Shown here: piece by piece, positions 1-64,000 of the stretch | How the letters are laid out: each line of letters starts with the position of its first letter | Numbering within the stretch: the first letter of the stretch is position 1 | Virus record (IMG/VR): IMGVR_UViG_3300025010_000044 | DNA: 64,000 nt | Source of the DNA: an uncultured virus (IMG/VR IMGVR_UViG_3300025010_000044) | Lineage: Duplodnaviria > Heunggongvirae > Uroviricota > Caudoviricetes | Strand: one strand, 5' to 3' | Notes under the pieces: generated by a model | The model's database searches: none | Told to the model about the DNA's origin: nothing | The model's input: only the letters and a program-made list of their open reading frames with translations | Position numbers and translations under genes: made by a program

Positions 1-5
1 CACTC

Positions 6-449
6 TCATGGTACACCTCTTTTTTTGTTTGTTAATTGTTCTTCCAATTCTCTTATCCGTTTTTCTTTTTCTGCGAGTTGTAGTTTAAGCATCTCAATCA
101 GATCCTCGTAAGGTTTGATTACCCTTTCTAAAGTTGCGCTGGTAATACCGTTGTAGTTTATTTCCTTCGGTTCACCAATAAAGTTTCCGTGCATCCCTTC
201 TCCCTCAGCTTTTTTATGGAAACTTTCATCGTGGACGGTATAACTTTGGGAGGTTGGGGTATTTATTTTAATTCCCTTTTTTTCTTCAAGGGTTTTTAAT
301 ATTTGGTTGAATAAATCAAGGTCAATGTCCTCTTTTGCCATATGATAGCTAAAATTTGCGGCGGTCATATCAAGCATTTTTGCTATTTGAACATCCTTGA
401 TACCGGAATTCTTTAATAATTTTCTAATTAATTCTTTTCTTTTTAGCAT
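6..449 (-). CDS. CI-like XRE-family HTH repressor with C-terminal coiled coil
   Basis: N-terminal HTH (IKDVQIAKMLDMTAANFSYHM). It is the only substantial leftward gene and diverges from the early operon. Likely ATG at 449. Confidence 0.7.
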   Translation of the reverse strand: MLKRKELIRKLLKNSGIKDVQIAKMLDMTAANFSYHMAKEDIDLDLFNQILKTLEEKKGIKINTPTSQSYTVHDESFHKKAEGEGMHGNFIGEPKEINYNGITSATLERVIKPYEDLIEMLKLQLAEKEKRIRELEEQLTNKKRGVP

Positions 450-495
450 AGAAACCAAACAAATAAACAAAAGTTAAATAAATATAAAAAAATAC

Positions 496-524
496 TTGAC
501 AATGACTTTATAATCATTTATCTT
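496..524 (+). promoter_or_regulatory. Rightward sigma70-like promoter (PR-like) with an overlapping imperfect palindrome
   Basis: TTGACA (496-501), 17 bp spacer, TATCTT (519-524). AATGA..TCATT inverted repeat lies in the spacer. Confidence 0.65.
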
Positions 525-571
525 TACAACGCACTTAAAATGAAATAAAAAACAAAGCAAAGGAGCACAAA

Positions 572-688
572 ATGAAAACAGCAGACCAAACACAAAAACA
601 ACCGCGGAAAGGTTTACAAGCATTTTTTAAGAAACATCATTTTAATGCTACAAAACTTAATCTGCCATTAACAGTAAGAACAAAATAA
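572..688 (+). CDS. Small early protein (38 aa)
   Basis: AAGGAG RBS, then MKTADQTQKQPRKGLQAFFKK...VRTK*. Below the ORF-track size cutoff. Confidence 0.45.
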   Translation: MKTADQTQKQPRKGLQAFFKKHHFNATKLNLPLTVRTK

Positions 689-701
689 CACGGATGAACA
701 A

Positions 702-908
702 ATGAAAACACAAGAACGAAAATTCAAAACCGGTGATGTTGTTACATCTACACCAAACGGAACTAAAATGTGTGTAAGAGGATACAACAAAGAGAACCAG
801 GTAACTTGTGATTGGTTTGATGGACAAAACCAATTCCACCGGGAGCCATTTGATGAAGATCAGTTACACCTTGTTATCGTTGAACAAAAACCGTGTGAGG
901 CGGAATAA
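702..908 (+). CDS. YodC/DUF2158-family small protein
   Basis: FKTGDVV..TPNGTKMCV...VTCDWFDG...FDEDQL motif. Confidence 0.75.
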   Translation: MKTQERKFKTGDVVTSTPNGTKMCVRGYNKENQVTCDWFDGQNQFHREPFDEDQLHLVIVEQKPCEAE

Positions 909-1095
909 TGTTAGGGTTTTTACGAGTTAATTCTTCGGCACCGAATTCTTGTTCGAATAATTTAATTCCCTCGAACCAATGGCATAACACAATACATTCG
1001 TTTGGGTCACCGTCAATATCAGCGAATTCTTTAACTACCATCGCCGGGCTACCCACAACGAGATATACAATTTCTCCAGGTTTGAAATCAGACAT
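874..1095 (-). CDS. YodC/DUF2158-family small protein (second copy, convergent)
   Basis: FKPGEIVYLVVGSPAMVV...VLCHWFEG...FGAEEL. AAAGGA RBS before ATG 1095. Confidence 0.75.
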   Translation of the reverse strand: MSDFKPGEIVYLVVGSPAMVVKEFADIDGDPNECIVLCHWFEGIKLFEQEFGAEELTRKNPNIIPPHTVFVQR

Positions 1096-1141
1096 ACAGT
1101 TTCCTTTGAATTTATAAGACAACAATTAAACAGAGTTAAAA

Positions 1142-1435
1142 ATGAATTTAGAACAGACACAAAATAAAAAAGACTACCGCAAACCGCAAACTATATTTTC
1201 TTTGCAGGAGCGGGAAGAGATAAAAGCCAGAGCCTACAATTTATTGCAAAACGTTAAGGACGGGGTTCAGATTTATCTTGCCGATATGCTTTTTGTTTCA
1301 AAGAACAACATCAACATGGCTTTTGCCGGGCGGAACATGAAACTGATGGCAAGGATCAAAAGTTTTGTTGAGGCTTACGAAATCTCTCCCGAAGAAGCTC
1401 TCTCATACGCAAAACAATTTCAAAGAACTACATGA
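1142..1435 (+). CDS. Putative Cro-like DNA-binding protein
   Basis: HTH-like segment (QIYLADMLFVSKNNINMAFAG). Early rightward position. Confidence 0.45.
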   Translation: MNLEQTQNKKDYRKPQTIFSLQEREEIKARAYNLLQNVKDGVQIYLADMLFVSKNNINMAFAGRNMKLMARIKSFVEAYEISPEEALSYAKQFQRTT

Positions 1436-1562
1436 AACGTAACTTAATATATAAAAGATTCCTAATGTTATCGTTCGGGTATTGTTCGAGCAACGTTCGA
1501 GCGGTTCAGTTAATTAGGAATTAAAAATTAGGAATTAGAAAATAAATTCAAAGGAAAATAAC

Positions 1563-1832
1563 ATGAACGCCGAACTAATTTCCATCCTTTATTATGCATT
1601 CGTTGTAGGAGTTATTATTCATCTTTTTGCGGCTACCTATATAACTATTGTTACGGAAAACCGCATGAAAGCAACCAAAAAATCTTTAACGGTAGAGCGC
1701 GAAGAATGTGCAAGACTTACCAAAGAAAATCAAGCCCTAAGAGAAGCAAACCAACAGATTGGTAAAGAAAGTTTTGAAGAAGGAATTCTGAGGGGGAAGT
1801 CTGAATACTTTTTGAATGAGGTGAAAGCATGA
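1563..1832 (+). CDS. Hypothetical membrane protein
   Basis: N-terminal TM helix plus coiled coil; RBS present. Confidence 0.55.
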   Translation: MNAELISILYYAFVVGVIIHLFAATYITIVTENRMKATKKSLTVEREECARLTKENQALREANQQIGKESFEEGILRGKSEYFLNEVKA

Positions 1833-2089
1833 GAACAGAAATAGGAATTAGGAATTACGAATTAGAAGTAGATAAGCCGATTGAAGATGAGCAAGCATGT
1901 GAGAGTTATGAAGCTGCCATGCATTATGACTGCCGTGTTTGTGCCAAAGCTAAAGATTGTCGATTCAGAAAAGGACCAAGTACAACTTCGGAAAGAATAG
2001 CAGTTGCTTGCTGTATGCTGTTTTGCGTTATCATTGTTGTTGTTGGAATTATTCAAGGAGTAAATTATTTAAGGGAGAAGGTTTTATGA
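1829..2089 (+). CDS. Hypothetical membrane protein with CxxC
   Basis: ATGA coupling to the upstream gene; C-terminal hydrophobic helix. Confidence 0.5.
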   Translation: MRTEIGIRNYELEVDKPIEDEQACESYEAAMHYDCRVCAKAKDCRFRKGPSTTSERIAVACCMLFCVIIVVVGIIQGVNYLREKVL

Positions 2090-2289
2090 GCAAACAAGAT
2101 TTTAGAGTTTTCTCTACTGTTCAATGTACGGAACCGGGTTGCACAAAGAAGATCAAACAAAACGTGATAGAACGGAAACCGGATGCGGATAAGTGTTTTA
2201 GACACTGGCCGTTTGCAAGAAGGAATAGATGCCGGGGGAACCAAAAAACAAACGACAATTCGCCAAAGGCGAACCAAATAACAAATTAG
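2086..2289 (+). CDS. Hypothetical Cys-containing protein
   Basis: ATGA overlap at 2086; MSKQDFRVFSTVQC... Confidence 0.45.
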   Translation: MSKQDFRVFSTVQCTEPGCTKKIKQNVIERKPDADKCFRHWPFARRNRCRGNQKTNDNSPKANQITN

Positions 2290-2303
2290 TAGTAGGAGTT
2301 CAC

Positions 2304-2627
2304 ATGGAGATCGTTCAACACATCGTAGCAAGTAACATTGTGGTTCTTGAAAAGGTAAGAAAAAATTACGGAGATATTCCCGCGCTTGCAAAGAATATTA
2401 AAAGTGAAGGGTTACACAACCCTATACATGTAATTGAATCAAGAAAAGGGCAATACGTGCTGTTGGCGGGGGAAAGAAGGTTAAAGGCTGTAATGTTATT
2501 GGGTGAGCCGTTAATTGCTGTTAGAGTGGTTGAGGCGAAGGTTAGACCGGAGAATTTTTACACGTTCCATCGCAATTACCAAACCGCAAAGAGTACGATT
2601 AAGAATAAGATTATGATTAAGAACTAA
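2304..2627 (+). CDS. Short ParB/Srx N-terminal domain protein
   Basis: GDIPALAKNIKSEGLHNPI...LLAGERRLKA. AGGAG RBS before ATG 2304. Confidence 0.75.
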   Translation: MEIVQHIVASNIVVLEKVRKNYGDIPALAKNIKSEGLHNPIHVIESRKGQYVLLAGERRLKAVMLLGEPLIAVRVVEAKVRPENFYTFHRNYQTAKSTIKNKIMIKN

Positions 2628-2648
2628 ACTAAAAACTGAGAGAGAAAC

Positions 2649-3677
2649 ATGCTTGTAAATATTGGTGATGTTATTATCCGCGAGGATAGAATAAGAAAAG
2701 ATTTTGGGGATATTTCGGAATTAGCTGAGGATATCCTGGTAAATGGTTTGATCAATCCGCCGGTTGTTACGCCGGAGAAGGTTTTACTTGCCGGCGAAAG
2801 AAGAATGATGGCAATGAAACAGCTTGGATATATGCAAGTGGAAGTAAGGATGCTTACAGTACGCGATTACGAACACCGGCTGATGATAGAAATTAGCGAG
2901 AACGAAAACCGGAAGAACTTCTCATTTACCGAAAGAATGGATTTAGCGCGAAGGCTTGAAGCGGTTGAACGGGAAAAGGCAAGAGAAAGAAAAGATGCGA
3001 ATTTGAAGAATTCTCCCGATGTGCCAACATTGGTACATCGAGAAGACGAAGAAGGAAGAACGAATGACAAAGTTGCAACTGCTATTGGTTTAGGTGGTAA
3101 AGAAACATATCGCAAAGCAAAAAAAGTGATTGAGAACGCTGATCCGGAGTTGATAAAAGCGCTTGATGAAAACCAACTGAGCATAAACGGCGCTTATAAA
3201 AAGCTGCAAGAAAGTTTAGCGGAAAAAGAAGAACAGCTATCGAGTAAGGACATAACAATCCAAAATTTGATGAAGAAAAAGGATGACAAAGAAGCCACAA
3301 AAGCGCTTGAACAAAAGCAAGAGGAATTGCGGAAGTTAAAGGGCGAATTAACAAAAGCTGAGACAGAGCTTAAAGGGTTAAGGGAAGTAAAAGAAAAGAA
3401 AGATGAACTTGAATCCCTCCACAAAGAAGTTGAAAAACTGAAAGAGCGCCAGAGCAAAGCCGTGCAAGAGTATAAGGAGATGGGAAAAATTTTCAGTTGG
3501 ATTGATAAAACAAAGGGGTTTATCGGGAATGAGATGTTACAGATACCAACGTTAATGTATTTGCCGGAATCACCAAGTAAAGTAGTAAAAGACGAAGTAA
3601 AGCATATCCTACAAGTTATAAGTGACTGGAGTTATGCAATGAGACAGAAATTTCAAATAGAGGAAGATGAGTTATGA
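2649..3677 (+). CDS. ParB-like nuclease-domain protein with HTH and coiled coil
   Basis: GDISELAEDI..NGLINPP..LLAGERR..EISENENRK. Confidence 0.85.
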   Translation: MLVNIGDVIIREDRIRKDFGDISELAEDILVNGLINPPVVTPEKVLLAGERRMMAMKQLGYMQVEVRMLTVRDYEHRLMIEISENENRKNFSFTERMDLARRLEAVEREKARERKDANLKNSPDVPTLVHREDEEGRTNDKVATAIGLGGKETYRKAKKVIENADPELIKALDENQLSINGAYKKLQESLAEKEEQLSSKDITIQNLMKKKDDKEATKALEQKQEELRKLKGELTKAETELKGLREVKEKKDELESLHKEVEKLKERQSKAVQEYKEMGKIFSWIDKTKGFIGNEMLQIPTLMYLPESPSKVVKDEVKHILQVISDWSYAMRQKFQIEEDEL

Positions 3678-4255
3678 ACGGTGATAACATGGCATTAATG
3701 CCAGCGTTAGATGTAGCGAATTTGCCGATGAACGTGCTAAAGGATTTAGCATTCAGTTTGCAAGGGGAATTAATGAAGCGGACAGTTGCGGATGTAGAGG
3801 AGTTTAAAGCAAAAACAGCCGATACAATAAACTCACAGCAGAATGAAATTGAAAAGTTAAAAAACAATTTGAACGCGCAAAGCGAGAAGGTGTTCTTTAT
3901 TCATGCAAGAAGCGCGGACGAAAAATATTTAACTATGCGAATGTTAGGGAACAGGAATCTTCCTCCGATAGCAAACAAGATGACGCGGCTATTGCAGTAT
4001 GCGGGGATATTGCAGATAGGGAAATCGATTCCTTACAGCAATGCCTTAGCCGGGAAAGAACCGATCGCGATAACGTACAAAATCTCCAACGCGCAAGGGT
4101 ATGAAGGGTTGGGCTACAAATTTCACGAAGCCCGAAGCTGGGAGATCATCCATAAAAAATTAAAGAAAGATGAGCTGTTCAACGGGTTTATGAACTGTTC
4201 TACCAAGGAAGAGCTAGATAAATACATTGGTAAATTACCGATAATATACAGATAA
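3674..4255 (+). CDS. Hypothetical phage DNA-binding or antirepressor-like protein
   Basis: Coupled to the ParB-like gene; coiled coil plus globular C-terminal domain. Confidence 0.45.
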   Translation: MNGDNMALMPALDVANLPMNVLKDLAFSLQGELMKRTVADVEEFKAKTADTINSQQNEIEKLKNNLNAQSEKVFFIHARSADEKYLTMRMLGNRNLPPIANKMTRLLQYAGILQIGKSIPYSNALAGKEPIAITYKISNAQGYEGLGYKFHEARSWEIIHKKLKKDELFNGFMNCSTKEELDKYIGKLPIIYR

Positions 4256-4457
4256 TAATAGGACCGGAAATAAAAATGTTAATGTATAGTTGCTTTTATA
4301 AATTAACTTTTATAGATTACATACGCAAATAATCAGAGTTTAATCAAATGAAAATAAATACCCTTGTTTTGGACGTGAATGGATTTCTTACCAAAGAACT
4401 CGATTATTTGCACACGCTAAAGCAAGGGTTTTTTAATTTATCTCAAAGGAGTTCAAG

Positions 4458-4910
4458 GTGAATAATCTAATATCAATCTTCGACACAATCCCGCGCGGGA
4501 TTTCCTTTGCTATAATAGCGAGGGAAGATAGACCCCATGGACGGGTTCCGGTAAATAGTTTTACCAGAATATTTGTTGAGAACAAACGGGAACGCTATAC
4601 CGAAAAATCTGAAATGGTATTGCAGCGATTCTGTAAGAACCTAAAAGATGAGGTTGACGGATTAACTTTTCAAAAACGGGTAGAAAAGAACGATCCATTT
4701 TTACCGGCGCAAGAAGTGAGGGAAGAACTTTCACACAAATTATGCGTAAGCGAACAAGCGCTAAGAGCATGGTGGAATCCTTGCGATAAGTCGGGGAACA
4801 AAATGGGCATTGGTGATCTGATAGCCTATACCGATAAAATGAAATCAACTTTTTTAATTGAAGCGTTACTAAATGATATAAAAGGATTGGTCCATGCCGG
4901 AAGTTGTTAA
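4458..4910 (+). CDS. Hypothetical protein, possible HTH regulator
   Basis: AAAGGAG RBS, GTG start; HTH-like LSHKLCVSEQALRAWW. Confidence 0.5.
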   Translation: MNNLISIFDTIPRGISFAIIAREDRPHGRVPVNSFTRIFVENKRERYTEKSEMVLQRFCKNLKDEVDGLTFQKRVEKNDPFLPAQEVREELSHKLCVSEQALRAWWNPCDKSGNKMGIGDLIAYTDKMKSTFLIEALLNDIKGLVHAGSC

Positions 4911-5259
4911 AGAAGACAAGCGGAAGAAAAAGCCAACGGTGTTGGAAGGCGGAAATCGTGTTGCGGTCTCCGAGTTGGAAGCTGCACATATCGTTGGATT
5001 AAAAGAGAGCGCTATTTTCAGACGAAAGTTTGTGCCTAAACTTATTCAGCCGAGTTATTACCCGGGAAGCAAGCGGCCGATGTACAATGTTTTTGAAGTT
5101 TTGGGATTGTTAGACAAAACAAAAGTAACGGAAGGTTATCAAGCACAAAAGAGAGCAAATGATGATCTGATTGAAAGAGTAAAAAGGATCACGATGGCGG
5201 GGAAGTTCAAAGTAGAAAGTAAAAAGTATCCGCCAGAGGGCGGATCAGCCATTGGCTGA
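4894..5259 (+). CDS. Putative excisionase-like or winged-helix DNA-binding protein
   Basis: SELEAAHIVGL...FRR...PMY pattern resembles Xis/MerR-like HTH. Confidence 0.4.
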   Translation: MPEVVKEDKRKKKPTVLEGGNRVAVSELEAAHIVGLKESAIFRRKFVPKLIQPSYYPGSKRPMYNVFEVLGLLDKTKVTEGYQAQKRANDDLIERVKRITMAGKFKVESKKYPPEGGSAIG

Positions 5260-5288
5260 GAAATTTAAATTCAAAGGAGTTCAAACAA

Positions 5289-5636
5289 ATGGAAAAAGTT
5301 CACATAAATGATGGCAGCAATAAGCCGATTTGCGGCAGTGAGGAGTTCACAAAATTAACGGGTGTAAAGGAATGCACGTCTTGCTTGGAGTGCCAAAAAT
5401 TACGCACGGAGGCATTGGCAAAGCTAAAACGGCTCCGCAGACTTAATGCTGATAGGGAGATAGTTTCAAACTATTTAAAAGGGGAAAATATAAGTGAGGA
5501 AGATCGAGAATCTTACGGAATCCGCTTAGAAGAGATAGAGGAGGAGACGAAGAAAAATCATCCACAATCAAACAACGAGGCATACATGATGAGTGAACTG
5601 AGTATGCCGATAACCGCAGAGGTAGAACATGTCTGA
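5289..5636 (+). CDS. Hypothetical Zn-binding protein
   Basis: H..C and CxxC motifs; strong RBS. Confidence 0.5.
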   Translation: MEKVHINDGSNKPICGSEEFTKLTGVKECTSCLECQKLRTEALAKLKRLRRLNADREIVSNYLKGENISEEDRESYGIRLEEIEEETKKNHPQSNNEAYMMSELSMPITAEVEHV

Positions 5637-6705
5637 CGTTAATAAAAGTTTACCGGTAATTCAGGACAATAACCAGCTTTCTGTTTTCTTGCGAGAAGTG
5701 GAAAAAGTGATGATCCCCTTGGTGCCGGAGATGTTGAATTTTGTAAAGCCGGAATTGAAACTTGGTTTTGAAAAGATAAGCGTAATAAAAGAGAGAGACG
5801 CATATTGGGTTGAGGGTGGGTACGCGCTTAAATTAACAAAGTTGAACGAAATAGCAGTAGCCGCCGGTATTCAAATTTCTTGCGGAAGGAACCCGGAAAA
5901 AACTTATGATGGAGACGGAAGGATTGCAAATGTAAAACATTACGTGCAGTGGACGTACCGGAACATTGACGGATCGACAAAACGAGGAGAAATAAGCGGT
6001 GAATACAATTATGCTGAGGATATTCAAAAATTCACTGCGAAGTGTGACAAATTTGATGCTAAGGGAAAATTAAAACGCAAAGCCGGTGAAATTGATTGGA
6101 ATAGCATAAACCAACGCCGGGCAAAAGCGGGGCAGCTAGCCGAAAGTAATGCCATTTACAGAGCAATAAATAAGGCATTGCCGAAGTTACGCGGTACTTA
6201 CACAGAAGCGGAACTTAATAAACCGTTCCTTGTGCCTTGTGTGATTGAGGATATTGCGGACATTCTGGCAAAACATCCCGATCTGGAGAATGAATACCTT
6301 CGAGCAAAGTTAGGTCTTGCCGGTATGCTGTATGCAGATCCGCAGCAGATTGAACAAACGAAAAATGAATTTAGACAAACTACTCCGGCTCCAATGTTTG
6401 AGGAAAAGCCAAAAGCTGAAAAGATTGAGGATGCAAAAGTGATAGAAGAAAAGCCGAAGGCAGCAGAAAGCAAGGTTGAAGACCCGGACGAAAAACTTTT
6501 CCCTCCCGGAATGGTTGATAAAGATGAGCGTGCGAAGTTTTATGCGGAGCAGTTTAAGGATTCACCGCAAGAAGAGAGAACGAAAGTAATTAATGATTTG
6601 ATTGCAAAGAAAAGGTTTGAACGGAAAAACAAAGCAACGAGCATCGATACTTACGCCGTAGCGAAGCAGATCGAATTTATTGAGATGCTGTGGAAACTTC
6701 CATAA
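5629..6705 (+). CDS. Phage protein, possibly a recombination or annealing protein
   Basis: Long ORF upstream of the SbcD/SbcC genes. Function inferred from context only. Confidence 0.45.
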   Translation: MSDVNKSLPVIQDNNQLSVFLREVEKVMIPLVPEMLNFVKPELKLGFEKISVIKERDAYWVEGGYALKLTKLNEIAVAAGIQISCGRNPEKTYDGDGRIANVKHYVQWTYRNIDGSTKRGEISGEYNYAEDIQKFTAKCDKFDAKGKLKRKAGEIDWNSINQRRAKAGQLAESNAIYRAINKALPKLRGTYTEAELNKPFLVPCVIEDIADILAKHPDLENEYLRAKLGLAGMLYADPQQIEQTKNEFRQTTPAPMFEEKPKAEKIEDAKVIEEKPKAAESKVEDPDEKLFPPGMVDKDERAKFYAEQFKDSPQEERTKVINDLIAKKRFERKNKATSIDTYAVAKQIEFIEMLWKLP

Positions 6706-6732
6706 TTAGGAATTGTCAATTAGGAATTAGGA

Positions 6733-6879
6733 ATGAAATGTTCGGTTTGCAATAGAGAGTTAAAGAATCCTAAAAGCGTAGAAAAGGGAATTGGTCCGGT
6801 TTGCGAAGGCAAAGCGAACGGCAAAAAAGTTAGAGCGAAAAAAGTAAAGTATAACAAAAAGCAATTGGAAATGTTTTAA
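6733..6879 (+). CDS. DUF6011-like Zn-finger protein (48 aa)
   Basis: CSVCNRELKNPKSVEKGIGPVC. Translated by hand; below the ORF-track cutoff. Confidence 0.7.
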   Translation: MKCSVCNRELKNPKSVEKGIGPVCEGKANGKKVRAKKVKYNKKQLEMF

Positions 6880-6891
6880 GAAGGAGTTTGT

Positions 6892-7272
6892 ATGAGTTCA
6901 AATAGAATAATTGAAGACCCATTCTATAAGATGAAATTTATTGTCTTTAGTATAAAAGATTTAAAAAATGTTGATGAGCAAACCCTATCGGCAATTAAAA
7001 AGCTTAGCGGATATGTTGCACTAAATAGGGGGAAAAGAGGGGCGGAACTCTACCCACAATATTTAACTATCAACCAAGACGAACCATATGCGGAAGAAGT
7101 ATTCGCGGTTATAAAAAGAGGGGAACAAAGCAAATCAAAAAGTGAGCTTATGTCAAATCTGGTTGAAACTTTAAAAATGGTTTATGATAAATATGCAGTG
7201 AAAGAAGGATTTTGGAGCCATGACCGGCAACAAATTCTCGAAGCAATTGCAAAGGCGGAGGGAATAAAATGA
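6892..7272 (+). CDS. Hypothetical phage protein
   Basis: AAGGAG RBS; YLTINQDEPYA motif; AIAKAEG C-terminus. Confidence 0.55.
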   Translation: MSSNRIIEDPFYKMKFIVFSIKDLKNVDEQTLSAIKKLSGYVALNRGKRGAELYPQYLTINQDEPYAEEVFAVIKRGEQSKSKSELMSNLVETLKMVYDKYAVKEGFWSHDRQQILEAIAKAEGIK

Positions 7273-8525
7273 AAAATCAACTTATAGGTTTATTTACCGC
7301 TGATTGGCATTTGGATAAAGACCCGAAAAGAAAAAGGAAAGCGTGTGAATCGCTTGACCAAATGGTGGAATATGTAAAAAACAATCATGTTGATTACATA
7401 GTTCATGGCGGAGATTTTTGGGAAACAAAACAAAACTTCGGCGAAAACAGCGGTGTTGAGTACGGTTTCCAATATCTAAAAGAATTGGCAAAGCATGTAA
7501 AAGCAATTATCATCAATAAGGGTAACAATAACCACGATTACGCCGGGAGTATTAGTCTTCTCCATCAATTGAGGGAGAACATTTTTGCTTACGAATACCC
7601 GGTTTCGCTTGCGCTGTACGATCACGTTAGTAATATACTTGGTGTTGATATTTTGCGTGATGAAGAAACCGGTTATGAAGAAGAACCGGAATTTATTGTA
7701 AACCTTATGCCTTATCCCACAAAGGGAATGATCGTTAGAGACATGAGCATTGATGATAATAATAAAGAGTTTGGAGAAGTGTTTGACGGATTAATGGATA
7801 TGTTCGGAATAACGAACAATAGATATAAATGTCCAAAAGCTTTTACCTTCCACGGTAACGTAAGAGGAAGCAGATTAAGCACAGGACAACCATTAACCGG
7901 GCAAGATATAATAATTTCCCCTCTATCATTACGGAAAGCCAAAGCCGATGTTTACGCATTTGGTCATATTCACAATTGGCAGGAGTTTGAGCCGGATATG
8001 TTTTACACCTCCTCTCTTTACAATTGCAATTTTGGGGAGACGGAACAGAAATATTTTATCGTTAGCAAATTCGATCAGACAGATGAAGGGGTAAAAGTTT
8101 CATCAGAGAAAATAAAGTTTAAGACAGTCCGGCCAATGGTAAATGTAACGGCGGAATTTATTAACGGCGAGTTTGTGATCAACCAGGAAGTGCCGGAGAA
8201 TGCTGAGGTAAAGATAAAGTATAAGATTGAAGAAGATTTGCAAGATCAAATTACCGCTGCAAAAAAGGAAGAGTTAAAGGCAAGGTTTGGGGCGGATGCC
8301 ATTCTTGAGGCTGACATTGTTCCTGTGCAGAGGGAAAGCCGCAGCGTAAAAATAATGGAGGCAAAAAATTTAGCTGAAGAATTTACCGAGTATTGCACAA
8401 TTACCGGAAGAGGTGAAGTGTTTAAGACAAACGGCGATGAAAAAATACTTAAACGCAGTTATCGTGAAAAGATTGAGTTGATTGAGCAAAATATTGCGCC
8501 GGTGGAAGTGCCGGAAGAGTTGTAG
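7269..8525 (+). CDS. sbcD: Mre11/SbcD-like metallophosphoesterase nuclease
   Basis: ADWH, GGD, GNNNHD, FHG, GHIH calcineurin-like motifs. Confidence 0.85.
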   Translation: MKNQLIGLFTADWHLDKDPKRKRKACESLDQMVEYVKNNHVDYIVHGGDFWETKQNFGENSGVEYGFQYLKELAKHVKAIIINKGNNNHDYAGSISLLHQLRENIFAYEYPVSLALYDHVSNILGVDILRDEETGYEEEPEFIVNLMPYPTKGMIVRDMSIDDNNKEFGEVFDGLMDMFGITNNRYKCPKAFTFHGNVRGSRLSTGQPLTGQDIIISPLSLRKAKADVYAFGHIHNWQEFEPDMFYTSSLYNCNFGETEQKYFIVSKFDQTDEGVKVSSEKIKFKTVRPMVNVTAEFINGEFVINQEVPENAEVKIKYKIEEDLQDQITAAKKEELKARFGADAILEADIVPVQRESRSVKIMEAKNLAEEFTEYCTITGRGEVFKTNGDEKILKRSYREKIELIEQNIAPVEVPEEL

Positions 8526-8565
8526 AATTAGTGGAAAGTAGAAAGTTAAAAGGAAGAGAAATAAG

Positions 8566-8886
8566 ATGGAAGAATTTGTAAGACATTTAAAATTTTTACA
8601 AGAATATTTCGATCTGGAAATGAACTACAGCACGAATGGATGGGAAGTTAAGGTAATACACTGGGGAGGATTGGTAGACGAGACACCTTATTTTGAAGTT
8701 GAAATGGATGAGCTGGATGACGCTATTAAACGTGCATATATTATCGGTTTAGAGATTATTGATGGTAAACACTTACAAAAGCGCAACATTAAAGCAGTAA
8801 TGGAGCAATTGGATATAACAGACGAAATATTTGATGAATTTGATAATGACGGAGATTTTGATGAATTGGATGAAGATGAAGTATAA
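8566..8886 (+). CDS. Hypothetical acidic protein
   Basis: ORF with acidic tail; its stop codon lies in the first GTATAAC box. Confidence 0.55.
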   Translation: MEEFVRHLKFLQEYFDLEMNYSTNGWEVKVIHWGGLVDETPYFEVEMDELDDAIKRAYIIGLEIIDGKHLQKRNIKAVMEQLDITDEIFDEFDNDGDFDELDEDEV

Positions 8887-8993
8887 CAGTGTGGAAACTT
8901 ATTTGCAGCGGCTTTAGGAACAACTTTAATGGACAATAAACTTAAACATATTAAACCATACCTCTTTGCAGTTATAAATTTTTTAGCGGTTGT

Positions 8994-9224
8994 ATGAGAA
9001 AAGTTGACATAAACATTTTCTTAGAATTTATATTCAAAAAAAGATTTTACAACGTACTGGACAATGATAAAAAACCGATTAAAATATTACAGATTAGTCG
9101 TGGTGTAGCAAGGTGCGTTTATGATGATGGTAGCAATTTAACTAGGTTGATACGGCGTGAGGATAAGATATTCCACATGCCACCATACTTGCTGGAACAA
9201 ATTCCCGATAAAAAAGATTTATAA
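8994..9224 (+). CDS. Cassette ORF 1, hypothetical
   Basis: Stop codon in TTATAAC; ATGA-coupled to a 22-aa leader at 8929-8997. Confidence 0.5.
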   Translation: MRKVDINIFLEFIFKKRFYNVLDNDKKPIKILQISRGVARCVYDDGSNLTRLIRREDKIFHMPPYLLEQIPDKKDL

Positions 9225-9262
9225 CGTAGTTGCAACTTAAAAGCTGCCAAGAATAAAAGAGA

Positions 9263-9679
9263 ATGAACTTAATTAATAAAATATCAAATAACAAAATGCC
9301 AAAAACAGATTTGCAGTCTTTTAGAGTTGTGAGTTATTTTGATTTTTGGCGGGAGTTAGACATGAGTTTGATACAATGTGATAATTGTGGTTGCGTGGAG
9401 AATACAGCGTGTACAATGATGACCGCTAAATGGACACCAAACGATTATGACTGGACTGGAATTGAAGATAGGAAAGGGATGAAACTTTGCTGTATTTGCC
9501 TACCCACTAAATATAGTGATGGGACGGAAGTAGAAAGAGCAGGCAAATGGCATGGCAGATTTGACAGAGTATTTTTAGAAAAAGGCAAGTGGAAAACGAA
9601 TAATGTTGGGAATCTTGAAAACATCGAAACTGGTGATACCAACTACAGTAAATATATATTAGCCAAAAAATCAAAATAA
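9263..9679 (+). CDS. Cassette ORF 2, Cys-rich hypothetical (CDNCGCVENTA; WHGRF)
   Basis: Start inside the attC-like loop, or ATG 9362 with GGGAG RBS; stop in AAATAAC. Confidence 0.6.
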   Translation: MNLINKISNNKMPKTDLQSFRVVSYFDFWRELDMSLIQCDNCGCVENTACTMMTAKWTPNDYDWTGIEDRKGMKLCCICLPTKYSDGTEVERAGKWHGRFDRVFLEKGKWKTNNVGNLENIETGDTNYSKYILAKKSK

Positions 9680-9815
9680 CGTAGTGGCAACTTAAAAGCA
9701 AAAACGAAGAAGGAATAAATTAAATGGAACAAATTAAAACAATAGCAAAACCCGAAACGATAAAAGACAGTTTTTGTCTTTTAGAATTGCGAGTTATAAA
9801 TTTTTTGGCGGGCAT

Positions 9816-10049
9816 ATGAAAGGTGTTGAAACTGGGTGGAGCGTTGAACGATATGTTTGCCCTTCGTGTAAACGGAAGGGGTTGTATTATGCTGGGAATT
9901 ATGGCGGATCAACCCCCTGGTTTTGTATGTATAGAAATTGTAAAAATAGACACCCAGACTTGCAAGATGTAATTGATGCAAACCCAATTTTATTAACTGA
10001 AAACCCCAAATGGAAACACTTTAAAAAGGTTAGCCAAAAAGATTTATAA
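9816..10049 (+). CDS. Cassette ORF 3, Zn-ribbon hypothetical
   Basis: CPSC...CMYRNC. ATGA-coupled to a 31-aa leader at 9724-9819. Confidence 0.55.
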   Translation: MKGVETGWSVERYVCPSCKRKGLYYAGNYGGSTPWFCMYRNCKNRHPDLQDVIDANPILLTENPKWKHFKKVSQKDL

Positions 10050-10099
10050 CGTAGTGGCGGCTTTGCTGATTGCGGAAACTAATTAAGAAAGGAAATATT

Positions 10100-10417
10100 A
10101 TGAAAACTAAAGAACAAATATTGTGTGACATTGTTGGGAGAATCCATGCAGAACTAAAAGATTCTGTGCGATATAACGATGCGTTGACGGCAATGGAACA
10201 ATATGCAAATCAGTTAGCAATTCAGCAAGAGCCGCGAGTTAGCCATGATTTTTGCGGACAATATGAAAAATTGATTGAGGTTTTAATAGACTTATTGTAC
10301 GAAGACCCGCACAATTGGAGTGCAAGACCTTGCCCAACTTGTAGAGTAATTACAACCATTGCGGGTAAACCGTTTGGTTGTGATAAGAAAAGAGAACTGA
10401 GCAAAAATGCTGGCTAA
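10100..10417 (+). CDS. Cassette ORF 4, hypothetical (CPTC)
   Basis: AAAGGA RBS and ATG inside the attC-like loop; stop in GGCTAAC. Confidence 0.55.
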   Translation: MKTKEQILCDIVGRIHAELKDSVRYNDALTAMEQYANQLAIQQEPRVSHDFCGQYEKLIEVLIDLLYEDPHNWSARPCPTCRVITTIAGKPFGCDKKRELSKNAG

Positions 10418-10446
10418 CTAATACTTAACCCGCAAGGAGAAAAAGA

Positions 10447-10719
10447 TTGGAATTTACTCGTTATTACGGTAAACATAAGAGGCAAAACGATTGCGTAATA
10501 CAAACTTCTGTATTACAAGAAAAAGGTAAAACTTTACAAATTAGAATTGATTCTGAACTTAACAACGTTCTTGAATCTTTAGCTAAAGAGTTAAACCAAA
10601 ATCCATCTAAAGTTGCAAGAGATATTTTAGAAGATTTTTTCTTAACAAAAAAATTATTGGAACAAAAAGAAGATGTTGAAGATTTTCTTAATCGGACAGA
10701 AAGTAAAAAAGATAACTAA
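10447..10719 (+). CDS. Ribbon-helix-helix DNA-binding protein
   Basis: TLQIRIDSELNNVLESLAKELNQNPSKVARDIL. Confidence 0.65.
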   Translation: MEFTRYYGKHKRQNDCVIQTSVLQEKGKTLQIRIDSELNNVLESLAKELNQNPSKVARDILEDFFLTKKLLEQKEDVEDFLNRTESKKDN

Positions 10720-12342
10720 ATGCCAAGATCATTAATTCCTTGGGAATATCCGCTGCGTGATTGGCAGCAGGACGCCAACGAAATAGTAATACGAAAAGTG
10801 AAAGCCAAAGAGCAGGATGCTTTGCTTGTAGCAACGCCGGCATCCGGTAAAACCCGAACGGCTTTGCGGTTTGCACACAAACTCTATTTTATGCACTACA
10901 TAAAAAGAATTGTTGCGGTGGTTCCAACAGAGCACTTAAAAAAGCAATGGGCTGAAGACGCGCATCTTTACGGAATTGATCTTGACCCAATGGTGGAGAA
11001 CCGTATTGGAAAAGAAGGAAGCGACTACCACGGAGTTGTGCTTACCTATGCGCAACTTGGTATGGACGCGGATATTCATAAACATTTTACTGATAGCACA
11101 AGTACCTTGGTAATATTGGATGAAATCCATCATGCGGGGGAAAGTAAAACATGGGGAGATGCACTAAGAACGGCTTTTGAGAATGCTTTTTTTAGATTAG
11201 CATTAAGTGGAACGCCATTTAGAAGAGATAATAATCCTATCCCTTTTGTGAAATATGTAAATGATGTTAGTGTTTCGGATTATGTTTATTCCTACCAGCA
11301 AGCAGTTGAGGATAATGTTTGCAGGGCGATATACTTTCCAGCTTATGATGGAATAATGACTTGGCAGACGGACGGAGTGACTTATAAGCATAATTTTGAA
11401 GAGCAGATCAATCAGGCAAGAGAAAGTGAAAGATTAAGAACCGCATTAGATCCGTTCGGTGAGTTTATGAAGCAATTCTTTCTTGACGCTGATAAAAAAT
11501 TAAATGAAATAAGGAGAGGCAGTCACCCGGATGCGGGAGGATTGGTCTTGGCGATCGATCAAGAGCATGCGGCGAGAATTAAGAAGATGATATTCGAACT
11601 TATCGGCGAATCTCCGGTAATAGCGGTGAGTGACGATAAGAATGCGAGCAAACATATTAAGGAGTACAAGCGAAGAAAAGATAAATGGTTGATTAGCGTT
11701 AAAATGGTTTCGGAAGGGGTTGACATCCCTCGTTTGCGTGTTGGGGTTTATGCAACAAATGTAGAGAGCGAATTATTCTTCAGACAGGTTACGGGAAGGT
11801 TTATAAGAGTATTGGCACATCTTAAAAGTCAGGACGCATATTTGTACATTCCTAAGCGGCACGAGCTGGTAAGATTTGCCAGAGAAATTGAACAGGAAAG
11901 AGATCATGCGCTTAATACTGCCAAAGAGAAATATGATAAAGATTTGTTCGGAAAAGAAATTGAACCGAGAGAGAAGGAGCAAAAGGATTTCAAAGTAATT
12001 TCAGCAGAAGTAACCGGCACGATGGAGATAAAAACAAATTTTACGGATAAGATTTCCACAATGTTTGGTTTGCCAAAAGCAAAAGCAGCGCAGATAGCAC
12101 AGAGCGTAGTACAGCAGCCCACTGAAGTGGAGATACCGGTATTTGAGAAGATAAAGACGCTTAGGAAAGAGATAAATGATTTAGCTATGGTTTATGCAAA
12201 GAATAGAGGAAACGGCACCGTGGATTGGCAAATAGGGCATAAGGACTGGATTAAAATAGGGGGAAGGAGTATTGAGCTTGAAACTTATCCGGAGTTAATG
12301 CGGAGGCGCAGATGGCTACAAAATAATTTGCATAAAAGTTAA
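10720..12342 (+). CDS. SF2 DEAD/DEAH-box helicase (ResIII-like)
   Basis: LRDWQ, ATPASGKT, DEIHH, SGTP, MVSEGVDIP, QVTGR. Confidence 0.9.
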   Translation: MPRSLIPWEYPLRDWQQDANEIVIRKVKAKEQDALLVATPASGKTRTALRFAHKLYFMHYIKRIVAVVPTEHLKKQWAEDAHLYGIDLDPMVENRIGKEGSDYHGVVLTYAQLGMDADIHKHFTDSTSTLVILDEIHHAGESKTWGDALRTAFENAFFRLALSGTPFRRDNNPIPFVKYVNDVSVSDYVYSYQQAVEDNVCRAIYFPAYDGIMTWQTDGVTYKHNFEEQINQARESERLRTALDPFGEFMKQFFLDADKKLNEIRRGSHPDAGGLVLAIDQEHAARIKKMIFELIGESPVIAVSDDKNASKHIKEYKRRKDKWLISVKMVSEGVDIPRLRVGVYATNVESELFFRQVTGRFIRVLAHLKSQDAYLYIPKRHELVRFAREIEQERDHALNTAKEKYDKDLFGKEIEPREKEQKDFKVISAEVTGTMEIKTNFTDKISTMFGLPKAKAAQIAQSVVQQPTEVEIPVFEKIKTLRKEINDLAMVYAKNRGNGTVDWQIGHKDWIKIGGRSIELETYPELMRRRRWLQNNLHKS

Positions 12343-12499
12343 TGTATGTATTGTTTTATAAAATAACATTTTTTAAGTTTGAGACAGAGATTGAGCAAAA
12401 TAAAAATTTTTCCCAACGGCAGTTTGACTTCCCTCGCATTAAAGCTCAATCTCTTAATGTGCAAACTGCCGTTCATTTTTATTTCAAAGGAGTTCTAAG

Positions 12500-15244
12500 A
12501 TGAGATTACTTTCATTAAAATTACGCGGTGCCATTGGCATACGGAAAAAATTAGGTTTAGAAGAAATTGAAATTGATTTTAGCCAATTTGGACCGGGATT
12601 AATAGCCATAACCGGAGACAACGGCTACGGCAAAACAACGATCATAGACAATTCACAACCATACAGAGAACTCCCCAGCAAACCAGGAACGTTAGAAGAA
12701 CACTTCGAATTAAAAAACTCATACCGAATACTAAAATTTTCATTTGATGAAAACATCTACGAATCAAAACTAATGATTGACGCGCTTACCGGAAAAAGTG
12801 AAGTTTACCTATACAAAGATGGAATAGCCTTGAACGATGGACTGAAAGGAAGTTACGATAGAGAAGTGACTAAACTTTTCGGTTCACAAAAATTATTTTT
12901 TACTTCTGTTTTTGCAGCGCAGGCAAGCAAGGGAATATTTTCTTTACAAGAAGGAGACTTGCGCAAATTATTTTATGAAATCCTTGGCATAAACGAATAC
13001 AGCCCGCGCGAAGAAAATGCAAAAAAGTATCTTCAAAAAGAGCAAAATAAATTAGAAGTTTTGGAACGTGAACTAAAAACCCTTACTGAAGAAAAAACAG
13101 AGTGCAATACTTCAAAAGAGGATATCGAAAAGAAGATTTATGAGCGGGAAGAAACAACTTCATCTAAAAAAGATACCGAAGCGAAAATAAAGTTGGTTAG
13201 GGAGGAAATAGAGAACTGCAATATTCGCATAGCAGAACTTAATCTTAAAATTGAGCAGCAGGAAGAAATTACTGTAAAGATAAATGAACTTGTGGAAGAT
13301 GTTGAATTCCTTGACGAGAAAAAAGAACTTGAACTTCAAGAGATTGAAGGACAGAAAACGGCGGAGATAAACACATTCAACACTTCGAACGAATTTGATA
13401 AACACATTAAGGAACTTGACACAAAGAAGAACTATCTTAATGAAGAAGCAGAGAAAGAGAAAACGGGAATCACTCAGCAGAATTTTGATTATGAAGAAGA
13501 AATTAAAAATAATGAAATTCAAAAAATATATTTTGAGACGAAGATAACCCGGAGTAAGACGATACTCGGGAACCGGGGAACGATAGCGTTAAATCTTGAC
13601 GAAAAGAAAAAACGGAGCGAAGAAGCCGCAGAATTGCTTGCAAAAGAGAAAGAACATCTTTTAGAAATAGGAAAATTGCAAGAGAGGAAAGAAGGGGAAG
13701 AAAAACTTTTACAAGTTTTGCGCGAAAGTTACGCAAATACGGATAAAGTCAAATCTCAGAAAGATCATCAACTTACTACGGTAAATGAGTTAATTGCATC
13801 TTTAGAGGAATTAAAAAAAACCGGATTAGACCGGTTAAAGGAAGAAATCTCAACAATTGATAAAGTGCCATGCAGCGAAGTTGTAGGACGGGGTTGTATG
13901 TTCCTTACAAGAGCGATGGAAAGCAAGGATACGCTGAAAGATGTTGAGAATGATTATGATGCTAAAATAGTCGGTAAGGAAGAAGAGCGCGATGCAATAT
14001 TTTGGGAAATTGAAAACACTGAAAAGTTTTTGGATGAGGCTGATGAGGAAATAAAAGCCAAAGAGAAAGAGATCAAAGAGAATTTTACCGATCAAATAGC
14101 ATTGATAAATGAAGACGTGAACGTATTGCGTGTGAAAATAAAGGAAGTTGCGGGAAAGTTAGCCGAACTTGCAAAAACCAATTGGGAAGCGCTTGATAAA
14201 GAACTTGCTGAAGCAGAAAAGAACGCCGAGTTATGGGAAAGTGAAATTAAGAACATTAATCAGACAAGTGAAGATAAACGCAACAATATTAAGCATTTGC
14301 AAGAAAGAGTTGTTAACATACAAGAAAGGCTAACAAATAACTTACAAGATGTTGAAAATCAAATACTTACCTATAAACAGTTATTGGAAAAAGAAAAGGG
14401 TACGATCTTAAATTTCTTTTTGGAGAAGAGAAATAGCACGGCGGCTAAGTATGATGAGAAGAAAGAAAATTTGAATAAAGATTTAGCTGCAAACAAATTA
14501 AAACTTGATGAGACGCTAAAACCGGCGAAGATACATTGCGAACTAACTTTACGGGCAAAAAGGGAAGAACTTGAAGAAGCGGAAATTTTACTTAAAGAAT
14601 CGGATAAAAAAATAAACGATCTCCAAATAGAGGTTGTTGAACTTAATGAAAAATTGGTGAGAAAGCAGTTTTTGGAAGATCAGATAAACAGCAAGAATGG
14701 GGAAAGATTGTTTATTGAGGAGGAAATAAAGCAATGGGGGATTATAAGAGAAAGTATGTCAAAGACTGGAATTCCGGTTCTTAAGTTGGAAATCTCCGGT
14801 TCTGAAATATCGAGGTTAACAAATGAATCTTTGAGCCACTACGAAAACAAATTTCGAATAGTTTTTGAAACCACAACTTTTACCAAGGATAAGAAAAAGC
14901 AGATAGAAGTTTTCAAAATAAAAGTTTTGGATGAAGATGGAATTTGTAACATCATGTACAAAAGCGGCGGGGAGAAAGTTGAAGTTGAAACGGCACTACA
15001 ACTTGCAATTGCTCATTTTAAGAGGACACAGGGAGCAATAAAAGCCGATACAGGCTATTTGGATGAGAGCGATGGACCATTGAGTTTAAAAAATGCACAA
15101 CGTTATTTTAAGGTGATTGAAGAAGCGCATAAACGAAGCGGGGTTTACAATACGATAGTTATAACTCACCGCCCGGAGTTGATAGAACAAATTAACCAAC
15201 GAATTGAGCTGTATGATGGATATTTTGAGATAATTAGGAATTAG
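12500..15244 (+). CDS. sbcC: Rad50/SbcC-like SMC ATPase
   Basis: GDNGYGKT, long coiled coils, hook-like C...C, SGGE, LDE, ITH. Confidence 0.9.
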   Translation: MRLLSLKLRGAIGIRKKLGLEEIEIDFSQFGPGLIAITGDNGYGKTTIIDNSQPYRELPSKPGTLEEHFELKNSYRILKFSFDENIYESKLMIDALTGKSEVYLYKDGIALNDGLKGSYDREVTKLFGSQKLFFTSVFAAQASKGIFSLQEGDLRKLFYEILGINEYSPREENAKKYLQKEQNKLEVLERELKTLTEEKTECNTSKEDIEKKIYEREETTSSKKDTEAKIKLVREEIENCNIRIAELNLKIEQQEEITVKINELVEDVEFLDEKKELELQEIEGQKTAEINTFNTSNEFDKHIKELDTKKNYLNEEAEKEKTGITQQNFDYEEEIKNNEIQKIYFETKITRSKTILGNRGTIALNLDEKKKRSEEAAELLAKEKEHLLEIGKLQERKEGEEKLLQVLRESYANTDKVKSQKDHQLTTVNELIASLEELKKTGLDRLKEEISTIDKVPCSEVVGRGCMFLTRAMESKDTLKDVENDYDAKIVGKEEERDAIFWEIENTEKFLDEADEEIKAKEKEIKENFTDQIALINEDVNVLRVKIKEVAGKLAELAKTNWEALDKELAEAEKNAELWESEIKNINQTSEDKRNNIKHLQERVVNIQERLTNNLQDVENQILTYKQLLEKEKGTILNFFLEKRNSTAAKYDEKKENLNKDLAANKLKLDETLKPAKIHCELTLRAKREELEEAEILLKESDKKINDLQIEVVELNEKLVRKQFLEDQINSKNGERLFIEEEIKQWGIIRESMSKTGIPVLKLEISGSEISRLTNESLSHYENKFRIVFETTTFTKDKKKQIEVFKIKVLDEDGICNIMYKSGGEKVEVETALQLAIAHFKRTQGAIKADTGYLDESDGPLSLKNAQRYFKVIEEAHKRSGVYNTIVITHRPELIEQINQRIELYDGYFEIIRN

Positions 15245-15427
15245 AAAGTTGAGAATTAGGAATAAAATTGGAATAAAAAAGAGCACGAATTACAACGAGC
15301 GACTTAAAAATACAATGATATTTGCTAACGCATCGTTTAATGGTGAAGTAAAACTTTTGCACGAAGTCAACAACAATAAAACAGTAGCAGTATATGTACC
15401 AAAAGATTATTCAGAAGGGGATAAGAA

Positions 15428-15616
15428 ATGAAAAAGTCTTTTTGTGGACACAGTAATCTAAGATTTGTTTTGCTAGGAACGTGTACTTTTTATGGACAAA
15501 GAAAAAGTAAAATATGGGAATGCATGGATTGTGGAACAAAAATAGTATTACATAGAAAGTCTTATATCTTAAAAAAGGGGATAGTTTACCCAGAATTCGC
15601 AAAGGAAACTAAATGA
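15428..15616 (+). CDS. Small Zn-ribbon protein
   Basis: CGH...WECMDCG. Confidence 0.45.
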   Translation: MKKSFCGHSNLRFVLLGTCTFYGQRKSKIWECMDCGTKIVLHRKSYILKKGIVYPEFAKETK

Positions 15617-16230
15617 AAGAACATCCAATATTATTTAGCGGCGAAATGGTGAAAGCGATTTTAGAAGGGAGAAAAACGCAGACGCGAAGAATTGTTAAAC
15701 CGCAGCCGGATGAGAATGGAATAACGTTTATGAAAAATTCACCGGTGTTGGATTGGGATCAAATTTACAAAGAAGAATGGAAACCTTTTCAATACGATAC
15801 TTGGGAAGGAGAAAGTAAATCCGTCTTTTGTCCTTACGGCAAAGCCGGTGATCAGCTTTGGGTAAGGGAAACTTTCGGGAAAGATTTTTTCGGTAAAATT
15901 TATTACAAGGCTGATGATTTGTTTGTGCCGGTTGGTGCAAAAGCAAAATGGAAACCGTCTATTTTTATGCCTCGAAATGCTTCACGGATACAGCTTGAAA
16001 TAGTTAATATACGAGTTGAGAGATTAGATAACATTAGCGAAGAAGATGCAAAAGCGGAAGGGATTGAAGGAATAGACGGGAAATATCTGGATTACAGTAA
16101 CACCAAAAGCAAGCAATATTGCTTAAGCGCATTTAGCAGTTATGAAGAGTTGTGGATAAAGATTAACGGAAAAGAATCTTGGGAGAAGAATCCTTGGGTT
16201 TGGAAAATAGAATTTAAAAGAATTAACTAA
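15613..16230 (+). CDS. ASCH/PUA-like phage protein
   Basis: PILFSGEMVKAILEGRKTQTRR, WKPSIFMPR, NPWVW. Confidence 0.8.
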   Translation: MKEHPILFSGEMVKAILEGRKTQTRRIVKPQPDENGITFMKNSPVLDWDQIYKEEWKPFQYDTWEGESKSVFCPYGKAGDQLWVRETFGKDFFGKIYYKADDLFVPVGAKAKWKPSIFMPRNASRIQLEIVNIRVERLDNISEEDAKAEGIEGIDGKYLDYSNTKSKQYCLSAFSSYEELWIKINGKESWEKNPWVWKIEFKRIN

Positions 16231-16242
16231 AGTGGTGACAAA

Positions 16243-16416
16243 ATGGATTTACGGAAGAAATTTATCGAAGACAATTTGAAGAAAGCCGAAATAAAGAAGG
16301 GTTTAACAGAATGGGAAAAGCAGTTGATAGCATCGGTAAAGGAGGATTTGAAGGAAAACCGTTTCGTTCCCCAGTGGAAGTATAACCATTTAGAAATATT
16401 AGCAGAAAGTAAATAA
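16243..16416 (+). CDS. Hypothetical protein (57 aa)
   Basis: MDLRKKFIEDNLKK...LAESK*. Fills the intergenic gap; translated by hand. Confidence 0.5.
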   Translation: MDLRKKFIEDNLKKAEIKKGLTEWEKQLIASVKEDLKENRFVPQWKYNHLEILAESK

Positions 16417-16425
16417 AGGAGCAGT

Positions 16426-17310
16426 ATGGCAGACACAAAAATACAATGGACTGACAAAGTTTGGAACCCGGTTACGGGATGCGCGAAGGTTTCGCAAGGG
16501 TGCAAAAATTGTTATGCTGAAACCATTGCGAAAAGGTTTTGGGGAGAAAGGAAATTTACCGATGTACAATGCCACGAAGAGAGATTAACACAGCCTTTGC
16601 ATTGGAAGAAACCAGCAAAGATTTTTGTTAATTCTATGAGTGATCTGTTTCACGAAAGTGTGTCGTTTGATTTTGTACAACAAGTATTTGAGATAATGTT
16701 GCAATGCCCACAACATATTTTCCAAATATTAACAAAAAGAGCGGATAGAATGAATTGGTTTGTCAGACCAAGAATTCCATTATTGAAAAACCTTTGGCTT
16801 GGCGTTTCTGTAGAAAATCAACAAACGGCAAAGGAAAGGATTCCTTTATTGTTACAAACACCGGCGGCAGTTAGGTTTTTAAGCGTAGAACCGATGTTGG
16901 GAGCAATTGATCTTAACTATGAATGGGGTGCATACCAGGATGGGAATAATTCTCCAATAAGGAAACTTTGGCTACACGGAATTGATTGGGTTATTTGCGG
17001 AGGTGAGAGCGGACCAAACGCGCGACCCATGCATCCGGATTGGGTACGCAGTTTAAGAGATCAATGTAAAGCAGCAAACGTGCCTTTCTTTTTTAAGCAG
17101 TGGGGAGAATGGATACATGAAGATTTATTAGAACCGAAAATATTTTTGGAATTATTTAATAAAAAAACATCTAAAAAATATAAACAATTAACAATCCCTA
17201 ACGGATATAGTTTTGATAATTATGTATGGTATGGTAAGAAAAAAGCCGGGCGATTATTAGACGGAGTAGAACACAATGAATTTCCAAAAGAGGTAAAGAA
17301 TGAAAATTAA
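16426..17310 (+). CDS. DUF5131 / phage Gp37-Gp68 family protein
   Basis: WNPVTGC..VS.GC.NCYA, FVNSMSDLFH, GGESG, FFFKQWG. Confidence 0.9.
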   Translation: MADTKIQWTDKVWNPVTGCAKVSQGCKNCYAETIAKRFWGERKFTDVQCHEERLTQPLHWKKPAKIFVNSMSDLFHESVSFDFVQQVFEIMLQCPQHIFQILTKRADRMNWFVRPRIPLLKNLWLGVSVENQQTAKERIPLLLQTPAAVRFLSVEPMLGAIDLNYEWGAYQDGNNSPIRKLWLHGIDWVICGGESGPNARPMHPDWVRSLRDQCKAANVPFFFKQWGEWIHEDLLEPKIFLELFNKKTSKKYKQLTIPNGYSFDNYVWYGKKKAGRLLDGVEHNEFPKEVKNEN

Positions 17311-17791
17311 CGTTTCAGATGCAGTAATAGGGCATTTTTGGGAAGAGCCGCCGGAAGATAGTTGGGAGTTTTGGGCTTTTATTTGGCCGGTTAAGGCGAA
17401 AGTTGGAGACACAATTTTCTTTTATTACAACAAAAAGTTAATTGCGCAAGCGGTGATAGCAAAGATAGAGAAACCGGGTGAAAGCGAATGCGAAGGAACC
17501 GGCAATTACCGGAACCGGTGGAAGGTGTATTGGCGACAAGAGAGTTTTGTCGATATGAGGGAAATCGTTACAAATTATAAAAATTATGGTTTTGAAATAA
17601 TAAAAGATGGGGGCAAAGTAAATAAAGAATTATCAAAAAAATTTAGAAAACATTTGGAGAGAAATAAGGAGTTAATAAACGAAACGTTAGCTAATATTTT
17701 AAGTGATTATCTTTTATTCAACAAAGATACTTCAGATGAGCGTATAGCTGAAATGAAGTTGAAAATTAAAACAAATTCAAAGGAGAAATAG
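17300..17791 (+). CDS. Hypothetical protein (EVE/PUA-like N-terminus)
   Basis: Aromatic-rich, KVGDTIFFY. Confidence 0.5.
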   Translation: MKINVSDAVIGHFWEEPPEDSWEFWAFIWPVKAKVGDTIFFYYNKKLIAQAVIAKIEKPGESECEGTGNYRNRWKVYWRQESFVDMREIVTNYKNYGFEIIKDGGKVNKELSKKFRKHLERNKELINETLANILSDYLLFNKDTSDERIAEMKLKIKTNSKEK

Positions 17792-17792
17792 T

Positions 17793-18401
17793 ATGCCGTT
17801 AATTGAGGTTACGGAAAAGCAGTATGAGTTCTTAAAGAACTTGCAGAATGAAATTAACACACAGGATAATAGGACGACCGCAAAACCTTATTTCTTCCAG
17901 GTGAAAAGGACTGATAGAGTTTACGGAAAAGATTTGCAGCAAGGTGACGGGATTGCCTACATTGATCCAAACAGTGATGAGATTTACGATGAAAAACCGG
18001 AAGAACCAGAAAAGGAAACAGAAAAAGAGAAAAGCGACAAAAATCAACTTAGCCTACAACTTAATGCTGAAGAAGAAGAATTGAAATATCGAGATGGAGG
18101 ACCGGTTTGGAAAGAGAAGTTTGAAGAAGAAGACCAAGATTTTGAAGATCAAGATCAAGATCAAGATGAGGAAGAGGAGGACAAAATTGAATATGAAGAA
18201 ATTGAATACCAGGAAATAGTTAGTTACGATAATTGTTTTTTTACGGAGAAAGCATGTTTGCGGCATATTAAAGAGAATAAACATCATTATGCAGATGAAG
18301 AACCAATGCAGCTAACATATTTGAACGCAGCTTGGCGAAACCCGGAAATGGAAATGATGTTTGAATTTATTTCATCACTAAAATTTAAGGAAGGCGCTTA
18401 A
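17793..18401 (+). CDS. Phage protein with acidic low-complexity insert
   Basis: TQDNRTTA.P...FFTEKAC..HI..N.HHY...RNPEM. Confidence 0.6.
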   Translation: MPLIEVTEKQYEFLKNLQNEINTQDNRTTAKPYFFQVKRTDRVYGKDLQQGDGIAYIDPNSDEIYDEKPEEPEKETEKEKSDKNQLSLQLNAEEEELKYRDGGPVWKEKFEEEDQDFEDQDQDQDEEEEDKIEYEEIEYQEIVSYDNCFFTEKACLRHIKENKHHYADEEPMQLTYLNAAWRNPEMEMMFEFISSLKFKEGA

Positions 18402-18402
18402 A

Positions 18403-18756
18403 ATGGAAATAAAAATGGAAGAGATGAAGCCAATTGGATTTGTGGCGGCGATGAATGCAATGAGTGTTAAACTAATTAAACCAAAGAGGAAAAATATGAT
18501 TGCATGGATTATTGGGCTTTTGGAAGAAAGAAGGAAAAAGAGAGATATTCTTTTCCATTCGGCGAATGTAATTGTTGAAAAAAAGTTGACATTTACGCAG
18601 GCGGTTGATCACTTGACCTCAAGTAAGATTAAATACGGCATCGAAATACAGAACGGCGAACGGAAACTTGAACTGTACACAGGTTTAGGACGCGGTTCGT
18701 TTCTTTGGAATGATGGGGGCGCGGTGTTGGTCCATTATCAAGTAAAATTAAATTAA
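18403..18756 (+). CDS. Hypothetical protein
   Basis: In-operon ORF. Confidence 0.5.
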   Translation: MEIKMEEMKPIGFVAAMNAMSVKLIKPKRKNMIAWIIGLLEERRKKRDILFHSANVIVEKKLTFTQAVDHLTSSKIKYGIEIQNGERKLELYTGLGRGSFLWNDGGAVLVHYQVKLN

Positions 18757-18769
18757 CAAAGGCTTTATT

Positions 18770-19792
18770 ATGGCGCGTCCGACAAAAGTAGGGATAAGTT
18801 ATTTCCCATATAACGTTGACTTTTATGAAGATGAGAAAACTGAATTTATCCCAGCTAAGTACGGATTGATCGGGGAGGCAATTACAGCAAGATTGCTCGA
18901 ACGTATTTACCGAAACGGATATTTAACGAAATGGGACGAAGATGTTAAGGTTTTGTTTGTAAGTAAATTGAGAGCGCCGGGATGTGATAATTTGAGTGAA
19001 ATTGTTGACGGGGTTATAACAGAATTATTGAAAAGAGATTTTTTTAGTAAAGAGTTATTTGACAAGTACAAGGTTTTAACCGGGAGAGGAATACAAAAAA
19101 GGTATCTTAAAATTTGTGCCGATGCAAAGCGGAAACATAGTGTTATTAGTCATGAATATAATTTGATTGACGAAGAGGAAACACCGAAAGTTACAACATT
19201 TGAGTTATTTCCAGAGGAAACCCCAATTACCACCGGAGTAATACCGGAGGGAACCACCATTAACACGGGAATTACACCAGAGTTTAGTACACAAAGTAAA
19301 GTAAAGAAAACTATAGAAAACAAAAGTAAAGAAGAGAAAACAAAAACGGAAGAAACTCCTTACTTTTTTACGTTTTCAAATTTTGACGATCCTTACTTTT
19401 TACAAGCCGCATTAAGTGACATAATAGGACATTACTGTTGGGAATTGGAAATAACAAAATCGATTAGAACGAGGCTATTTAACATAATTTTTCAGAGTGT
19501 TCTTCCACGAGACCGGTGTTATAAAATAGCATTAGTTGTATTTGGAGAATACAAAGGGAATCCGTCGGAGAAGAAAAACTTTGCTTATATTTTCTCACGA
19601 ATTGAGGGGAAAATTAAGGATGCGATAATCATTTACCGTGAAGAATTGGCAGAGTTGGATAAGGGAAAAGAAAAAGCTGAGGCGGAAAAGATGTTGCAGA
19701 GTGACGGCAAAGGACCGCCGGGAGAGGAAAATTTCAGTTCAATTTTGAAGGATATAATTAATTCAAAAAGCATAACGGAGAAAAAGGTATGA
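18770..19792 (+). CDS. DUF4373-type phage replication initiator (O-like)
   Basis: MARPTKVGISYFP..DF..D.K...IY.NGY...LT..GIQKRY; internal iterons. Confidence 0.8.
   Translation: MARPTKVGISYFPYNVDFYEDEKTEFIPAKYGLIGEAITARLLERIYRNGYLTKWDEDVKVLFVSKLRAPGCDNLSEIVDGVITELLKRDFFSKELFDKYKVLTGRGIQKRYLKICADAKRKHSVISHEYNLIDEEETPKVTTFELFPEETPITTGVIPEGTTINTGITPEFSTQSKVKKTIENKSKEEKTKTEETPYFFTFSNFDDPYFLQAALSDIIGHYCWELEITKSIRTRLFNIIFQSVLPRDRCYKIALVVFGEYKGNPSEKKNFAYIFSRIEGKIKDAIIIYREELAELDKGKEKAEAEKMLQSDGKGPPGEENFSSILKDIINSKSITEKKV
19205..19350 (+). repeat. Iteron-like 33-bp repeats followed by an A-rich tract (putative origin)
   Basis: ttatttccagaggaaaccccaattaccaccgga / gtaataccggagggaaccaccattaacacggga / attacaccagag, then a purine-rich A tract. 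Confidence 0.55.
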
Positions 19793-20460
19793 ACTTAGAA
19801 AAAGTATTTAACCGGAAGCAAGTGAAAGAGGAAGCGGGAAAAACACCTCTGACAGTTGGGGAAATGCAGGGAATGTTCCATGATTACGGAATACGAGTAT
19901 TTAACACAGAGACAAACGAGCTTGAAATTGCAACGATGCACAATGCCACCACCGCTGATTTGTTGAGTGTTATTAAATATTATGAGGATAATTTGGTAAA
20001 GGTTTTTACATCTACGGAACCAAAATTTAAAGCCAATAAAGAATGGTTTAAAGATTACGTGACAACGTGGTGTAAAATTCATTATAGTAAAGCTATAAAC
20101 GATATTATTGAAAACGACCAAAAGCAATTTGACGAACAATTAACCCAAGCCTACCAACTCGGTAAACGGCAGAACAACATTGCCGGTATTGTTTGGGAGA
20201 AACGTTACAGCACAACCGAAGCTGATGATAAGTTTGGAAGATGGATGAGGATAGGCAGAATAAACGATATGACGATAGCGATTATTATAAAAGCCGTTCA
20301 TCTTGAAAAAATAAAATATGTTGTAAAGCTCCCGAATAACAAAGGAGATGAAAGTTTACAAAGTGATATTATGGCAAACAGCGAAAACGAGGCAATGTTG
20401 GCAGCGGAGAAGCACATCGCTGAGTATGTTGCGAACTTTTACAAAATAATTATTGCATAA
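19789..20460 (+). CDS. Hypothetical protein
   Basis: Coupled to the initiator gene. Confidence 0.5.
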   Translation: MNLEKVFNRKQVKEEAGKTPLTVGEMQGMFHDYGIRVFNTETNELEIATMHNATTADLLSVIKYYEDNLVKVFTSTEPKFKANKEWFKDYVTTWCKIHYSKAINDIIENDQKQFDEQLTQAYQLGKRQNNIAGIVWEKRYSTTEADDKFGRWMRIGRINDMTIAIIIKAVHLEKIKYVVKLPNNKGDESLQSDIMANSENEAMLAAEKHIAEYVANFYKIIIA

Positions 20461-20523
20461 TTAAATTAATTAAAATAAGTTGCTATATAGGATTTTCAAT
20501 AAATTAACAAGGAGCTACAAAGG

Positions 20524-20853
20524 ATGGAGAAGCGAAAAAGAACGAAGCCGAAATTTGACATTGAAGAAATAGGAAAAATATTTACAGAATTGACTGACAA
20601 TGGGAAAACTCAAGGGGAGGTAATAACAAAGATTGTAACGAGATGGAGACGGGGAGAGTTGAAAAGGATTGAGGCAAACAACGAAGACATAGGGGTAAAC
20701 AAACGCCATTTTTACGAATCAAAAATAATAAAAGTTTTGCTAATGACGGGGAGATTCCGCCCAAATTTTACCGGGAAATTAGAGTTTGAGGTAACAACAA
20801 ACGAAGGCACGGCGAAGAAGGTACATTATCAAATAAGCAATTATATCATTTAA
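20524..20853 (+). CDS. Hypothetical protein
   Basis: AAGGAG upstream. Confidence 0.5.
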   Translation: MEKRKRTKPKFDIEEIGKIFTELTDNGKTQGEVITKIVTRWRRGELKRIEANNEDIGVNKRHFYESKIIKVLLMTGRFRPNFTGKLEFEVTTNEGTAKKVHYQISNYII

Positions 20854-20871
20854 CGCAAAGGAGAAGAACTC

Positions 20872-21288
20872 ATGTCATTTACATTAAACCAGGTAACACT
20901 TTTAGGAACGTTGGGGAAGGATTGTGAAACAAGAACGGCAGGATCAAACACCGTTACATCGTTTAGCGTAGCAACGGAAAGAAATTGGAAGGATAAAGCC
21001 GGAGAGTGGAAAAAAGAAACCGACTGGCACAACATTACTTTTTGGAATCCTTCAGACTATTTGAAGGATAGATTAAAAAAAGGGGCAAAGGTTTTAGTTA
21101 CGGGAGAAATGCGAACAGATAAATATGAGAAAGATGGAGTAACTCACTACAATACTAAAGTAATAGCAAAACAAGTTATTCCTGTGGACCGGAAAGGTGA
21201 GGCGCAAAACGAAAGCAGCGGACAAAACCAACATGAAGAAGAGCACGGAGAATTACAACCAGGAACGGAAGAAGACCTTCCATTTTAA
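20872..21288 (+). CDS. ssb: Single-stranded DNA-binding protein
   Basis: LNQVTLLG.LG.D, FSVAT, TDWHNI, acidic EEDLPF tail. Confidence 0.95.
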   Translation: MSFTLNQVTLLGTLGKDCETRTAGSNTVTSFSVATERNWKDKAGEWKKETDWHNITFWNPSDYLKDRLKKGAKVLVTGEMRTDKYEKDGVTHYNTKVIAKQVIPVDRKGEAQNESSGQNQHEEEHGELQPGTEEDLPF

Positions 21289-21332
21289 AAAAAATAACAG
21301 AATTCAATCAACAAAATACAAAGGAACGTACT

Positions 21333-22169
21333 ATGAAAAAGTTACTCATTTCAATCTTGGCATTTATTTTTTCACCGATTACTAATGCGATCAATTCAGC
21401 GCGTGAAAAGATTGTTGAGAAACAAAACAGTTGGGCTTCAGCGTTGAGTTCGATGCTACTAAGCCGATTTGATGAGTTAGTATTGCGACTTGAACAAATT
21501 GAACAACGTCAGTTAGAGACAAATTATTTCATCGGTGGAGTTGCGGCAACAAAGGATGAGGGGGCGCAACTAGGGATAATACAAGTGATGGGGAACTTAT
21601 CGCAACAACTTAATCACATCGGCAGAAAAGCCACAATGCCGTTAATATTTACAGCCAAGGGGCTTGTTATTAACGTTTTACAATGTAAGAAGATCATGTT
21701 TGAATGTAATTGGGATAACGTTAATGTTATGCGGTTTCTGTTAATGGTTGACGGGACTGTAGCAGATACGTTTGAATATAATTTTGAAAAGATTTCGCTT
21801 GATCCCGGTTTTGAGAAGTCGGAAGATAAACCGGTATTTGATTTTGCGCGGGTGTTTTTGAAGAAGCATACAACACTTACAAATGGGAAGAAAAATATCA
21901 GCATTATTGATCACATTGGAACAAATGCAAGCAGGCTGTTAATTAGCTATGTGCCGCAAAGAGACATTCTCTATCATGCTGAGATTGATATGATTTGTTT
22001 CAGATCAATAATTTCCTCAGTAGCTCCTTTTTACCAAAAAGAGAACGCGCCGCAAGAAGAGCAGAACAGCGAAGAAAAACCAGAACAGACTAACATTTTC
22101 CCCTTAAATGATGCGGGTAGAACAGACGTTGCAGAACAGTCCGAAAAATCAGAACAAAAAGAACAGTAG
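21333..22169 (+). CDS. Hypothetical protein
   Basis: Long in-operon ORF with hydrophobic N-terminus. Confidence 0.55.
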   Translation: MKKLLISILAFIFSPITNAINSAREKIVEKQNSWASALSSMLLSRFDELVLRLEQIEQRQLETNYFIGGVAATKDEGAQLGIIQVMGNLSQQLNHIGRKATMPLIFTAKGLVINVLQCKKIMFECNWDNVNVMRFLLMVDGTVADTFEYNFEKISLDPGFEKSEDKPVFDFARVFLKKHTTLTNGKKNISIIDHIGTNASRLLISYVPQRDILYHAEIDMICFRSIISSVAPFYQKENAPQEEQNSEEKPEQTNIFPLNDAGRTDVAEQSEKSEQKEQ

Positions 22170-22188
22170 ATAAGAACGGTCTATACCT

Positions 22189-22965
22189 ATGCGGACAAAA
22201 GAATTCGACCAAGAGATAGTTGAGCTTATTAAAAAGCACACTCCCTTTCGTGAAATAATGGAAAAATACGGCTTCAAGAGCACTTCCAAGATTGCAAGGA
22301 TAAAAGCCGAGTACATTGACGAAGCGAAAGGGAAAAAGACGCGCAGGTCCAGACCAATGAAGCAAGCGCACAAAAACAAACTTAGCATTACCGCCAACGC
22401 TATTGCCATAACGAACAAGAGTGAAATAATTGTAAACAACGTAATCGATATTTTGGCGGGGATGAGGTACAGCATTGTTAATCTTGAGGGGATACAGGGT
22501 GAGCAGAAAGAGAAAAGCGAAAATGTTGTAAGTGAGCTGCAAGAGTTGAATAAAAAGGTTGACCAATTCTTGGATGCAAGTACGGAGGTAAGTACAGAAG
22601 CCGGAATGATTGAGTTGCAAAAAGAAAAGGATGCACTCAATAAACGTATTGGACTTGCAATAGCCGAAGCCGGAAACTTTTATGCAAGAGATTCGCTTAG
22701 GATAAAGGCAATTGCGGAGTTAAGAAATCAGTTTAAGGCATTTGTTGAGTTAGAGATTGTAGCTAAGGGGTTGACCCAAGTAAAGGAAGTTTTAGACACA
22801 CTGTTTTTAGCAATGGAAGTATTATCAGACGATAGTTATGTTAGACTTAGAACAAGAGCAATCGAAATTAACCCCGTGGTTAGAGAGTTATTCGCCAAGA
22901 ACGAAGAGAAGGTGGAGGAATCAGGACAACCAACGGAAGTACACATTATCGATACAAACGAGTAA
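22189..22965 (+). CDS. Putative terminase small subunit
   Basis: N-terminal HTH plus helical region; directly upstream of TerL. Confidence 0.55.
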   Translation: MRTKEFDQEIVELIKKHTPFREIMEKYGFKSTSKIARIKAEYIDEAKGKKTRRSRPMKQAHKNKLSITANAIAITNKSEIIVNNVIDILAGMRYSIVNLEGIQGEQKEKSENVVSELQELNKKVDQFLDASTEVSTEAGMIELQKEKDALNKRIGLAIAEAGNFYARDSLRIKAIAELRNQFKAFVELEIVAKGLTQVKEVLDTLFLAMEVLSDDSYVRLRTRAIEINPVVRELFAKNEEKVEESGQPTEVHIIDTNE

Positions 22966-24862
22966 GAACGCAATATACCGGCGCGATGTTGGCGATGTTG
23001 CAGACGTGATTTCTTTCCTAAGAGAATTCTTAGGCAGAGAACCGGGCAAACTTCAGCGAGATGCTTATCTTGCTGTTTGGGGGAATGATCCGGCTATTTG
23101 GGATAAGAAGTTTCACGAGATCGTTTTGCTTGTTGGGATGAAGGGAGGGAAAAACTATTGGGCTGAGGGTGATATTGCTTACGCAACCTATCGGATAAGT
23201 TGTTTAGAGAAACCGCACGAATACTTTGGAGAGATAACCGGTTCGCTTGTGCCCTATCCTCCGGAGAAGACATTCGATCTGGTGAATGTTAGTGTTGTTA
23301 ATGAACTGCAGGCTAAACACGCTTTTTTTGAGAGTGTTAAGAACGTGTTAAAACTAACAAAAGACCCTAAAACCGGAGAAAATTGGTTTGAGAAGTTTGC
23401 GGGGTTGGACCTTAGAGAGCAGTTTGGAGATCTGAAAAAGAAAGAAATTATTTTCCCGACAAAAAAGAGCGGAGGCGGAAGCATAAGGCTTTTATCTTTT
23501 AACAGCAGCAAGCAAGCGCCGGAAGGCATACACATGCTTAGGGGCTATGCAGACGAACTTTCACGCGCTGAAACAAAAGTAACGTATGCACAGGCAGAGG
23601 GATTGTTAGAACTTCTTTTAGGAAATACAAAGGCAAGTTTTCCCGGTAACGTTGGGAAAACAATGGAATGGGCTTATCCGAATGAAACGGATTTCGACTT
23701 AACGAACTACCGGTTTGAGCTATCGCAAGAACTTGATGAGAGCGGAACCCTAAAGAATCCCGATATGTACGGAATGAAAGCAACAACTTGGGATTTTAAC
23801 CCGGCAAGAACCGAGGCGATGTTTGAAAAGGAGTTTAGGACAAATCCCTTACGTGCAAATTGCCGGTTCGGTTGTGTAAAGCCGATAAGCAAGGATAATT
23901 TTTACCAGCCTTATTCTTTTAAACTAAAAGAAGCTGTTGATCCGGCGATTAAAAACAAGATACATTACAAGCAAACTAAAGTGTATCGAAAATTAGAGAA
24001 CGGACAAACAAAAACAGTTTCAAGCATTGAAGTGATAAATATTGTGGGAGACAAGCGTGAAAGATGCCTTGCTTATGACGCGGGTAAAACGAAGGATAGG
24101 TTTATTGTTGGCGTAGGTTACGGCGAAACGATTGACGTAAAGAGAATGGAATTATTCTTAGACGCTGAAACCGAAGTTATCCTTACGAACAAAAAGCCGG
24201 TAATAGATGTACTTGTAGTTATTGAACCCTCTCCCGGTTGTCCGGTTGATTATTTGAAGATAGGCGATATCCTTTCGATATTTTTAAAAGCATTCCCAAA
24301 TATAAAAACGGCAAACAGTGATCACTTCCAGAATGAAAAGCTTAGGCAGGAGCTTGAGGCGAAGGGGAAGGATGCCAACACTTATAATTTTAGCAACAAA
24401 CAGCAAGTTAAGCTTTACGAAATGGTAAGGTGGAATGTTTGGAATAACAATCTTGCAATTTGCGATGACACGGAAGAAACACACAAGCTGCAAATATTGA
24501 TGAAGAAAATTTCTCCTTCCGGTTTATGGGTAAGCGAAGGGGAAAGGTTGTTAAACCTTGGGAATAAAATTGATCATCCGGTTTCTTCCAGCAAAGATGT
24601 GCAGGATGTTGTAGCAATATTAAACCACGATATTATGGCGCTTGAAACGCAAGGAGTAGCAGGTATGGCAGATGGAATTGACGGATTAAGCGAAGCGAAG
24701 TTAAGGGAACTTGCGGAGCAATTTATGAATATTAAGAGCGACTTGTTAAGGGAAGAAGTTGAACCGGATAAGATGCTGAAGATGATTGCGGAAAAGATGA
24801 ATCTTGATTTGCGGCGAACAATAAAGTTAGCAGAGTATGTAAGGGAGATTTATGATTATTAA
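22838..24862 (+). CDS. terL: Terminase large subunit
   Basis: Walker A GMKGGKN, Walker B ADE, nuclease YDAG..D and DHP.SSSKDVQD. Start codon uncertain. Confidence 0.85.
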   Translation: MLDLEQEQSKLTPWLESYSPRTKRRWRNQDNQRKYTLSIQTSKNAIYRRDVGDVADVISFLREFLGREPGKLQRDAYLAVWGNDPAIWDKKFHEIVLLVGMKGGKNYWAEGDIAYATYRISCLEKPHEYFGEITGSLVPYPPEKTFDLVNVSVVNELQAKHAFFESVKNVLKLTKDPKTGENWFEKFAGLDLREQFGDLKKKEIIFPTKKSGGGSIRLLSFNSSKQAPEGIHMLRGYADELSRAETKVTYAQAEGLLELLLGNTKASFPGNVGKTMEWAYPNETDFDLTNYRFELSQELDESGTLKNPDMYGMKATTWDFNPARTEAMFEKEFRTNPLRANCRFGCVKPISKDNFYQPYSFKLKEAVDPAIKNKIHYKQTKVYRKLENGQTKTVSSIEVINIVGDKRERCLAYDAGKTKDRFIVGVGYGETIDVKRMELFLDAETEVILTNKKPVIDVLVVIEPSPGCPVDYLKIGDILSIFLKAFPNIKTANSDHFQNEKLRQELEAKGKDANTYNFSNKQQVKLYEMVRWNVWNNNLAICDDTEETHKLQILMKKISPSGLWVSEGERLLNLGNKIDHPVSSSKDVQDVVAILNHDIMALETQGVAGMADGIDGLSEAKLRELAEQFMNIKSDLLREEVEPDKMLKMIAEKMNLDLRRTIKLAEYVREIYDY

Positions 24863-25190
24863 CGGACAAATTAAGATGAGAGAGAAGCGGATTTGTGAAT
24901 ATCCGCCGTGTAATAACGAGGTAACTTCTCCAAACAAAGCGGTAACACATTGCTGTTGTGAATGCGGGTGCGCTCACCGATTGTTGAAGGTGAAGAACTG
25001 TAAACAATGCGGAGGGGGAATTGATAGGAAGGGATTTATCTGTAAAAAGTGTTTTAGGGAAAATGATGAAGCGCAGCATAAAAAGGATAATGCAAAAAGA
25101 GGGTGGAGAAAGAAATCTGATTTTGAGAAGAAGTATGAAATCCCCTTACGGCATGACATAGTTGCGTTGGCGTATGGATGGGCGAGTTAA
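24852..25190 (+). CDS. Cys-rich Zn-finger protein
   Basis: Multiple CxxC motifs. Confidence 0.55.
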   Translation: MIINGQIKMREKRICEYPPCNNEVTSPNKAVTHCCCECGCAHRLLKVKNCKQCGGGIDRKGFICKKCFRENDEAQHKKDNAKRGWRKKSDFEKKYEIPLRHDIVALAYGWAS

Positions 25191-25191
25191 T

Positions 25192-26610
25192 ATGCTTGTT
25201 TTAATTGATTTGTTTTCCGGCATCGGCGGATTTAGTTTAGCGGCTGAAAGAGAAGGGATAGAAACGCTTCTCTTTTGCGAAATTGATAAATACTGCCAAA
25301 AGGTTTTAGCAAAAAACTTTCCCGAAGTGTTAATAAACGGCGACATAAAAACATTAACAAAAGAAATTATCTTAAAGGAAATTGAGAGAAGATATGGCAA
25401 ATACAACGGAACAATTGAATTTATTCTTACGGGCGGATTCCCTTGCCAGCCTTTCAGCATCGCCGGGAAAAGAAAAGGCAGTGAAGATGACAGAGCCTTA
25501 TTCCCCCAGATGCTTAGAGTTATTAGAGAAACAAGACCAAAGTGGATTGTTGCGGAGAATGTTGGTGGAATCCTTAGTATCCATGACGGAGAATATTTCG
25601 AGGAGATTTGTACACAATTGGAAGGTGAAGGTTACTCGGTACAATCGTTTATTATTCCAGCTTCAGCCGTTAATGCCCCGCATAAAAGAAACAGAGTTTG
25701 GATTATCGCTTATGCTAAAAACTCCTTCAACGGTGGAAACGGAAGGGGGGATAATGGAGATACGACCGGGAGCGAACGCACACTACAAATTGAGGAATCA
25801 AATAAACCATTTTGGCAAAATGATGTTAAAAACGCCGAGCAGTTTCGATGCGGTGGCAAAGAGCGGAAAGAAGAACCCAAAGAGCGGAAAGAAGAACCCA
25901 AAGAGCGGGGATTCGGGAAGTTTAGCGCAAGAGATGATGCAAGGTTTTCCGACAAAGATGTTGCCAACTCCGAAGGCGGGAAGACCGGATCAAGCGACAA
26001 CTTTTGCAGCGGGGAACCCGACACTTGCGAAAGTAATAGAGGAATTTTTATTACCAACGCCAAGAGCAGGGAAAATGACGGACGAAAACGAGGAACGTTG
26101 GACGAAGAGACAGAAGGAAGGGAAAGTATCAACGCCGCCGTTAAGTTTAGCGATAAAGATGCTTCCCACACCGCAAGCAAGGGATTACAAGGGTGCGGAC
26201 ACGAATCCGGACACGAAAAGATTTTCGATGAAGTCGGAACTGAATACAACGATAGCATTGATTCCAACCATAACAAGCGGTATGGTAACAATGGAAGATT
26301 TTGTGCAAGCGAAATACCACAGTTCGAAGAGACCGAAATACAAGGATGCACTTCTACCAACTCCCACAACCCCACGCCCGCACGACAACGAGGAAACGGC
26401 GGGAAAATTTTATCAATCTCAGAACCAAAAGGATTTAACAGCGATTGGGAAGAATCCTGGTATGAAGTTGCAACCCGCTTTTGTAGAGTGGATGATGGGG
26501 TATCCCATCGGGTGGACAGACTTAAAGGATTAGGTAACGCTATTGTGCCGAAGATAGCGCAAATAATTTATAAAGTGATAAAAAGTATAGAAGAAAATTA
26601 TAAATGTTAA
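25192..26610 (+). CDS. C5-cytosine DNA methyltransferase, alpha subunit (motifs I-VIII and X)
   Basis: DLFSGIGG, GFPCQ, ENV, HKRNRVW, RLKGLGNAIVP. Confidence 0.9.
   Translation: MLVLIDLFSGIGGFSLAAEREGIETLLFCEIDKYCQKVLAKNFPEVLINGDIKTLTKEIILKEIERRYGKYNGTIEFILTGGFPCQPFSIAGKRKGSEDDRALFPQMLRVIRETRPKWIVAENVGGILSIHDGEYFEEICTQLEGEGYSVQSFIIPASAVNAPHKRNRVWIIAYAKNSFNGGNGRGDNGDTTGSERTLQIEESNKPFWQNDVKNAEQFRCGGKERKEEPKERKEEPKERGFGKFSARDDARFSDKDVANSEGGKTGSSDNFCSGEPDTCESNRGIFITNAKSRENDGRKRGTLDEETEGRESINAAVKFSDKDASHTASKGLQGCGHESGHEKIFDEVGTEYNDSIDSNHNKRYGNNGRFCASEIPQFEETEIQGCTSTNSHNPTPARQRGNGGKILSISEPKGFNSDWEESWYEVATRFCRVDDGVSHRVDRLKGLGNAIVPKIAQIIYKVIKSIEENYKC
25394..26533 (+). CDS. Nested +1-frame beta subunit of the C5 MTase (LPTP repeats plus motif IX)
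   Basis: About 380 open codons inside the alpha gene; seven L(P/K)T(P/I) repeats; C-terminal LQPAFVEWMMGYPIGWTD. Confidence 0.75.
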   Translation: MANTTEQLNLFLRADSLASLSASPGKEKAVKMTEPYSPRCLELLEKQDQSGLLRRMLVESLVSMTENISRRFVHNWKVKVTRYNRLLFQLQPLMPRIKETEFGLSLMLKTPSTVETEGGIMEIRPGANAHYKLRNQINHFGKMMLKTPSSFDAVAKSGKKNPKSGKKNPKSGDSGSLAQEMMQGFPTKMLPTPKAGRPDQATTFAAGNPTLAKVIEEFLLPTPRAGKMTDENEERWTKRQKEGKVSTPPLSLAIKMLPTPQARDYKGADTNPDTKRFSMKSELNTTIALIPTITSGMVTMEDFVQAKYHSSKRPKYKDALLPTPTTPRPHDNEETAGKFYQSQNQKDLTAIGKNPGMKLQPAFVEWMMGYPIGWTDLKD

Positions 26611-26758
26611 TACACAAAATAAAATATATGTTAAGTTTGAAACTGAAATATAAAATTAAATACTACTACACAAAGGTTTGCCATTTGTTTGGCTTTTGTC
26701 CTAAGTGTTTTACAGTTGTTAATTATACGCAAAGCGGCAAAGCTATTTGTCCCAAAGG

Positions 26759-28528
26759 ATGCAAGTATTGAGAAATATAATATTACAAGGGAATGTACTC
26801 GAAAGGCTGAAAGATATGGAAACCGGAAGGGTACACTGCATGATAACTTCGCCGCCTTATTATGGAGTTAGAAATTACGGGACAGAGCCGCAGATATGGA
26901 AACCGGAAGGGTACACTGCATGCGGCGAACATGAATTTTATGAAGGGGAAAAGAAGCATAATTTAGGAGGATGCAGCAGCAAAAGCACGTTAAGAGATAC
27001 ACCCGGGCAAAAAGCAAAAGAGAATTGGGCAAAAGGTGTTAGTTGTGCCGAACACGAATGGATTGACCAAGATAGATATTTATATAGGGGGAGTTCAAAA
27101 AGTAAAAAGCTTACCGAAGGACATATTACAGAGCTGATTGTCACGAGTGGTTTTTGCATTAAGTGCGGCGCATGGAAAGGGGAACTTGGACTTGAGCCAA
27201 CGCCGGAGCTTTACATAGAACATGTTGTACAAATCTTTCGTGAAATAAAAAGAGTATTGCGGAAGGACGGAACGGCATGGCTTAACCTTGGCGATAGTTA
27301 TTGGGGAAGCGGGAACGCAAACGGGCACACAGAGGAAACTGAAAACTTTGGACGCAAAACCGACAGTTACGGTACAACCAAAGGGCACACCGCAAAGAAA
27401 CACACCATCCTAAAACCAAAAGATTTGATAGGCATACCGTGGAGAGTTGCATTAGCTTTACAGCAAGACGGCTGGTGGTTGAGGAGCGATATAATTTGGA
27501 GCAAAAAGAATCCGATGCCCGAGAGCGTAACAGACAGACCGACCAAAGCGCATGAGTATCTTTTCTTACTAACGAAAAGCCAAAAGTATTATTACGATGC
27601 TGAAGCGATAAGGGAAGAACCGGAGAGTGGATTAAGCGATTTGAAAAAGATGTCTGAGCAGAAAGACAGAATTGGAGGAAAGACGCTTAACTCCGACGAC
27701 CCGTTATACAAAGCCAACATGAACACCAATATCGGGCAAAAACGAGGAGTTGGTGATCCTTCGGGGCGTAATAAACGTTCGGTTTGGGAAGTAACCACAA
27801 CGCCGTTTGCAGAGGCGCATTTTGCTACATTTCCTCAAAAGTTGGTTGAACCTTGCATACTTGCCGGAACGAGTGAGCATGGAGTTTGTGCGGAGTGCGG
27901 AAAGCCTTATGAAAGGATATTGGAGAAAGAAAGCCGAAGGCAGAGCGAGGGGGAAAACGCTGAGAAACAATATAAAACGAGAGTGAGCAAATTTAGCAAT
28001 ATGCCGGAGGTACAGCCTAATAGCGGAAATGTGCAACGAGCCGAAAGCGCAACAAAATATGACACGGAAAATTCGACTGCCGGAAGGTTGCCAACCTTCC
28101 GGCAAGGGGAACGGATGTATAACACAAAGTACGCTGATGAATCTCACGGGCAGCAGCTTAACGCATTTATGAGAGAACAAACCATAGTAGTGGAAAGAGA
28201 TGAGAGCAGAGTGGAAGCGGAAGCGCTATATCCGGGCGATATTCAATCGCAAAAAGCGTACATAAATTACGTTCACGAGCACGGACAGTTAAGAAAAACC
28301 AAAACAATCGGATGGAAGAAAACTTGCAAGTGTAAAACAGAGAAAGTAAAACCGGCGATAGTGCTTGATCCTTTCTTTGGTGCCGGAACAACGGGCTTGG
28401 TTGCATTGAGGGGTGGAAGAAATTTTATCGGGATAGAGTTAAACGAAGATTACATAAAGATTGCGGAGAAAAGATTAGCGCCGTTTATGCAAAACCTTTT
28501 CGATCAGCAAGAAGAGGAGGCAGCGTAA
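26759..28528 (+). CDS. N4/N6 DNA methyltransferase (beta class) with large insertions
   Basis: TSPPY, IIWSKKNPMPES, HFATFP, LDPFFGAGTTG. Start could also be 26747 or 26768. Confidence 0.9.
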   Translation: MQVLRNIILQGNVLERLKDMETGRVHCMITSPPYYGVRNYGTEPQIWKPEGYTACGEHEFYEGEKKHNLGGCSSKSTLRDTPGQKAKENWAKGVSCAEHEWIDQDRYLYRGSSKSKKLTEGHITELIVTSGFCIKCGAWKGELGLEPTPELYIEHVVQIFREIKRVLRKDGTAWLNLGDSYWGSGNANGHTEETENFGRKTDSYGTTKGHTAKKHTILKPKDLIGIPWRVALALQQDGWWLRSDIIWSKKNPMPESVTDRPTKAHEYLFLLTKSQKYYYDAEAIREEPESGLSDLKKMSEQKDRIGGKTLNSDDPLYKANMNTNIGQKRGVGDPSGRNKRSVWEVTTTPFAEAHFATFPQKLVEPCILAGTSEHGVCAECGKPYERILEKESRRQSEGENAEKQYKTRVSKFSNMPEVQPNSGNVQRAESATKYDTENSTAGRLPTFRQGERMYNTKYADESHGQQLNAFMREQTIVVERDESRVEAEALYPGDIQSQKAYINYVHEHGQLRKTKTIGWKKTCKCKTEKVKPAIVLDPFFGAGTTGLVALRGGRNFIGIELNEDYIKIAEKRLAPFMQNLFDQQEEEAA

Positions 28529-28977
28529 TGGGAAGATTTACGGGCTGGACGGAGGCGGCGGTGAGGCAAGTGGAAAGGAAAGTTGCAAGTGGAAAGATGC
28601 AAGTGACAAGTGAAGAGAGTACGATTAAGAATAAGATTATGATTAAGAAAAAGAAAGGGGAAGATGTTATAGGGAAAATTGTTTCGGCTTTGAGCGCACT
28701 TGGGTTTAAAGCAACAAGGGAATATAAGTTTTTGAGAGACCGCCGTTTCCGGTTTGATGCAGCATTACCAGCTCATCACATTGCAATTGAGTATGAGGGA
28801 GGCACGTACACGAACGGCAGACATACGCGAGGGAAAGGTTATGCGAACGATTGTAAGAAATATACTCTTGCAGCAATGGAAGGGTGGACGTTATTACGGT
28901 TTACGGTGGACGTTACGAAGGAAAAGAATTATGAGTACAGAATAGCCGATGATATTAGGAGGCTAATTGAAAAGTGA
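28528..28977 (+). CDS. PD-(D/E)XK endonuclease (DUF559/Vsr-like)
   Basis: EYKF..RRFRFD.A...IAIEYEGG..GRH.RG.GY..D..KY. Confidence 0.8.
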   Translation: MGRFTGWTEAAVRQVERKVASGKMQVTSEESTIKNKIMIKKKKGEDVIGKIVSALSALGFKATREYKFLRDRRFRFDAALPAHHIAIEYEGGTYTNGRHTRGKGYANDCKKYTLAAMEGWTLLRFTVDVTKEKNYEYRIADDIRRLIEK

Positions 28978-29320
28978 CGGCGACATATTGTTTTTGCGGA
29001 TAAAGAATGTAGCGTTACAGAATCCGCAGCGGGATGAGGAGTTTAAGGATTTGGTGAGAGAGCAAATACCCGGAAGCGAATTCCATCATGTATTTACGAG
29101 TACGGTAGGGATGAAGAGCACGGATTTATTAGGTGTAGCGGTAAGACCGGAAGAGCACAATAAAAACCAAACGAACCGTGATTGGCTGATTGAGCAGATA
29201 CCGGGAGCGATAAGAAATTTAATAATGTACGTGGTTAAACTGAAGAAACAAATTAATCAACTAAAAAAGGAGCTAAGTGATGAGCAAAGTGATGAGCAAA
29301 GTAACAAATCCGTTGGGTGA
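28967..29320 (+). CDS. Hypothetical protein (degenerate HNH/Ref-like)
   Basis: HHVF...KSTD...PEEH. Confidence 0.45.
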   Translation: MKSDGDILFLRIKNVALQNPQRDEEFKDLVREQIPGSEFHHVFTSTVGMKSTDLLGVAVRPEEHNKNQTNRDWLIEQIPGAIRNLIMYVVKLKKQINQLKKELSDEQSDEQSNKSVG

Positions 29321-29546
29321 GATAATAACGGATGAGCAGTACGAACTATTGATGAAAGATGGGTTGTTAAATCCGTTAAGGGTAAGGGACGTAATAATAA
29401 AGAAACGGTACGAAGAATTGAAAAACGGTACGGAGAAAATGTCATCCTCCGAGCGCATAGACAAAATACAGCGCGAGGAATATAAATATTTAACTTTTGA
29501 AACAATCAGAAAAATAGTGATGAACAAATGGGAAAAGAGAAATTAA
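29277..29546 (+). CDS. Hypothetical protein, possibly DNA-binding
   Basis: C-terminal LTFETIRKIV helix. Confidence 0.45.
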   Translation: MMSKVMSKVTNPLGEIITDEQYELLMKDGLLNPLRVRDVIIKKRYEELKNGTEKMSSSERIDKIQREEYKYLTFETIRKIVMNKWEKRN

Positions 29547-30013
29547 AAAGCATAGACGCGGAAAAGATTTTAGAGGAAGCCATAGACATAGCTGAGGGTT
29601 TGGCGAGTGGATATGATAACGAGAACGGAGACGCTATGAGCACTTATCTTAGTGTGTTGGTTACTTACCTTGCCCGTTTGCCGAAGATGGAGGCGGACGC
29701 GGAATATCTGCTGAATTACAGTAAGGGAGATTACGGAGACAAGGAAGCGAACAAGGCAAAAAAGGATCAGATAAGCGCGACTTTGTTTAAGGAGGTAATG
29801 GGGGGAGAGATAGCGGTTTACACAAGGATTTACAGTTTTGTTCACCGGTTGAACCAAAACATAATTGAGATACAGAAATCGGTAATAACGCAGTTGAGTT
29901 ACTTAAAATCTACCATGCCAAGGAACATAAACGAAGGTGAGTTGGTAAAGAAGATTGAGGGCTTAACGCGGGAAGTATCGGCGCTGAAGAAGTGGAAAGA
30001 AGAAACTCTTTAG
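29528..30013 (+). CDS. Hypothetical helical protein
   Basis: In-operon ORF. Confidence 0.5.
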   Translation: MGKEKLKSIDAEKILEEAIDIAEGLASGYDNENGDAMSTYLSVLVTYLARLPKMEADAEYLLNYSKGDYGDKEANKAKKDQISATLFKEVMGGEIAVYTRIYSFVHRLNQNIIEIQKSVITQLSYLKSTMPRNINEGELVKKIEGLTREVSALKKWKEETL

Positions 30014-30057
30014 TTGAAAGTAGCAAGTATAAAGTATAAAGTTGAAAGGAAAGTAAG

Positions 30058-30282
30058 ATGTGTGTAATAGTTTATAAGGAGGATGAAGTAATCGGAACGG
30101 TGGGGGAGTTGAAAAAAGAATTCCCGGACGTGCCGTTAATTCTTTGTAACGGTTATGAGAATAGTGAGGTGAAGGATGAGTATTGTTTATGCCCTATTGA
30201 TTTAGAGCAAATGTTCAAGAAAGCGGGGATAAAATATAAATACGATTATGATTATATCATCTTAAATGAAAGTGAAAAATGA
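30058..30282 (+). CDS. Hypothetical protein (CLCP)
   Basis: RBS; in-operon. Confidence 0.5.
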   Translation: MCVIVYKEDEVIGTVGELKKEFPDVPLILCNGYENSEVKDEYCLCPIDLEQMFKKAGIKYKYDYDYIILNESEK

Positions 30283-30655
30283 AATGTACAACGCAGTTTT
30301 AATAGGAAAAGACCAATGGGTTGTTGGAGTATTGGAAAACCATACTTTTAGAGCATTAAACTCAGATGAAGTGGTAGATGTGTGTAATAAATTGAATGAC
30401 TTTGAGGATAAGGTTTATAGACACCCGAAAAAAGTTATTTACGCACATGTTGTTTGTAATGAAGCTAATCAAGTTGATAAAAACGGTAGGATGTATACCG
30501 AGGAATCATTAAGAAAAGCAGATGGACGAAAAATTCCATTGAGGTCTGTTGATGGTGACAAAATTATTGGCGAAACAGAATTGAAATATGATCCACAGAC
30601 CAAAAGTTTAATGGGGATAGTAACAATAAATAAGAAAAATGAAAGTGAACAATGA
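30266..30655 (+). CDS. Hypothetical protein
   Basis: Overlap coupling; DKNGRMY motif. Confidence 0.5.
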   Translation: MKVKNEMYNAVLIGKDQWVVGVLENHTFRALNSDEVVDVCNKLNDFEDKVYRHPKKVIYAHVVCNEANQVDKNGRMYTEESLRKADGRKIPLRSVDGDKIIGETELKYDPQTKSLMGIVTINKKNESEQ

Positions 30656-30849
30656 AAAAGAAAAAAAAAGAAGAAATAATTTATTTGTTGCGGGATGCAA
30701 GGAACGGGTTTTATGTAGCATCGTTAGGGCATACAACGCAAGCGAGGTATGGAAGAACGTTTACAGAGAAGCAAGCGGAGAAATATTTGGGAAAGCATCC
30801 TGAAGGTTATGAAAAGATTTTGGTGCGGGAATGGGAAAAGGAAGAGTAA
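30652..30849 (+). CDS. Hypothetical protein
   Basis: ATGA coupling. Confidence 0.45.
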   Translation: MKKKKKEEIIYLLRDARNGFYVASLGHTTQARYGRTFTEKQAEKYLGKHPEGYEKILVREWEKEE

Positions 30850-31028
30850 AAAAGAGGATGTGTACGAAGAAAAGGGCTTATAAATATTTCAAGTCGGCTT
30901 TACGGGATGCTGAAAAGTTTAACAGAAGAATTTATCGATGCCCATATTGTAATAATTATCATTTAACATCAACAAAGTTATGGCTGATGAAAATTATCCC
31001 TATTGTAATAGGAATAATTTGCAATTGA
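30831..31028 (+). CDS. Small Zn-finger protein (YRCPYC..YHLT)
   Basis: Common phage motif. Confidence 0.6.
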   Translation: MGKGRVKKRMCTKKRAYKYFKSALRDAEKFNRRIYRCPYCNNYHLTSTKLWLMKIIPIVIGIICN

Positions 31029-31040
31029 AAGGATGAAGTA

Positions 31041-31343
31041 ATGAAAGTAAACGGAGAAGAATTAAATGTCTTGGAAGAAGGGAAAGAAGAATTAACGGAT
31101 GAAACCGTAGCAAAATTCTTTGTGATAAAGAAGCATCTGCAAGAAAACAAATTACCGCCACATGAGAGAAATTATATCCGCTTCTTTTTGGAGATGTACA
31201 AGATAGAGGTTGATATTGAAGAAATGGTGGAGTTTCGCAGCTTTTGTGAAGAGGATTATGCGGGGTGGAAGCAGCAACAGATAGCAGATGAATTTGCGCG
31301 GGGTGGATCGTTTGTAAACTTGAAAGAATTAGGGCTTGAGTAA
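31041..31343 (+). CDS. Hypothetical protein
   Basis: RBS; in-operon. Confidence 0.5.
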   Translation: MKVNGEELNVLEEGKEELTDETVAKFFVIKKHLQENKLPPHERNYIRFFLEMYKIEVDIEEMVEFRSFCEEDYAGWKQQQIADEFARGGSFVNLKELGLE

Positions 31344-31649
31344 ATGAGAGAATTTATTATTTGCGCGGCTATACATTTTAAGGATGGGAAAAAGTATGAA
31401 CATCAACCAAAGAATATTGAGACCGGGATTGTGGTTACAGGAAGACGGCATCATAACTGCTATTTTACCGTGTTTATGTTAAGCGGAGAGAAATGGAACG
31501 CGGTTGATCATGTTCAGGGGTTTTTAACTTCTACGGATATTTTTGTTAATCGTAAGGAAGCTTACCAAATAGCAAAACGGGAAGGGCAGTTGTTTAGCGG
31601 AATGTTGCATGATGATAAACCGACATTGATAAGTGAAGAATTATATTAA
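31344..31649 (+). CDS. Conserved phage protein (ICAAI..GRRH..QGF.TS..FVNR.EA..SEELY)
   Basis: Recognisable uncharacterised phage family motif. Confidence 0.65.
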   Translation: MREFIICAAIHFKDGKKYEHQPKNIETGIVVTGRRHHNCYFTVFMLSGEKWNAVDHVQGFLTSTDIFVNRKEAYQIAKREGQLFSGMLHDDKPTLISEELY

Positions 31650-31673
31650 AACTAAATCTCAAAGGAGAACAAT

Positions 31674-31970
31674 ATGGAAAATCTGTTATGGCAAAAAGAA
31701 AAACCAAATTACGCTTGCGTATTCTTAACAAGATACAACGGCGAATACAATCTTTGGAAGTTCGTTTGGGAACCCGGAGAACCTCCCGAAACTGAACACG
31801 ATGAAGAAAGTACATATTATTATTTAGCGTGGACAGATAAAGACGGCGATACTTGGGATGACATTGAAGAATGCACTTATGATGAATATCTCGTTTTAGA
31901 AAAGCTTCCAACGATGGAACAAGTGCATGGACAGTACATTGAATCTTTAAAACAAAATATTGATTACTGA
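31674..31970 (+). CDS. Hypothetical acidic protein
   Basis: AAAGGAG RBS. Confidence 0.55.
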   Translation: MENLLWQKEKPNYACVFLTRYNGEYNLWKFVWEPGEPPETEHDEESTYYYLAWTDKDGDTWDDIEECTYDEYLVLEKLPTMEQVHGQYIESLKQNIDY

Positions 31971-31982
31971 GAAGGAAGAATT

Positions 31983-32303
31983 ATGAGAGAAGATGAGAAA
32001 ATGTTTTTGATACGGGTGTTTCTCGAAGGTTCGAGAGATGAAAACAATAATTGTCGTGACGAGTATAAATCACCAAGAGATATTATTAACGAAGAAGATT
32101 TCTTTATCCACTATAAACGCGCTTGGTATTTACTGCAAAAATGGGGTAGTAAAGGTTGGTACGACTATGGTGTAACACTTGATTTGGGATGGCTTGAGGA
32201 AGAAGGAATTGAAGCGGCAAAGGCTGTGATTAAGGAAATTCAACAGAGAGACAACCTCATCCCTACCCTTCCCCTTGCCAAGGGGAAGGAGAAGGAAAGT
32301 TGA
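31983..32303 (+). CDS. Phage protein (KRAWYLL.KW..KGWYDYGV.LDLGWL)
   Basis: Conserved-looking motif; the C-terminus runs into a REP-like hairpin. Confidence 0.6.
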   Translation: MREDEKMFLIRVFLEGSRDENNNCRDEYKSPRDIINEEDFFIHYKRAWYLLQKWGSKGWYDYGVTLDLGWLEEEGIEAAKAVIKEIQQRDNLIPTLPLAKGKEKES

Positions 32304-32370
32304 ATTTTCAACCCTTCGGAGAATAAATAAATAAGTAAATCGAATTGTTAATATATAGGAACTCATACCA

Positions 32371-34158
32371 ATGAACGTATTTTTAGATCAAAGCGCAAAA
32401 AATCCCACAGATGCCGAAGAACATGTACTAAGTACGGAGGAATTGTTAGACGATATGCTGATGGATGAACCGCTTCAAAAACGTTTGAGCGAGCAAGGGA
32501 AATCGGGAGGAATTGTTCTTCCTCTTGCGGAGGAGATGAATTCAGTGTTACAAGAGATTGAGGGGTTTACTTTTGAATACAGCGGACAGCAGAAGATAAT
32601 CAATTGGGAAAATAGTGATGTGCCTTACCGTGTACTAAGACGTGCAGGCAGTACGGAAGCGGGAAGGTTGATAAAGAACCAGCGCAGACTTGGTTTAGCG
32701 CAATACGGAAGAGTGCCAAAATCAGACGGGATACAAAGAGGCGCAAAACTAATTTTTAGCGATCCCGATTACGCACCGACAAAGGATGAAAAGCTAAGGT
32801 TAAGATTTTGGGAAGACAAGATTTTTAAGAACTTCTTTTACCCGGCAAACGATAGAGGTGCAAATTTTGCAAAATTTATCGGTAACGCCTATGAGGATTG
32901 GTTTGATTTAGATGACATTACTTGTGAGATACGGCGTGATGGGGTGGGCGATCCGATAGCTATACACTTACAAGACCCTATTATTTATAAACCGGTGCTT
33001 AAGAAAACGAGGATACACCCGGATTGGAGGTTGGGCGATGATTTTATGACACCGTACATGGAGAATTGGGAAGAAATGGTAACGGGTAAACGAGCTTTTC
33101 TTGACGAGGAAAACGTTGAACCGGATTATGTGTTGCATTACAATAACCGCCGGTTAGGAGCGGCAACGGATTACAACGTAAGAAAGTTTCACTTTTTTAC
33201 CAGGAGTGATTTTAGGTTTGCACAAAGGGGTTACGGGATAGTTGAACAATCGATCACCATTCTAACTTACATTATTAACGCGCTGAAGATGAACGCAAGT
33301 AATTTTATGAACAACAAATTACCAAAAGGGTTTGTGTTGTTTACAGGCGGCGGCATTGGAGCGTTGCAGTTAGAGAAATTGAAAAAGGTAATGAGCGCCT
33401 ACATGGGCGGAACCGCACCGAACCGATTTCCGATAATGGGTTTGAACAGTGAGAAAGGGGACGGTAAGTGGGTAGGCATAGGCGGGAACAGTCGCGAAAT
33501 GGAATACCATCTTTGGATTACACTTTTGTTTTCCATTTTTTGCCGGTTGAGTGGAACAGATCCGCGTGAAGTAAGTTTAGGCGCACACAGTGACGCAATA
33601 AGACCGCAAAGTATAGGGGAGAAGAGTGCGGACGGCGTTGTAAACGAAAATAGGGATATGGGTGAAAGGACTTTTCTTACTCACTTAAAGGATTCACTTA
33701 ACGTTACGGACAAGTACGGATTGAACCTCTTTCAGCAGTTGACGCAAATGAAGGTTGAACTTGATTTTGCCGGATTTGAGATTGAGGATAAGAAGTTAAA
33801 GCAAGAAATAACAAAGTTGAACTTACAGACTTTTAAAAGTTTTAATGATGTTTTGGCTGAAGAGGATAAAGAGAAATACACTTTAATGATTGATGAGGAG
33901 ACGAATCTTTTTGACATTCCCGGAGTGAATAGTGAGATAATAAGAGCGGCAGTACAGTTTAAGATGCAATCTTTTGCGCAAAAGCAAACGGCAGAGCAGC
34001 AGCAACAAATGGGCGGAATGCCAGGACAACCGGGAGCAGAACCGGGCGCAGAAGGAGAACAGAACGGAGATGGAGAATTAACGGATGATGATAAAGCGTT
34101 GATTGAAAAATACAAAGGTGCAAGTAATGTCGAGATCGATAAGGAATTGCAGCAATGA
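32371..34158 (+). CDS. Portal protein (SPO1/Twort-like)
   Basis: EIRRD..G.PIA, GYGIVEQ, N..NF.N..LPKG, REMEY..W...L...FC...G.DP.E; Q/G-rich tail. Confidence 0.85.
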   Translation: MNVFLDQSAKNPTDAEEHVLSTEELLDDMLMDEPLQKRLSEQGKSGGIVLPLAEEMNSVLQEIEGFTFEYSGQQKIINWENSDVPYRVLRRAGSTEAGRLIKNQRRLGLAQYGRVPKSDGIQRGAKLIFSDPDYAPTKDEKLRLRFWEDKIFKNFFYPANDRGANFAKFIGNAYEDWFDLDDITCEIRRDGVGDPIAIHLQDPIIYKPVLKKTRIHPDWRLGDDFMTPYMENWEEMVTGKRAFLDEENVEPDYVLHYNNRRLGAATDYNVRKFHFFTRSDFRFAQRGYGIVEQSITILTYIINALKMNASNFMNNKLPKGFVLFTGGGIGALQLEKLKKVMSAYMGGTAPNRFPIMGLNSEKGDGKWVGIGGNSREMEYHLWITLLFSIFCRLSGTDPREVSLGAHSDAIRPQSIGEKSADGVVNENRDMGERTFLTHLKDSLNVTDKYGLNLFQQLTQMKVELDFAGFEIEDKKLKQEITKLNLQTFKSFNDVLAEEDKEKYTLMIDEETNLFDIPGVNSEIIRAAVQFKMQSFAQKQTAEQQQQMGGMPGQPGAEPGAEGEQNGDGELTDDDKALIEKYKGASNVEIDKELQQ

Positions 34159-34445
34159 TAAAAATTAAAATTTGGGGGCAGACTGTTTTAGAAGTAGAGG
34201 GGATTGAAACAAAGGGAACGGTGAATAATTTTCATTATTCTAACTGTGTGTTTGGGCAGCCGATAATTGCAACGATAAAGAAAGAGGAAGGAACGGGAGC
34301 AGAGCGAGAGGTGAAGAGAGAAACGATATCGGAAGAAAAATATCTTAAAATGGTTAAGAAAGTTTCGGATAAAACCGGGATAAATGCAAGTGAAGTAGAA
34401 TGGATATTACGCGAAGCCGAAGGATATTTGGGAGGAGTTGAGTAA
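34155..34445 (+). CDS. Hypothetical protein
   Basis: Coupled to the portal gene. Confidence 0.45.
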   Translation: MIKIKIWGQTVLEVEGIETKGTVNNFHYSNCVFGQPIIATIKKEEGTGAEREVKRETISEEKYLKMVKKVSDKTGINASEVEWILREAEGYLGGVE

Positions 34446-35494
34446 TGTTAATTTCGCCGCTTGACGGAAAAATTCTGCATTTAAAAGAATTAGGAATGAT
34501 TGAGCAAATTCTTTTTGAAGAGGTTATTTCACCCGATGAATTTTATAAAGAGCTAACATCATTTCTGAAGAAGAACTATAACCTTGACGCACGGGCAACT
34601 TTTACAACCGAGGAGTTACAGCAAGTTGATTCTTTTATCAACACCTTTTTTAATACAAGAATAAATGAGGCTAAGGTTTGGCTTTTACGCGCGTATGTGA
34701 TGGGGAGATATTTAGCGCATACTGATTTAACCGGACAAATTTTTAAACTTGGAAATTTAAGCAGCTTACCAAAATATGTAACTGATGCGGCAAAGCAGTA
34801 CGGACTTAGTATTGAGGAGGCAATGGCATTACAGCAGGCGGTAGAGGAAAGCGCCGTGCTGATGACGAACACAACGCAAAGCACCATCCAGACGGTACGT
34901 GAGGTGCTTGTTGAAAATGTTAAGAGAAATGGAGATGCAAAGGACTTAATTACAAAACTCCGTGAGCTGAGCAAGGATGATGTTGGGGAGTTAAACCGGA
35001 ATTGGAAAAGAGTATGTATAACCGAAGCGAATTCGATTTTTGCAAATGGTTATTTATCGATGATACCGGAAGGTGATTACGTTGTTGGAATGAGCATGCC
35101 GGACGCTTGCGGACATTGTACGGAAGTGATCAACGGGCAGGTGTACAAAGTAAGGAAGAACGCGCCGCCGGATTACAGCAACATGAAAGGGGATGAATAT
35201 GAGAAATGGGCGCATGTTTGGGAAACGGAAGTTTGGGCGGGGAAGAATAATTTTGGTCGGAGTACGAGCAATCGAAAACGTATTGATAAGCACAGAGGGA
35301 ACAAAGAAGATAATTTGCGCGATAAAGAACATCATGAATTTTCAATGCCAGCGATTCCAGATCATCCAAATTGCAGATGCAGATGGGTGCATTTTAATCC
35401 TAAGTTTCAATGGGTTGATAGCAACAACCAAATAAGGCTGAGGGTTGAGGATGAAGATGCTTGGGAAAAATGGCATGAAGAGAACATTAGTTAA
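34445..35494 (+). CDS. MuF / SPP1 gp7-like head morphogenesis protein
   Basis: NRNWKRV.ITE, DACGHC, HPNCRCRW. Confidence 0.85.
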   Translation: MLISPLDGKILHLKELGMIEQILFEEVISPDEFYKELTSFLKKNYNLDARATFTTEELQQVDSFINTFFNTRINEAKVWLLRAYVMGRYLAHTDLTGQIFKLGNLSSLPKYVTDAAKQYGLSIEEAMALQQAVEESAVLMTNTTQSTIQTVREVLVENVKRNGDAKDLITKLRELSKDDVGELNRNWKRVCITEANSIFANGYLSMIPEGDYVVGMSMPDACGHCTEVINGQVYKVRKNAPPDYSNMKGDEYEKWAHVWETEVWAGKNNFGRSTSNRKRIDKHRGNKEDNLRDKEHHEFSMPAIPDHPNCRCRWVHFNPKFQWVDSNNQIRLRVEDEDAWEKWHEENIS

Positions 35495-35520
35495 AAGTAG
35501 CAAGTGGAAAGGAAAACGTT

Positions 35521-35688
35521 ATGAACAAATTAATGAATAAAATAAAAGTGTTTTTTAAGGGGTTGTTTCCGAATATCGGTAAAGAAGTTAAGCCGGTTGT
35601 AATTGAGAAGCATGAACCGAGAAAGAGGATTGTTAAAAAGGTAAAGAACGGGACGCAAACGATTAAGGGAAAGGGAAAAAAGAAATGA
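35521..35688 (+). CDS. Small basic protein (55 aa)
   Basis: AAAGGA RBS; ATGA overlap with the next gene; translated by hand. Confidence 0.45.
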   Translation: MNKLMNKIKVFFKGLFPNIGKEVKPVVIEKHEPRKRIVKKVKNGTQTIKGKGKKK

Positions 35689-36080
35689 TACCGGCAATTA
35701 TAACAGGTTTGTTGTTTGTGTTGTTTGCTTCTTTGGCAGAAAGTTTTGAATATGCAGAACGTTACGTGGTAACGGATATTTTGCGGGATAAGTTTTTGAG
35801 TAAGCTCTGGCATTGGTTCCAACTGTTTGAGAGGATATTTGCAATAGTGTTTGGTTTTTGCCTATCGTTCTATTTGATTGGCATAGGCGAGGCTGTTAAG
35901 GTGGTTTTCTTAATAGCCTCAGTTTTTTGGATAGCTTATGACGGGTCGATAAACATTGCGCGAAATAAGAATATCTTTTTTATAAGCGGACAGAGCGCGA
36001 GCGCATTTGATGTTTTTGCTCATCCGGTTTTAAAGATCGGTTTACTAATCACTTCACTTATTATTTTATTGTTTTTATGA
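35685..36080 (+). CDS. Multi-pass membrane protein
   Basis: About four hydrophobic segments. Confidence 0.6.
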   Translation: MIPAIITGLLFVLFASLAESFEYAERYVVTDILRDKFLSKLWHWFQLFERIFAIVFGFCLSFYLIGIGEAVKVVFLIASVFWIAYDGSINIARNKNIFFISGQSASAFDVFAHPVLKIGLLITSLIILLFL

Positions 36081-36093
36081 AAGGAACAAAGCA

Positions 36094-36543
36094 ATGGCGG
36101 ATGGAAAAGACGAACTTACAAAAGAATTTAACAATGAATTCTTTAAAGCGGATTACAACGAGTTTAAGGAAGAGATTAGGAACAGTCACAATATGATTAT
36201 GAAAAAACTTGATTCATTTGATCTTATTTACATTGTAAACGGCGGGAGTGACGGCAAAGAGGTAGGATGGAAGAGGAAGGATTTATTTCAGGTACTTTAT
36301 GACAATGGAGTGAAGAAAACAAAAGCGATGGAAGAAAGTTTTAAGGCGGAAATAAAAAAAATTAGGGAAGAGCTTACAGACCATATGGATAGCGGGTTTA
36401 AGAGCGGGATAGGCAAGTTGAATTGGTGGAGTTCAAAATTATTGCCGATAATAATTTTAGCGGGAGTTATTGTATCGATTATCTTAGTGTTGATAGGGCA
36501 GCATGAGTTAGCGCAAAAAATCCAAAATATTACAAAGAATTAG
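36094..36543 (+). CDS. Membrane-anchored coiled-coil protein
   Basis: C-terminal TM helix. Confidence 0.55.
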   Translation: MADGKDELTKEFNNEFFKADYNEFKEEIRNSHNMIMKKLDSFDLIYIVNGGSDGKEVGWKRKDLFQVLYDNGVKKTKAMEESFKAEIKKIREELTDHMDSGFKSGIGKLNWWSSKLLPIIILAGVIVSIILVLIGQHELAQKIQNITKN

Positions 36544-36554
36544 GAAATAGAAGA

Positions 36555-39500
36555 ATGTTTTTATATAAATTACCGGATTATGAGGGGGGATTTGTTACTA
36601 AGTCTATTGAGTGTAACTGCATTGTTACGCGCGATGATGCAGGGCATTTACTGAATAGTAAACCGGTAAATTGTGTAAAAAAGGGAATGAACACAAATTT
36701 TGGAAAGGTTGTGGATTATTCGAAGAATTTTGTAATTCTTAAAAAGGGGAGTGAGCTTAAAAGGTTAAAAAGGGAAGAGCTAAATAATGTTTTGTTAAAG
36801 AGTTTGGACCAACACGAAGCGGTGCCGGAAGATAAAGAAGAGATGAAAGTATCGGGGAAGTTTGAAACGATTGCCGGGAAAGTATTGGTGAAGAGTGAGA
36901 GAGAAATTATTAGGGATGTATTAACTGATCCGGACAGAGTATTGAGAAAGGGAAAGATAGTTACCTTTATTAAAACGATAAACGGAAAAGAGGTTGAGGC
37001 GAAGGTTGAAGGAAAAGGGATTTTCAATAATACGTTGATGTTAAAAGGAATTACAGAAACGAATTTAACAATTTCAAAAAGACTTTTGTTTAAGGGAGTT
37101 GCGGTAGCTTTTAAAACTCCGAAAGTGTTTAATATTAATCAGTCGGCAGTCAGCAGTGGGCAGTCAGCAGGAGGTGGAACGGCATGGAACGCAAAGGGAG
37201 GAATGAAGCCAAACCACAAATATCTTGAACGTAAACCGGCGAAGAATGGAGACGGATATATTTATCTGTATGAACTTCCTTCCGGTAAAAAGGAATGGAG
37301 AGATGAAGCCGGAAAATCTGTTGAAGGAGAAAGCGCGAAAGGCAGCGCGGATTATCAGTTAGAAGATTTTAAGGTAGGTGATGTAGTTAGACAAGATAAT
37401 AAACTTGGCCGGATAACGGAAACCACAACAAATATGCTTGCGGTAAATTTTGGCGGGGAAATGAAAGTGATCAACAAGAAAGAGCATGTTGAAAAGGTTA
37501 AGCAGCATCAACTGATGAAGGAAGGAGACACGATACAGTATGAGGGGAATGATGCAAAGATATTGAGGATAACGGGCAAAGCGGCATTAATAAACACGGC
37601 AGATAATAAGCTGAAGGTGATCAATCTTGAAAAGCAGTTGGAGAAATACGAACCGCAATCCGCCAAAGGCGGAGGAGAGGGCAGATTAAACAAGTATAGC
37701 GATGTTTACCAGGGTGAAGCAGAGCGAAGAGTAGGTCAAGGAGGAGCGGATAATTACAATATCAGTTATGAAGAGCAGCCGGGGTATAAAGATTTTGTTA
37801 GCGCGGCACAGAAAACGGGATTTGGACGAAAGAACGATCTTGAAATGGTAAAGCGCGTTGAAACAGAAAACGGACTTAGAACGGTAAGATGGAATTACAA
37901 CCCGGAGGATCAGAATATTAGTTTTATGGTTGACGGAAAAGAAGATTATACTATGAACTTTATGGGGAAGAAGTACAAAATTAGGGATATTACGGATGAC
38001 GGGTACAGTTTGGAAGACGCAGAAACCAAGGAACGGGGATTGTTCCTTTCTCACAAAGATTATAATAATGATTTGAAACAACAAAGAGACGAAGAGAGAA
38101 AGAATGTTATAGTTGAAAGATCGGGAGGGGTGAATGGAATTGAAACGGTAAGAGAACCGGCGCGAACATTTAGTTTTAAGCCGGAATATACGGAAGAGGA
38201 ACGGGCAAGATTTGAGAAGCGGGGAGGAAGCAGACCGAGCAGATGGACGCGAAGAAAAGATGAGCCTTTGCAAAGCGAAGAGGAGAAGAAACGATTAACC
38301 GAATTGCAATCTGAAAGGGATAAAAAGAATAAGGAAGTTTTAGGGACAAAAGATTTTGCCGATTTTGAAAAGTTGCATAAGGAGCGGGGTTTTGAAATTG
38401 GGGCAAATAGATTTCACGCGAGCAAAGAAATTGAAGCGGGAGGAAGAACGTTTAGGATAAAGAGTGAGTTTAAACCGGAAAAGATGAGCTGGCAGACTTC
38501 AATTGATGGACCTGTTAAGAAATTACAGTTGGGAGAAAAGCGTTTACCTATTACGGATATTTCAAAAGATAAAGTTTTCTACCATGAAGGGGGAGATGAA
38601 AAAAGTATAACGTTTGATGAGTTGAAAACGATTAACGGGAAAGGTTTGTTTGAGCCGACAAAAGAGAGTAAGGGAATTATAAGTAATTTAGACCCGGTGA
38701 AGATTTATTTTGGTAACGATGATAAGGATGTAACGAGCGGAAGTTATGAGATAGTTGAAGCTGATGAAATAATTGCATCGCATAAAACGGATGGAACGCC
38801 GAACAAAGATTACACAATATCAGACGCGCAGAATAGAGACCGCAGCACCCCGCAAAGTATAGCACAAATAAATAAGATAGCAACGAATCCGAATTTTGAC
38901 TTTTTAAGCGACAGTAAGACCGCCCAGGACGGCGCACCTATTGTTGACGAAGATTATAACGTAATTGCGGGGAACGGGCGAGCATTGGGGGTGCAACTTC
39001 ATTATGGACAAATGGGGAATAAAAACGGAAGTGAGAAAAAACAAAATTTAAGTGCAAAAGATGCGGATAAGAAAATTTTCGATTTGATGAAGCGGATAAT
39101 GCCGCATAGAGAAGATACGCAAGAATCCGCTATAAAATATGCCAAAAATAATCTTGGAGGGGGTAGAAGTGATGTTCTTGTTAAAGAGGGAAAATTAAGT
39201 GCAGATGAATCAAAATTTGTTAGTGAATATGCGAATGGAGATTTTGCAGAGAATAATTTATCTATCGCATTAAATAATAAAAGTGAGAAATACCGAAGTG
39301 ATCTTTTAAAGAACGCTGAAAAGTATGGTTTTAGCCGCGATGATGTTGAGAAGATGAAACAGCCGGTATTGGTAAGGCGAACGAATGTTGATAAAAAGGA
39401 AGCGCAACGATTAGGAGCGATAAGCAATACTTCTCAAATGCTTGCTACAGAGGAACGGGAAGCAGCAAAGGGAAAGGCAACGAGGATTGATGACGCAACG

Positions 39501-42059
39501 ATAAATAATTTAGCCGATATGTTTACCAAGGGTAACCATGAATCGCTTAACCAGTATTTGGATGAGATCGGACCGGATGTAGTAGGTGAGTTATTGAAGA
39601 AGAAAATTATCCCGGAGAATGAAGCGCACTTGTATATTGACCCGAAGAGCGGAAAGATGGATGCGGGGCACAAAGAAAAGGTTAAGCAGATACTTACGCA
39701 ATCGGTATTGGGAGAGAGCAGCCAGCATTTTGAGAAGATACCGGAAGCGGCAAGAGCGGGAACGGTTAAAAGTCTTGGTGATATTTTTGCGCTGAAGGGG
39801 AAAGCGGGTGATCTTGTTCCTCACTTGCAGGAAGCGGTAAAGATGTTGGCGAAGTATGAAGCGGTTAAGGATAATTTTAAATCGCCGGATGATTTTGTTA
39901 AGCAAGCCGCCAATGACGCATTTGAACCGTTGAAGGGGAGTAAGGAAGAATTGGCTTTATTTGATCTATTAGCAGACCCGATAAGAGAAGTAACGAAGGA
40001 AAACGGAAAGAAGGAAAAGAAAAACGTAATAAGTGATTTTATCCGTAAATATAAGTTAAGCATGGAAGGGGATATGTTTTCAGGCGGGCTTCCTCCGGAA
40101 GCGGCATTTGCAAGGATATTTAAACCCAAATATCAAAACGGAGTAAATACCGAAGAGGCATATAAACAACAAATACGAGATGCGATTAAGGTTGGGCATA
40201 AAATTCCCAAAGAAGTTCTAGATAAATACCCGGATTTAGAAAGAGAATATAATTCGCAGCATGTGTTGAAATCGATTAGTAGAAAAATGTTTATATTTGG
40301 TAAAAAAGTTTTTATGAAATCTATGGACATGGCAAAGAATGTTTTAGCGCCAAGTAAGAAGAACCCGGCGGTGAAGAGATGGCAAGCCGTAGAGAGCAAA
40401 ACACAAACAACAAATGACAAAAAACAAGGGGGTGAGAACAAACAAGAACTTTATAATAAATTCAAGAAAGAATTAGAAGATAAACAGTCAAAAGGAGAGA
40501 TTAATTCAAAAACAAAAAACTCTGCTCTTTATAAAAAACGAGTTGAACTTGGGTTGCAAAATGATCCATCGATAAGGGCTGTTATAGCTACGAAAACAAA
40601 AAGGAAGCCGCGTCCATCCGATTTTGATAAAAGCGACGAACCATTATTTTATGATGAAGTTAAAGATGTAATTGAACAATTAAATTTCCCGATTTACGAA
40701 GTGCAAAATTGGACGGATGAAAACGGAAATCCAGAAATAAATTACTGGGGATACGATAAAATGGAAGCACTAAAAGAATTGGACGATAGTGATAGAGTTG
40801 AAGGATTTGAAAACAGAGAACAGGATGTAAACCTCTACGAGCATAAACCAACTTTTGATAAAGCGAAATTGAAAGAGTTCCAAGAACTATATGAGACGTT
40901 ATCACAAGATGAATTTGAAGAAAAATTCCCCGACAAGAAAAGTGTGGCGAATTTTGTTGAATATGATGAAAACAGAGGGGGAAACGTTATTGATAGCAGA
41001 ACTATAAAGCCAATTAATGAAACAACGGAAGAAATATTAAGTGATGTACAAAATAAGTTCGGCGGGAAATATGTTGACGTCCCAATAAAGTTTGATACAG
41101 AAGGGGATACAATAGAATTTATGAGATTAAGAATTGCTAATCATACGGGGAACTATTATAGTATTGGTGGAGATGGGGACAGACCAGGTTTGTCTATTGT
41201 TATTGCCAACCAAGACCCAACGTATAAGCGGTTTGGTCGATCCGAAAATGAAATACCTAACGAATATCATTTTGATGAAGATGCAACGGCGGAAGAAATT
41301 ATAGACTTTATTAATGAGAAGATAGAAGAAAAAAAAGCTGATGTTTCCTCGGAAACATCAGCTACAAATGAAAGCAAACCACAATTGCTTAAGACAGAGC
41401 CGAACGCCAAAAGCGGAGCGGATGACTTAGGCAGTGATAAACGTGCCGAAGCACAGACGAAAAGTAGTGAAGAGAAAAACAAAAAGCAAGTGCCGCAAAC
41501 GGAGACGGAGAATTTTATTCACCCGAGCATTAAAGAAATTGATAAAGAGTTGGCAAGTGAAGTTGTATCAGCTTTCAACAAACTTTGCGAAATGTATGGT
41601 GTAGATAAAATTAAAGAAAAGATTACTATAAAGGCGTTTTCTATATCAATCCCCGGCACGGGGAAAAGTCCAATAGCATTTGTAAAAAGGATGGAAGATG
41701 AGGGGCTAACATTATATCTTGATGCCGGAAAGTTTCGGAACAAATCAGATTTCGAAGTAAGGATAAAACAACAAATAGAGTTTGGATTTTTACCCAAAGT
41801 TGGATTGACACCGGTAAAAATAATCATAACGCATGAGTTCGCCCATATTTTACAACACATAAATTATGATACCGATTATATTAATAAAATTTCAAAAGAA
41901 GGAACGGCGAGTGAAGATGCACACTTAATTTGTAAATATGCTGAGAACAATAAAATGGATGAGGAGGCTTGTGCATTTATAATTGATTATGCGGGGCAAG
42001 GCAATGAGATAACTAAGAGAATACTCATGGAATTTTATAATAAACAGAAGGAGAAGTAA
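36555..42059 (+). CDS. Large polyvalent protein: DdrB-associated ParB-like domain, C-terminal HEXXH metallopeptidase-like domain
   Basis: AQNRDRS..GAPIVD..VIAGNGR..MKQPVLVR; IITHEFAH near the C-terminus. Confidence 0.7.
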   Translation: MFLYKLPDYEGGFVTKSIECNCIVTRDDAGHLLNSKPVNCVKKGMNTNFGKVVDYSKNFVILKKGSELKRLKREELNNVLLKSLDQHEAVPEDKEEMKVSGKFETIAGKVLVKSEREIIRDVLTDPDRVLRKGKIVTFIKTINGKEVEAKVEGKGIFNNTLMLKGITETNLTISKRLLFKGVAVAFKTPKVFNINQSAVSSGQSAGGGTAWNAKGGMKPNHKYLERKPAKNGDGYIYLYELPSGKKEWRDEAGKSVEGESAKGSADYQLEDFKVGDVVRQDNKLGRITETTTNMLAVNFGGEMKVINKKEHVEKVKQHQLMKEGDTIQYEGNDAKILRITGKAALINTADNKLKVINLEKQLEKYEPQSAKGGGEGRLNKYSDVYQGEAERRVGQGGADNYNISYEEQPGYKDFVSAAQKTGFGRKNDLEMVKRVETENGLRTVRWNYNPEDQNISFMVDGKEDYTMNFMGKKYKIRDITDDGYSLEDAETKERGLFLSHKDYNNDLKQQRDEERKNVIVERSGGVNGIETVREPARTFSFKPEYTEEERARFEKRGGSRPSRWTRRKDEPLQSEEEKKRLTELQSERDKKNKEVLGTKDFADFEKLHKERGFEIGANRFHASKEIEAGGRTFRIKSEFKPEKMSWQTSIDGPVKKLQLGEKRLPITDISKDKVFYHEGGDEKSITFDELKTINGKGLFEPTKESKGIISNLDPVKIYFGNDDKDVTSGSYEIVEADEIIASHKTDGTPNKDYTISDAQNRDRSTPQSIAQINKIATNPNFDFLSDSKTAQDGAPIVDEDYNVIAGNGRALGVQLHYGQMGNKNGSEKKQNLSAKDADKKIFDLMKRIMPHREDTQESAIKYAKNNLGGGRSDVLVKEGKLSADESKFVSEYANGDFAENNLSIALNNKSEKYRSDLLKNAEKYGFSRDDVEKMKQPVLVRRTNVDKKEAQRLGAISNTSQMLATEEREAAKGKATRIDDATINNLADMFTKGNHESLNQYLDEIGPDVVGELLKKKIIPENEAHLYIDPKSGKMDAGHKEKVKQILTQSVLGESSQHFEKIPEAARAGTVKSLGDIFALKGKAGDLVPHLQEAVKMLAKYEAVKDNFKSPDDFVKQAANDAFEPLKGSKEELALFDLLADPIREVTKENGKKEKKNVISDFIRKYKLSMEGDMFSGGLPPEAAFARIFKPKYQNGVNTEEAYKQQIRDAIKVGHKIPKEVLDKYPDLEREYNSQHVLKSISRKMFIFGKKVFMKSMDMAKNVLAPSKKNPAVKRWQAVESKTQTTNDKKQGGENKQELYNKFKKELEDKQSKGEINSKTKNSALYKKRVELGLQNDPSIRAVIATKTKRKPRPSDFDKSDEPLFYDEVKDVIEQLNFPIYEVQNWTDENGNPEINYWGYDKMEALKELDDSDRVEGFENREQDVNLYEHKPTFDKAKLKEFQELYETLSQDEFEEKFPDKKSVANFVEYDENRGGNVIDSRTIKPINETTEEILSDVQNKFGGKYVDVPIKFDTEGDTIEFMRLRIANHTGNYYSIGGDGDRPGLSIVIANQDPTYKRFGRSENEIPNEYHFDEDATAEEIIDFINEKIEEKKADVSSETSATNESKPQLLKTEPNAKSGADDLGSDKRAEAQTKSSEEKNKKQVPQTETENFIHPSIKEIDKELASEVVSAFNKLCEMYGVDKIKEKITIKAFSISIPGTGKSPIAFVKRMEDEGLTLYLDAGKFRNKSDFEVRIKQQIEFGFLPKVGLTPVKIIITHEFAHILQHINYDTDYINKISKEGTASEDAHLICKYAENNKMDEEACAFIIDYAGQGNEITKRILMEFYNKQKEK

Positions 42060-42367
42060 TGTATCTTCCAATTTGCGCTTGTTGTGAACACGGGAAAAAT
42101 GCTGTAGGGTTAACTTGCAAAGCATTTCCAAATAAGATCCCCAAAAGTATCATAGAGGGGAATCCGCATACAGAACCAATAGAGGGGCAGGAGAATGATA
42201 TTGTTTTTACACCATTACAAGGCTTAACCGAACAATTAAAAAGAATAATTAAAGAAGATTATGGTGTTGATATTGATGGAACGGATGCAACCATAACGAA
42301 GGGCACAAAGATAACGAGGAAAATAATTTTGAAGAAAAAGAAGAGGGATGAAACTTTTTTATTGTAA
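42059..42367 (+). CDS. Small Cys/His protein (CxxCxH..CKAFP..IP..H..P)
   Basis: Coupled (TAATG) to the polyvalent gene. Confidence 0.6.
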   Translation: MYLPICACCEHGKNAVGLTCKAFPNKIPKSIIEGNPHTEPIEGQENDIVFTPLQGLTEQLKRIIKEDYGVDIDGTDATITKGTKITRKIILKKKKRDETFLL

Positions 42368-42452
42368 AAGGAAGAAAGAATATTTAAGTTAACATATAAG
42401 AATTTATATGAATTAACATAACAAACAACAAAACTCTAAAAGGAGAAAGACC

Positions 42453-42917
42453 ATGGCACAATTCCCCCTATTAACCAATGCTCAAGTTTTAGCAAAGGAC
42501 TTTATGAATCAAGGAGACACTGTAAAAGCGTTAGACCTTTTGCAGAATCTTCCTTATGTAAACGTTTCGGCCGCATTGGCAGCGGGCGCAACGGGCGTAA
42601 CTACAAACGAGCACATCTTTGTAGCGCCGTGCAAGTTAGAAATACTTGAGGCAAAGTTCATCACCACTGCTGTTAATACCGGTACAAGCAACGAACCGGA
42701 AGTAAAATTGTTAGCGGGCACCGACATTGTTGGCGTTAGCGGTGCAATTGTTTTAGCAGGCGCGGCGGTTGGCGATGTTGCGACTTTAACGCTTGATGCG
42801 GCTGAGGTTGTAATAGCGGCCGGGACAAAACTTATTCTTAGAATAGTTAATCCTACTGCAACAATTACTACTCCGTTAACAGGCAAGCTTCAGTTCATTT
42901 GGAAACCAACTGTTTAG
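42453..42917 (+). CDS. Putative virion structural or decoration protein
   Basis: Ala/Thr/Val-rich beta-type composition; own RBS, upstream late motif and terminator. Confidence 0.55.
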   Translation: MAQFPLLTNAQVLAKDFMNQGDTVKALDLLQNLPYVNVSAALAAGATGVTTNEHIFVAPCKLEILEAKFITTAVNTGTSNEPEVKLLAGTDIVGVSGAIVLAGAAVGDVATLTLDAAEVVIAAGTKLILRIVNPTATITTPLTGKLQFIWKPTV

Positions 42918-42935
42918 TTCATTAGTTCGATTGTA

Positions 42936-42972
42936 AGTGGTTAGTAGTAATGTGTGACTAACCACTTTTTTT
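42936..42972 (+). terminator. Rho-independent terminator
   Basis: agtggttagt...actaaccact followed by a T run. Confidence 0.7.
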
Positions 42973-43001
42973 AATTACGAATTGTCAATTAGGAATTAGG
43001 A

Positions 43002-43496
43002 ATGAACGGCAGAATAGAAAATCAATCAAATGAATTAAATGTTGGTAGAGCCGGTGAATATCTTGTAATGGTGGACTTAATCTCAAAGGGATTTAAGTGC
43101 TTTTTGACTGACCAAGGAATAAATTATGATATAGTTGTTGATTATAATGGTCGGTTGATAAAGTTACAAGTTAAGGCGACACAAAGACCAAGAATACTCC
43201 AACAAAGATACGTTACGCCCGTATATCAGTTCGGTATAAGAAGAGCGGGGAAAGGTGGGAAAAGGCAATATGACCCAAAAGAATTTGATGGATTTGCATT
43301 AGCAGTTTTAGATGTAAGACAAGTCGGGTATATGTTTTTTAGAGAAAAGATGAATAGAACCGTATTGGTTAGGGATTGCAGACAAAGGGAGAAATACCAG
43401 CAAAAGGGGAAGAGAGCCTCTTATTTGGATGAAATAACTTTTGAAAGATTTTTAATTGATTATGAAAAGTCAACAAAACAAAATACAGTGTTGTGA
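43002..43496 (+). CDS. PD-(D/E)XK homing-type endonuclease
   Basis: GRAGEYLV..DL...G, YDIVVD, LQVKAT, EFDGFALA. Confidence 0.8.
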   Translation: MNGRIENQSNELNVGRAGEYLVMVDLISKGFKCFLTDQGINYDIVVDYNGRLIKLQVKATQRPRILQQRYVTPVYQFGIRRAGKGGKRQYDPKEFDGFALAVLDVRQVGYMFFREKMNRTVLVRDCRQREKYQQKGKRASYLDEITFERFLIDYEKSTKQNTVL

Positions 43497-44535
43497 TAGT
43501 TTATGTTTTCTGAAACAAAAACCAGATTGCTACGCTGATATATTATTCCAAGATCCGCCGTATGCGTTAGGGAGTGAAGTTATTATACGGAAGGATGGAA
43601 AACCGGATTATAAAAAAGCCGTAGATTTTATGAATAAATGGGATATGCCAAACGGCGATTTTTCAATGATTGAGCAAAAGAATTACAATCCTCCCGGCCG
43701 TTACCCGGCGCAAACTTTTATTGAGTGCATTTGTGATGAAGTAGTAATTAAAAAAAATGAGGCACAGCCATATAGTTACAGCGGGAAAGAGTATCAGAAC
43801 AAAGAAACATCAATGTTTAATGGGGATAAACCGCAAGCACCAAGTAATTATAATGATAAAGGAAGCGGGCAGATACATACTAATCCTAATTGCCCGTGTG
43901 CAGTATTGGATAGACAAAGTGGAGAATTGCAAAAAGGGAAAGGGGACTATGTACGCAAAAACGGTTCGGTACAATTTCTAAGTGCAATGGGGCAAGATAA
44001 AACAGACTTACCAAACGGAATTTCAGATACCGGCGGATGCAGTAAAATTTTACACAAGTGTGAATATGATGAAGAAGAGCATGATATTTATTTTTACTAT
44101 CCAAAAGTAAGTAAGGCAGAGCGCAACGGCGGACTGAATGAGTTGGAAGATAGTTTAATGGCACGAAGCGGAGGAGCGCAACAGGCAGAGCGAAACGGCG
44201 AGACTGAATATTTGCAATCTCACATCGGGATGAATAGAATTTCAACCGTTAAAAATAATCATCCCACATTAAAGCCAATTGCATTAAACAAAAGAATTTT
44301 ATCTCTGTTCAAGACACCGAACGAACAGAAAATACTTTATCCTTTTGCCGGAACCTTTTCCGAAGTGATAGGAGGATACTTAGCGGGGTTTACAAATTAT
44401 GAGGGTTGTGAGTTGGAAGAGGCATGGATAACCATAGGTGAAGCTAGGTTTAGTTACTGGATAAATAGAGAGAAAAAAGAAGTTGCCGGGAATGAAGATC
44501 AATTTAATTTATTCATCAAGACCGAGGCGGCGTAA
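43462..44535 (+). CDS. N6/N4 DNA methyltransferase, possibly internally deleted
   Basis: DPPY, GRYPA, NNHPTLKP, YPFAGT. Confidence 0.7.
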   Translation: MKSQQNKIQCCDSLCFLKQKPDCYADILFQDPPYALGSEVIIRKDGKPDYKKAVDFMNKWDMPNGDFSMIEQKNYNPPGRYPAQTFIECICDEVVIKKNEAQPYSYSGKEYQNKETSMFNGDKPQAPSNYNDKGSGQIHTNPNCPCAVLDRQSGELQKGKGDYVRKNGSVQFLSAMGQDKTDLPNGISDTGGCSKILHKCEYDEEEHDIYFYYPKVSKAERNGGLNELEDSLMARSGGAQQAERNGETEYLQSHIGMNRISTVKNNHPTLKPIALNKRILSLFKTPNEQKILYPFAGTFSEVIGGYLAGFTNYEGCELEEAWITIGEARFSYWINREKKEVAGNEDQFNLFIKTEAA

Positions 44536-47500
44536 TGAAAATATTTGGAATTACAATAGCAAAGAGTAAAGTAATTGTTGAAAATCTTGACGATAAGTTA
44601 AAGGCGGGAAAGACTTTTAAGCTTCAGGATAGAATTTATTTTAAAGGGCTTGATATTGCTATAGAAAATAAAAAGGGAAGCATACGGCGCGGGGTGAATG
44701 ATGATGGGACAAAGTGGGAAACGTTCATGCACGCCCCTTATGGTTACATAAGGCGGACGGAAAGTGTTTCGGACGGTGAGAAGATCGATTGTTATATAGG
44801 CGATAACAGAGAGAGTGAAAAAGTTTTTATTGTTGATCAGAATAATCCGTTAACCGGAAAGTTTGATGAGCAAAAATGTATGTTGGGTTTTGACACTGCC
44901 GAAGAAGCGAAGACTGCATATTTGAAGCAGTATGACAGTCCAAAGTTTTTTGGCAGCATGAAAGAAATAAGTTTTGATGAGTTTAAGAAAAAAGCGTTAG
45001 CAACGTTAGATAAACCGAAATTGCTTAAAGCGTTTGGGGTAATGTTAAAAGCGTTCGGTACGCAGTTGGGAATGTTTGAGAATGAAGTTATCGAAGGACA
45101 AACAAAGCAGAAGGACGGGCACACTTACGAGGTGAGGCGGAGTAACAAGAATCCTCTTGTAAAGCGGTTGTTCCGTGCGGATAAGGAGGAGAGTAAACCG
45201 AAAGAATTATCGTTGTTTGATAAGAAGGTAACGGTCGGCAGTCGGCAGTCGGCAGTAGGCAATAGGGCGGAAAGCAGACCACCAAAAGCGGAACCGATAA
45301 AACCAAAAGAGCAGCCGGAAACAAAGGACGATCTTTTCAATCAGCCAAAAGAAGAGAGAAAAGAGCCGAAGGCGGAAATTAAAGTTGTTAAGGGGAAGAA
45401 GAACCGGAAAGAGATAAACGCCAGGGTTGAGGAGTTATTAAAGACAAAGAAAAACGATGAGATGAGCGCTGAGGATGTAGAGCTTTTGGCGCAGTACACC
45501 GGGCGCGGCGGATTGTTGGGCGATACTATTGAGGATATTTCTCTTAATGAGTTTTACACACGTAAGGATGAAGCGGAATTTATTTGGGATATGATAGGGA
45601 AGTTAGGTTTTAAGGGAGGAAATGTTTTAGAGCCATCAATGGGAACGGGGATTTTTATTGAGACCGCACCGGAGAAAGCGCTTGTTACCGGAATTGAAAT
45701 TGAAGAAACGAGCGGACGCATCGGGCAGATTTTACACGGCAACGAGCACGATATAAGGATACAGAGCTTCGAGCAGTTTATTAAAGACTATGAAAACATG
45801 GGAGCGGATTTAGAAGGGGGAGAATATGACGCTATTGTTGGGAATTGTCCGTTTGGTAAAAGAGGATTGAGCGCGATGGATGATAGGGAGAAGAGTGATA
45901 TAAAATTCCACGAGCAATATTTTATTGATAGAGGTTTGGATATGTTGAAACCGGGGGGAATAATGGCAATGATTGTTCCAACATCTATAATGGATAATCA
46001 ACTTAATCAATGGCGGGGAGAGATAAACAAAAAAGGGGAATTCCTTGGAGCGATAAGAGTACCAACCGGAGCCTTTAAACATGCAGACGCAGCAGTAACC
46101 ACAGATATAGTTTTCTTTAAGAAAAGACCGCCGGAAGTGATAGAGCATTTAAGTAATCTACCAAAGGAAAAACTTGGTGAGGCTTATGATGATATGGTTT
46201 TGGATGCAGATTTTGTTTCGGGAAATTTCTTTAAGAATAATCCGGAGTTTGCGTTAGGTACGGAAACGAGCGGAATGTTCGGAATGAAGATCTGGAAGGG
46301 AGATGTTACAAAGGAAGATTTGGAAAAAGTCGGTGAATTATTAAACCATGATGCAAGGGATTACAGTAGTTTAGGTATTGATGTTAGCAAGTATGGTGAG
46401 TTGGAAAAAGAACTTGAGCCGGGAGATGTAAAGATATTAAACGGAAGAACTTATATTCTTAATAAAAATCATAGATGGGAAAGATTAAAAGATCAGGAAA
46501 TAGTATTACAGAATTTACCGGAAGATGTACAAAAGCTTGGTATTAAGAGTTGGGATGAATGGAGAATTAAGAGTGAGGATATCGGTTATTTGTACGGATT
46601 GAATAAGGACCAACTTAAACTGTTCGGACAAACAAGGATAGTTAATGAGCTGGATGGATACAACGGCAAGAATGATTTTCAGACCGAATATTTAACAAAG
46701 GGAGTTATTCTTGGTTTAGCAGTAAAGGATTTCAGAAAAGAGTTGCAAGACGGAAGATTATCCGCTGAAGAGGCGCAAATGGAAGCGGGGAAACTGAAAA
46801 TATTACTGAAGGATTTTATTGAAAAGTACGGACACCCAATTGATAATTTGAAGTTGAATAAATTTTTTAGAAGCAGCGGAAACGCGCCACTCTTGGATTT
46901 AGCAGGTAGCTATGATAAGAACGGGAACACTATCAAGATGTTTGATGATCCGCTGTCTTTTTATAAAGTTTATCAAACGAAGAGCGAAATAGGAACGGTG
47001 GACCGGAACGATATTGTTTCGGTGATCGGATTTCTTTTTGCAAATAATTTTCCTACGGATTATCAAACGATACGAGGCGAGTATGAAGGGGATGGAGATA
47101 TTGAAAGAGAGCTTGCATACAGCGATGAAATTTATTTTGATGAAGAGGGAAATTATAAACCGAAAGAGGAAGTCCTTTACGGTTACATTTATGAAAAAAT
47201 AGACGCCTGGGAAAAGCAACGGACAGAACTGAAGAAGGAATCCAAGAACGAAAAGTTAAGCGATAAAGAAAAAGAACTTAACGCGCAAAAAATGCGAAAG
47301 TTAGAAGATCAGATAATTGAGGCGAAGACGAGAGCGAACATAAGGGAGATAAAGCAACTGCCGATAATGTTAAGCGATGCAGGGACTATTTACGATATTG
47401 GAATTTTGAACAAATATTTGGAAGAAAAGATAGGGGCGCATTTCTTAGGTGAATTACGCAAAGATGAAAAGAGCGGATTTATTCTTCCGGTTGATGAGAG

Positions 47501-50500
47501 TTCGGCAAAATTATATTTAAGTTATGCAGATATTACGAAAGAGGGAAAATCAACAAGTGTAAAGAAAGAATTGCGGGATCTCTTTAATAAAGATGAGCAT
47601 CCTTTATTGTTTATGATTTTAAATAAGATGAATGGGTTAGGTTTACCGGCGTTGCGGACTGAGGAAGGAATAGCCAAAAAAGAACAAGTCTTACAGCTTG
47701 AAACAGATTTTAAGCAGTATTTATCCGATAGTGAAGAAGCTGATAAAATTGCAGATACTTATAATAGGCTGTTTAATTCATACACACAAAAAACGTATGA
47801 CGAAAAACCGATAGAGGGAATAAAGCATTTTGCTTATGATAGAGTAGTTGGTAAAGATGCAAGCGGAAAAGATATTAGCGGAAGAGATAAGGCGGGCGGG
47901 CATACATGGGCAACTGTAAGACGGATGTATGAATCCGGCAAAGGTATGATAGCGCATGGTGTGGGTTTAGGAAAAACCCTTGAAGCATTAACTTTAACTT
48001 TGTTGAGTAAAGAGACGGGAAGGGCAAATAAGCCGTGTATAGTTTCTCCGAAATCGGTGTTGTTAAATTGGGTTGCGGAAATTGAGAAGTGGACGCAAGG
48101 GGTAAATTATTTGTTAGTTGGTTACAAAAAAGATTCTACCGGCGCTTGGATTGAAGAAAGCCGTGAAGAGAAAGAATTGAAATTGCAACGTGCAGCAAAT
48201 GAAGATTTTGACATGATTTTAATGAGCCGTGATTTGTTCGGTACAATTGACTTTTCACCGGAAACTAAGAAGAACATGCTTAACGAATTGATGGATAAGT
48301 ATTACCCGGAAGGAAGCCGGTTATCAGACTTTGCCGATAAGGATAGCAAACAGGTAAAAAGTGTGAAAAAGAAAAGAGATACTTTGTTAAAGAATCTTTC
48401 CGAAATGATGAACATACCCGATCCAATGGGGGGAGTGTATCTTGATAATTTGGGTATTGATATGTTGGTGAGAGATGAATGCCACGACACGAAAAACTTA
48501 TTAGTTCCAATGGAAAGTGAAATTAGCGGAGTGAATAGCAGCACATCTCAAAGGGCAATGCACAATTTATTTGCAAGCAAGATCATACGCGGGCAGAATA
48601 ATGATATGGGCTATTATGGTTTGACGGCAACACCGATAAGTAATTCGCCTTTAGAAGTTTTTAACATGATGGTGCCGTTTGCGGAGAAAGAACTCGAAAA
48701 ATTAAAAGTTCAAAACATGGATGACTTTGTTGCAAGGTTTGCAGATATTGATAACATTCCAACTACAAATGCAGACGGAAGAGTTATTGTAAAGAATAAA
48801 TTTTCGGGATGGAAATCGGCTGAGGCATTAAGAAATACTTTCTTTAGGTTTGTTGATTATAAGACAAAGGATGATGTTGAAAGTGTAAAGGCAAATATAA
48901 AGTTCCCGAAAGAGAAAGCGGCGAATGTGCTGAGTGATCTGAATGAAGGGCAAAAAGAAATAGTGAAGCATTGCAAGTTAAGGTTATGGATGTTAAGCAG
49001 CCGTGTATATGATAAGGATAATAAGACGTGGGATTTTAATGCTGATAAGTTACAGGAAAAAGTAGGTAAAGGATTAATTAATCAAGATGAAGCTACTAAA
49101 GTATTGAATTATTTTAATGATGAATACTTGCCTAAATATATTGAGTTGAATAAATGGATTGGTCCGGACGATACACCAATGGACGATCACTTTTTTAAGG
49201 TGCAGCAAGATTTGATAAAAGCAACGAGTGATTTGCCCTGGTATCAGGAAAAGAGCAGTGAATTTTCTAAAAAGGTTGACAATGATTTGGTTAAACAGCA
49301 TAGTGATTTAAAGAAGTTCGCGCAGTTGAATGAGAATGCATTATCAATACATAAGAGTGGAGGCAAACAAATTATTTTCGCCATCAACACAGCTTTACAC
49401 GATAAGATTAAAAATGATTTGATAAAATCGGGTATCCCGGAGAACGAAATAATAATTGTAAACGGAAAAACGGTTAGCAGCTCGAGCAAAAGATTACAGA
49501 TAAGCAAAGATTACAACAATGGAAAGTATAAGGTTGTAATTGGTAATTATGCAACTATGGGAGAGGGATTAAATTTTAACTATATGACAAGCGATATTCA
49601 CCACTTGCAACCGGCTTGGAACCATTTACAGATAGAGCAAGGGAACGGAAGAGGGATACGGCAAGGGAATCCATTAGACAGTGTAAATACGCATTACTAC
49701 TTGACGAAAGGAAGTATTGACGGATTTATGAATACCAAAATTATGGATAAGGCGGGAATGGTTGATAAGTTCTTAAAAGGTGAAACGAGCCGTTGGGATG
49801 ACGAGGTTCAGCTAGAAGCGGATGAGATGATGATTGAGTTAGCCGATAATCCGGAACAGGCAAAAGCGTTATTGGCATTCAGAAATAAAAAATTACAAGA
49901 TGCACTTGCAGAGCAGCAACGGCAATCGAACTATAAACAGTTTGATAGATTGTATGAAGTAAAAAGGAAAAAAGCCGGAATGGAAGAGAAGACTTCAAAG
50001 CAATATCAGATGATGGAGCAGGAAGAAAGAAGTTTGACGGAAAAACTTATCGGGGCAAATTTTGAGCATAAGGGGAAACTTGACTATGACAGAACTCCGG
50101 TAATTTTACCGGGGATAAATAAAGTAATTCCGGTAGGTGGTATTTTAGAAGGTAAAAGCGGAGAGTTTTATGTTGTTGAAGATTACGCGCCATCTACCCA
50201 GAGAGTGAAGATAAGAACGTATAAAGCCGGTGCGCAAGGTGATATGGTAGGTACTCGCGCACTAAGTGCAAAGGAGTTAGATAAAGAATTTAGCGCATTG
50301 TATAAAGAAACCGATTTGGATTTAGGCGGAATGTTTAAGAAAATTATTGATGATAATGAAGAAATTGGAATTAACTTTATAAGCAAAATGCCAAAGGAAA
50401 TTTTGCAAGCAAATAAAGTTAAATTGCTTGATAAACTTAACAATACCGATGAAGTATTGTATCAAACTATGGACGGTGATTTTAAGGTAGCAGTTTATGA

Positions 50501-51062
50501 AAATGCAAAGTATGAAATTACAAGCGAAGGAGGGAAAATAATTTTTCCACAGGAGAAGCCGGAATTTCCAAAGATACTTAATGAGTTGATCAAAACGAAT
50601 AAACCAAAGCAAAATTGGGGAGAGGGTTATTATCAATTTAGGAAGTATAAGAATTTTGCAACTTCTATTTATGGTGAGAATTACGAAAACGCAATTAAGA
50701 AAGAGATCAAACGGTTAAATGGTGAAGCAACTGAAACAAGTATTGCCATCCATACAACCGGCGCAAAGTATAAACAAGAATTAAAGCGGTTGTTTGAAAA
50801 AGGGTATATGAGTGATTATACTTATAAAAGAATTATGCAAGGTAAGGCTTGGAACGAGCAAACTGATTTTAGCCATGCGTTAAGGGCAGAGTTTTTTGAT
50901 AATTACCACATAAAGGAAGACGGCGGAGAGTATAGGTTCAATCCGAGTTTAATTACTGCCGAGGCTATTGATAGAGCCAGGGCGATTGATGAAATAAAAA
51001 GTGATAACAAAGATTTATTAGAGGATATACTTACAAATAAAATGAGAGGAGTTGCGGCATAA
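44535..51062 (+). CDS. DarB-like polyvalent protein: InPase-like domain, N6-adenine MTase, SNF2 helicase
   Basis: IAIENKKGSIRRG..PYGYIR..DGEKID; LEPSMGTG and GNCPF; AHGVGLGKT, DECH, TATP, EGLN, QGNGRGIRQG. Confidence 0.85.
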   Translation: MKIFGITIAKSKVIVENLDDKLKAGKTFKLQDRIYFKGLDIAIENKKGSIRRGVNDDGTKWETFMHAPYGYIRRTESVSDGEKIDCYIGDNRESEKVFIVDQNNPLTGKFDEQKCMLGFDTAEEAKTAYLKQYDSPKFFGSMKEISFDEFKKKALATLDKPKLLKAFGVMLKAFGTQLGMFENEVIEGQTKQKDGHTYEVRRSNKNPLVKRLFRADKEESKPKELSLFDKKVTVGSRQSAVGNRAESRPPKAEPIKPKEQPETKDDLFNQPKEERKEPKAEIKVVKGKKNRKEINARVEELLKTKKNDEMSAEDVELLAQYTGRGGLLGDTIEDISLNEFYTRKDEAEFIWDMIGKLGFKGGNVLEPSMGTGIFIETAPEKALVTGIEIEETSGRIGQILHGNEHDIRIQSFEQFIKDYENMGADLEGGEYDAIVGNCPFGKRGLSAMDDREKSDIKFHEQYFIDRGLDMLKPGGIMAMIVPTSIMDNQLNQWRGEINKKGEFLGAIRVPTGAFKHADAAVTTDIVFFKKRPPEVIEHLSNLPKEKLGEAYDDMVLDADFVSGNFFKNNPEFALGTETSGMFGMKIWKGDVTKEDLEKVGELLNHDARDYSSLGIDVSKYGELEKELEPGDVKILNGRTYILNKNHRWERLKDQEIVLQNLPEDVQKLGIKSWDEWRIKSEDIGYLYGLNKDQLKLFGQTRIVNELDGYNGKNDFQTEYLTKGVILGLAVKDFRKELQDGRLSAEEAQMEAGKLKILLKDFIEKYGHPIDNLKLNKFFRSSGNAPLLDLAGSYDKNGNTIKMFDDPLSFYKVYQTKSEIGTVDRNDIVSVIGFLFANNFPTDYQTIRGEYEGDGDIERELAYSDEIYFDEEGNYKPKEEVLYGYIYEKIDAWEKQRTELKKESKNEKLSDKEKELNAQKMRKLEDQIIEAKTRANIREIKQLPIMLSDAGTIYDIGILNKYLEEKIGAHFLGELRKDEKSGFILPVDESSAKLYLSYADITKEGKSTSVKKELRDLFNKDEHPLLFMILNKMNGLGLPALRTEEGIAKKEQVLQLETDFKQYLSDSEEADKIADTYNRLFNSYTQKTYDEKPIEGIKHFAYDRVVGKDASGKDISGRDKAGGHTWATVRRMYESGKGMIAHGVGLGKTLEALTLTLLSKETGRANKPCIVSPKSVLLNWVAEIEKWTQGVNYLLVGYKKDSTGAWIEESREEKELKLQRAANEDFDMILMSRDLFGTIDFSPETKKNMLNELMDKYYPEGSRLSDFADKDSKQVKSVKKKRDTLLKNLSEMMNIPDPMGGVYLDNLGIDMLVRDECHDTKNLLVPMESEISGVNSSTSQRAMHNLFASKIIRGQNNDMGYYGLTATPISNSPLEVFNMMVPFAEKELEKLKVQNMDDFVARFADIDNIPTTNADGRVIVKNKFSGWKSAEALRNTFFRFVDYKTKDDVESVKANIKFPKEKAANVLSDLNEGQKEIVKHCKLRLWMLSSRVYDKDNKTWDFNADKLQEKVGKGLINQDEATKVLNYFNDEYLPKYIELNKWIGPDDTPMDDHFFKVQQDLIKATSDLPWYQEKSSEFSKKVDNDLVKQHSDLKKFAQLNENALSIHKSGGKQIIFAINTALHDKIKNDLIKSGIPENEIIIVNGKTVSSSSKRLQISKDYNNGKYKVVIGNYATMGEGLNFNYMTSDIHHLQPAWNHLQIEQGNGRGIRQGNPLDSVNTHYYLTKGSIDGFMNTKIMDKAGMVDKFLKGETSRWDDEVQLEADEMMIELADNPEQAKALLAFRNKKLQDALAEQQRQSNYKQFDRLYEVKRKKAGMEEKTSKQYQMMEQEERSLTEKLIGANFEHKGKLDYDRTPVILPGINKVIPVGGILEGKSGEFYVVEDYAPSTQRVKIRTYKAGAQGDMVGTRALSAKELDKEFSALYKETDLDLGGMFKKIIDDNEEIGINFISKMPKEILQANKVKLLDKLNNTDEVLYQTMDGDFKVAVYENAKYEITSEGGKIIFPQEKPEFPKILNELIKTNKPKQNWGEGYYQFRKYKNFATSIYGENYENAIKKEIKRLNGEATETSIAIHTTGAKYKQELKRLFEKGYMSDYTYKRIMQGKAWNEQTDFSHALRAEFFDNYHIKEDGGEYRFNPSLITAEAIDRARAIDEIKSDNKDLLEDILTNKMRGVAA

Positions 51063-51436
51063 TGGAACTAAGAGAGAAAGTTAAGCAATTACTTAACACA
51101 TGGATACAAACGGAAGATGGAACGGGAAACTTTAAGTTGACCGGTCCATATTGGGAAGTGCTTTACCCGATATTAAAAAAGCACGAACCAAAATTATTGC
51201 AGCAATATGAGAACAAGCTGCAAGAAAAGTTTGAGAACTTTAACGAAGAAATTAGAGAGAAAGTTTCTTCGGGAGATGAAGAGCAGGACTATGTGAATGC
51301 AATTAATTATATGAACGCGCGGGAACGGCAGTACGCAAATAACGGCGATGTTCATTATGTTGATAATGATGGGGATGATTACGCATATATTCCAAATGAG
51401 AGCATTGATCAGAACGAACATTTTGGAAGAGAATAA
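51062..51436 (+). CDS. Hypothetical protein
   Basis: TAATG coupling to the DarB-like gene. Confidence 0.55.
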   Translation: MELREKVKQLLNTWIQTEDGTGNFKLTGPYWEVLYPILKKHEPKLLQQYENKLQEKFENFNEEIREKVSSGDEEQDYVNAINYMNARERQYANNGDVHYVDNDGDDYAYIPNESIDQNEHFGRE

Positions 51437-51459
51437 TTAATAAACAAAGGAGCTAAAAA

Positions 51460-51738
51460 ATGGATAAAGAACGATCTGATGAAATGTTTGGAAAACATTT
51501 AGTAAAGATATGGACAGGTATTAATCTTATAGTTAGAGACTCCCCAGATGGAGCTGATAGGTTAGAGGAATATCTTCTTTGGATGGCTGATTTGGTTAGG
51601 AAATGGAGATTAACCGGCGAATTTAAGTTTGATGACAAAAGAGAAGAATATTATTATAAAATGTTTGACGGAATAAAAACCGTATTTGATCATAAATCTG
51701 AATTTATTATGAGAGGGCAAAACGACGGAATAAATTAG
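51460..51738 (+). CDS. Hypothetical protein
   Basis: AAGGAG RBS. Confidence 0.55.
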   Translation: MDKERSDEMFGKHLVKIWTGINLIVRDSPDGADRLEEYLLWMADLVRKWRLTGEFKFDDKREEYYYKMFDGIKTVFDHKSEFIMRGQNDGIN

Positions 51739-51807
51739 CGGCGTAATTACGCCATAATCAAAGGAGTTTGTTCACGGGATACACAAATCTAAAACGTAGG
51801 AATAGTA

Positions 51808-52290
51808 ATGGAAATTTGTGATGTGGACAATGAAATTTTAGAAGAATTAATAAAAGAGTTTTCCGATCTACATGGGGATGAGGTGTTAAAAGATGTTTAT
51901 CGGTTCCACCGGAAATTGGCGAATAAAATAGATGTGAAGAATTTCCCGGCGGCGGAGATTTACCATAGGCTATTGATAAAGGACTTACGCGAGGGCAAAT
52001 ACGCTCAAATGAGTGTACGTGAAATTGCGGTGATTGAAAAAGTAAGCGAAGGTACTATCTATAATATTATCGGGAAAGCGTGTAGGGTAAAGAAACCGAT
52101 TTATCAATACTCAATTAAAGGTAAGTTGATAAAAAAATGGAACAGCGGGACGGAAATAGAGAAAGAATTAGGCTATAGCGCAAGTCAGATACGGGCAAAC
52201 TGTAGATTAGGGAATGGTAGGGCGACTTACGGTTTTGTTTGGAGATATCAGGAATTAACGGGGGAAGAACTTTTATCAATTAGGAATTAG
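51808..52290 (+). CDS. HTH plus NUMOD1-type DNA-binding protein
   Basis: SVREIA..EKVSEGTIY; KPIYQYS..GKLIKKW.S..E.EKELG...YGFVWRY. Confidence 0.7.
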   Translation: MEICDVDNEILEELIKEFSDLHGDEVLKDVYRFHRKLANKIDVKNFPAAEIYHRLLIKDLREGKYAQMSVREIAVIEKVSEGTIYNIIGKACRVKKPIYQYSIKGKLIKKWNSGTEIEKELGYSASQIRANCRLGNGRATYGFVWRYQELTGEELLSIRN

Positions 52291-52432
52291 GAATTAGGAT
52301 GTTGAGGGAATAGCCGAAATTATCAGAAAATTTATTTGTAAAGCGAAATGACAAAATTAATATAAAGTGTAAGGTTTTGGGGTTACATATTTTTCTTACA
52401 TAATATTTTACATAATCTACGTTTGTTTTTGT

Positions 52433-52473
52433 GAGCCTCCGGAGTTTGAAAGCTTTGGAGGTTCTTGGTTTTT
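52433..52473 (+). terminator. Probable terminator hairpin
   Basis: gagcctccggagt...gctttggaggttc followed by a T-rich tail. Confidence 0.5.
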
Positions 52474-52593
52474 AAAGCAAACCCCACCTAACCTCCCCTT
52501 TTTGAAAGGGGAGGAATTATATTTCTTCAAATTTCAACCCTTCGGAGAGAAACGCATTCCTTAAATATGCAATAAAAAAAAGAGTAAACAATT

Positions 52594-53970
52594 TTGTATA
52601 ACAAGTTTGAATTTTTTGCCCCGGCGTATTTGGTAAAAAGCGGAAGTAAAACCGAGCCTTTTAAGGTAGGTGGAACTATTTCTACAGAGAACCGGGATAC
52701 TGATAATGAAATAATGAAAAGTATTGATTGGAGTTATTTCACTTCCGGTTTTGGCAAAATTAAATATGAACATAAGGATATCCCGGAGCCGCATTGTTTT
52801 ATCGGCTTTCCGACTAAGTTAGGGAAGAGCGGAAAATCTTGGAACTTTGAAGGAGAACTTGTTGGGTTTGACCCGGAATTGCCGGATGAAAAATTAACAC
52901 AACAGCAAAAACTTGCAAAAAGCACAGTTACTTTATTACAGCACATGGATGAATTCAATAAACGGCATCCTAACGCAATGCAAAAAGCGGGATGGAGTGT
53001 TGAGGGAGAATATTTATCGAAGAGTAAAGACGGAGTTGTATCGGCAAGAGTTGTGAATGTAGTGTTTACAACCAAGCCAAGAAACAGAGAAACGTTTGCA
53101 ACGTTGGTGAAAAGTTTAGAAGTAGGATACGGCAACAATCCGGGAGAACAAACCGGATTTGGAGCGACAAGAAAAGAATCAATAGATCATAACATTAAAC
53201 TAAATGGAGTTACAAAAATGGAAACGAAGAATGATATCTACAAAAAATGTTTAGCCAAAGGCATGACCCCGGAACAGGCAAAGGCAGAAGCTGACAGTTT
53301 TGAGACGAAACAAAAGGGAGAGATGAACGAAAGTTTTGAAACCGCTGCAAAATCATTGGGCACGGCGAAATTATCTCTTCAAAAATCACTTGATACGGCG
53401 AAATCAATCTCTGAAATAGAGTTTGAAGTTGATATTAAAGCGCAGGAAAAGAGTTTGCAAAAATCAATCGCGCTGATGAACAAAGGCGGAGAAGAGGCAG
53501 ATATTTCCGAATATCTTGAAAAATCCTCAGAAATTTCTTTGAATGCATTGAAAGCGTTGGATGCAATTAATCAAAAAGTTGATCTGTTGGCAAAATCTAT
53601 TGTTCTTTTAGCCGAAGGACAATTGAATCAAGTTAGCGGTGATGAGCATTTGGTAAAATCTCTTGATTTGGTGAATAACCAAGTTGAGGATCAACGGATG
53701 GGACTTATAACCTTAGTTTCTAAACTAAGAAAAAGCTCCGGCGGAAATTTGTTGACGGACAACATTAATTGGGTTGAAAACAACAAGAACGTTGGAACAG
53801 GCGCAGAGCTTAATAAAGCGCAGAAAGTTAAAGTGCTTGAAAAATTAGTTGCAGAAAAATCTGTTGACGAAATTGTTCTTGTTGACTTTAGCGCAGGCGG
53901 TACACAGGCAACATTGCCGGAATCGGTTGAACAGTTGGTGAAATCAAAAGCTGTTGACATGTTCAAGTAA
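52594..53970 (+). CDS. Prohead protease fused to a scaffold-like domain
   Basis: GTIST..RDTDNE, YEH, GWSVEG, V.FTTKPRN; C-terminal coiled coil with many LxKS motifs. Confidence 0.8.
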   Translation: MYNKFEFFAPAYLVKSGSKTEPFKVGGTISTENRDTDNEIMKSIDWSYFTSGFGKIKYEHKDIPEPHCFIGFPTKLGKSGKSWNFEGELVGFDPELPDEKLTQQQKLAKSTVTLLQHMDEFNKRHPNAMQKAGWSVEGEYLSKSKDGVVSARVVNVVFTTKPRNRETFATLVKSLEVGYGNNPGEQTGFGATRKESIDHNIKLNGVTKMETKNDIYKKCLAKGMTPEQAKAEADSFETKQKGEMNESFETAAKSLGTAKLSLQKSLDTAKSISEIEFEVDIKAQEKSLQKSIALMNKGGEEADISEYLEKSSEISLNALKALDAINQKVDLLAKSIVLLAEGQLNQVSGDEHLVKSLDLVNNQVEDQRMGLITLVSKLRKSSGGNLLTDNINWVENNKNVGTGAELNKAQKVKVLEKLVAEKSVDEIVLVDFSAGGTQATLPESVEQLVKSKAVDMFK

Positions 53971-54033
53971 AAAGTTAATATATAAGAAAAATTAACAAGT
54001 AACTTTTAATAATATAAAATTGGAGTAAATAAA

Positions 54034-55467
54034 ATGGACGATTTAATGTTTGGCGAATTAGCCGGAAACGGATCAAGTTTCGGCGGCGCATCAACAGTAA
54101 AAGAACTCCAGGACTTAGCCAAAGCTCTTGAGGTTGGTTATGCGATGGGGACAACGGATCAAACCGGATTTGGAGCCACAAGACTTGAGAGCCTTGCCCC
54201 GGTTGTAAAATGGCTTACCCTAAACGAATCATCCCCGGCATTTTTTAGAGCAATCCGAAAAGGAAAGGCTTCCAGCACTGTTGAGGAATTTGTAACCATG
54301 AATGAAGTAGGAGACGCTAATTTTTATTCTGAAGGCGGATTACCGGATGAATACGATGAAGATATCCGAAGAGAATTTGAGCAGGTGAAATACATCGGAA
54401 CAGTTGGTAAAGTACCATTACAGGCATTAATGGTAAAGAGTAATACCAACAATGAAGCGCTTGTTACAAGAGCGAAAGCACTTGCAATAATGAAAACCGC
54501 CGACAGTAAACTTATTTATGGTGATGCTGCCCGTAATCCTTACGAATGGAATGGTTATTACAAACAGTTTAAGACCAAAGCAAAAAGTGTAACCCAAAAC
54601 ACTATTGATTTGCGTGGTAAACGAGTTAGACCGGAAACCTTAAACGAATCGGTACAAATTATTGCCGATAACTGGGGGAATCCAAATAACGTAAAATGCT
54701 GGATGAGCGCAAAAGATTTTCAGTATTATACCGATGAATTGTTAGCCGGTAGAAGATTTGTGGTAGGAAGCTCCGAAGCCCGTGATCTTATTGCGAGCGC
54801 AAAAAGATTTGAACTTGGAAACGGAAAAGGAAATATTGAAACAGATATTTTATTGAAGTACAAAGGTCAGAATTACATAGGCGCAGAGTATCCTAAGACC
54901 AACAGCACAATGACAGTATTTGCCGCAACAAACAGCAAAGCACCGGCAACATTGAACTCAAGTACTGCAACTATTTCAGTTGATTCAGATAGTGCTACCT
55001 TGCTTGACGCGGCAACTTATGATTACGCATTTGTTCCGGTTAATAGATACGGTTCAGGCGCAGCATTTGAAGTTAAAACAAACGTTGTTGCAGCTTCCAA
55101 ACGTTGTACTTTTACCTTAACCGATAACGGTTCACCTTCGGGACAAGAAGCAACAAGTTTTGATATTTACCGTAAACTTTCATCCGCTACCGCAATTACA
55201 AGTTACAGATATTTGACTTCGTTTACAGCAGCCGAAGCAAAGATCGATAACGGTGAATGGATACCGGGAGCAACCAATATTTTCTTATGGGATTGGGACT
55301 TTGAACAAGTGCTCGATTTCAGACAATTACTGCCAATGACAAAAATGGAATTAGCAAGAATTGATGATTCCAAACGTTGGATGCAGAAGTTATGGGCAGT
55401 TCCGATTCTAGCAGCGCCAAACAAAATGGTGATGATAAAGAACGCGGGTTCTACTGCTTGGTCCTAA
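54034..55467 (+). CDS. Major capsid protein (Herelleviridae-like)
   Basis: LAKALEVGY..QTGFGATRLESL, A.STVEEF, EGGLP, IDLRG, QLLPM.KM.LA. Confidence 0.9.
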   Translation: MDDLMFGELAGNGSSFGGASTVKELQDLAKALEVGYAMGTTDQTGFGATRLESLAPVVKWLTLNESSPAFFRAIRKGKASSTVEEFVTMNEVGDANFYSEGGLPDEYDEDIRREFEQVKYIGTVGKVPLQALMVKSNTNNEALVTRAKALAIMKTADSKLIYGDAARNPYEWNGYYKQFKTKAKSVTQNTIDLRGKRVRPETLNESVQIIADNWGNPNNVKCWMSAKDFQYYTDELLAGRRFVVGSSEARDLIASAKRFELGNGKGNIETDILLKYKGQNYIGAEYPKTNSTMTVFAATNSKAPATLNSSTATISVDSDSATLLDAATYDYAFVPVNRYGSGAAFEVKTNVVAASKRCTFTLTDNGSPSGQEATSFDIYRKLSSATAITSYRYLTSFTAAEAKIDNGEWIPGATNIFLWDWDFEQVLDFRQLLPMTKMELARIDDSKRWMQKLWAVPILAAPNKMVMIKNAGSTAWS

Positions 55468-55492
55468 CGGATTAACAAACAAATAAATTTCT

Positions 55493-55530
55493 ATTCCCCT
55501 CTTCCGTTTTATGCGGCGGAGGGGGATAAA
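55493..55530 (+). terminator. Hairpin downstream of the capsid gene
   Basis: tcccct..ccg...cgg..agggg GC-rich stem. Confidence 0.45.
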
Positions 55531-55553
55531 TTAAAACACATCAGAGGCTAAAA

Positions 55554-55967
55554 ATGATTAAGCATACATACCTTAAAAATTTAACGTTAAATGTACCAAC
55601 ATCCGTTAACAGTGCGGGCAAACTTCACTTAGATGAAGATGGCAATATAATTGAGGAATTGACTTTTGAGCAAGAGAGCGAATTGATCGATCACCCGGAT
55701 TTTGTTACAGTTGAAAGTGGAAAGTTTCCGCCCGAGGCGGATCAGCCTTCGGCTGAGAAAGTAGAAAGTGAAGATCACGAGAGCGAAGGAAAAGGCACAG
55801 ATCAAGAGCAAGAGCAGGGTGAAGGGGAGAAAGATGAAGATAAAACCGAAGATGAACTGAAAGAATTTGATACCAAAATTGTAAACGGCAAAGGTTTTAT
55901 TTACAAGAAAAATAAAGCAGATGTATTGATGTGGTTACGTCATTCAGAAATTGACGAAAAAGGGTAG
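55554..55967 (+). CDS. Acidic hypothetical protein, possibly virion-associated
   Basis: Follows the capsid gene; contains a translated REP-like element. Confidence 0.55.
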   Translation: MIKHTYLKNLTLNVPTSVNSAGKLHLDEDGNIIEELTFEQESELIDHPDFVTVESGKFPPEADQPSAEKVESEDHESEGKGTDQEQEQGEGEKDEDKTEDELKEFDTKIVNGKGFIYKKNKADVLMWLRHSEIDEKG

Positions 55968-55971
55968 GTAA

Positions 55972-56331
55972 ATGTTAATAATAGAGGTATTGATTTATCT
56001 TGCCGCTGTTTTTTTATTAACGGCATTTGGAGCGTTGTTATTCTTTATTCTAACTCCTCCATACAGAGAAAAATTACTTAAACGGTTAGACACGATGCTC
56101 TCTGAGAAGGATGGCTTTTGGAGCAGTACACGTTTTAGATTTCTTTTGGAAACGCTTATTGCCAATGCTTCTTTTTGGGGATTAGTAATTTACCTAACCA
56201 TAAAGAACAGTAAATTTCCCAACATCCCGGAAAGCATATTAATTGCTTACGGAGGTATACAAATAATTTCAGCAGTATTAAAATTTAAACAGAAAACCGT
56301 TGAGACGGAAGAACCGGCAGAAGAGAAGTAG
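55972..56331 (+). CDS. Holin-like membrane protein
   Basis: Three TM segments; SEKDG..SSTR motif. Confidence 0.5.
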   Translation: MLIIEVLIYLAAVFLLTAFGALLFFILTPPYREKLLKRLDTMLSEKDGFWSSTRFRFLLETLIANASFWGLVIYLTIKNSKFPNIPESILIAYGGIQIISAVLKFKQKTVETEEPAEEK

Positions 56332-56340
56332 AGATGTGCA

Positions 56341-57417
56341 ATGAAGACAATAAAAAAAGGGATTTCACAACTTATAACCCTTGATCAAACATTATTAGGC
56401 AGCGGAAAAAGTGTTTACCTAACAATGATTGGTGAAGACGGTTCGGTGATTAAAAACTCTTCAGCGGCAGATATTAAAGATTTAGCACTTTCCTACAACG
56501 CAACTTCATCTCTCTATGAAGCAGCCGTAACTGTAGCCTCGGATGAGCCGGAACAATATGTCCGGCTCTTCTTTTATGCAACAGACGCGAGCGTACAGAA
56601 CAAATATTACCCGGAAGACGCAAAGTTGGAAGCGGTTGCCGGAATAATTACAACAGAGGCTGAGATTGTACCCGTACAATTTTTTATCGATTACGTTCTT
56701 GCATCATCGAGCAGGTTAGACCCGGCGTATGAGCAGGCGATAACGGCTTTTTCAGAGGATAGGGCGGGATTGAGAAGTTACTTAAAGAGCGCACAAGACG
56801 CGCTTGAAAAGCAATGTGAAATTTATTTTACCGAACGGACAAAAACCGAAAACCGCGATAATTATTTTGAAAAGTTCAGCATGAATCTTTGGCAGATTCA
56901 AGTCTATAACCCGCCGATAAATGATTTAACAAGTGTAAAGATAAAATACGGTAATACCGAGTTAATGGGTATTGGCGTTGATCTATTTACTTTTGACCGT
57001 ATGACGGGTATTATTGAATTTTTACCTTTACCGACCGGAGGCACAGCCGGACTTTACACGTTGTTGTTGGGCAGTTTAAGCGCGTTAGGTTTATCCGTAT
57101 TAACCGGCGGAGCGCTTGAACGGATACCAAACTTTTTTGAGGTAACGTACAAAACGGGGTTAGTTTATGCAGGCGCAGACCCGTTTGAGGTTGAGGGGAT
57201 TAGGCAGGCAGTTTGCCGGAGAGCGTTTCTTAGTTTGGTCCATCACGTAGATCCGGCGGCAAGGGTAATTAGTGAAAGTGAAAGCATAGACGGAGTTGCA
57301 AGCAGCATTAGTTCCGGTGTAGCAAAGGTAATTACTGAACTGAAACAGGATGAAACGAGTTACTTAAATAGTTTGAGGCAGAAGTACGGGAAGAATTTTA
57401 ACGCAGTGATCGGGTAA
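56341..57417 (+). CDS. Head-tail connector / neck protein
   Basis: Position after capsid; IP.FFEVTYKTG, SIDGVASS. Confidence 0.65.
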   Translation: MKTIKKGISQLITLDQTLLGSGKSVYLTMIGEDGSVIKNSSAADIKDLALSYNATSSLYEAAVTVASDEPEQYVRLFFYATDASVQNKYYPEDAKLEAVAGIITTEAEIVPVQFFIDYVLASSSRLDPAYEQAITAFSEDRAGLRSYLKSAQDALEKQCEIYFTERTKTENRDNYFEKFSMNLWQIQVYNPPINDLTSVKIKYGNTELMGIGVDLFTFDRMTGIIEFLPLPTGGTAGLYTLLLGSLSALGLSVLTGGALERIPNFFEVTYKTGLVYAGADPFEVEGIRQAVCRRAFLSLVHHVDPAARVISESESIDGVASSISSGVAKVITELKQDETSYLNSLRQKYGKNFNAVIG

Positions 57418-57445
57418 TTAGGAATTGAGAATTAGGAATTAGGAA

Positions 57446-58237
57446 TTGTTAAAAATTATTGATGAAAATATTGTACGGAGTTTGAGACGATTCGGGCAAA
57501 CGGTAAAGCATTACCCGGGTACGTTGTGCAGTTGTATAGGTGAAAATAACGGTGTGCCTTTGTTAAACCATACTTGCAACCAGGGTTATTATTACGGCGC
57601 ACCGGAAACGATAATTGCAATAAGAACGGCGATATCATACAAATATCTAAATACGCCGAACGGGGTTATTTATGACGGAGGCGCAACGTTTACCATACCA
57701 AGATTGAATTTAAGCGGAGCCGAACAGAGAGCTTACTCAGTTATTACACACGGCGATATTTTGGTTTGCGATAATAAAACCAGGCGCGATACGGATATAC
57801 TGAAGCGCGGAACTCGTGATTTTATTTACGCTTTTGATATTACAGAAGTAATTGGCATATACCGTAATAACACAAAATATGACGCAGCCGATTATACCAT
57901 AATTGAAGACGACTATAAAACGTTACTTGGTGATGACGGTTTGCCGCTTACCGATGAAAACGGCGTACCAACGGGAGAGGTTAGAGATAAAGCGGATATT
58001 GTGGGTAAATTAATGGCGGTTGTTTGGGCAACCGGCAAAGGACCGGCAACGGGTGAAAGTTACACGGTAGAATTCATCGCGAAGCAACAATTTAAAGTAT
58101 GGGAAGATGCGGGAAGCGATAGGGGAACGGATGAAAACAGACTACCGAAAAAGATGCTAACCGTGCTTAGGAGATTTGTTAGTCCGGTTGAGAATAATCT
58201 TGACACGGTAGAAACGCAACAGGAGATTTATACATGA
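57446..58237 (+). CDS. Head closure / neck protein
   Basis: CSC...C..GY.Y, LPKK...LRR; position. Confidence 0.6.
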   Translation: MLKIIDENIVRSLRRFGQTVKHYPGTLCSCIGENNGVPLLNHTCNQGYYYGAPETIIAIRTAISYKYLNTPNGVIYDGGATFTIPRLNLSGAEQRAYSVITHGDILVCDNKTRRDTDILKRGTRDFIYAFDITEVIGIYRNNTKYDAADYTIIEDDYKTLLGDDGLPLTDENGVPTGEVRDKADIVGKLMAVVWATGKGPATGESYTVEFIAKQQFKVWEDAGSDRGTDENRLPKKMLTVLRRFVSPVENNLDTVETQQEIYT

Positions 58238-61200
58238 TAATCACACTTTTTGGAAAATCGATAAAAATTGGTAACAACCCCAACCAGATAGATATGTTTG
58301 CCGGAGCGGAAAAGGAATTTGCGCCGGGGGATAAGCGAAGACTTGAAATTACAAACGGCGGAAAGTTGCGTTGGAAGAACGCGGATGAGGAAGCAAGTGG
58401 AAAGGGGCAAGTGCAAGGTGAAAAGAAAACAACTCTGAACAATCAAAACGTTAGAGAGAACAAAGGTTTATTTAAGGAAGCGTATGAACAAACACAAGAT
58501 GAATATGCACAAAAGATGTTCAGAGGACCAATAGCTGAAGTTAAAAAATTTAAAGACCCGAATGATTTGGAGGATATTGCAATTTCTAACGAACAGCACA
58601 AAGTTATTATTAAAAATGCCATTCGAGAGGGGAAAGAGATACCGGATGCAGTAATTGAACCTTATAAAAATTCGCATTGGGCGAAGGAATATTTGAGTAA
58701 AAAAGTTGATTACTCACAAGAGCTTATAAATACCGTGCAAATAAGTAAGACGTATGATATTTTCTTTACAAATGTTATGCTTCATAAGTTTCCTAATGAG
58801 TTTCTTAAAACTGAGTTGAAATTGGGTGACGACCGAGCGCAGAACGAAAAGAAACTGAAGGACTATTATAACAAACAAAGAGCGGCGTATAAAGAAGGAC
58901 GTAAAAAAGATAAAGAAGAAACGGATAGGGCAATAGCTGAATTTCATGTAGATGAAATAGAGAGAATTGCGCTTCACCAAAATGCAGAATATGAAAAAAA
59001 AATAGCTGATCGATCAAGTATCGAAACAGTAAAGAATCCGGTTCAGAGCGAGCCGGATTTGGTTACTAAACAACCTTGGGAATTTACTAAAACAGAATAC
59101 AATAAAATATTTCAGCCATTATGGGATGAAGTTAAAAATACAAAAGGGATGGATTTTTCTAATATAGTAAAGATGAAGGACGATATTGAAAAAATATATG
59201 GGAGAAATTTCACATCAAACCAGAACCACAAGGGACACGTTCAGCAAGCAATAAAAGAAGGCAAACCCGTGCCGCCGGAAGTGTTGAGGGATTATCCGGA
59301 GTTGGGAAAGGAAACTTCACTTATAAGTGAATTACCTTTCACTGCATCTTTAAAAAAAGATTTAGAAAGTTATGGCGAAAAGACAAAAAATATTTTAGTC
59401 GAAGGGACATATCAACCATTTGCTGATTGGTTTAAGAAACAATATCCTGAACAAGAATTTAAAATCGGGAAATATCAAGACGGAGAGCCGTTTATTTCTG
59501 TAAAAGGAGGTGGGGAGATTAGATATTCAGCTTATCAGAAAGCCAATTCTGAAAACGAGATAAAACTATCAAAGTTGAAAAAACGTAAGGAAGGTCTTGA
59601 GGACAGACTTTATTCAGAGAAGCTTAAAAATCACAAGAAGGTTTCCAATATTGGGTTTGGCACAAATATGAGAGGATATCATAAAACGAAACAATTAAGT
59701 TTTAGAAGGGAAGATGAATTGCAGCAAAAAATAAAAGAGATTAACGAAGAAATAAAAGATTTATTGCCAAAAGATATCAGCGATTCAAATAAAAGCATCT
59801 TCAAAAATTTATTCAAAGCCTTTGGTAAGCAGATATCAATGTTTGGAGCGCAGCCATATCAAAAGGAAGGGCAGACGAAAGAAGGACGCGGAGGCACGTT
59901 AAGGCTAACACGGGATAAGTCCGGCAAGGGTGCGCATTGGAAATTGGCGAGCAAGGATCAATCGGCAGTAGGCAGTGGACAATCGGCAGTCAGCAGTCAG
60001 CAGTCGGCAGAAGGAAAGCAAAGCGGAGGGAAGATAATAGCTCCGGCCAATGCATTTGAGTTATTGCAGAATAAAATTGGCAATAGTGTATTGCTAAAGG
60101 ATAACGAAGGGAATTTGTTAGGTGAGGGAGCGTTACAGCTTGTGAATGAGAACAGTGAAGGTAATTATTCTTTGTTCTTAAAAGAGGCAAATGGGTTTGA
60201 TTCGCTTGTATCTATACCAAAGAACCAGGCAGTTGTACAAACGGAAGATGGGATAAGTTTTAAGTTTGCCGATAGGAATATTTTAATATCGACGAAAGAG
60301 AAAAGCAAAATACCCAACAAACCGGTAGAGATGGAAAAAGCGGAAGAGAACGCCAAACATGCACGAAACTTAGAGAAGATGCGGAATTTTAACGAATGGC
60401 AGAAAAAAGCCGATAGTTACGAAAGGTTGGCAAACGGGCAAAAGGATTGGTTTTTCGGTGATATTGAAAATGCAGCAGAAGCCGAAGGAATAGATTTTAG
60501 CGTAAGAGATAGGATAATTAAAAAATCAGATGTAATGTTTAAGGAAATAAAAAGAAACGCTACAAAGGATGATAAGCCGGAAATTTACTCGGCATTAATT
60601 GGCGCGGTTGAGGTAAAAAGTACTGCTAAGGCAAAGGCGGTAATTGCTCAATTGAAAAAGAAGGGATATGAAATAGATAGTAACGGGCTGGATAATATAA
60701 AGGGTAAAGAAAATTTCTTTACAAGGGTAACGATAAGCAAGGGTGAAAACGATCCTTTGCTTAAGGAGTTGCAGTTTGCAACCGGCGAGTACGCCAAAGC
60801 ATTTGATGAGTGCGCGAAGAAACCAAATCCGTTAAGAGAAACGGAAATGAGTTTAGGGTTAAAGATAGAAGCGGAAGCGGTGCCGGAGTTTAACACGATT
60901 AAGAAACAACTGTTTAACAAAGCCGGAGAAGGTTTGGGGCAAATGTGGGTTACGGGCGGTTTGCCGGGCAGCGGAAAGAGCACAACGCTTGGAGGAGAGT
61001 TTTATAAAAATAAAGTTTTGATAGATCCCGACAGCATAAAATATATGTTAGCTGAGGAGAGGGGAATATCTAAAATTGATGTTGACTTAAAGCCTTGGGA
61101 ATTGCATGAGGAAAGTTCAAATATTGCAAAGCATTTGGTCCGTGAGGCTATACGCGAAAAGAAAGATGTAATTTATGACGTTACGATGAAGGGAACGGAG

Positions 61201-61956
61201 AATTTAAACGATCTTCTTTACATGGTTAACAGCGATACTTTTCAAGCGAACGCTGCATTTATTCATTTACCGATTGAGAAGGGAATTGAGCGAGACAAAG
61301 CAAGAGGGGAAAGCGGCGGCAGAAGCATAGGCGCTGATCTGTATAAGAAATTGTTTGGTGATTATCCCACACACAAGGCATTTTTTCAACTGAAGGATAA
61401 CTTTGATAATTTTAGTGTTTACGATAACAGCGCACCATTAGGGCAAGGGGCAAAATTATTTTATATAAAAAATGACGGGCAAGAAAAAATACTGCACCCG
61501 GAACTTCACGAAGAATTTAAGAAATTTGGTTTGAAGCAAATGGGGAAATCCTTATATTTAAAATATCAAAGGAGAAAATTATTGAAAGCCCTCGAAACAG
61601 AACCCCAACCAGCCGAAAGCGGAAATACGCAAGAGTTACCAACAAGCGAAAAGTTAAAGTTAATGCTTGGATTTAAGGAACAAGGAATAGACAGAGAGAT
61701 TGATCCGGAACAAGATTTTTTTGCTTTAGGTATGCTGAAGATGCACGGATTGATTGATGAGAATATGAACCTAACACCGGGAGGAGAACAGAAATATCAA
61801 TTTCAATTCGGCAGTAAGTTTAGCAACCTTTCCGGTGAAGAAAACGACATTGAACAGGTTGTGAACCCGACAAAGAATATTGTGGAAGAAAAGACAGAGA
61901 AGAAACCGGCAATAAAAGCATTTGGAAAAGAATTTAATAAAAAGAAATCCGAGTAA
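58234..61956 (+). CDS. Polyvalent protein with C-terminal zeta-toxin-like P-loop kinase
   Basis: GGLPGSGKST, IDPDSIK, HEESS, YDVT, R..SGGR, YDNS. Confidence 0.75.
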   Translation: MIITLFGKSIKIGNNPNQIDMFAGAEKEFAPGDKRRLEITNGGKLRWKNADEEASGKGQVQGEKKTTLNNQNVRENKGLFKEAYEQTQDEYAQKMFRGPIAEVKKFKDPNDLEDIAISNEQHKVIIKNAIREGKEIPDAVIEPYKNSHWAKEYLSKKVDYSQELINTVQISKTYDIFFTNVMLHKFPNEFLKTELKLGDDRAQNEKKLKDYYNKQRAAYKEGRKKDKEETDRAIAEFHVDEIERIALHQNAEYEKKIADRSSIETVKNPVQSEPDLVTKQPWEFTKTEYNKIFQPLWDEVKNTKGMDFSNIVKMKDDIEKIYGRNFTSNQNHKGHVQQAIKEGKPVPPEVLRDYPELGKETSLISELPFTASLKKDLESYGEKTKNILVEGTYQPFADWFKKQYPEQEFKIGKYQDGEPFISVKGGGEIRYSAYQKANSENEIKLSKLKKRKEGLEDRLYSEKLKNHKKVSNIGFGTNMRGYHKTKQLSFRREDELQQKIKEINEEIKDLLPKDISDSNKSIFKNLFKAFGKQISMFGAQPYQKEGQTKEGRGGTLRLTRDKSGKGAHWKLASKDQSAVGSGQSAVSSQQSAEGKQSGGKIIAPANAFELLQNKIGNSVLLKDNEGNLLGEGALQLVNENSEGNYSLFLKEANGFDSLVSIPKNQAVVQTEDGISFKFADRNILISTKEKSKIPNKPVEMEKAEENAKHARNLEKMRNFNEWQKKADSYERLANGQKDWFFGDIENAAEAEGIDFSVRDRIIKKSDVMFKEIKRNATKDDKPEIYSALIGAVEVKSTAKAKAVIAQLKKKGYEIDSNGLDNIKGKENFFTRVTISKGENDPLLKELQFATGEYAKAFDECAKKPNPLRETEMSLGLKIEAEAVPEFNTIKKQLFNKAGEGLGQMWVTGGLPGSGKSTTLGGEFYKNKVLIDPDSIKYMLAEERGISKIDVDLKPWELHEESSNIAKHLVREAIREKKDVIYDVTMKGTENLNDLLYMVNSDTFQANAAFIHLPIEKGIERDKARGESGGRSIGADLYKKLFGDYPTHKAFFQLKDNFDNFSVYDNSAPLGQGAKLFYIKNDGQEKILHPELHEEFKKFGLKQMGKSLYLKYQRRKLLKALETEPQPAESGNTQELPTSEKLKLMLGFKEQGIDREIDPEQDFFALGMLKMHGLIDENMNLTPGGEQKYQFQFGSKFSNLSGEENDIEQVVNPTKNIVEEKTEKKPAIKAFGKEFNKKKSE

Positions 61957-62014
61957 TACAGGACGAGAAACTTAATATAAGAGTTAACTTATAAGTTAAG
62001 TTTAAAGAAACAGC

Positions 62015-63064
62015 ATGAGTTACCAAATTGTTTACGACATCGATTACAGCAAGATATATGAACTGATAAACCACATTGAACAGCAATTAGGCAAGGAAGC
62101 GGAATTGCCGCAAGCAGTTGAAGCCGCGGGAGATTTGGCAACACAGACGTGGTTAAACGTTGCGGCAAGTAAGTTCAAACATTCGCAAGGGGGATATGCA
62201 AACGGAATTGTTTCAGGAGCGAAATATCCTTACCAGAGTGATAGACTTCATTACAAGATCATTCACACCAGCCCACATGCAAAAGCCCTGGAAGAAGGTT
62301 ATGAAAGTTTTGACATGAAGAAAGCTCTTGATACTTCGCCAAAAGTAAGGATAGGAAAAGACGGTAAAAAATATTTGGTTATTCCTTTTCAGCACGGCAC
62401 ACCGGGGACAACAAGTATGAGAGCGATGCCTAAAGAAGTTTACGACAAAGCGCCGGTTTACCAGCGTGAAGTAATTATGGGAAAGGTAAAATATTCTTTG
62501 GATGAGACAAGAACCGGTGCAAAGAATATGAGGCATTCCGTAGCTGTTAAAATGTTTAGCGAGGGAAGCATAAAGGGAGCGCGGGACCAAGCCGATGCAG
62601 AATTGATGAGGAGAAATAATCCCGAACGTGTACAGCGAACAATGTACGCATGGGGAGATAAAATTAAGAATACCGAACAACCATTGCTTAGATCGGAGCC
62701 AAAGGAATATACTATCTCCGATAAAACTACAGGCGAAAAGTTTAAGGTAGTTTCCCCGCCGCATAAGAGCAACATCTATGAAGGCATGGTGAGATTCCAA
62801 ACCAATCCGACTGTAAACAGATTTAATTTCGGTAAGTTTATTTTTAAGCCGCACAATGAAACGGAGAACATGAGGAACTCAAGCGCATATTTTACTTTTA
62901 GAATTATGAAAGAAGGTAGTGAGGGTTGGATACATCCGGGATTAAGCGGAATGTTTATTTTAAAAGAGACGAAAGAACGGATAGAACAGCCGGTAATGAT
63001 GATGTTGGGGGAAGCGGCGAAAAAAGATTTGAGTACCACAATTTCGGCATTTAACCAAAGTTAA
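62015..63064 (+). CDS. Neck / tail-completion-like protein
   Basis: EEG..SFDMK, G.KYL.IPF.H, FR...S.GWIHPG. Confidence 0.65.
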   Translation: MSYQIVYDIDYSKIYELINHIEQQLGKEAELPQAVEAAGDLATQTWLNVAASKFKHSQGGYANGIVSGAKYPYQSDRLHYKIIHTSPHAKALEEGYESFDMKKALDTSPKVRIGKDGKKYLVIPFQHGTPGTTSMRAMPKEVYDKAPVYQREVIMGKVKYSLDETRTGAKNMRHSVAVKMFSEGSIKGARDQADAELMRRNNPERVQRTMYAWGDKIKNTEQPLLRSEPKEYTISDKTTGEKFKVVSPPHKSNIYEGMVRFQTNPTVNRFNFGKFIFKPHNETENMRNSSAYFTFRIMKEGSEGWIHPGLSGMFILKETKERIEQPVMMMLGEAAKKDLSTTISAFNQS

Positions 63065-63134
63065 AGAATTAGTAAGTTTGTACTGCTTAAATAAATACAC
63101 CCGTATTTAACGAGCTCCTTTGAATAGTTCCTGG

Positions 63135-63167
63135 AATCCCGCTGCAAAGAGCGGGATTTTTCTTTTT
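63135..63167 (+). terminator. Rho-independent terminator
   Basis: aatcccgct-gcaaag-agcgggatt followed by a T run. Confidence 0.75.
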
Positions 63168-63218
63168 AAACAGTTTGCAAAAAAAGTGAAAATAATTTAA
63201 ACTTTTTTTGAAAAAGAC

Positions 63219-63248
63219 TTGACTTTGATATACAAACGTTTGTATATT
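63219..63248 (+). promoter_or_regulatory. Sigma70-like promoter overlapped by a perfect 20-bp palindrome
   Basis: TTGACT-N18-TATATT; ATATACAAACGTTTGTATAT at 63228-63247. Confidence 0.7.
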
Positions 63249-63281
63249 GCAAGTGAAAGAAAAACAAAAAAGGAACCTCAA

Positions 63282-63803
63282 ATGAAAAGCGAAAACAAAC
63301 CCAAATTTAACCCAACGCCGGAAATGATAACTGCAACAAAAGCCCTACTTATGGCAAAAGCCTTCGTTCAAACAATTAAACCAATAGTTGACGGTTATCA
63401 AAAAGCGATATTGGAGAAACATCAGTTTACCAACAGAAGAGAAGTAGAATTGCTTACGAAACTTGGGCGTGAAGCGGAGGAAAGAGTTATTCTCGATCCG
63501 AAAGAATCCTATCAGATGAGTAAAGAAGATTTTAACACTTTTTGGAACGAGTGCAAAATAGAAAGAGAAAAAGCCGGGTTAAAAGTTAAACGTGATGATT
63601 TTTGTCCTTTGTTAGTAGCTGAAAATTTAGAGCGACAAGCGAAGAATGCTTTGTTAGAAGCTATGAGACCTCTTACAAAGATTGATCCGGATAACCTTTG
63701 GGATATGGACAACCGGAAAAAGCTAATTGAACTGAGTATAAATTTGATGGTGAGCTATTGCAGAGAAAATAACATTGATTTAAGGGAAGGAGTTATAAAA
63801 TGA
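63282..63803 (+). CDS. Hypothetical phage protein (CPLLVAE)
   Basis: AAGGA RBS before ATG 63282. Confidence 0.6.
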   Translation: MKSENKPKFNPTPEMITATKALLMAKAFVQTIKPIVDGYQKAILEKHQFTNRREVELLTKLGREAEERVILDPKESYQMSKEDFNTFWNECKIEREKAGLKVKRDDFCPLLVAENLERQAKNALLEAMRPLTKIDPDNLWDMDNRKKLIELSINLMVSYCRENNIDLREGVIK

Positions 63804-64000
63804 TTACCGTAAAATGTACATACGCAAACGGAGAAACTATCACAACTTGTATTAATGAAGACCTTGAGGGGGCTAAGGAATATTTTCTAAACAAATATTT
63901 CAACATTGGGAGCAGTGATTTTGATAATATGCAAAAATGTGTCAACGTAGAACTAATTAACCCTACAACAATAATTTACTTAGCAGATTTACCACTGCAC
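63800..64000 (+). CDS. Hypothetical protein, truncated by the window end
   Basis: AAGGAG RBS; MITVKCTYANGETITT...; open to the end of the window. Confidence 0.55.
   Translation, partial: MITVKCTYANGETITTCINEDLEGAKEYFLNKYFNIGSSDFDNMQKCVNVELINPTTIIYLADLPLH

Follow-up and report, generated by a model that had tools for sequence, protein, structure and literature searches.

An uncultured phage with a probable integron-type cassette array, lacking an integrase, in the interval from an sbcD-like to a helicase gene

The window analyzed here, a 64,000-nucleotide stretch of DNA from an uncultured virus belonging to the Caudoviricetes, very probably carries at 8.5–10.7 kb a genuine integron-type gene-cassette array lacking an integrase (CALIN), which occupies a fixed hotspot between an SbcD-like nuclease gene and a helicase gene, both belonging to the repair and replication functions of the phage. 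Three intact attC sites (W1, W2, and W3) lie within 1.1 kb and no integron integrase gene (intI) is present, so that the array agrees with the IntegronFinder definition of a CALIN (at least two attC sites, integrase absent). Since a survey of isolated phages covering 10,705 NCBI genomes had already reported phage CALINs in 2023 (Qi et al., Front Microbiol 14:1091391; PMC9892861), the array is a variant form and not a new class. The initial annotation, made from the sequence alone, had proposed reversed integron-type cassettes at a phage hotspot. This reading proved largely right, each of its elements having passed a test, and the cassette array with its attC-like palindromes is real, all three palindromes occurring where they had been placed.

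The phage carrying the array is temperate and, judging from sequence comparisons, its host probably belongs to the Ignavibacteriales: a helicase with 97% identity is encoded on a contig whose title assigns it to an Ignavibacteriaceae MAG, and it is from this single binned contig that the host is deduced. The phage was collected from groundwater. A blastn search with positions 7000–12500 of the window gave no match in the phage GenBank collection.

Cassettes and cargo of the array

All the genes described here are on the + strand. The array is flanked on the left by the conserved SbcD-like nuclease gene (7269–8525; Pfam Metallophos, phrog_100) and on the right by the conserved helicase gene (10720–12342; Pfam ResIII, phrog_16). 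In the integron mechanism, crossover takes place at the AA/C of the 5' arm of the attC site, where the slash marks the point of exchange. By this rule, the crossover points are located at 8886/8887, 9224/9225 (W1), 9679/9680 (W2), 10049/10050 (W3), and 10417/10418. Since the exchange occurs at the 5'-arm AA/C and not at the 3'-arm GTT, each attC site goes with the gene that follows it. A cassette therefore extends from the C following one AA/C to the AA of the next, and consists of an attC site and then a small ORF, the TAA stop of which lies inside the next TAAC. Junctions had initially been expected at G/TT, and the integron mechanism places them at the 5'-arm AA/C instead.

Cassette 1 (8887–9224) comprises a decayed attC site, W0 (8887–8977), and a 76-aa ORF at 8994–9224. 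In W0 (site 8882–8975), the 5' arm and the GTTATAAAT end are recognizable and the matching 3' arm is gone. Of the four cassettes proposed in the initial annotation, the last three thus have intact sites (W1–W3), while that of the first is decayed. Cassette 2 (9225–9679) carries W1 and a CxxC-rich 105-aa ORF (9362–9679; phrog_11861), the match spanning residues 34–136 of the long ORF of this cassette (E 4.7e-37). The protein was not found in 401 genomes of the host order, in a query run without a positive control, which therefore shows little; its relatives at 48–49% were found in three large phage contigs, where they have no attC context. Cassette 3 (9680–10049) is composed of W2, a 31-codon leader ORF (9724–9819), and a 77-aa ORF (9816–10049), and cassette 4 (10050–10417) of W3 and a 105-aa ORF (10100–10417) with its TAA stop in GGCTAA/C.

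Two further variable units adjoin these cassettes. The leftmost one (8566–8886) consists of an acidic 106-aa ORF without any Pfam or PHROG match; its stop codon TAA (8884–8886) lies within TATAA/C, there is no attC site to its left, and near 8546, where the array begins on this side, neither an AAC nor a GTT junction could be identified. The other unit (10418–10715) contains an Arc-like 90-aa ORF (10447–10719; phrog_582, E 4.9e-4) and no recognizable hairpin site, and is bounded by AAC at 10416–10418 and 10714–10716. Its first 40 nt or so are kept in the related loci L006 and L098 (positions 10414–10457 of the window match 5292–5335 of L006), while the unit itself is missing from L099 and replaced in L006. 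With W0 decayed and these two units devoid of hairpin sites, the array may be partly fixed.

The recognizable cargo of the arrays includes a DNA methyltransferase (in L098) and a weak Lar-like match scoring below the family cut-off, which fits accessory genes directed against host restriction. PADLOC returned two weak matches (E about 5e-4) among 18 cassette proteins, and these were discounted.

Geometry, folding, and detection of the attC sites

W1 (9219–9339), W2 (9674–9799), and the long-looped W3 (10044–10244) all have their attC bottom strand on the + strand and share the layout TAAC-7 nt-5 bp-6 bp-stem...stem-T-6 bp-G-5 bp-3 nt-GTTA. In W1, the R' and R'' boxes are TTATAAC and GTTATTT, the 5' arm is CAACT-TAAAAG-CTGC (9233–9247), and the 3' arm is GCAG-T(9317)-CTTTTA-G(9324)-AGTTG. 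The unpaired T and G are at 9777 and 9784 in W2, with the R'' GTT at 9793; in W3, the unpaired G is at 10229, the T is at either 10221 or 10222 (both registers fit), and the R'' GTT is at 10238. In all three sites, the unpaired G and T occupy positions 16 and 23 counting from the R'' end, on the arm opposite the AAC, and the central spacer is unpaired, with 7 nt on one arm and 3 nt on the other, as in the host integron sites. Palindromes bounded in the same way (TAAC...GTTA) occur at five sites in the relatives. A register in which G and T pair, leaving A and C as bulges, was rejected, and the all-Watson-Crick register with G and T bulges was confirmed.

These features resemble those of the canonical attC bottom strand as described by Nivina et al. 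(2016; PMC5027507), where the AAC is on the 5' arm and G16 and T23/24 are on the opposite one with a 6-bp stem between them: the AAC/GTT boxes, both extrahelical bases, the 6-bp stem, the unpaired central spacer, and the variable terminal structure are all alike. The phage sites differ from that description in their 7/3-nt spacer, as compared with a spacer of "usually five to six" nt on each arm, in their cassette ends, which are complementary over about 13–18 nt as compared with a 7-nt box, and in the location of the gene on the bottom strand.

Both strands of the 64-kb window were scanned with the pattern AAC-N7-5 bp-6/7 bp-4 bp ... 4 bp-N-6/7 bp-N-5 bp-N3-GTT, allowing at most one non-pair. 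Exactly W1, W2, and W3 were retrieved (with 0, 1, and 0 non-pairs, respectively), the unpaired bases being G and T in every case, and none of 30 dinucleotide-preserving shuffles yielded a match. The earlier observation that the G and T bulges are kept while the arms differ in sequence and still pair was thereby confirmed. The motif TAACGTAGTKGC is present in exactly three copies in the window, none of which lies outside the three sites.

Folding each site as single-stranded DNA, as the initial annotation had suggested, gave the predicted hairpin in most cases. The minimum-energy structure of W2 is this hairpin with both bulges (–16.5 kcal/mol, z –2.47), and that of W3 includes the predicted stems and bulges. 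W1 adopts the predicted hairpin over its own span (9215–9343) and not when 145 nt including the flanks are folded, and W0 forms no hairpin. The bottom and top strands differ in stability by –0.4 kcal/mol on average, in phage and host sites alike, showing no clear preference; the difference being too small, bottom-strand stability was dropped as support for the identity of the sites. The four Rfam matches (E 0.38–8.9) fell far under the gathering scores, none of them was on the sites, and no attC family was among them.

The two ends of each cassette had also been described as mutually complementary, and this holds for all four pairs in the window, ranging from 89% to 15 out of 15 nt: 8971–8984 with 9212–9225 in cassette 1 (93%), 9333–9347 with 9666–9680 in cassette 2 (15/15), 9793–9806 with 10037–10050 in cassette 3 (93%), and 10237–10255 with 10401–10419 in cassette 4 (89% over 19 nt). 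When nine cassettes from the window and related loci were compared, the best partner of an end was the far end of its own cassette in seven and the second best in one; the ends of the remaining one (L099_cA) were not complementary.

A covariance model, R1, was trained solely on the bottom strands of nine host attC sites located beside bona fide integron integrases in Ignavibacteriales genomes. In its training alignment, 90.9% of the cells are paired, a value reached by none of 500 shuffles. In the window, R1 detected W1 (45.9 bits, E 9e-8), W3 (24.1 bits, E 0.0028), and W2 (18.5 bits, E 0.038), the E-values being rough and the scores of W2 and W3 modest. It also detected sites in L099 (36.0 and 27.7 bits), L005 (35.9 and 27.0 bits), and L006 (34.1 bits), and all eight of these array matches are full-length ones confined to the + strand. 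The sole further match in the window is partial (42389–42487, E 0.26), and in two whole relative records and three other loci (212 kb) the three matches all fall inside the array. The attC covariance test proposed earlier, for which R1 stood in for the IntegronFinder model, thus recovers W1–W3 and misses W0.

Cassette orientation, leader ORFs, and host integrons

The coding strand of the ORFs in the four window cassettes is the attC bottom strand; the attC site lies upstream, and the ORFs are co-oriented with the phage genes on both sides, which is not the canonical orientation. In the arrays of three Ignavibacteriales integrons (L118, L120, and L121), the cassette ORFs are not on the attC bottom strand but on its complement, in canonical orientation. 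This comparison confirmed that the phage genes are reversed relative to canonical attC polarity, as first noted.

Integrons have been mentioned in Ignavibacteriae (PMC9024848). The attC geometry of the three host integrons is identical to that of the window (7/3-nt spacer, 5 bp, G, 6 bp, T), and the 5' spacer is similar (GGCGTTG/GGTGTGG in the host versus GTAGTGG/GGCGTGG in the phage); the TATAAC/GTTATA boxes are shared. The host cassette ends that could be checked are complementary, over 10 nt at one L120 cassette. The host integrons have an intact intI ahead of the array and ORFs on the top strand, whereas the phage arrays have neither. Host attC loops measure about 120–150 nt and are nearly identical within an array (one host array contains five copies of a 182-nt repeat), and few of them hold an ORF reading out: two of eight sites on the bottom strand and one of eight on the top strand.

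In seven of the eight phage sites, the loop contains a start codon followed by an ORF reading through the 3' arm; the loop holds this codon because the attC site stands upstream of its gene. The leader ATG in the W1 loop (9263) runs in frame into the cassette-2 ORF, and the cassette-4 ORF itself starts in the W3 loop and reads through the 3' arm. The phage leader ORFs either fuse in frame in this way or end on the start codon of the cassette gene, as in the case of the cassette-3 leader, which ends in an ATGA overlapping the start codon at 9816, and that of the TAATG in L099. These leaders would serve to deliver ribosomes to the cassette genes. A similar role has been proposed for ORF-11 and ORF-17 of attI1, which are short translated ORFs located in a recombination site upstream of the gene and help cassette translation (PMC11511950). 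The latter are in attI1, whereas the phage leader ORFs are in attC, one per cassette.

Cassette turnover, the recombinase, and alternative explanations

Five versions of the locus (the window, L005/L007, L006, L098, and L099) have unrelated contents between flanks that are 79–90% identical in DNA. The relatives show 79–88% DNA identity in the SbcD-like flank and 91–97% protein identity in the helicase flank, and homology with L006 stops at position 8546 of the window. Three different last cassettes abut the same right flank directly after an AAC (window, GGCTAAC/TAAT; L006, GCCTAAC/TACC; L098, CCCAAC/TATC). The idea of a gene-acquisition hotspot was thus borne out, the relatives holding other cassettes at the same place with AAC junctions. 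An 819-nt contig from run X4 matches only 10414–10455, the DNA before it being unlike that of the window, which hints at another last cassette. The contigs of four runs revealed neither circular cassettes nor joints of precise excision; stretches lacking coverage in runs X5, X7, and X9 were left aside. The single joint found there (9812 to 10030, with a 21-nt side) lies on an inverted repeat flanking cassette 3; it was rejected as a cassette excision and is most plausibly an artefact of assembly at this repeat.

The same type of site also occurs in an unrelated, Mu-like phage contig, where R1 gave three matches (41–59 bits). One of these attC sites is about 93% identical to W1, loop included, and differs in its ends and its gene. 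The attC bodies of W1, W2, and the G406 site show a mean column identity of 79%. Among 401 genomes of the host order, only the AT-rich loop of W1 found matches, over at most 55 nt.

No integron integrase (TIGR02249) was found in the window or in its near-identical record G001 (73% complete), and none exceeded the cut-off in the one MAG carrying a relative as a provirus. In the host order, 74 of the 151 genomes sampled contain a TIGR02249 match over the curated cut-off. The search for intI in host and phage suggested earlier was thus positive for the host order and negative for the G001 record. In L005, an 84-aa piece (5733–5987) matches positions 246–314 of the integron-integrase model (102 bits, versus 74 for XerC/XerD) and is 57–69% identical to eight IntIs of the order; it is a C-terminal remnant beside the array, and an 84-aa C-terminal remnant is all that the relatives G002 and G004 retain of intI. 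The remnant is on the cassette-gene strand, unlike in the host layout, where intI is upstream of the array and co-directional with its top strand. No attI was recognized, the 40 nt conserved after the last AAC (10418–10457) having been viewed by eye only. Taken together, the lack of intI in G001, its frequency in the host order, and the L005 remnant support the initial proposal that an IntI-like enzyme is supplied in trans.

The sites in the window would accordingly be recombined by IntI, to judge by their sequences, and the host enzyme would be the acting recombinase. In a host expressing a chromosomal IntI, the attC bottom strands would fold whenever the phage DNA becomes single-stranded, and this enzyme would recombine them at AA/C, so that cassettes leave as circles and others enter. 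The inserted genes would be co-transcribed with the phage genes, and translation through the 3' arm would open the mRNA hairpin and feed ribosomes into the cassette gene.

An alternative that we consider unlikely is that the array is a fossil: a cluster of attC sites captured once and now inert. Co-infecting phages would then have generated the differences between relatives by conventional recombination, whether homologous or illegitimate, for which the conserved flanks and the resemblance among attC bodies would offer substrates. The phage records without intI, the decayed W0 and the two units without sites, the L005 piece being a mere remnant, and the failure to see an excision joint or circle are all in line with this, and the bodies of W1, W2, and the G406 site are alike enough for homologous exchange. 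It does not account well for three different last cassettes joining the same flank exactly after AAC, nor for ends that are self-complementary and cassette-specific in seven of nine cases, a pattern expected from site-specific circularization but not from homologous exchange. Most sites retain the G16/T23 geometry with arms that differ and yet pair, and IntI is common in the host order.

Still more improbably, the likeness to attC could be incidental and the hairpins could act at the RNA level within the phage operon, for instance in RNase III processing, in transcription termination, or as translational operators. They are indeed located on the sense strand between co-oriented genes, seven of the eight hold a start codon with an ORF through the 3' arm, and, in the mRNA of each gene, the 13–18-nt complementary ends would bring the 5' and 3' termini together by pairing. 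However, unrelated RNA elements would not be expected to have the precise attC geometry or to match a model built from host attC sites only, no Rfam family matches, and neither the turnover at AAC nor the intI remnant has an RNA explanation. An RNA role on top of recombination may form part of the best explanation. That the sites serve a recombinase of the phage itself is hardly credible. G002, G003, and G004 each encode a 349–351-aa tyrosine recombinase, about 13 kb upstream of the array, which in L011 is adjoined by a 326-aa ORF that may be a serine recombinase, judging by eye from its sequence. Yet the tyrosine recombinase reaches just 31–32 bits on the integron-integrase model (positions 12–181), and its translation, viewed by eye, shows no IntI-type C-terminal motif like that of the L005 fragment, so that it was rejected as the acting enzyme; the site geometry is that described for IntI, and the same site type occurs in the Mu-like phage, which has another recombination module.

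As compared with the phage CALINs of Qi et al. (2023; PMC9892861), the array is alike in having at least two attC sites, small cassettes, no intI, and DNA methyltransferase cargo (in L098 here, five cases there). In that survey, five of the six phage attC sites tested were recombined by IntI1. In the parts of its text considered here, no Ignavibacteria phage is named, no array with all its genes on the bottom strand and no start codons in the loops are described, and neither hotspot turnover among close relatives nor an attC common to unrelated phages is reported.

The reversed polarity points to a separate, phage-adapted pool of cassettes. The recombination mechanism preserves cassette polarity, and phage and host cassettes are thus not interchangeable while still being expressed. 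We tentatively suggest, at somewhat less than even chances, that Ignavibacteriales phages keep a mirror-image cassette pool of their own, which borrows the host IntI and circulates among unrelated phages (a temperate one of the SbcCD/helicase type and a Mu-like one). In these cassettes, the attC site would precede the gene on the coding strand, and its loop would also provide the region where translation starts. If so, this pool would constitute a site-specific gene-shuffling hotspot inside a phage operon, distinct from the host cassettes, and the start codons in the loops would compactly solve the problem of a strong hairpin standing before every gene. Turnover in nature is visible in close relatives from metagenomes, among which nothing but the cassette content of a single hotspot varies and the junctions coincide with the point where the integrase cuts, and the sites found in the window provide a directly testable system. 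Integrons are known mainly as gene-capture devices of bacteria; if the host IntI acts on phage DNA, they would also allow genes to pass from one phage to another and to move between phages and their hosts.

Structure of the attC-type sites

The three long imperfect palindromes reported in the initial annotation were found exactly at 9219-9339 (W1), 9674-9799 (W2), and 10044-10244 (W3). In all three, the 5' half comprises TAAC, 7 unpaired nt, stems of 5 bp, 6 bp, and at least 4 bp, and then a 65-140-nt loop, while the return arm runs from a bulged T through 6 bp to a bulged G, followed by 5 bp, 3 unpaired nt, and GTTA. A scan for this geometry on both strands of the 64-kb window, tolerating at most one non-pair, returned only W1-W3, in each of which the bulged bases are G and T, and no hits in any of 30 dinucleotide shuffles. 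The shifted pairing register given by a first scan, in which G-T counted as a pair, was replaced by the all-Watson-Crick register upon refinement. When folded as single-stranded DNA, W2 and W3 take the predicted hairpin as their minimum-energy fold; W1 does so over its own span and loses the hairpin when wider flanks are included. Of the four cassettes proposed, the first has a decayed site in front of it (W0, 8887-8977), the return arm of which is lost.

According to Nivina et al. (2016; PMC5027507), AAC lies in the 5' arm of the attC bottom strand, whereas the arm facing it carries extrahelical bases, usually a G at position 16 and a conserved T at position 23 or 24, and the 6-bp stem between them is required for efficient recombination. 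Since G occupies position 16 and T position 23 in the window sites, counted inward from the GTTAnnn box, the + strand of the window corresponds to the attC bottom strand. Read by eye, two sites of the related phage locus L099 (84-222 and 727-867) have one more unpaired base, a T or an A, within a 6-7-bp stem, resembling the three-bulge attC type described in the same article.

Cassette limits and turnover among relatives

In integrons, the bottom strand is exchanged at AA|C (PMC5027507), which places the limits in the window at 8886|8887, 9224|9225, 9679|9680, 10049|10050, and 10417|10418, so that each attC belongs to the gene after it. At all five limits, the ORF before the crossover terminates with a TAA inside the AAC box. 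As had been claimed, every gene unit has complementary ends, over about 13-19 nt and with a different sequence in each unit (window stretches 8971-8990, 9333-9352, 9793-9812, and 10238-10257, with partners elsewhere in the unit). In a 9 x 9 comparison, a cassette's own end was its best partner in seven cassettes and the second best in one, and failed in one, the L099 cassette between 84-222 and 727-867, which lacks complementary ends. The complementarity far exceeds the 7-nt box and halts just before a conserved GGCGGGAG/GGCGGGCA that precedes the start codon. It might serve the hairpin of the circle or pair mRNA ends.

Helicase searches yielded three viral contigs, one genome contig, and five metagenome contigs, two of which have the same sequence as viral loci and one that of the window over the stretch compared. 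The window and the related loci L005/L007, L006, L098, and L099 have unrelated content between flanks whose DNA identity among relatives is 79-90%, in agreement with the gene-acquisition hotspot suggested previously. In the window, L006, and L098, the final cassette abuts the same conserved sequence right after AAC, and the L099 cassette end GGGCTAAC immediately precedes the helicase start. Recognizable cargo in the relatives includes an N6/N4 DNA methyltransferase C-terminus (in L098), DUF7446, and PHROGs of unknown function.

Integrons of the probable host order, a Mu-like phage, and the integrase

A 97%-identical helicase was found on a contig titled Ignavibacteriaceae MAG, and the relative with this helicase is classed as a provirus in IMG/VR. 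No integron integrase over the cut-off was detected in that MAG; 74 of 151 genomes sampled from its order, that of the probable host, carry one. In three such loci, intI is followed by the array on its own strand, which also carries all the ORFs of at least 90 aa; one array contains five copies of a 182-nt repeat. The host repeats match the phage sites in geometry, including the 7/3-nt spacer, but their attC bottom strand is opposite to the genes: the window cassettes are the mirror image of those at the three host loci, which supports the reversed polarity proposed initially. With nine host sites aligned as bottom strands, 90.9% of the cells were paired, a value reached by 0 of 500 shuffles, versus 27-46% in slid controls. 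The covariance model built from this alignment only (R1), the E-values of which the tool itself describes as rough, found all three window sites at full length and on the + strand only (W1, 45.9 bits, E 9e-8; W3, 24.1 bits, E 0.0028; W2, 18.5 bits, E 0.038), the sole further match in the window being partial (E 0.26). Five sites were matched in relatives, all full length and all +, and over two whole relative records and three other loci (212 kb) the three matches were all in the array.

One other viral contig (G406; loci L132/L136, 7000-9700) contains a return-arm motif of W1/W2; it encodes Mu-type transposition proteins, a terminase, a portal protein, and a head protease. It carries at least three attC sites (three R1 matches, 41-59 bits), one of which is about 93% identical to W1, loop included, with different ends and gene; the ends of this cassette are 18/18 self-complementary. 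Most of the cassette ORFs are on the bottom strand, but in one cassette two ORFs lie on the top strand, and by eye one of these two resembles an RHH protein. The array also holds a 30-aa tyrosine-recombinase tail and a Lar-like small protein match below the cut-off (E 2e-4). By eye, a short-loop attC-like hairpin is present on the minus strand at about 760-810 of L132. In 401 genomes of the host order, W1 DNA gave only short AT-rich matches.

The integron-integrase model had no match in the window's virus record. In L005 (5733-5987; also in L007), array and helicase have between them an 84-aa ORF, on the gene strand, that matches the final 69 positions of this model (102 bits, versus 74 for XerC/XerD) and is 57-69% identical to eight IntIs of the host order. 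It is an integron-integrase remnant that cannot be active, and its strand does not match the host-order integron layout. A 350-aa tyrosine recombinase of the relatives, also considered, is not IntI-like.

Gene setting, start codons, and significance

The window DNA is that of a phage. The array lies between an SbcD-like nuclease gene (7269-8525) and a helicase gene (10720-12342), followed by an SbcC-like ATPase gene (12500-15244), all on the + strand, where a DUF5131 protein is also encoded; over 8547-11558, the window and virus record G001 (65.9 kb) have the same sequence. The nuclease-helicase interval has six small ORFs, all +; cassette 2 (9225-9679) matches phrog_11861, and ORF 10447-10719 has a weak Arc-like match. 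SbcD and SbcC are the two halves of a nuclease cutting hairpins and palindromes, and the flanking of a hairpin-rich array by SbcD-like and SbcC-like genes may be a coincidence. The Arc-like 90-aa gene unit (10418-10715) has AAC at both borders and no hairpin site; it is missing in L099 and replaced in L006, and the first ~40 nt of the unit, in which AAGGAG and a TTG start codon occur, are conserved and may represent a half-site or a remnant resembling attI. At the end of an acidic 106-aa ORF, two 27-nt tandem units (8821-8874) that are 74% alike code for D/E-rich repeats. In L006 (4522-4565), the sbcD-like gene is followed by two short GC-rich hairpins (CCGCCAGAGGCGG, CAGCCTTCGGCTG); the window has none at this place. 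Elsewhere on the + strand, there are three very long ORFs: 36555-42059 (1834 aa), 44535-51062 (2175 aa), and 58234-61956 (1240 aa).

In seven of the eight phage sites, an ATG within the site opens a frame reading out through GTT; that of the eighth stops at GTT. Of these frames, four continue in phase into the cassette gene, and two terminate on its start codon (ATGA at window position 9816, TAATG in L099). The ATGs or frames are located at 9263, 9724-9819, and 10100 in the window, 5154-5240 and 5591-5740 in L005, 4948 in L006, and 99-242 and 800 in L099. Host attC sites, in contrast, rarely carry a read-out frame (2/8 on the bottom strand, 1/8 on the top strand). Translation through the return arm would presumably unfold the hairpin to the benefit of the cassette gene. 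Among the printed analogues found, ORF-11/ORF-17 of attI1 (PMC11511950) come closest.

Clusters of attC sites without an integron integrase (CALINs) are a kind already known in phages, since Qi et al. (2023; PMC9892861) surveyed 10,705 phage genomes, where they detected 3 complete integrons, 1 In0, and 17 CALINs, and showed that IntI1 recombines 5/6 phage attC sites. In the open-access literature, we found no phage array with all the genes on the attC bottom strand, no start codons within attC loops, and no cassette turnover among close phage relatives. The original observation is confirmed, and the integron-type reading of the array, which predicts recombination at these sites, is supported.

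Follow-up and report, generated by a model that had tools for sequence, protein, structure and literature searches.

The locus described here is a run of four small phage genes, each preceded by an attC-like palindrome with an ATG in its central loop, and it raises the question of whether such recombination sites supply translation starts and, if they do, to which cassette each start belongs. The first-pass annotation had proposed that every loop provides a start or a leader peptide for the gene downstream, and that the site thereby serves to translate whichever cassette is inserted. The window, by which we mean the whole 64-kb stretch that was analysed, is tailed-phage sequence, with PHROGs matches among its 79 open reading frames (ORFs) to ParB-like, SbcD-like, helicase, SbcC-like, terminase, portal and major head proteins. 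The SbcD-like gene and the helicase flank the array, and all of these genes are on the + strand (Table 1). The array is found at 100% identity in the nearest record, G001 (65.9 kb, 73% complete), and an independent metagenome contig is 100% identical to window positions 4233-12555. Searches of the window gave no Rfam match and no tRNA.

Table 1. Features of the cassette array and its neighbours (window positions; cassette limits hold if the crossover is AA/C; end complementarity refers to the flanks of the cassette).
Feature	Position	Strand	Evidence or score
SbcD-like gene	7269-8525	+	PHROGs match
Phage gene, 106 aa, left of the array, not a cassette	8566-8886	+	ends with the TAA of the left-most R box
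Site 1, degenerate attC-like; R boxes retained, 3' arm without its inner stem	8881-8977	+	stem pairing, alignment gap
Leader ORF 1, 22 aa, MDNKLKHIKPYLFAVINFLAVV, ATGA overlap with ORF1	8929-8997	+	SD -4.2
ORF1, 76 aa, no family; cassette 1 is 8887-9224	8994-9224	+	end complementarity 10
Site 2, attC-type hairpin; extrahelical T 9317, G 9324; bottom strand is the + strand	9219-9339	+	15/15 Watson-Crick pairs
ATG in the site 2 loop, reads in frame into ORF2 (138-aa long form), without SD	9263-9265	+	SD -0.7
ORF2, 105 aa, Cys-rich phage protein, PHROG 11861; cassette 2 is 9225-9679	9362-9679	+	end complementarity 13
Site 3, attC-type hairpin; extrahelical T 9777, G 9784	9674-9799	+	14/15 pairs
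Leader ORF 3, 31 aa, ends RVINFLAGI, ATGA overlap with ORF3	9724-9819	+	SD AAGGA, -5.7
ORF3, 77 aa, two-CxxC-type small protein; cassette 3 is 9680-10049	9816-10049	+	end complementarity 11
Site 4, attC-type hairpin; extrahelical T 10222, G 10229	10044-10244	+	15/15 pairs
ORF4, 105 aa, loop-encoded N-terminus and small phage domain; cassette 4 is 10050-10417	10100-10417	+	end complementarity 12; SD of ATG 10100, -5.6
attI-like simple site, GGTTAAG-TATTA-G/TTAGCC, no hairpin, closes the array	10412-10430	-	shape, position
Helicase	10720-12342	+	PHROGs match

Elsewhere in the window, a repeat of about 53 nt, 85% identical between its copies at 5211-5263 and 55709-55760, lies within two unrelated genes 50 kb apart and holds two small GC-rich hairpins; it may be a miniature mobile element or one of the REP-like kind. 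At 25162-26610 and 25382-26533 two long ORFs of the + strand overlap in different frames and both match DNA methyltransferase families, in a nested or frameshifted arrangement, and two further ORFs are very long, namely 44535-51062 (2175 aa, with DarB-like and methyltransferase matches) and 36555-42059 (1834 aa).

At all four sites, inverted R boxes (YAAC ... GTTR) flank an imperfect palindrome. Both cores are present in each of them (AAC at 8885, 9223, 9678 and 10048; GTT at 8971, 9333, 9793 and 10238, respectively) and the box-to-box lengths of sites 1 to 4 are 97, 121, 126 and 201 bp. The great length of site 4 had been ascribed to coding sequence in its loop, and this was borne out, as ORF4 has its first 46 residues encoded there. 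Stem pairs were counted in one fixed register around an unpaired T and an unpaired G. While sites 2 to 4 are fully or almost fully paired in this register, site 1 forms 5 of 15 pairs with its own arm and 10 of 15 with the right arm of site 2, and its right arm shows a gap when aligned. The term attC-like is supported, although site 1 is not an intact hairpin. Site 1, which is the farthest from the attI-like site, is probably the oldest one and no longer mobile. A site of another phage, unrelated in sequence (site A of locus L004), gave 15 of 15 pairs in the same register, and the changes between stems are compensatory, with cross-pairing among site 2, site 4 and L004 site A yielding just 3-6 of 15 pairs. 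L004 site C misfits the register (2/15).

The spacing T-6 nt-G-8 nt-GTT of sites 2 to 4 is that of the aadA7 bottom strand, as given in Table S3 of Qi et al. (2023). Classical attC sites such as aadA7 and VCR, as described in the accessible part of Bouvier et al. (2009; PMC2727003), likewise have R boxes of the RYYYAAC/GTTRRRY kind, a variable terminal loop, a stop codon within the site, extrahelical G and T 6 nt apart with the G 8 nt from GTT, and a G after AAC. The 5' arm, measured from AAC to the G position, is 12 nt long in the window and 9 nt in aadA7, and the canonical R'-L' spacing was not found. Five attC sites located beside canonical IntI genes in the phylum sample described below have an 11-nt 5' arm and the same 3' arm as the window sites, and for this reason we regard the 12-nt arm as a variant spacing and not as a different object. 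Folding energy alone does not single out the sites (z-scores from +1.8 to -2.8, not significant for sites 1 to 3). The three intact sites are close together, within 1.1 kb, and reach the threshold of two attC sites that defines a CALIN (PMC9024848). Judged by pairing and spacing, sites 2 to 4 are genuine attC-type hairpins.

The array departs from classical cassettes in the orientation of its genes. In attC sites the extrahelical G and T set the choice of the recombining strand, and a G comes after the AAC of R' (Bouvier et al., 2009, in the part available). In sites 2 to 4 all these bases are on the + strand, which carries all four genes of the array, whereas in the classical layout the attC lies 3' of its gene on the top strand. 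Moreover, cassette 4 ends with GGCTAAC (10412-10418) and no hairpin lies behind it. Read on the minus strand, this end is a simple site whose pattern, GTTA-N7-GTTA, occurs on that strand of the window only at 10412-10430. Its shape is that of the attI of a complete chromosomal integron (L034), and similar TAA-N5/6-GTT sites are found in four others (L027, L036, L038 and L042); shape and position therefore fit an attI-like identity. Past this site there is a weak match to an Arc-like repressor and then the helicase, with no intI beside it. With the coding strand as the recombining ("bottom") strand and an attI-like site at the right end, the genes appear to be inverted relative to their attC sites, and the whole can be read as a minus-strand integron whose genes are antisense.

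The flanks of each cassette are complementary over about 20 nt, as compared to 7 nt in classical attC, and every cassette scores best with its own end (Table 1; null distribution with mean -1.4 and sd 3.0, P(>=10) = 5e-4). For the end of the gene that precedes site 1 (8566-8886), the 3 kb upstream hold no complementary GTT partner, the best score being 3 as compared to 10-13 for true cassettes. By the established attC mechanism, the crossover would fall at AA/C on the + strand. Because polarity is inverted, each loop would belong to the gene after it; we infer this from the anatomy of the array, as no window cassette was found with other neighbours. The + strand is G-rich here; if this skew stems from replication, that strand would serve as template for the lagging strand. 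Strand placement has been linked to excision (Loot et al., 2017, PMC5371416, in the portion consulted).

A contig of 819 bases (depth 81) from run X4, which may be the source of the window DNA, bears on the right end of the array. It ends at 10455, shares positions 10414-10455 with two differences and departs immediately left of CTAAC, as would be expected of another cassette joined at the same attI. A second joint in this run, 9812-10030, was considered as an excision product and rejected: one side is of 21 nt, and the joint probably represents a different cassette that shares these end arms.

We compared the array with 30 loci from 301 genomes sampled in the phylum to which a Bacteroidia genome belongs; complete integrons have been reported in Chlorobi and Ignavibacteriae (PMC9024848). 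The chromosomal integrons (L027, L034, L036, L038 and L042; L056-L075) resemble the array in their long attC of about 120-200 bp, the lengthened 5' arm and an attI of the TAA-N5/6-GTT form. The arms of site 4 resemble attC sites of the complete integrons L036 and L038, and the first cassette of L036 begins with the same 11 bases as cassette 4 in minus-strand reading. The host arrays differ in that an integrase is present and gene polarity is mostly classical (25 of 27 decided cases); among the five complete integrons the first cassette is inverted in one (L034). We also noticed that in many genomes of the sampled phylum (L021 and L056-L075) the recombinase matches TIGR02249 only in two pieces, with E values of about 1e-30 to 1e-40 that are below the cut-off, so that an intI profile cut-off would miss them; such recombinases often precede, in the same direction, an attI-like WTA-N7-GTT and arrays of attC sites of about 130 bp.

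The polarity difference was also seen in 15 phage and 30 chromosomal sites, hand-picked from the output of a looser detector with isolated or overlapping matches omitted. An open frame follows the site on the bottom strand in 9 of the 15 phage sites (1 opposite, 5 unclear), which come from three phages and are not independent, and in 2 of the 30 chromosomal sites (25 opposite, 3 unclear). A strict 12/8 detector found 2 sites in 20 chromosomal regions, one of which looks real, and scored site 3 of the window below its threshold.

As to the starts, all the reading frames that had been described from the loop ATGs (8929, 9263, 9724 and 10100) were reproduced, namely the two leader peptides that end in an ATGA overlap with ATG 8994 (stop at 8995-8997) and with ATG 9816, and the two frames that read through the right arm into the ORF (138 aa from ATG 9263 and 105 aa from ATG 10100). 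The same is true for the stop of the upstream gene, which is the TAA of TAAC in five of five cases (8566-8886 and ORF1 to ORF4); overlap of a stop codon with attC is ordinary, being seen in most resistance cassettes according to the excerpted text of PMC11511950.

The phage of the window uses SD starts. The median anti-SD energy is -5.7 at 59 gene starts and -2.1 at 1235 background ATGs, and 80% of the former as compared to 21% of the latter score -4 or lower. Against this background, gene 4 very likely starts within its loop. Both its in-frame ATGs (10100 and 10193) lie within site 4 and none follows the hairpin, and ATG 10100, which has an SD (-5.6), is predicted to be open (0.84). An in-frame TTG at 10271 (SD -3.2) is a weaker alternative that could yield a short ORF4; some relatives consist of the bare domain and little more (P0045, P0142 and P0147). 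The domain, with the motif DPHxWSxRPCxTC...FGC, has 398 relatives at E<=0.001, which mostly cover residues ~56-100, and the closest ones (P0002, P0003 and P0047, known as protein only) have unrelated N-termini and an arm-like peptide at the same junction.

Gene 2, by contrast with what had been proposed for all loops, clearly uses its own start. ATG 9362 is preceded by the SD GGGAG (-6.9), positions 1-103 of PHROG 11861 align to long-form residues 34-136, and the 9362 position is where 32 of 37 homologues begin, with MSL(F/Y)QC; of the remaining ones, two have unrelated extensions and three lack the N-terminus, and the extension from ATG 9263 is absent. ATG 9263, whose frame relative to GTT differs from that of the other three loop ATGs, is therefore probably not the working start of ORF2.

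At sites 1 and 3 leader-aided starts are plausible. ORF1, for which no family was found (best score in the atlas search 0.82), has at ATG 8994 a weak SD (-2.3) in a region predicted to be paired. The loop start ATG 9724 is predicted to be unpaired with probability 0.84-0.87, as compared to 0.28-0.35 for ATG 9816; the latter has an SD of its own (-5.3), and the single homologue of ORF3, P0190, starts at about the same Met.

These observations must be weighed against the possibility that, with inverted cassettes correctly recognised, a family of A-rich loops has given rise to ATG 9263 and to both leader peptides (sites 1 and 3) as by-products, ORF4 being the only gene with a loop start. We consider this unlikely, and it is the alternative that survives best. 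Shuffled loops often contain an ATG somewhere (P = 0.42, 0.56, 0.58 and 0.97 for sites 1 to 4), 20% and 11% of background ATGs have an SD score as good as that of loops 1 and 3, respectively, and an ATGA gives a stop in the -1 frame automatically for any gene that starts in this way. Small ORFs in attC sites have indeed been called anecdotal (PMC11511950, in the text at hand). What argues against by-products is that all four loops of the window yield a fused or coupled frame, an outcome that is rarer in shuffled loops (P = 0.10, 0.10, 0.25 and 0.18; product 4e-4, under a criterion chosen post hoc, after the data had been seen), together with the poor start of ORF1 and the openness of the start in loop 3.

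In the hand-picked set, 7 of 15 phage sites have a loop ATG that is open through GTT and in the GTT frame. Among host bottom strands the count is 2 of 30 (p=0.003), and the host top strands, with 6 of 30, are much closer to the phage sites; in any frame the figures are 10 of 15 and 10 of 30 (p=0.056). The enrichment of loop ATGs in phage sites is real but modest, and is not a rule.

Homologous loops are informative on this point. L004 site B, the sole independent homologue of any window site, is 89% identical to site 2 over 120 nt, which is exactly the extent of the site; no homologues of loops 1, 3 and 4 were found. Had the loop been kept for translation as first proposed, its ATG and coupling would be expected to persist together. 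The ATG is in fact kept in three of three sites (site 2, L004 B and L004 C), while fusion or ATGA coupling is not shared, and the outcomes are three: an in-frame fusion at site 2, a 39-aa peptide that overruns an ATGG start at L004 B, where the loop is one base shorter, the frame another and ATGA coupling absent, and a dead end of 7 codons ahead of the gene at L004 C. Their loop SD scores are -0.7, -0.7 and -0.4, and those of the genes' own starts -6.9, -7.4 and -8.7, as the by-product explanation would have it. L004 site D has no loop ATG.

Some features of L004 are worth recording separately. A fourth attC site with perfect 12/8 geometry is present (4692-4813, with 4212-4693) its cassette genes face the classical way and its loop holds no ATG that reads through GTT; the phage also has a gene with a T9SS-sorting domain. 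Beside the array, at 2744-3037 on the minus strand, a tyrosine-recombinase C-terminus of about 30 residues (LGH...YTH; TIGR02249, E 1e-4) is apparently the remnant of a deleted integrase, located on the attI side and pointing away from the array. We give little weight to this fragment because it fits classical intI geometry and not the co-oriented geometry of L021 and L064.

It is very unlikely that the repeats have ceased to be recombination substrates or never served as such, i.e. that they are relic cassettes fixed in the phage, or mRNA structures, in which starts arose afterwards. In favour of this view are the decay of site 1, the weak folding z-scores and the absence of a recombinase from the sequences available: no tyrosine recombinase was found among the 79 window ORFs with PHROGs, no integron integrase in the 64-kb window or in G001 and no PF00589 match in G001, which is 73% complete. 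A contig of 89,565 bases is on record for ORF4, so that about 25 kb of the phage may lie outside. Furthermore, four runs gave no variant array, although contigs drop rare variants and the uncovered parts of X5, X7 and X11 are uninformative, and neither the same cassette with other neighbours nor an empty site was found in the viral scans and the runs. Against it stand the three intact stems with exact extrahelical spacing, the intact cassette-end complementarity and an intact attI-like site that in another contig is joined at the R box to other DNA.

The searches for further arrays gave little. Most viral scans for the site pattern were blank, and their one true match was L004. A scan of whole-genome contigs gave three matches that were rejected as chance (two intragenic and one intergenic without a matching arm). 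The nine matches in metagenomes were L013, i.e. the phage of the window, L015, which is the same as L004, and seven chance matches, three of them inside an ABC-transporter gene and the other four recognised by similarity to those. No viral loci were found for ORF4, ORF3 and P0190. Against cultured phages, the array gave four short blastn matches only, and ORF4 none with tblastn. By eye, no attC-like site was seen in the loci of the ORF4 alignment (L018 and L019) or in those of ORF2 (L001-L003), which indicates that these domains also occur outside cassettes.

Also very unlikely is classical polarity, with each site following its gene and acting as a general expression module for the next cassette inserted: it would account for near-identical loops that precede unrelated genes (site 2 and L004 B), for downstream ATGs that start at the third base of a GTT-frame codon (window sites 1 to 3, L004 B and C) and for the precedent of short ORFs in classical attC that aid the next cassette (PMC8876359, in part), but it is contradicted by the coding-strand position of the extrahelical bases and of the G after AAC, by the attI-like site without hairpin after cassette 4, by the absence of a cassette end on the gene before site 1 and by the failure of homologous loops to keep frame and overlap. 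The proposal that a site expresses any inserted cassette is thus not borne out by the anatomy of the array, because a loop goes with the cassette of the gene downstream of it.

We therefore favour the reading, with a probability of roughly 0.6, of an integrase-less cassette array within a phage early operon, made up of an attI and four attC-bounded cassettes, each with its gene inverted relative to attC. The mobile unit would consist of the attC with its loop, the gene and the stop TAA, and the hairpin would be the 5' leader of the gene, so that a loop start would travel with its own gene. A host IntI, or a recombinase encoded outside the window, would insert new cassettes at the right end, and all cassettes would be transcribed from the phage operon on the left. 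As the hairpin would sit between the gene and the upstream stop, some cassettes may have placed an SD and an ATG in the open loop: cassette 4 would use its loop start as an in-frame fusion, cassettes 3 and 1 would probably do so via leader peptides ending in ATGA, and cassette 2 would rely on the SD that follows its hairpin. Loop starts are a solution reached cassette by cassette as a consequence of inverted polarity, and not a universal module.

Several elements of this picture are already published. Qi et al. (2023; PMC9892861) reported, in the part of the paper accessible to us, 17 phage CALINs, in which attC clusters occur within phage gene blocks, as they do here, and without intI, of which none was found in the window or in G001, and recombination of five of six phage sites with IntI1; attC1 of the Polaribacter phage P12002L, which by our reading has an asymmetry similar to that of the window sites, did not recombine. 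For P12002L the same part mentions just "divergent directions"; inverted genes, starts in the loop or an attI at the end are not described there. The window array is closed by an attI-like site. In P12002L the bottom strand of attC1 is the coding strand of the flanking genes, and the annotated gp37 starts within a hairpin and reads through GTT, which means that a cultured phage also has the layout of the window. Of the "attC2" published for this phage, the 3' part occurs twice (29225-29240 and 37251-37266); the first copy, examined in its context, ends a run of inverted cassettes and looks attI-type rather than like a hairpin.

Short ORFs in attC (Jacquier et al., 2009; PMC8876359) and ORF-11 in attI1 (Hanau-Bercot et al., 2002; PMC8876359, PMC11511950) are described, in the portions seen of these reviews, as promoting translation of the next cassette, and are similar to the loop ORFs in that a small ORF across the recombination site couples translation downstream. 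They are on the top strand and belong to the platform or to the previous cassette, whereas the window loop ORFs are on the bottom strand, 5' of a gene of the same cassette, and can be the N-terminus of that gene itself. Small ORFs in attC that aid the next gene, stops inside attC and phage CALINs are therefore known, and the new element is the inverted polarity, by which a loop becomes part of the gene it precedes. The literature searched, mostly outside subscription journals, yielded no description of phage cassettes that are inverted or start in the loop.

Taken as a whole, and tentatively, at somewhat less than even odds, phages of FCB-group bacteria may run a mirror-image cassette pool of their own, moved by a borrowed host IntI at an attI kept by the phage. 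If so, the attC hairpin would be the 5' leader, and often an N-terminal coding part, of its own gene; cassettes would be self-starting units able to work in any phage operon, and loops swapped onto different domains would give new fusion proteins. In a host integron such cassettes would be silent antisense, because the recombining strand is the coding strand. The pool would provide a site-specific route to the mosaic blocks of small uncharacterised genes in phage early regions and would account for the many such proteins with variable N-termini joined to a domain at Val, and in these phages gene callers and integron finders could mis-assign starts and cassette borders.
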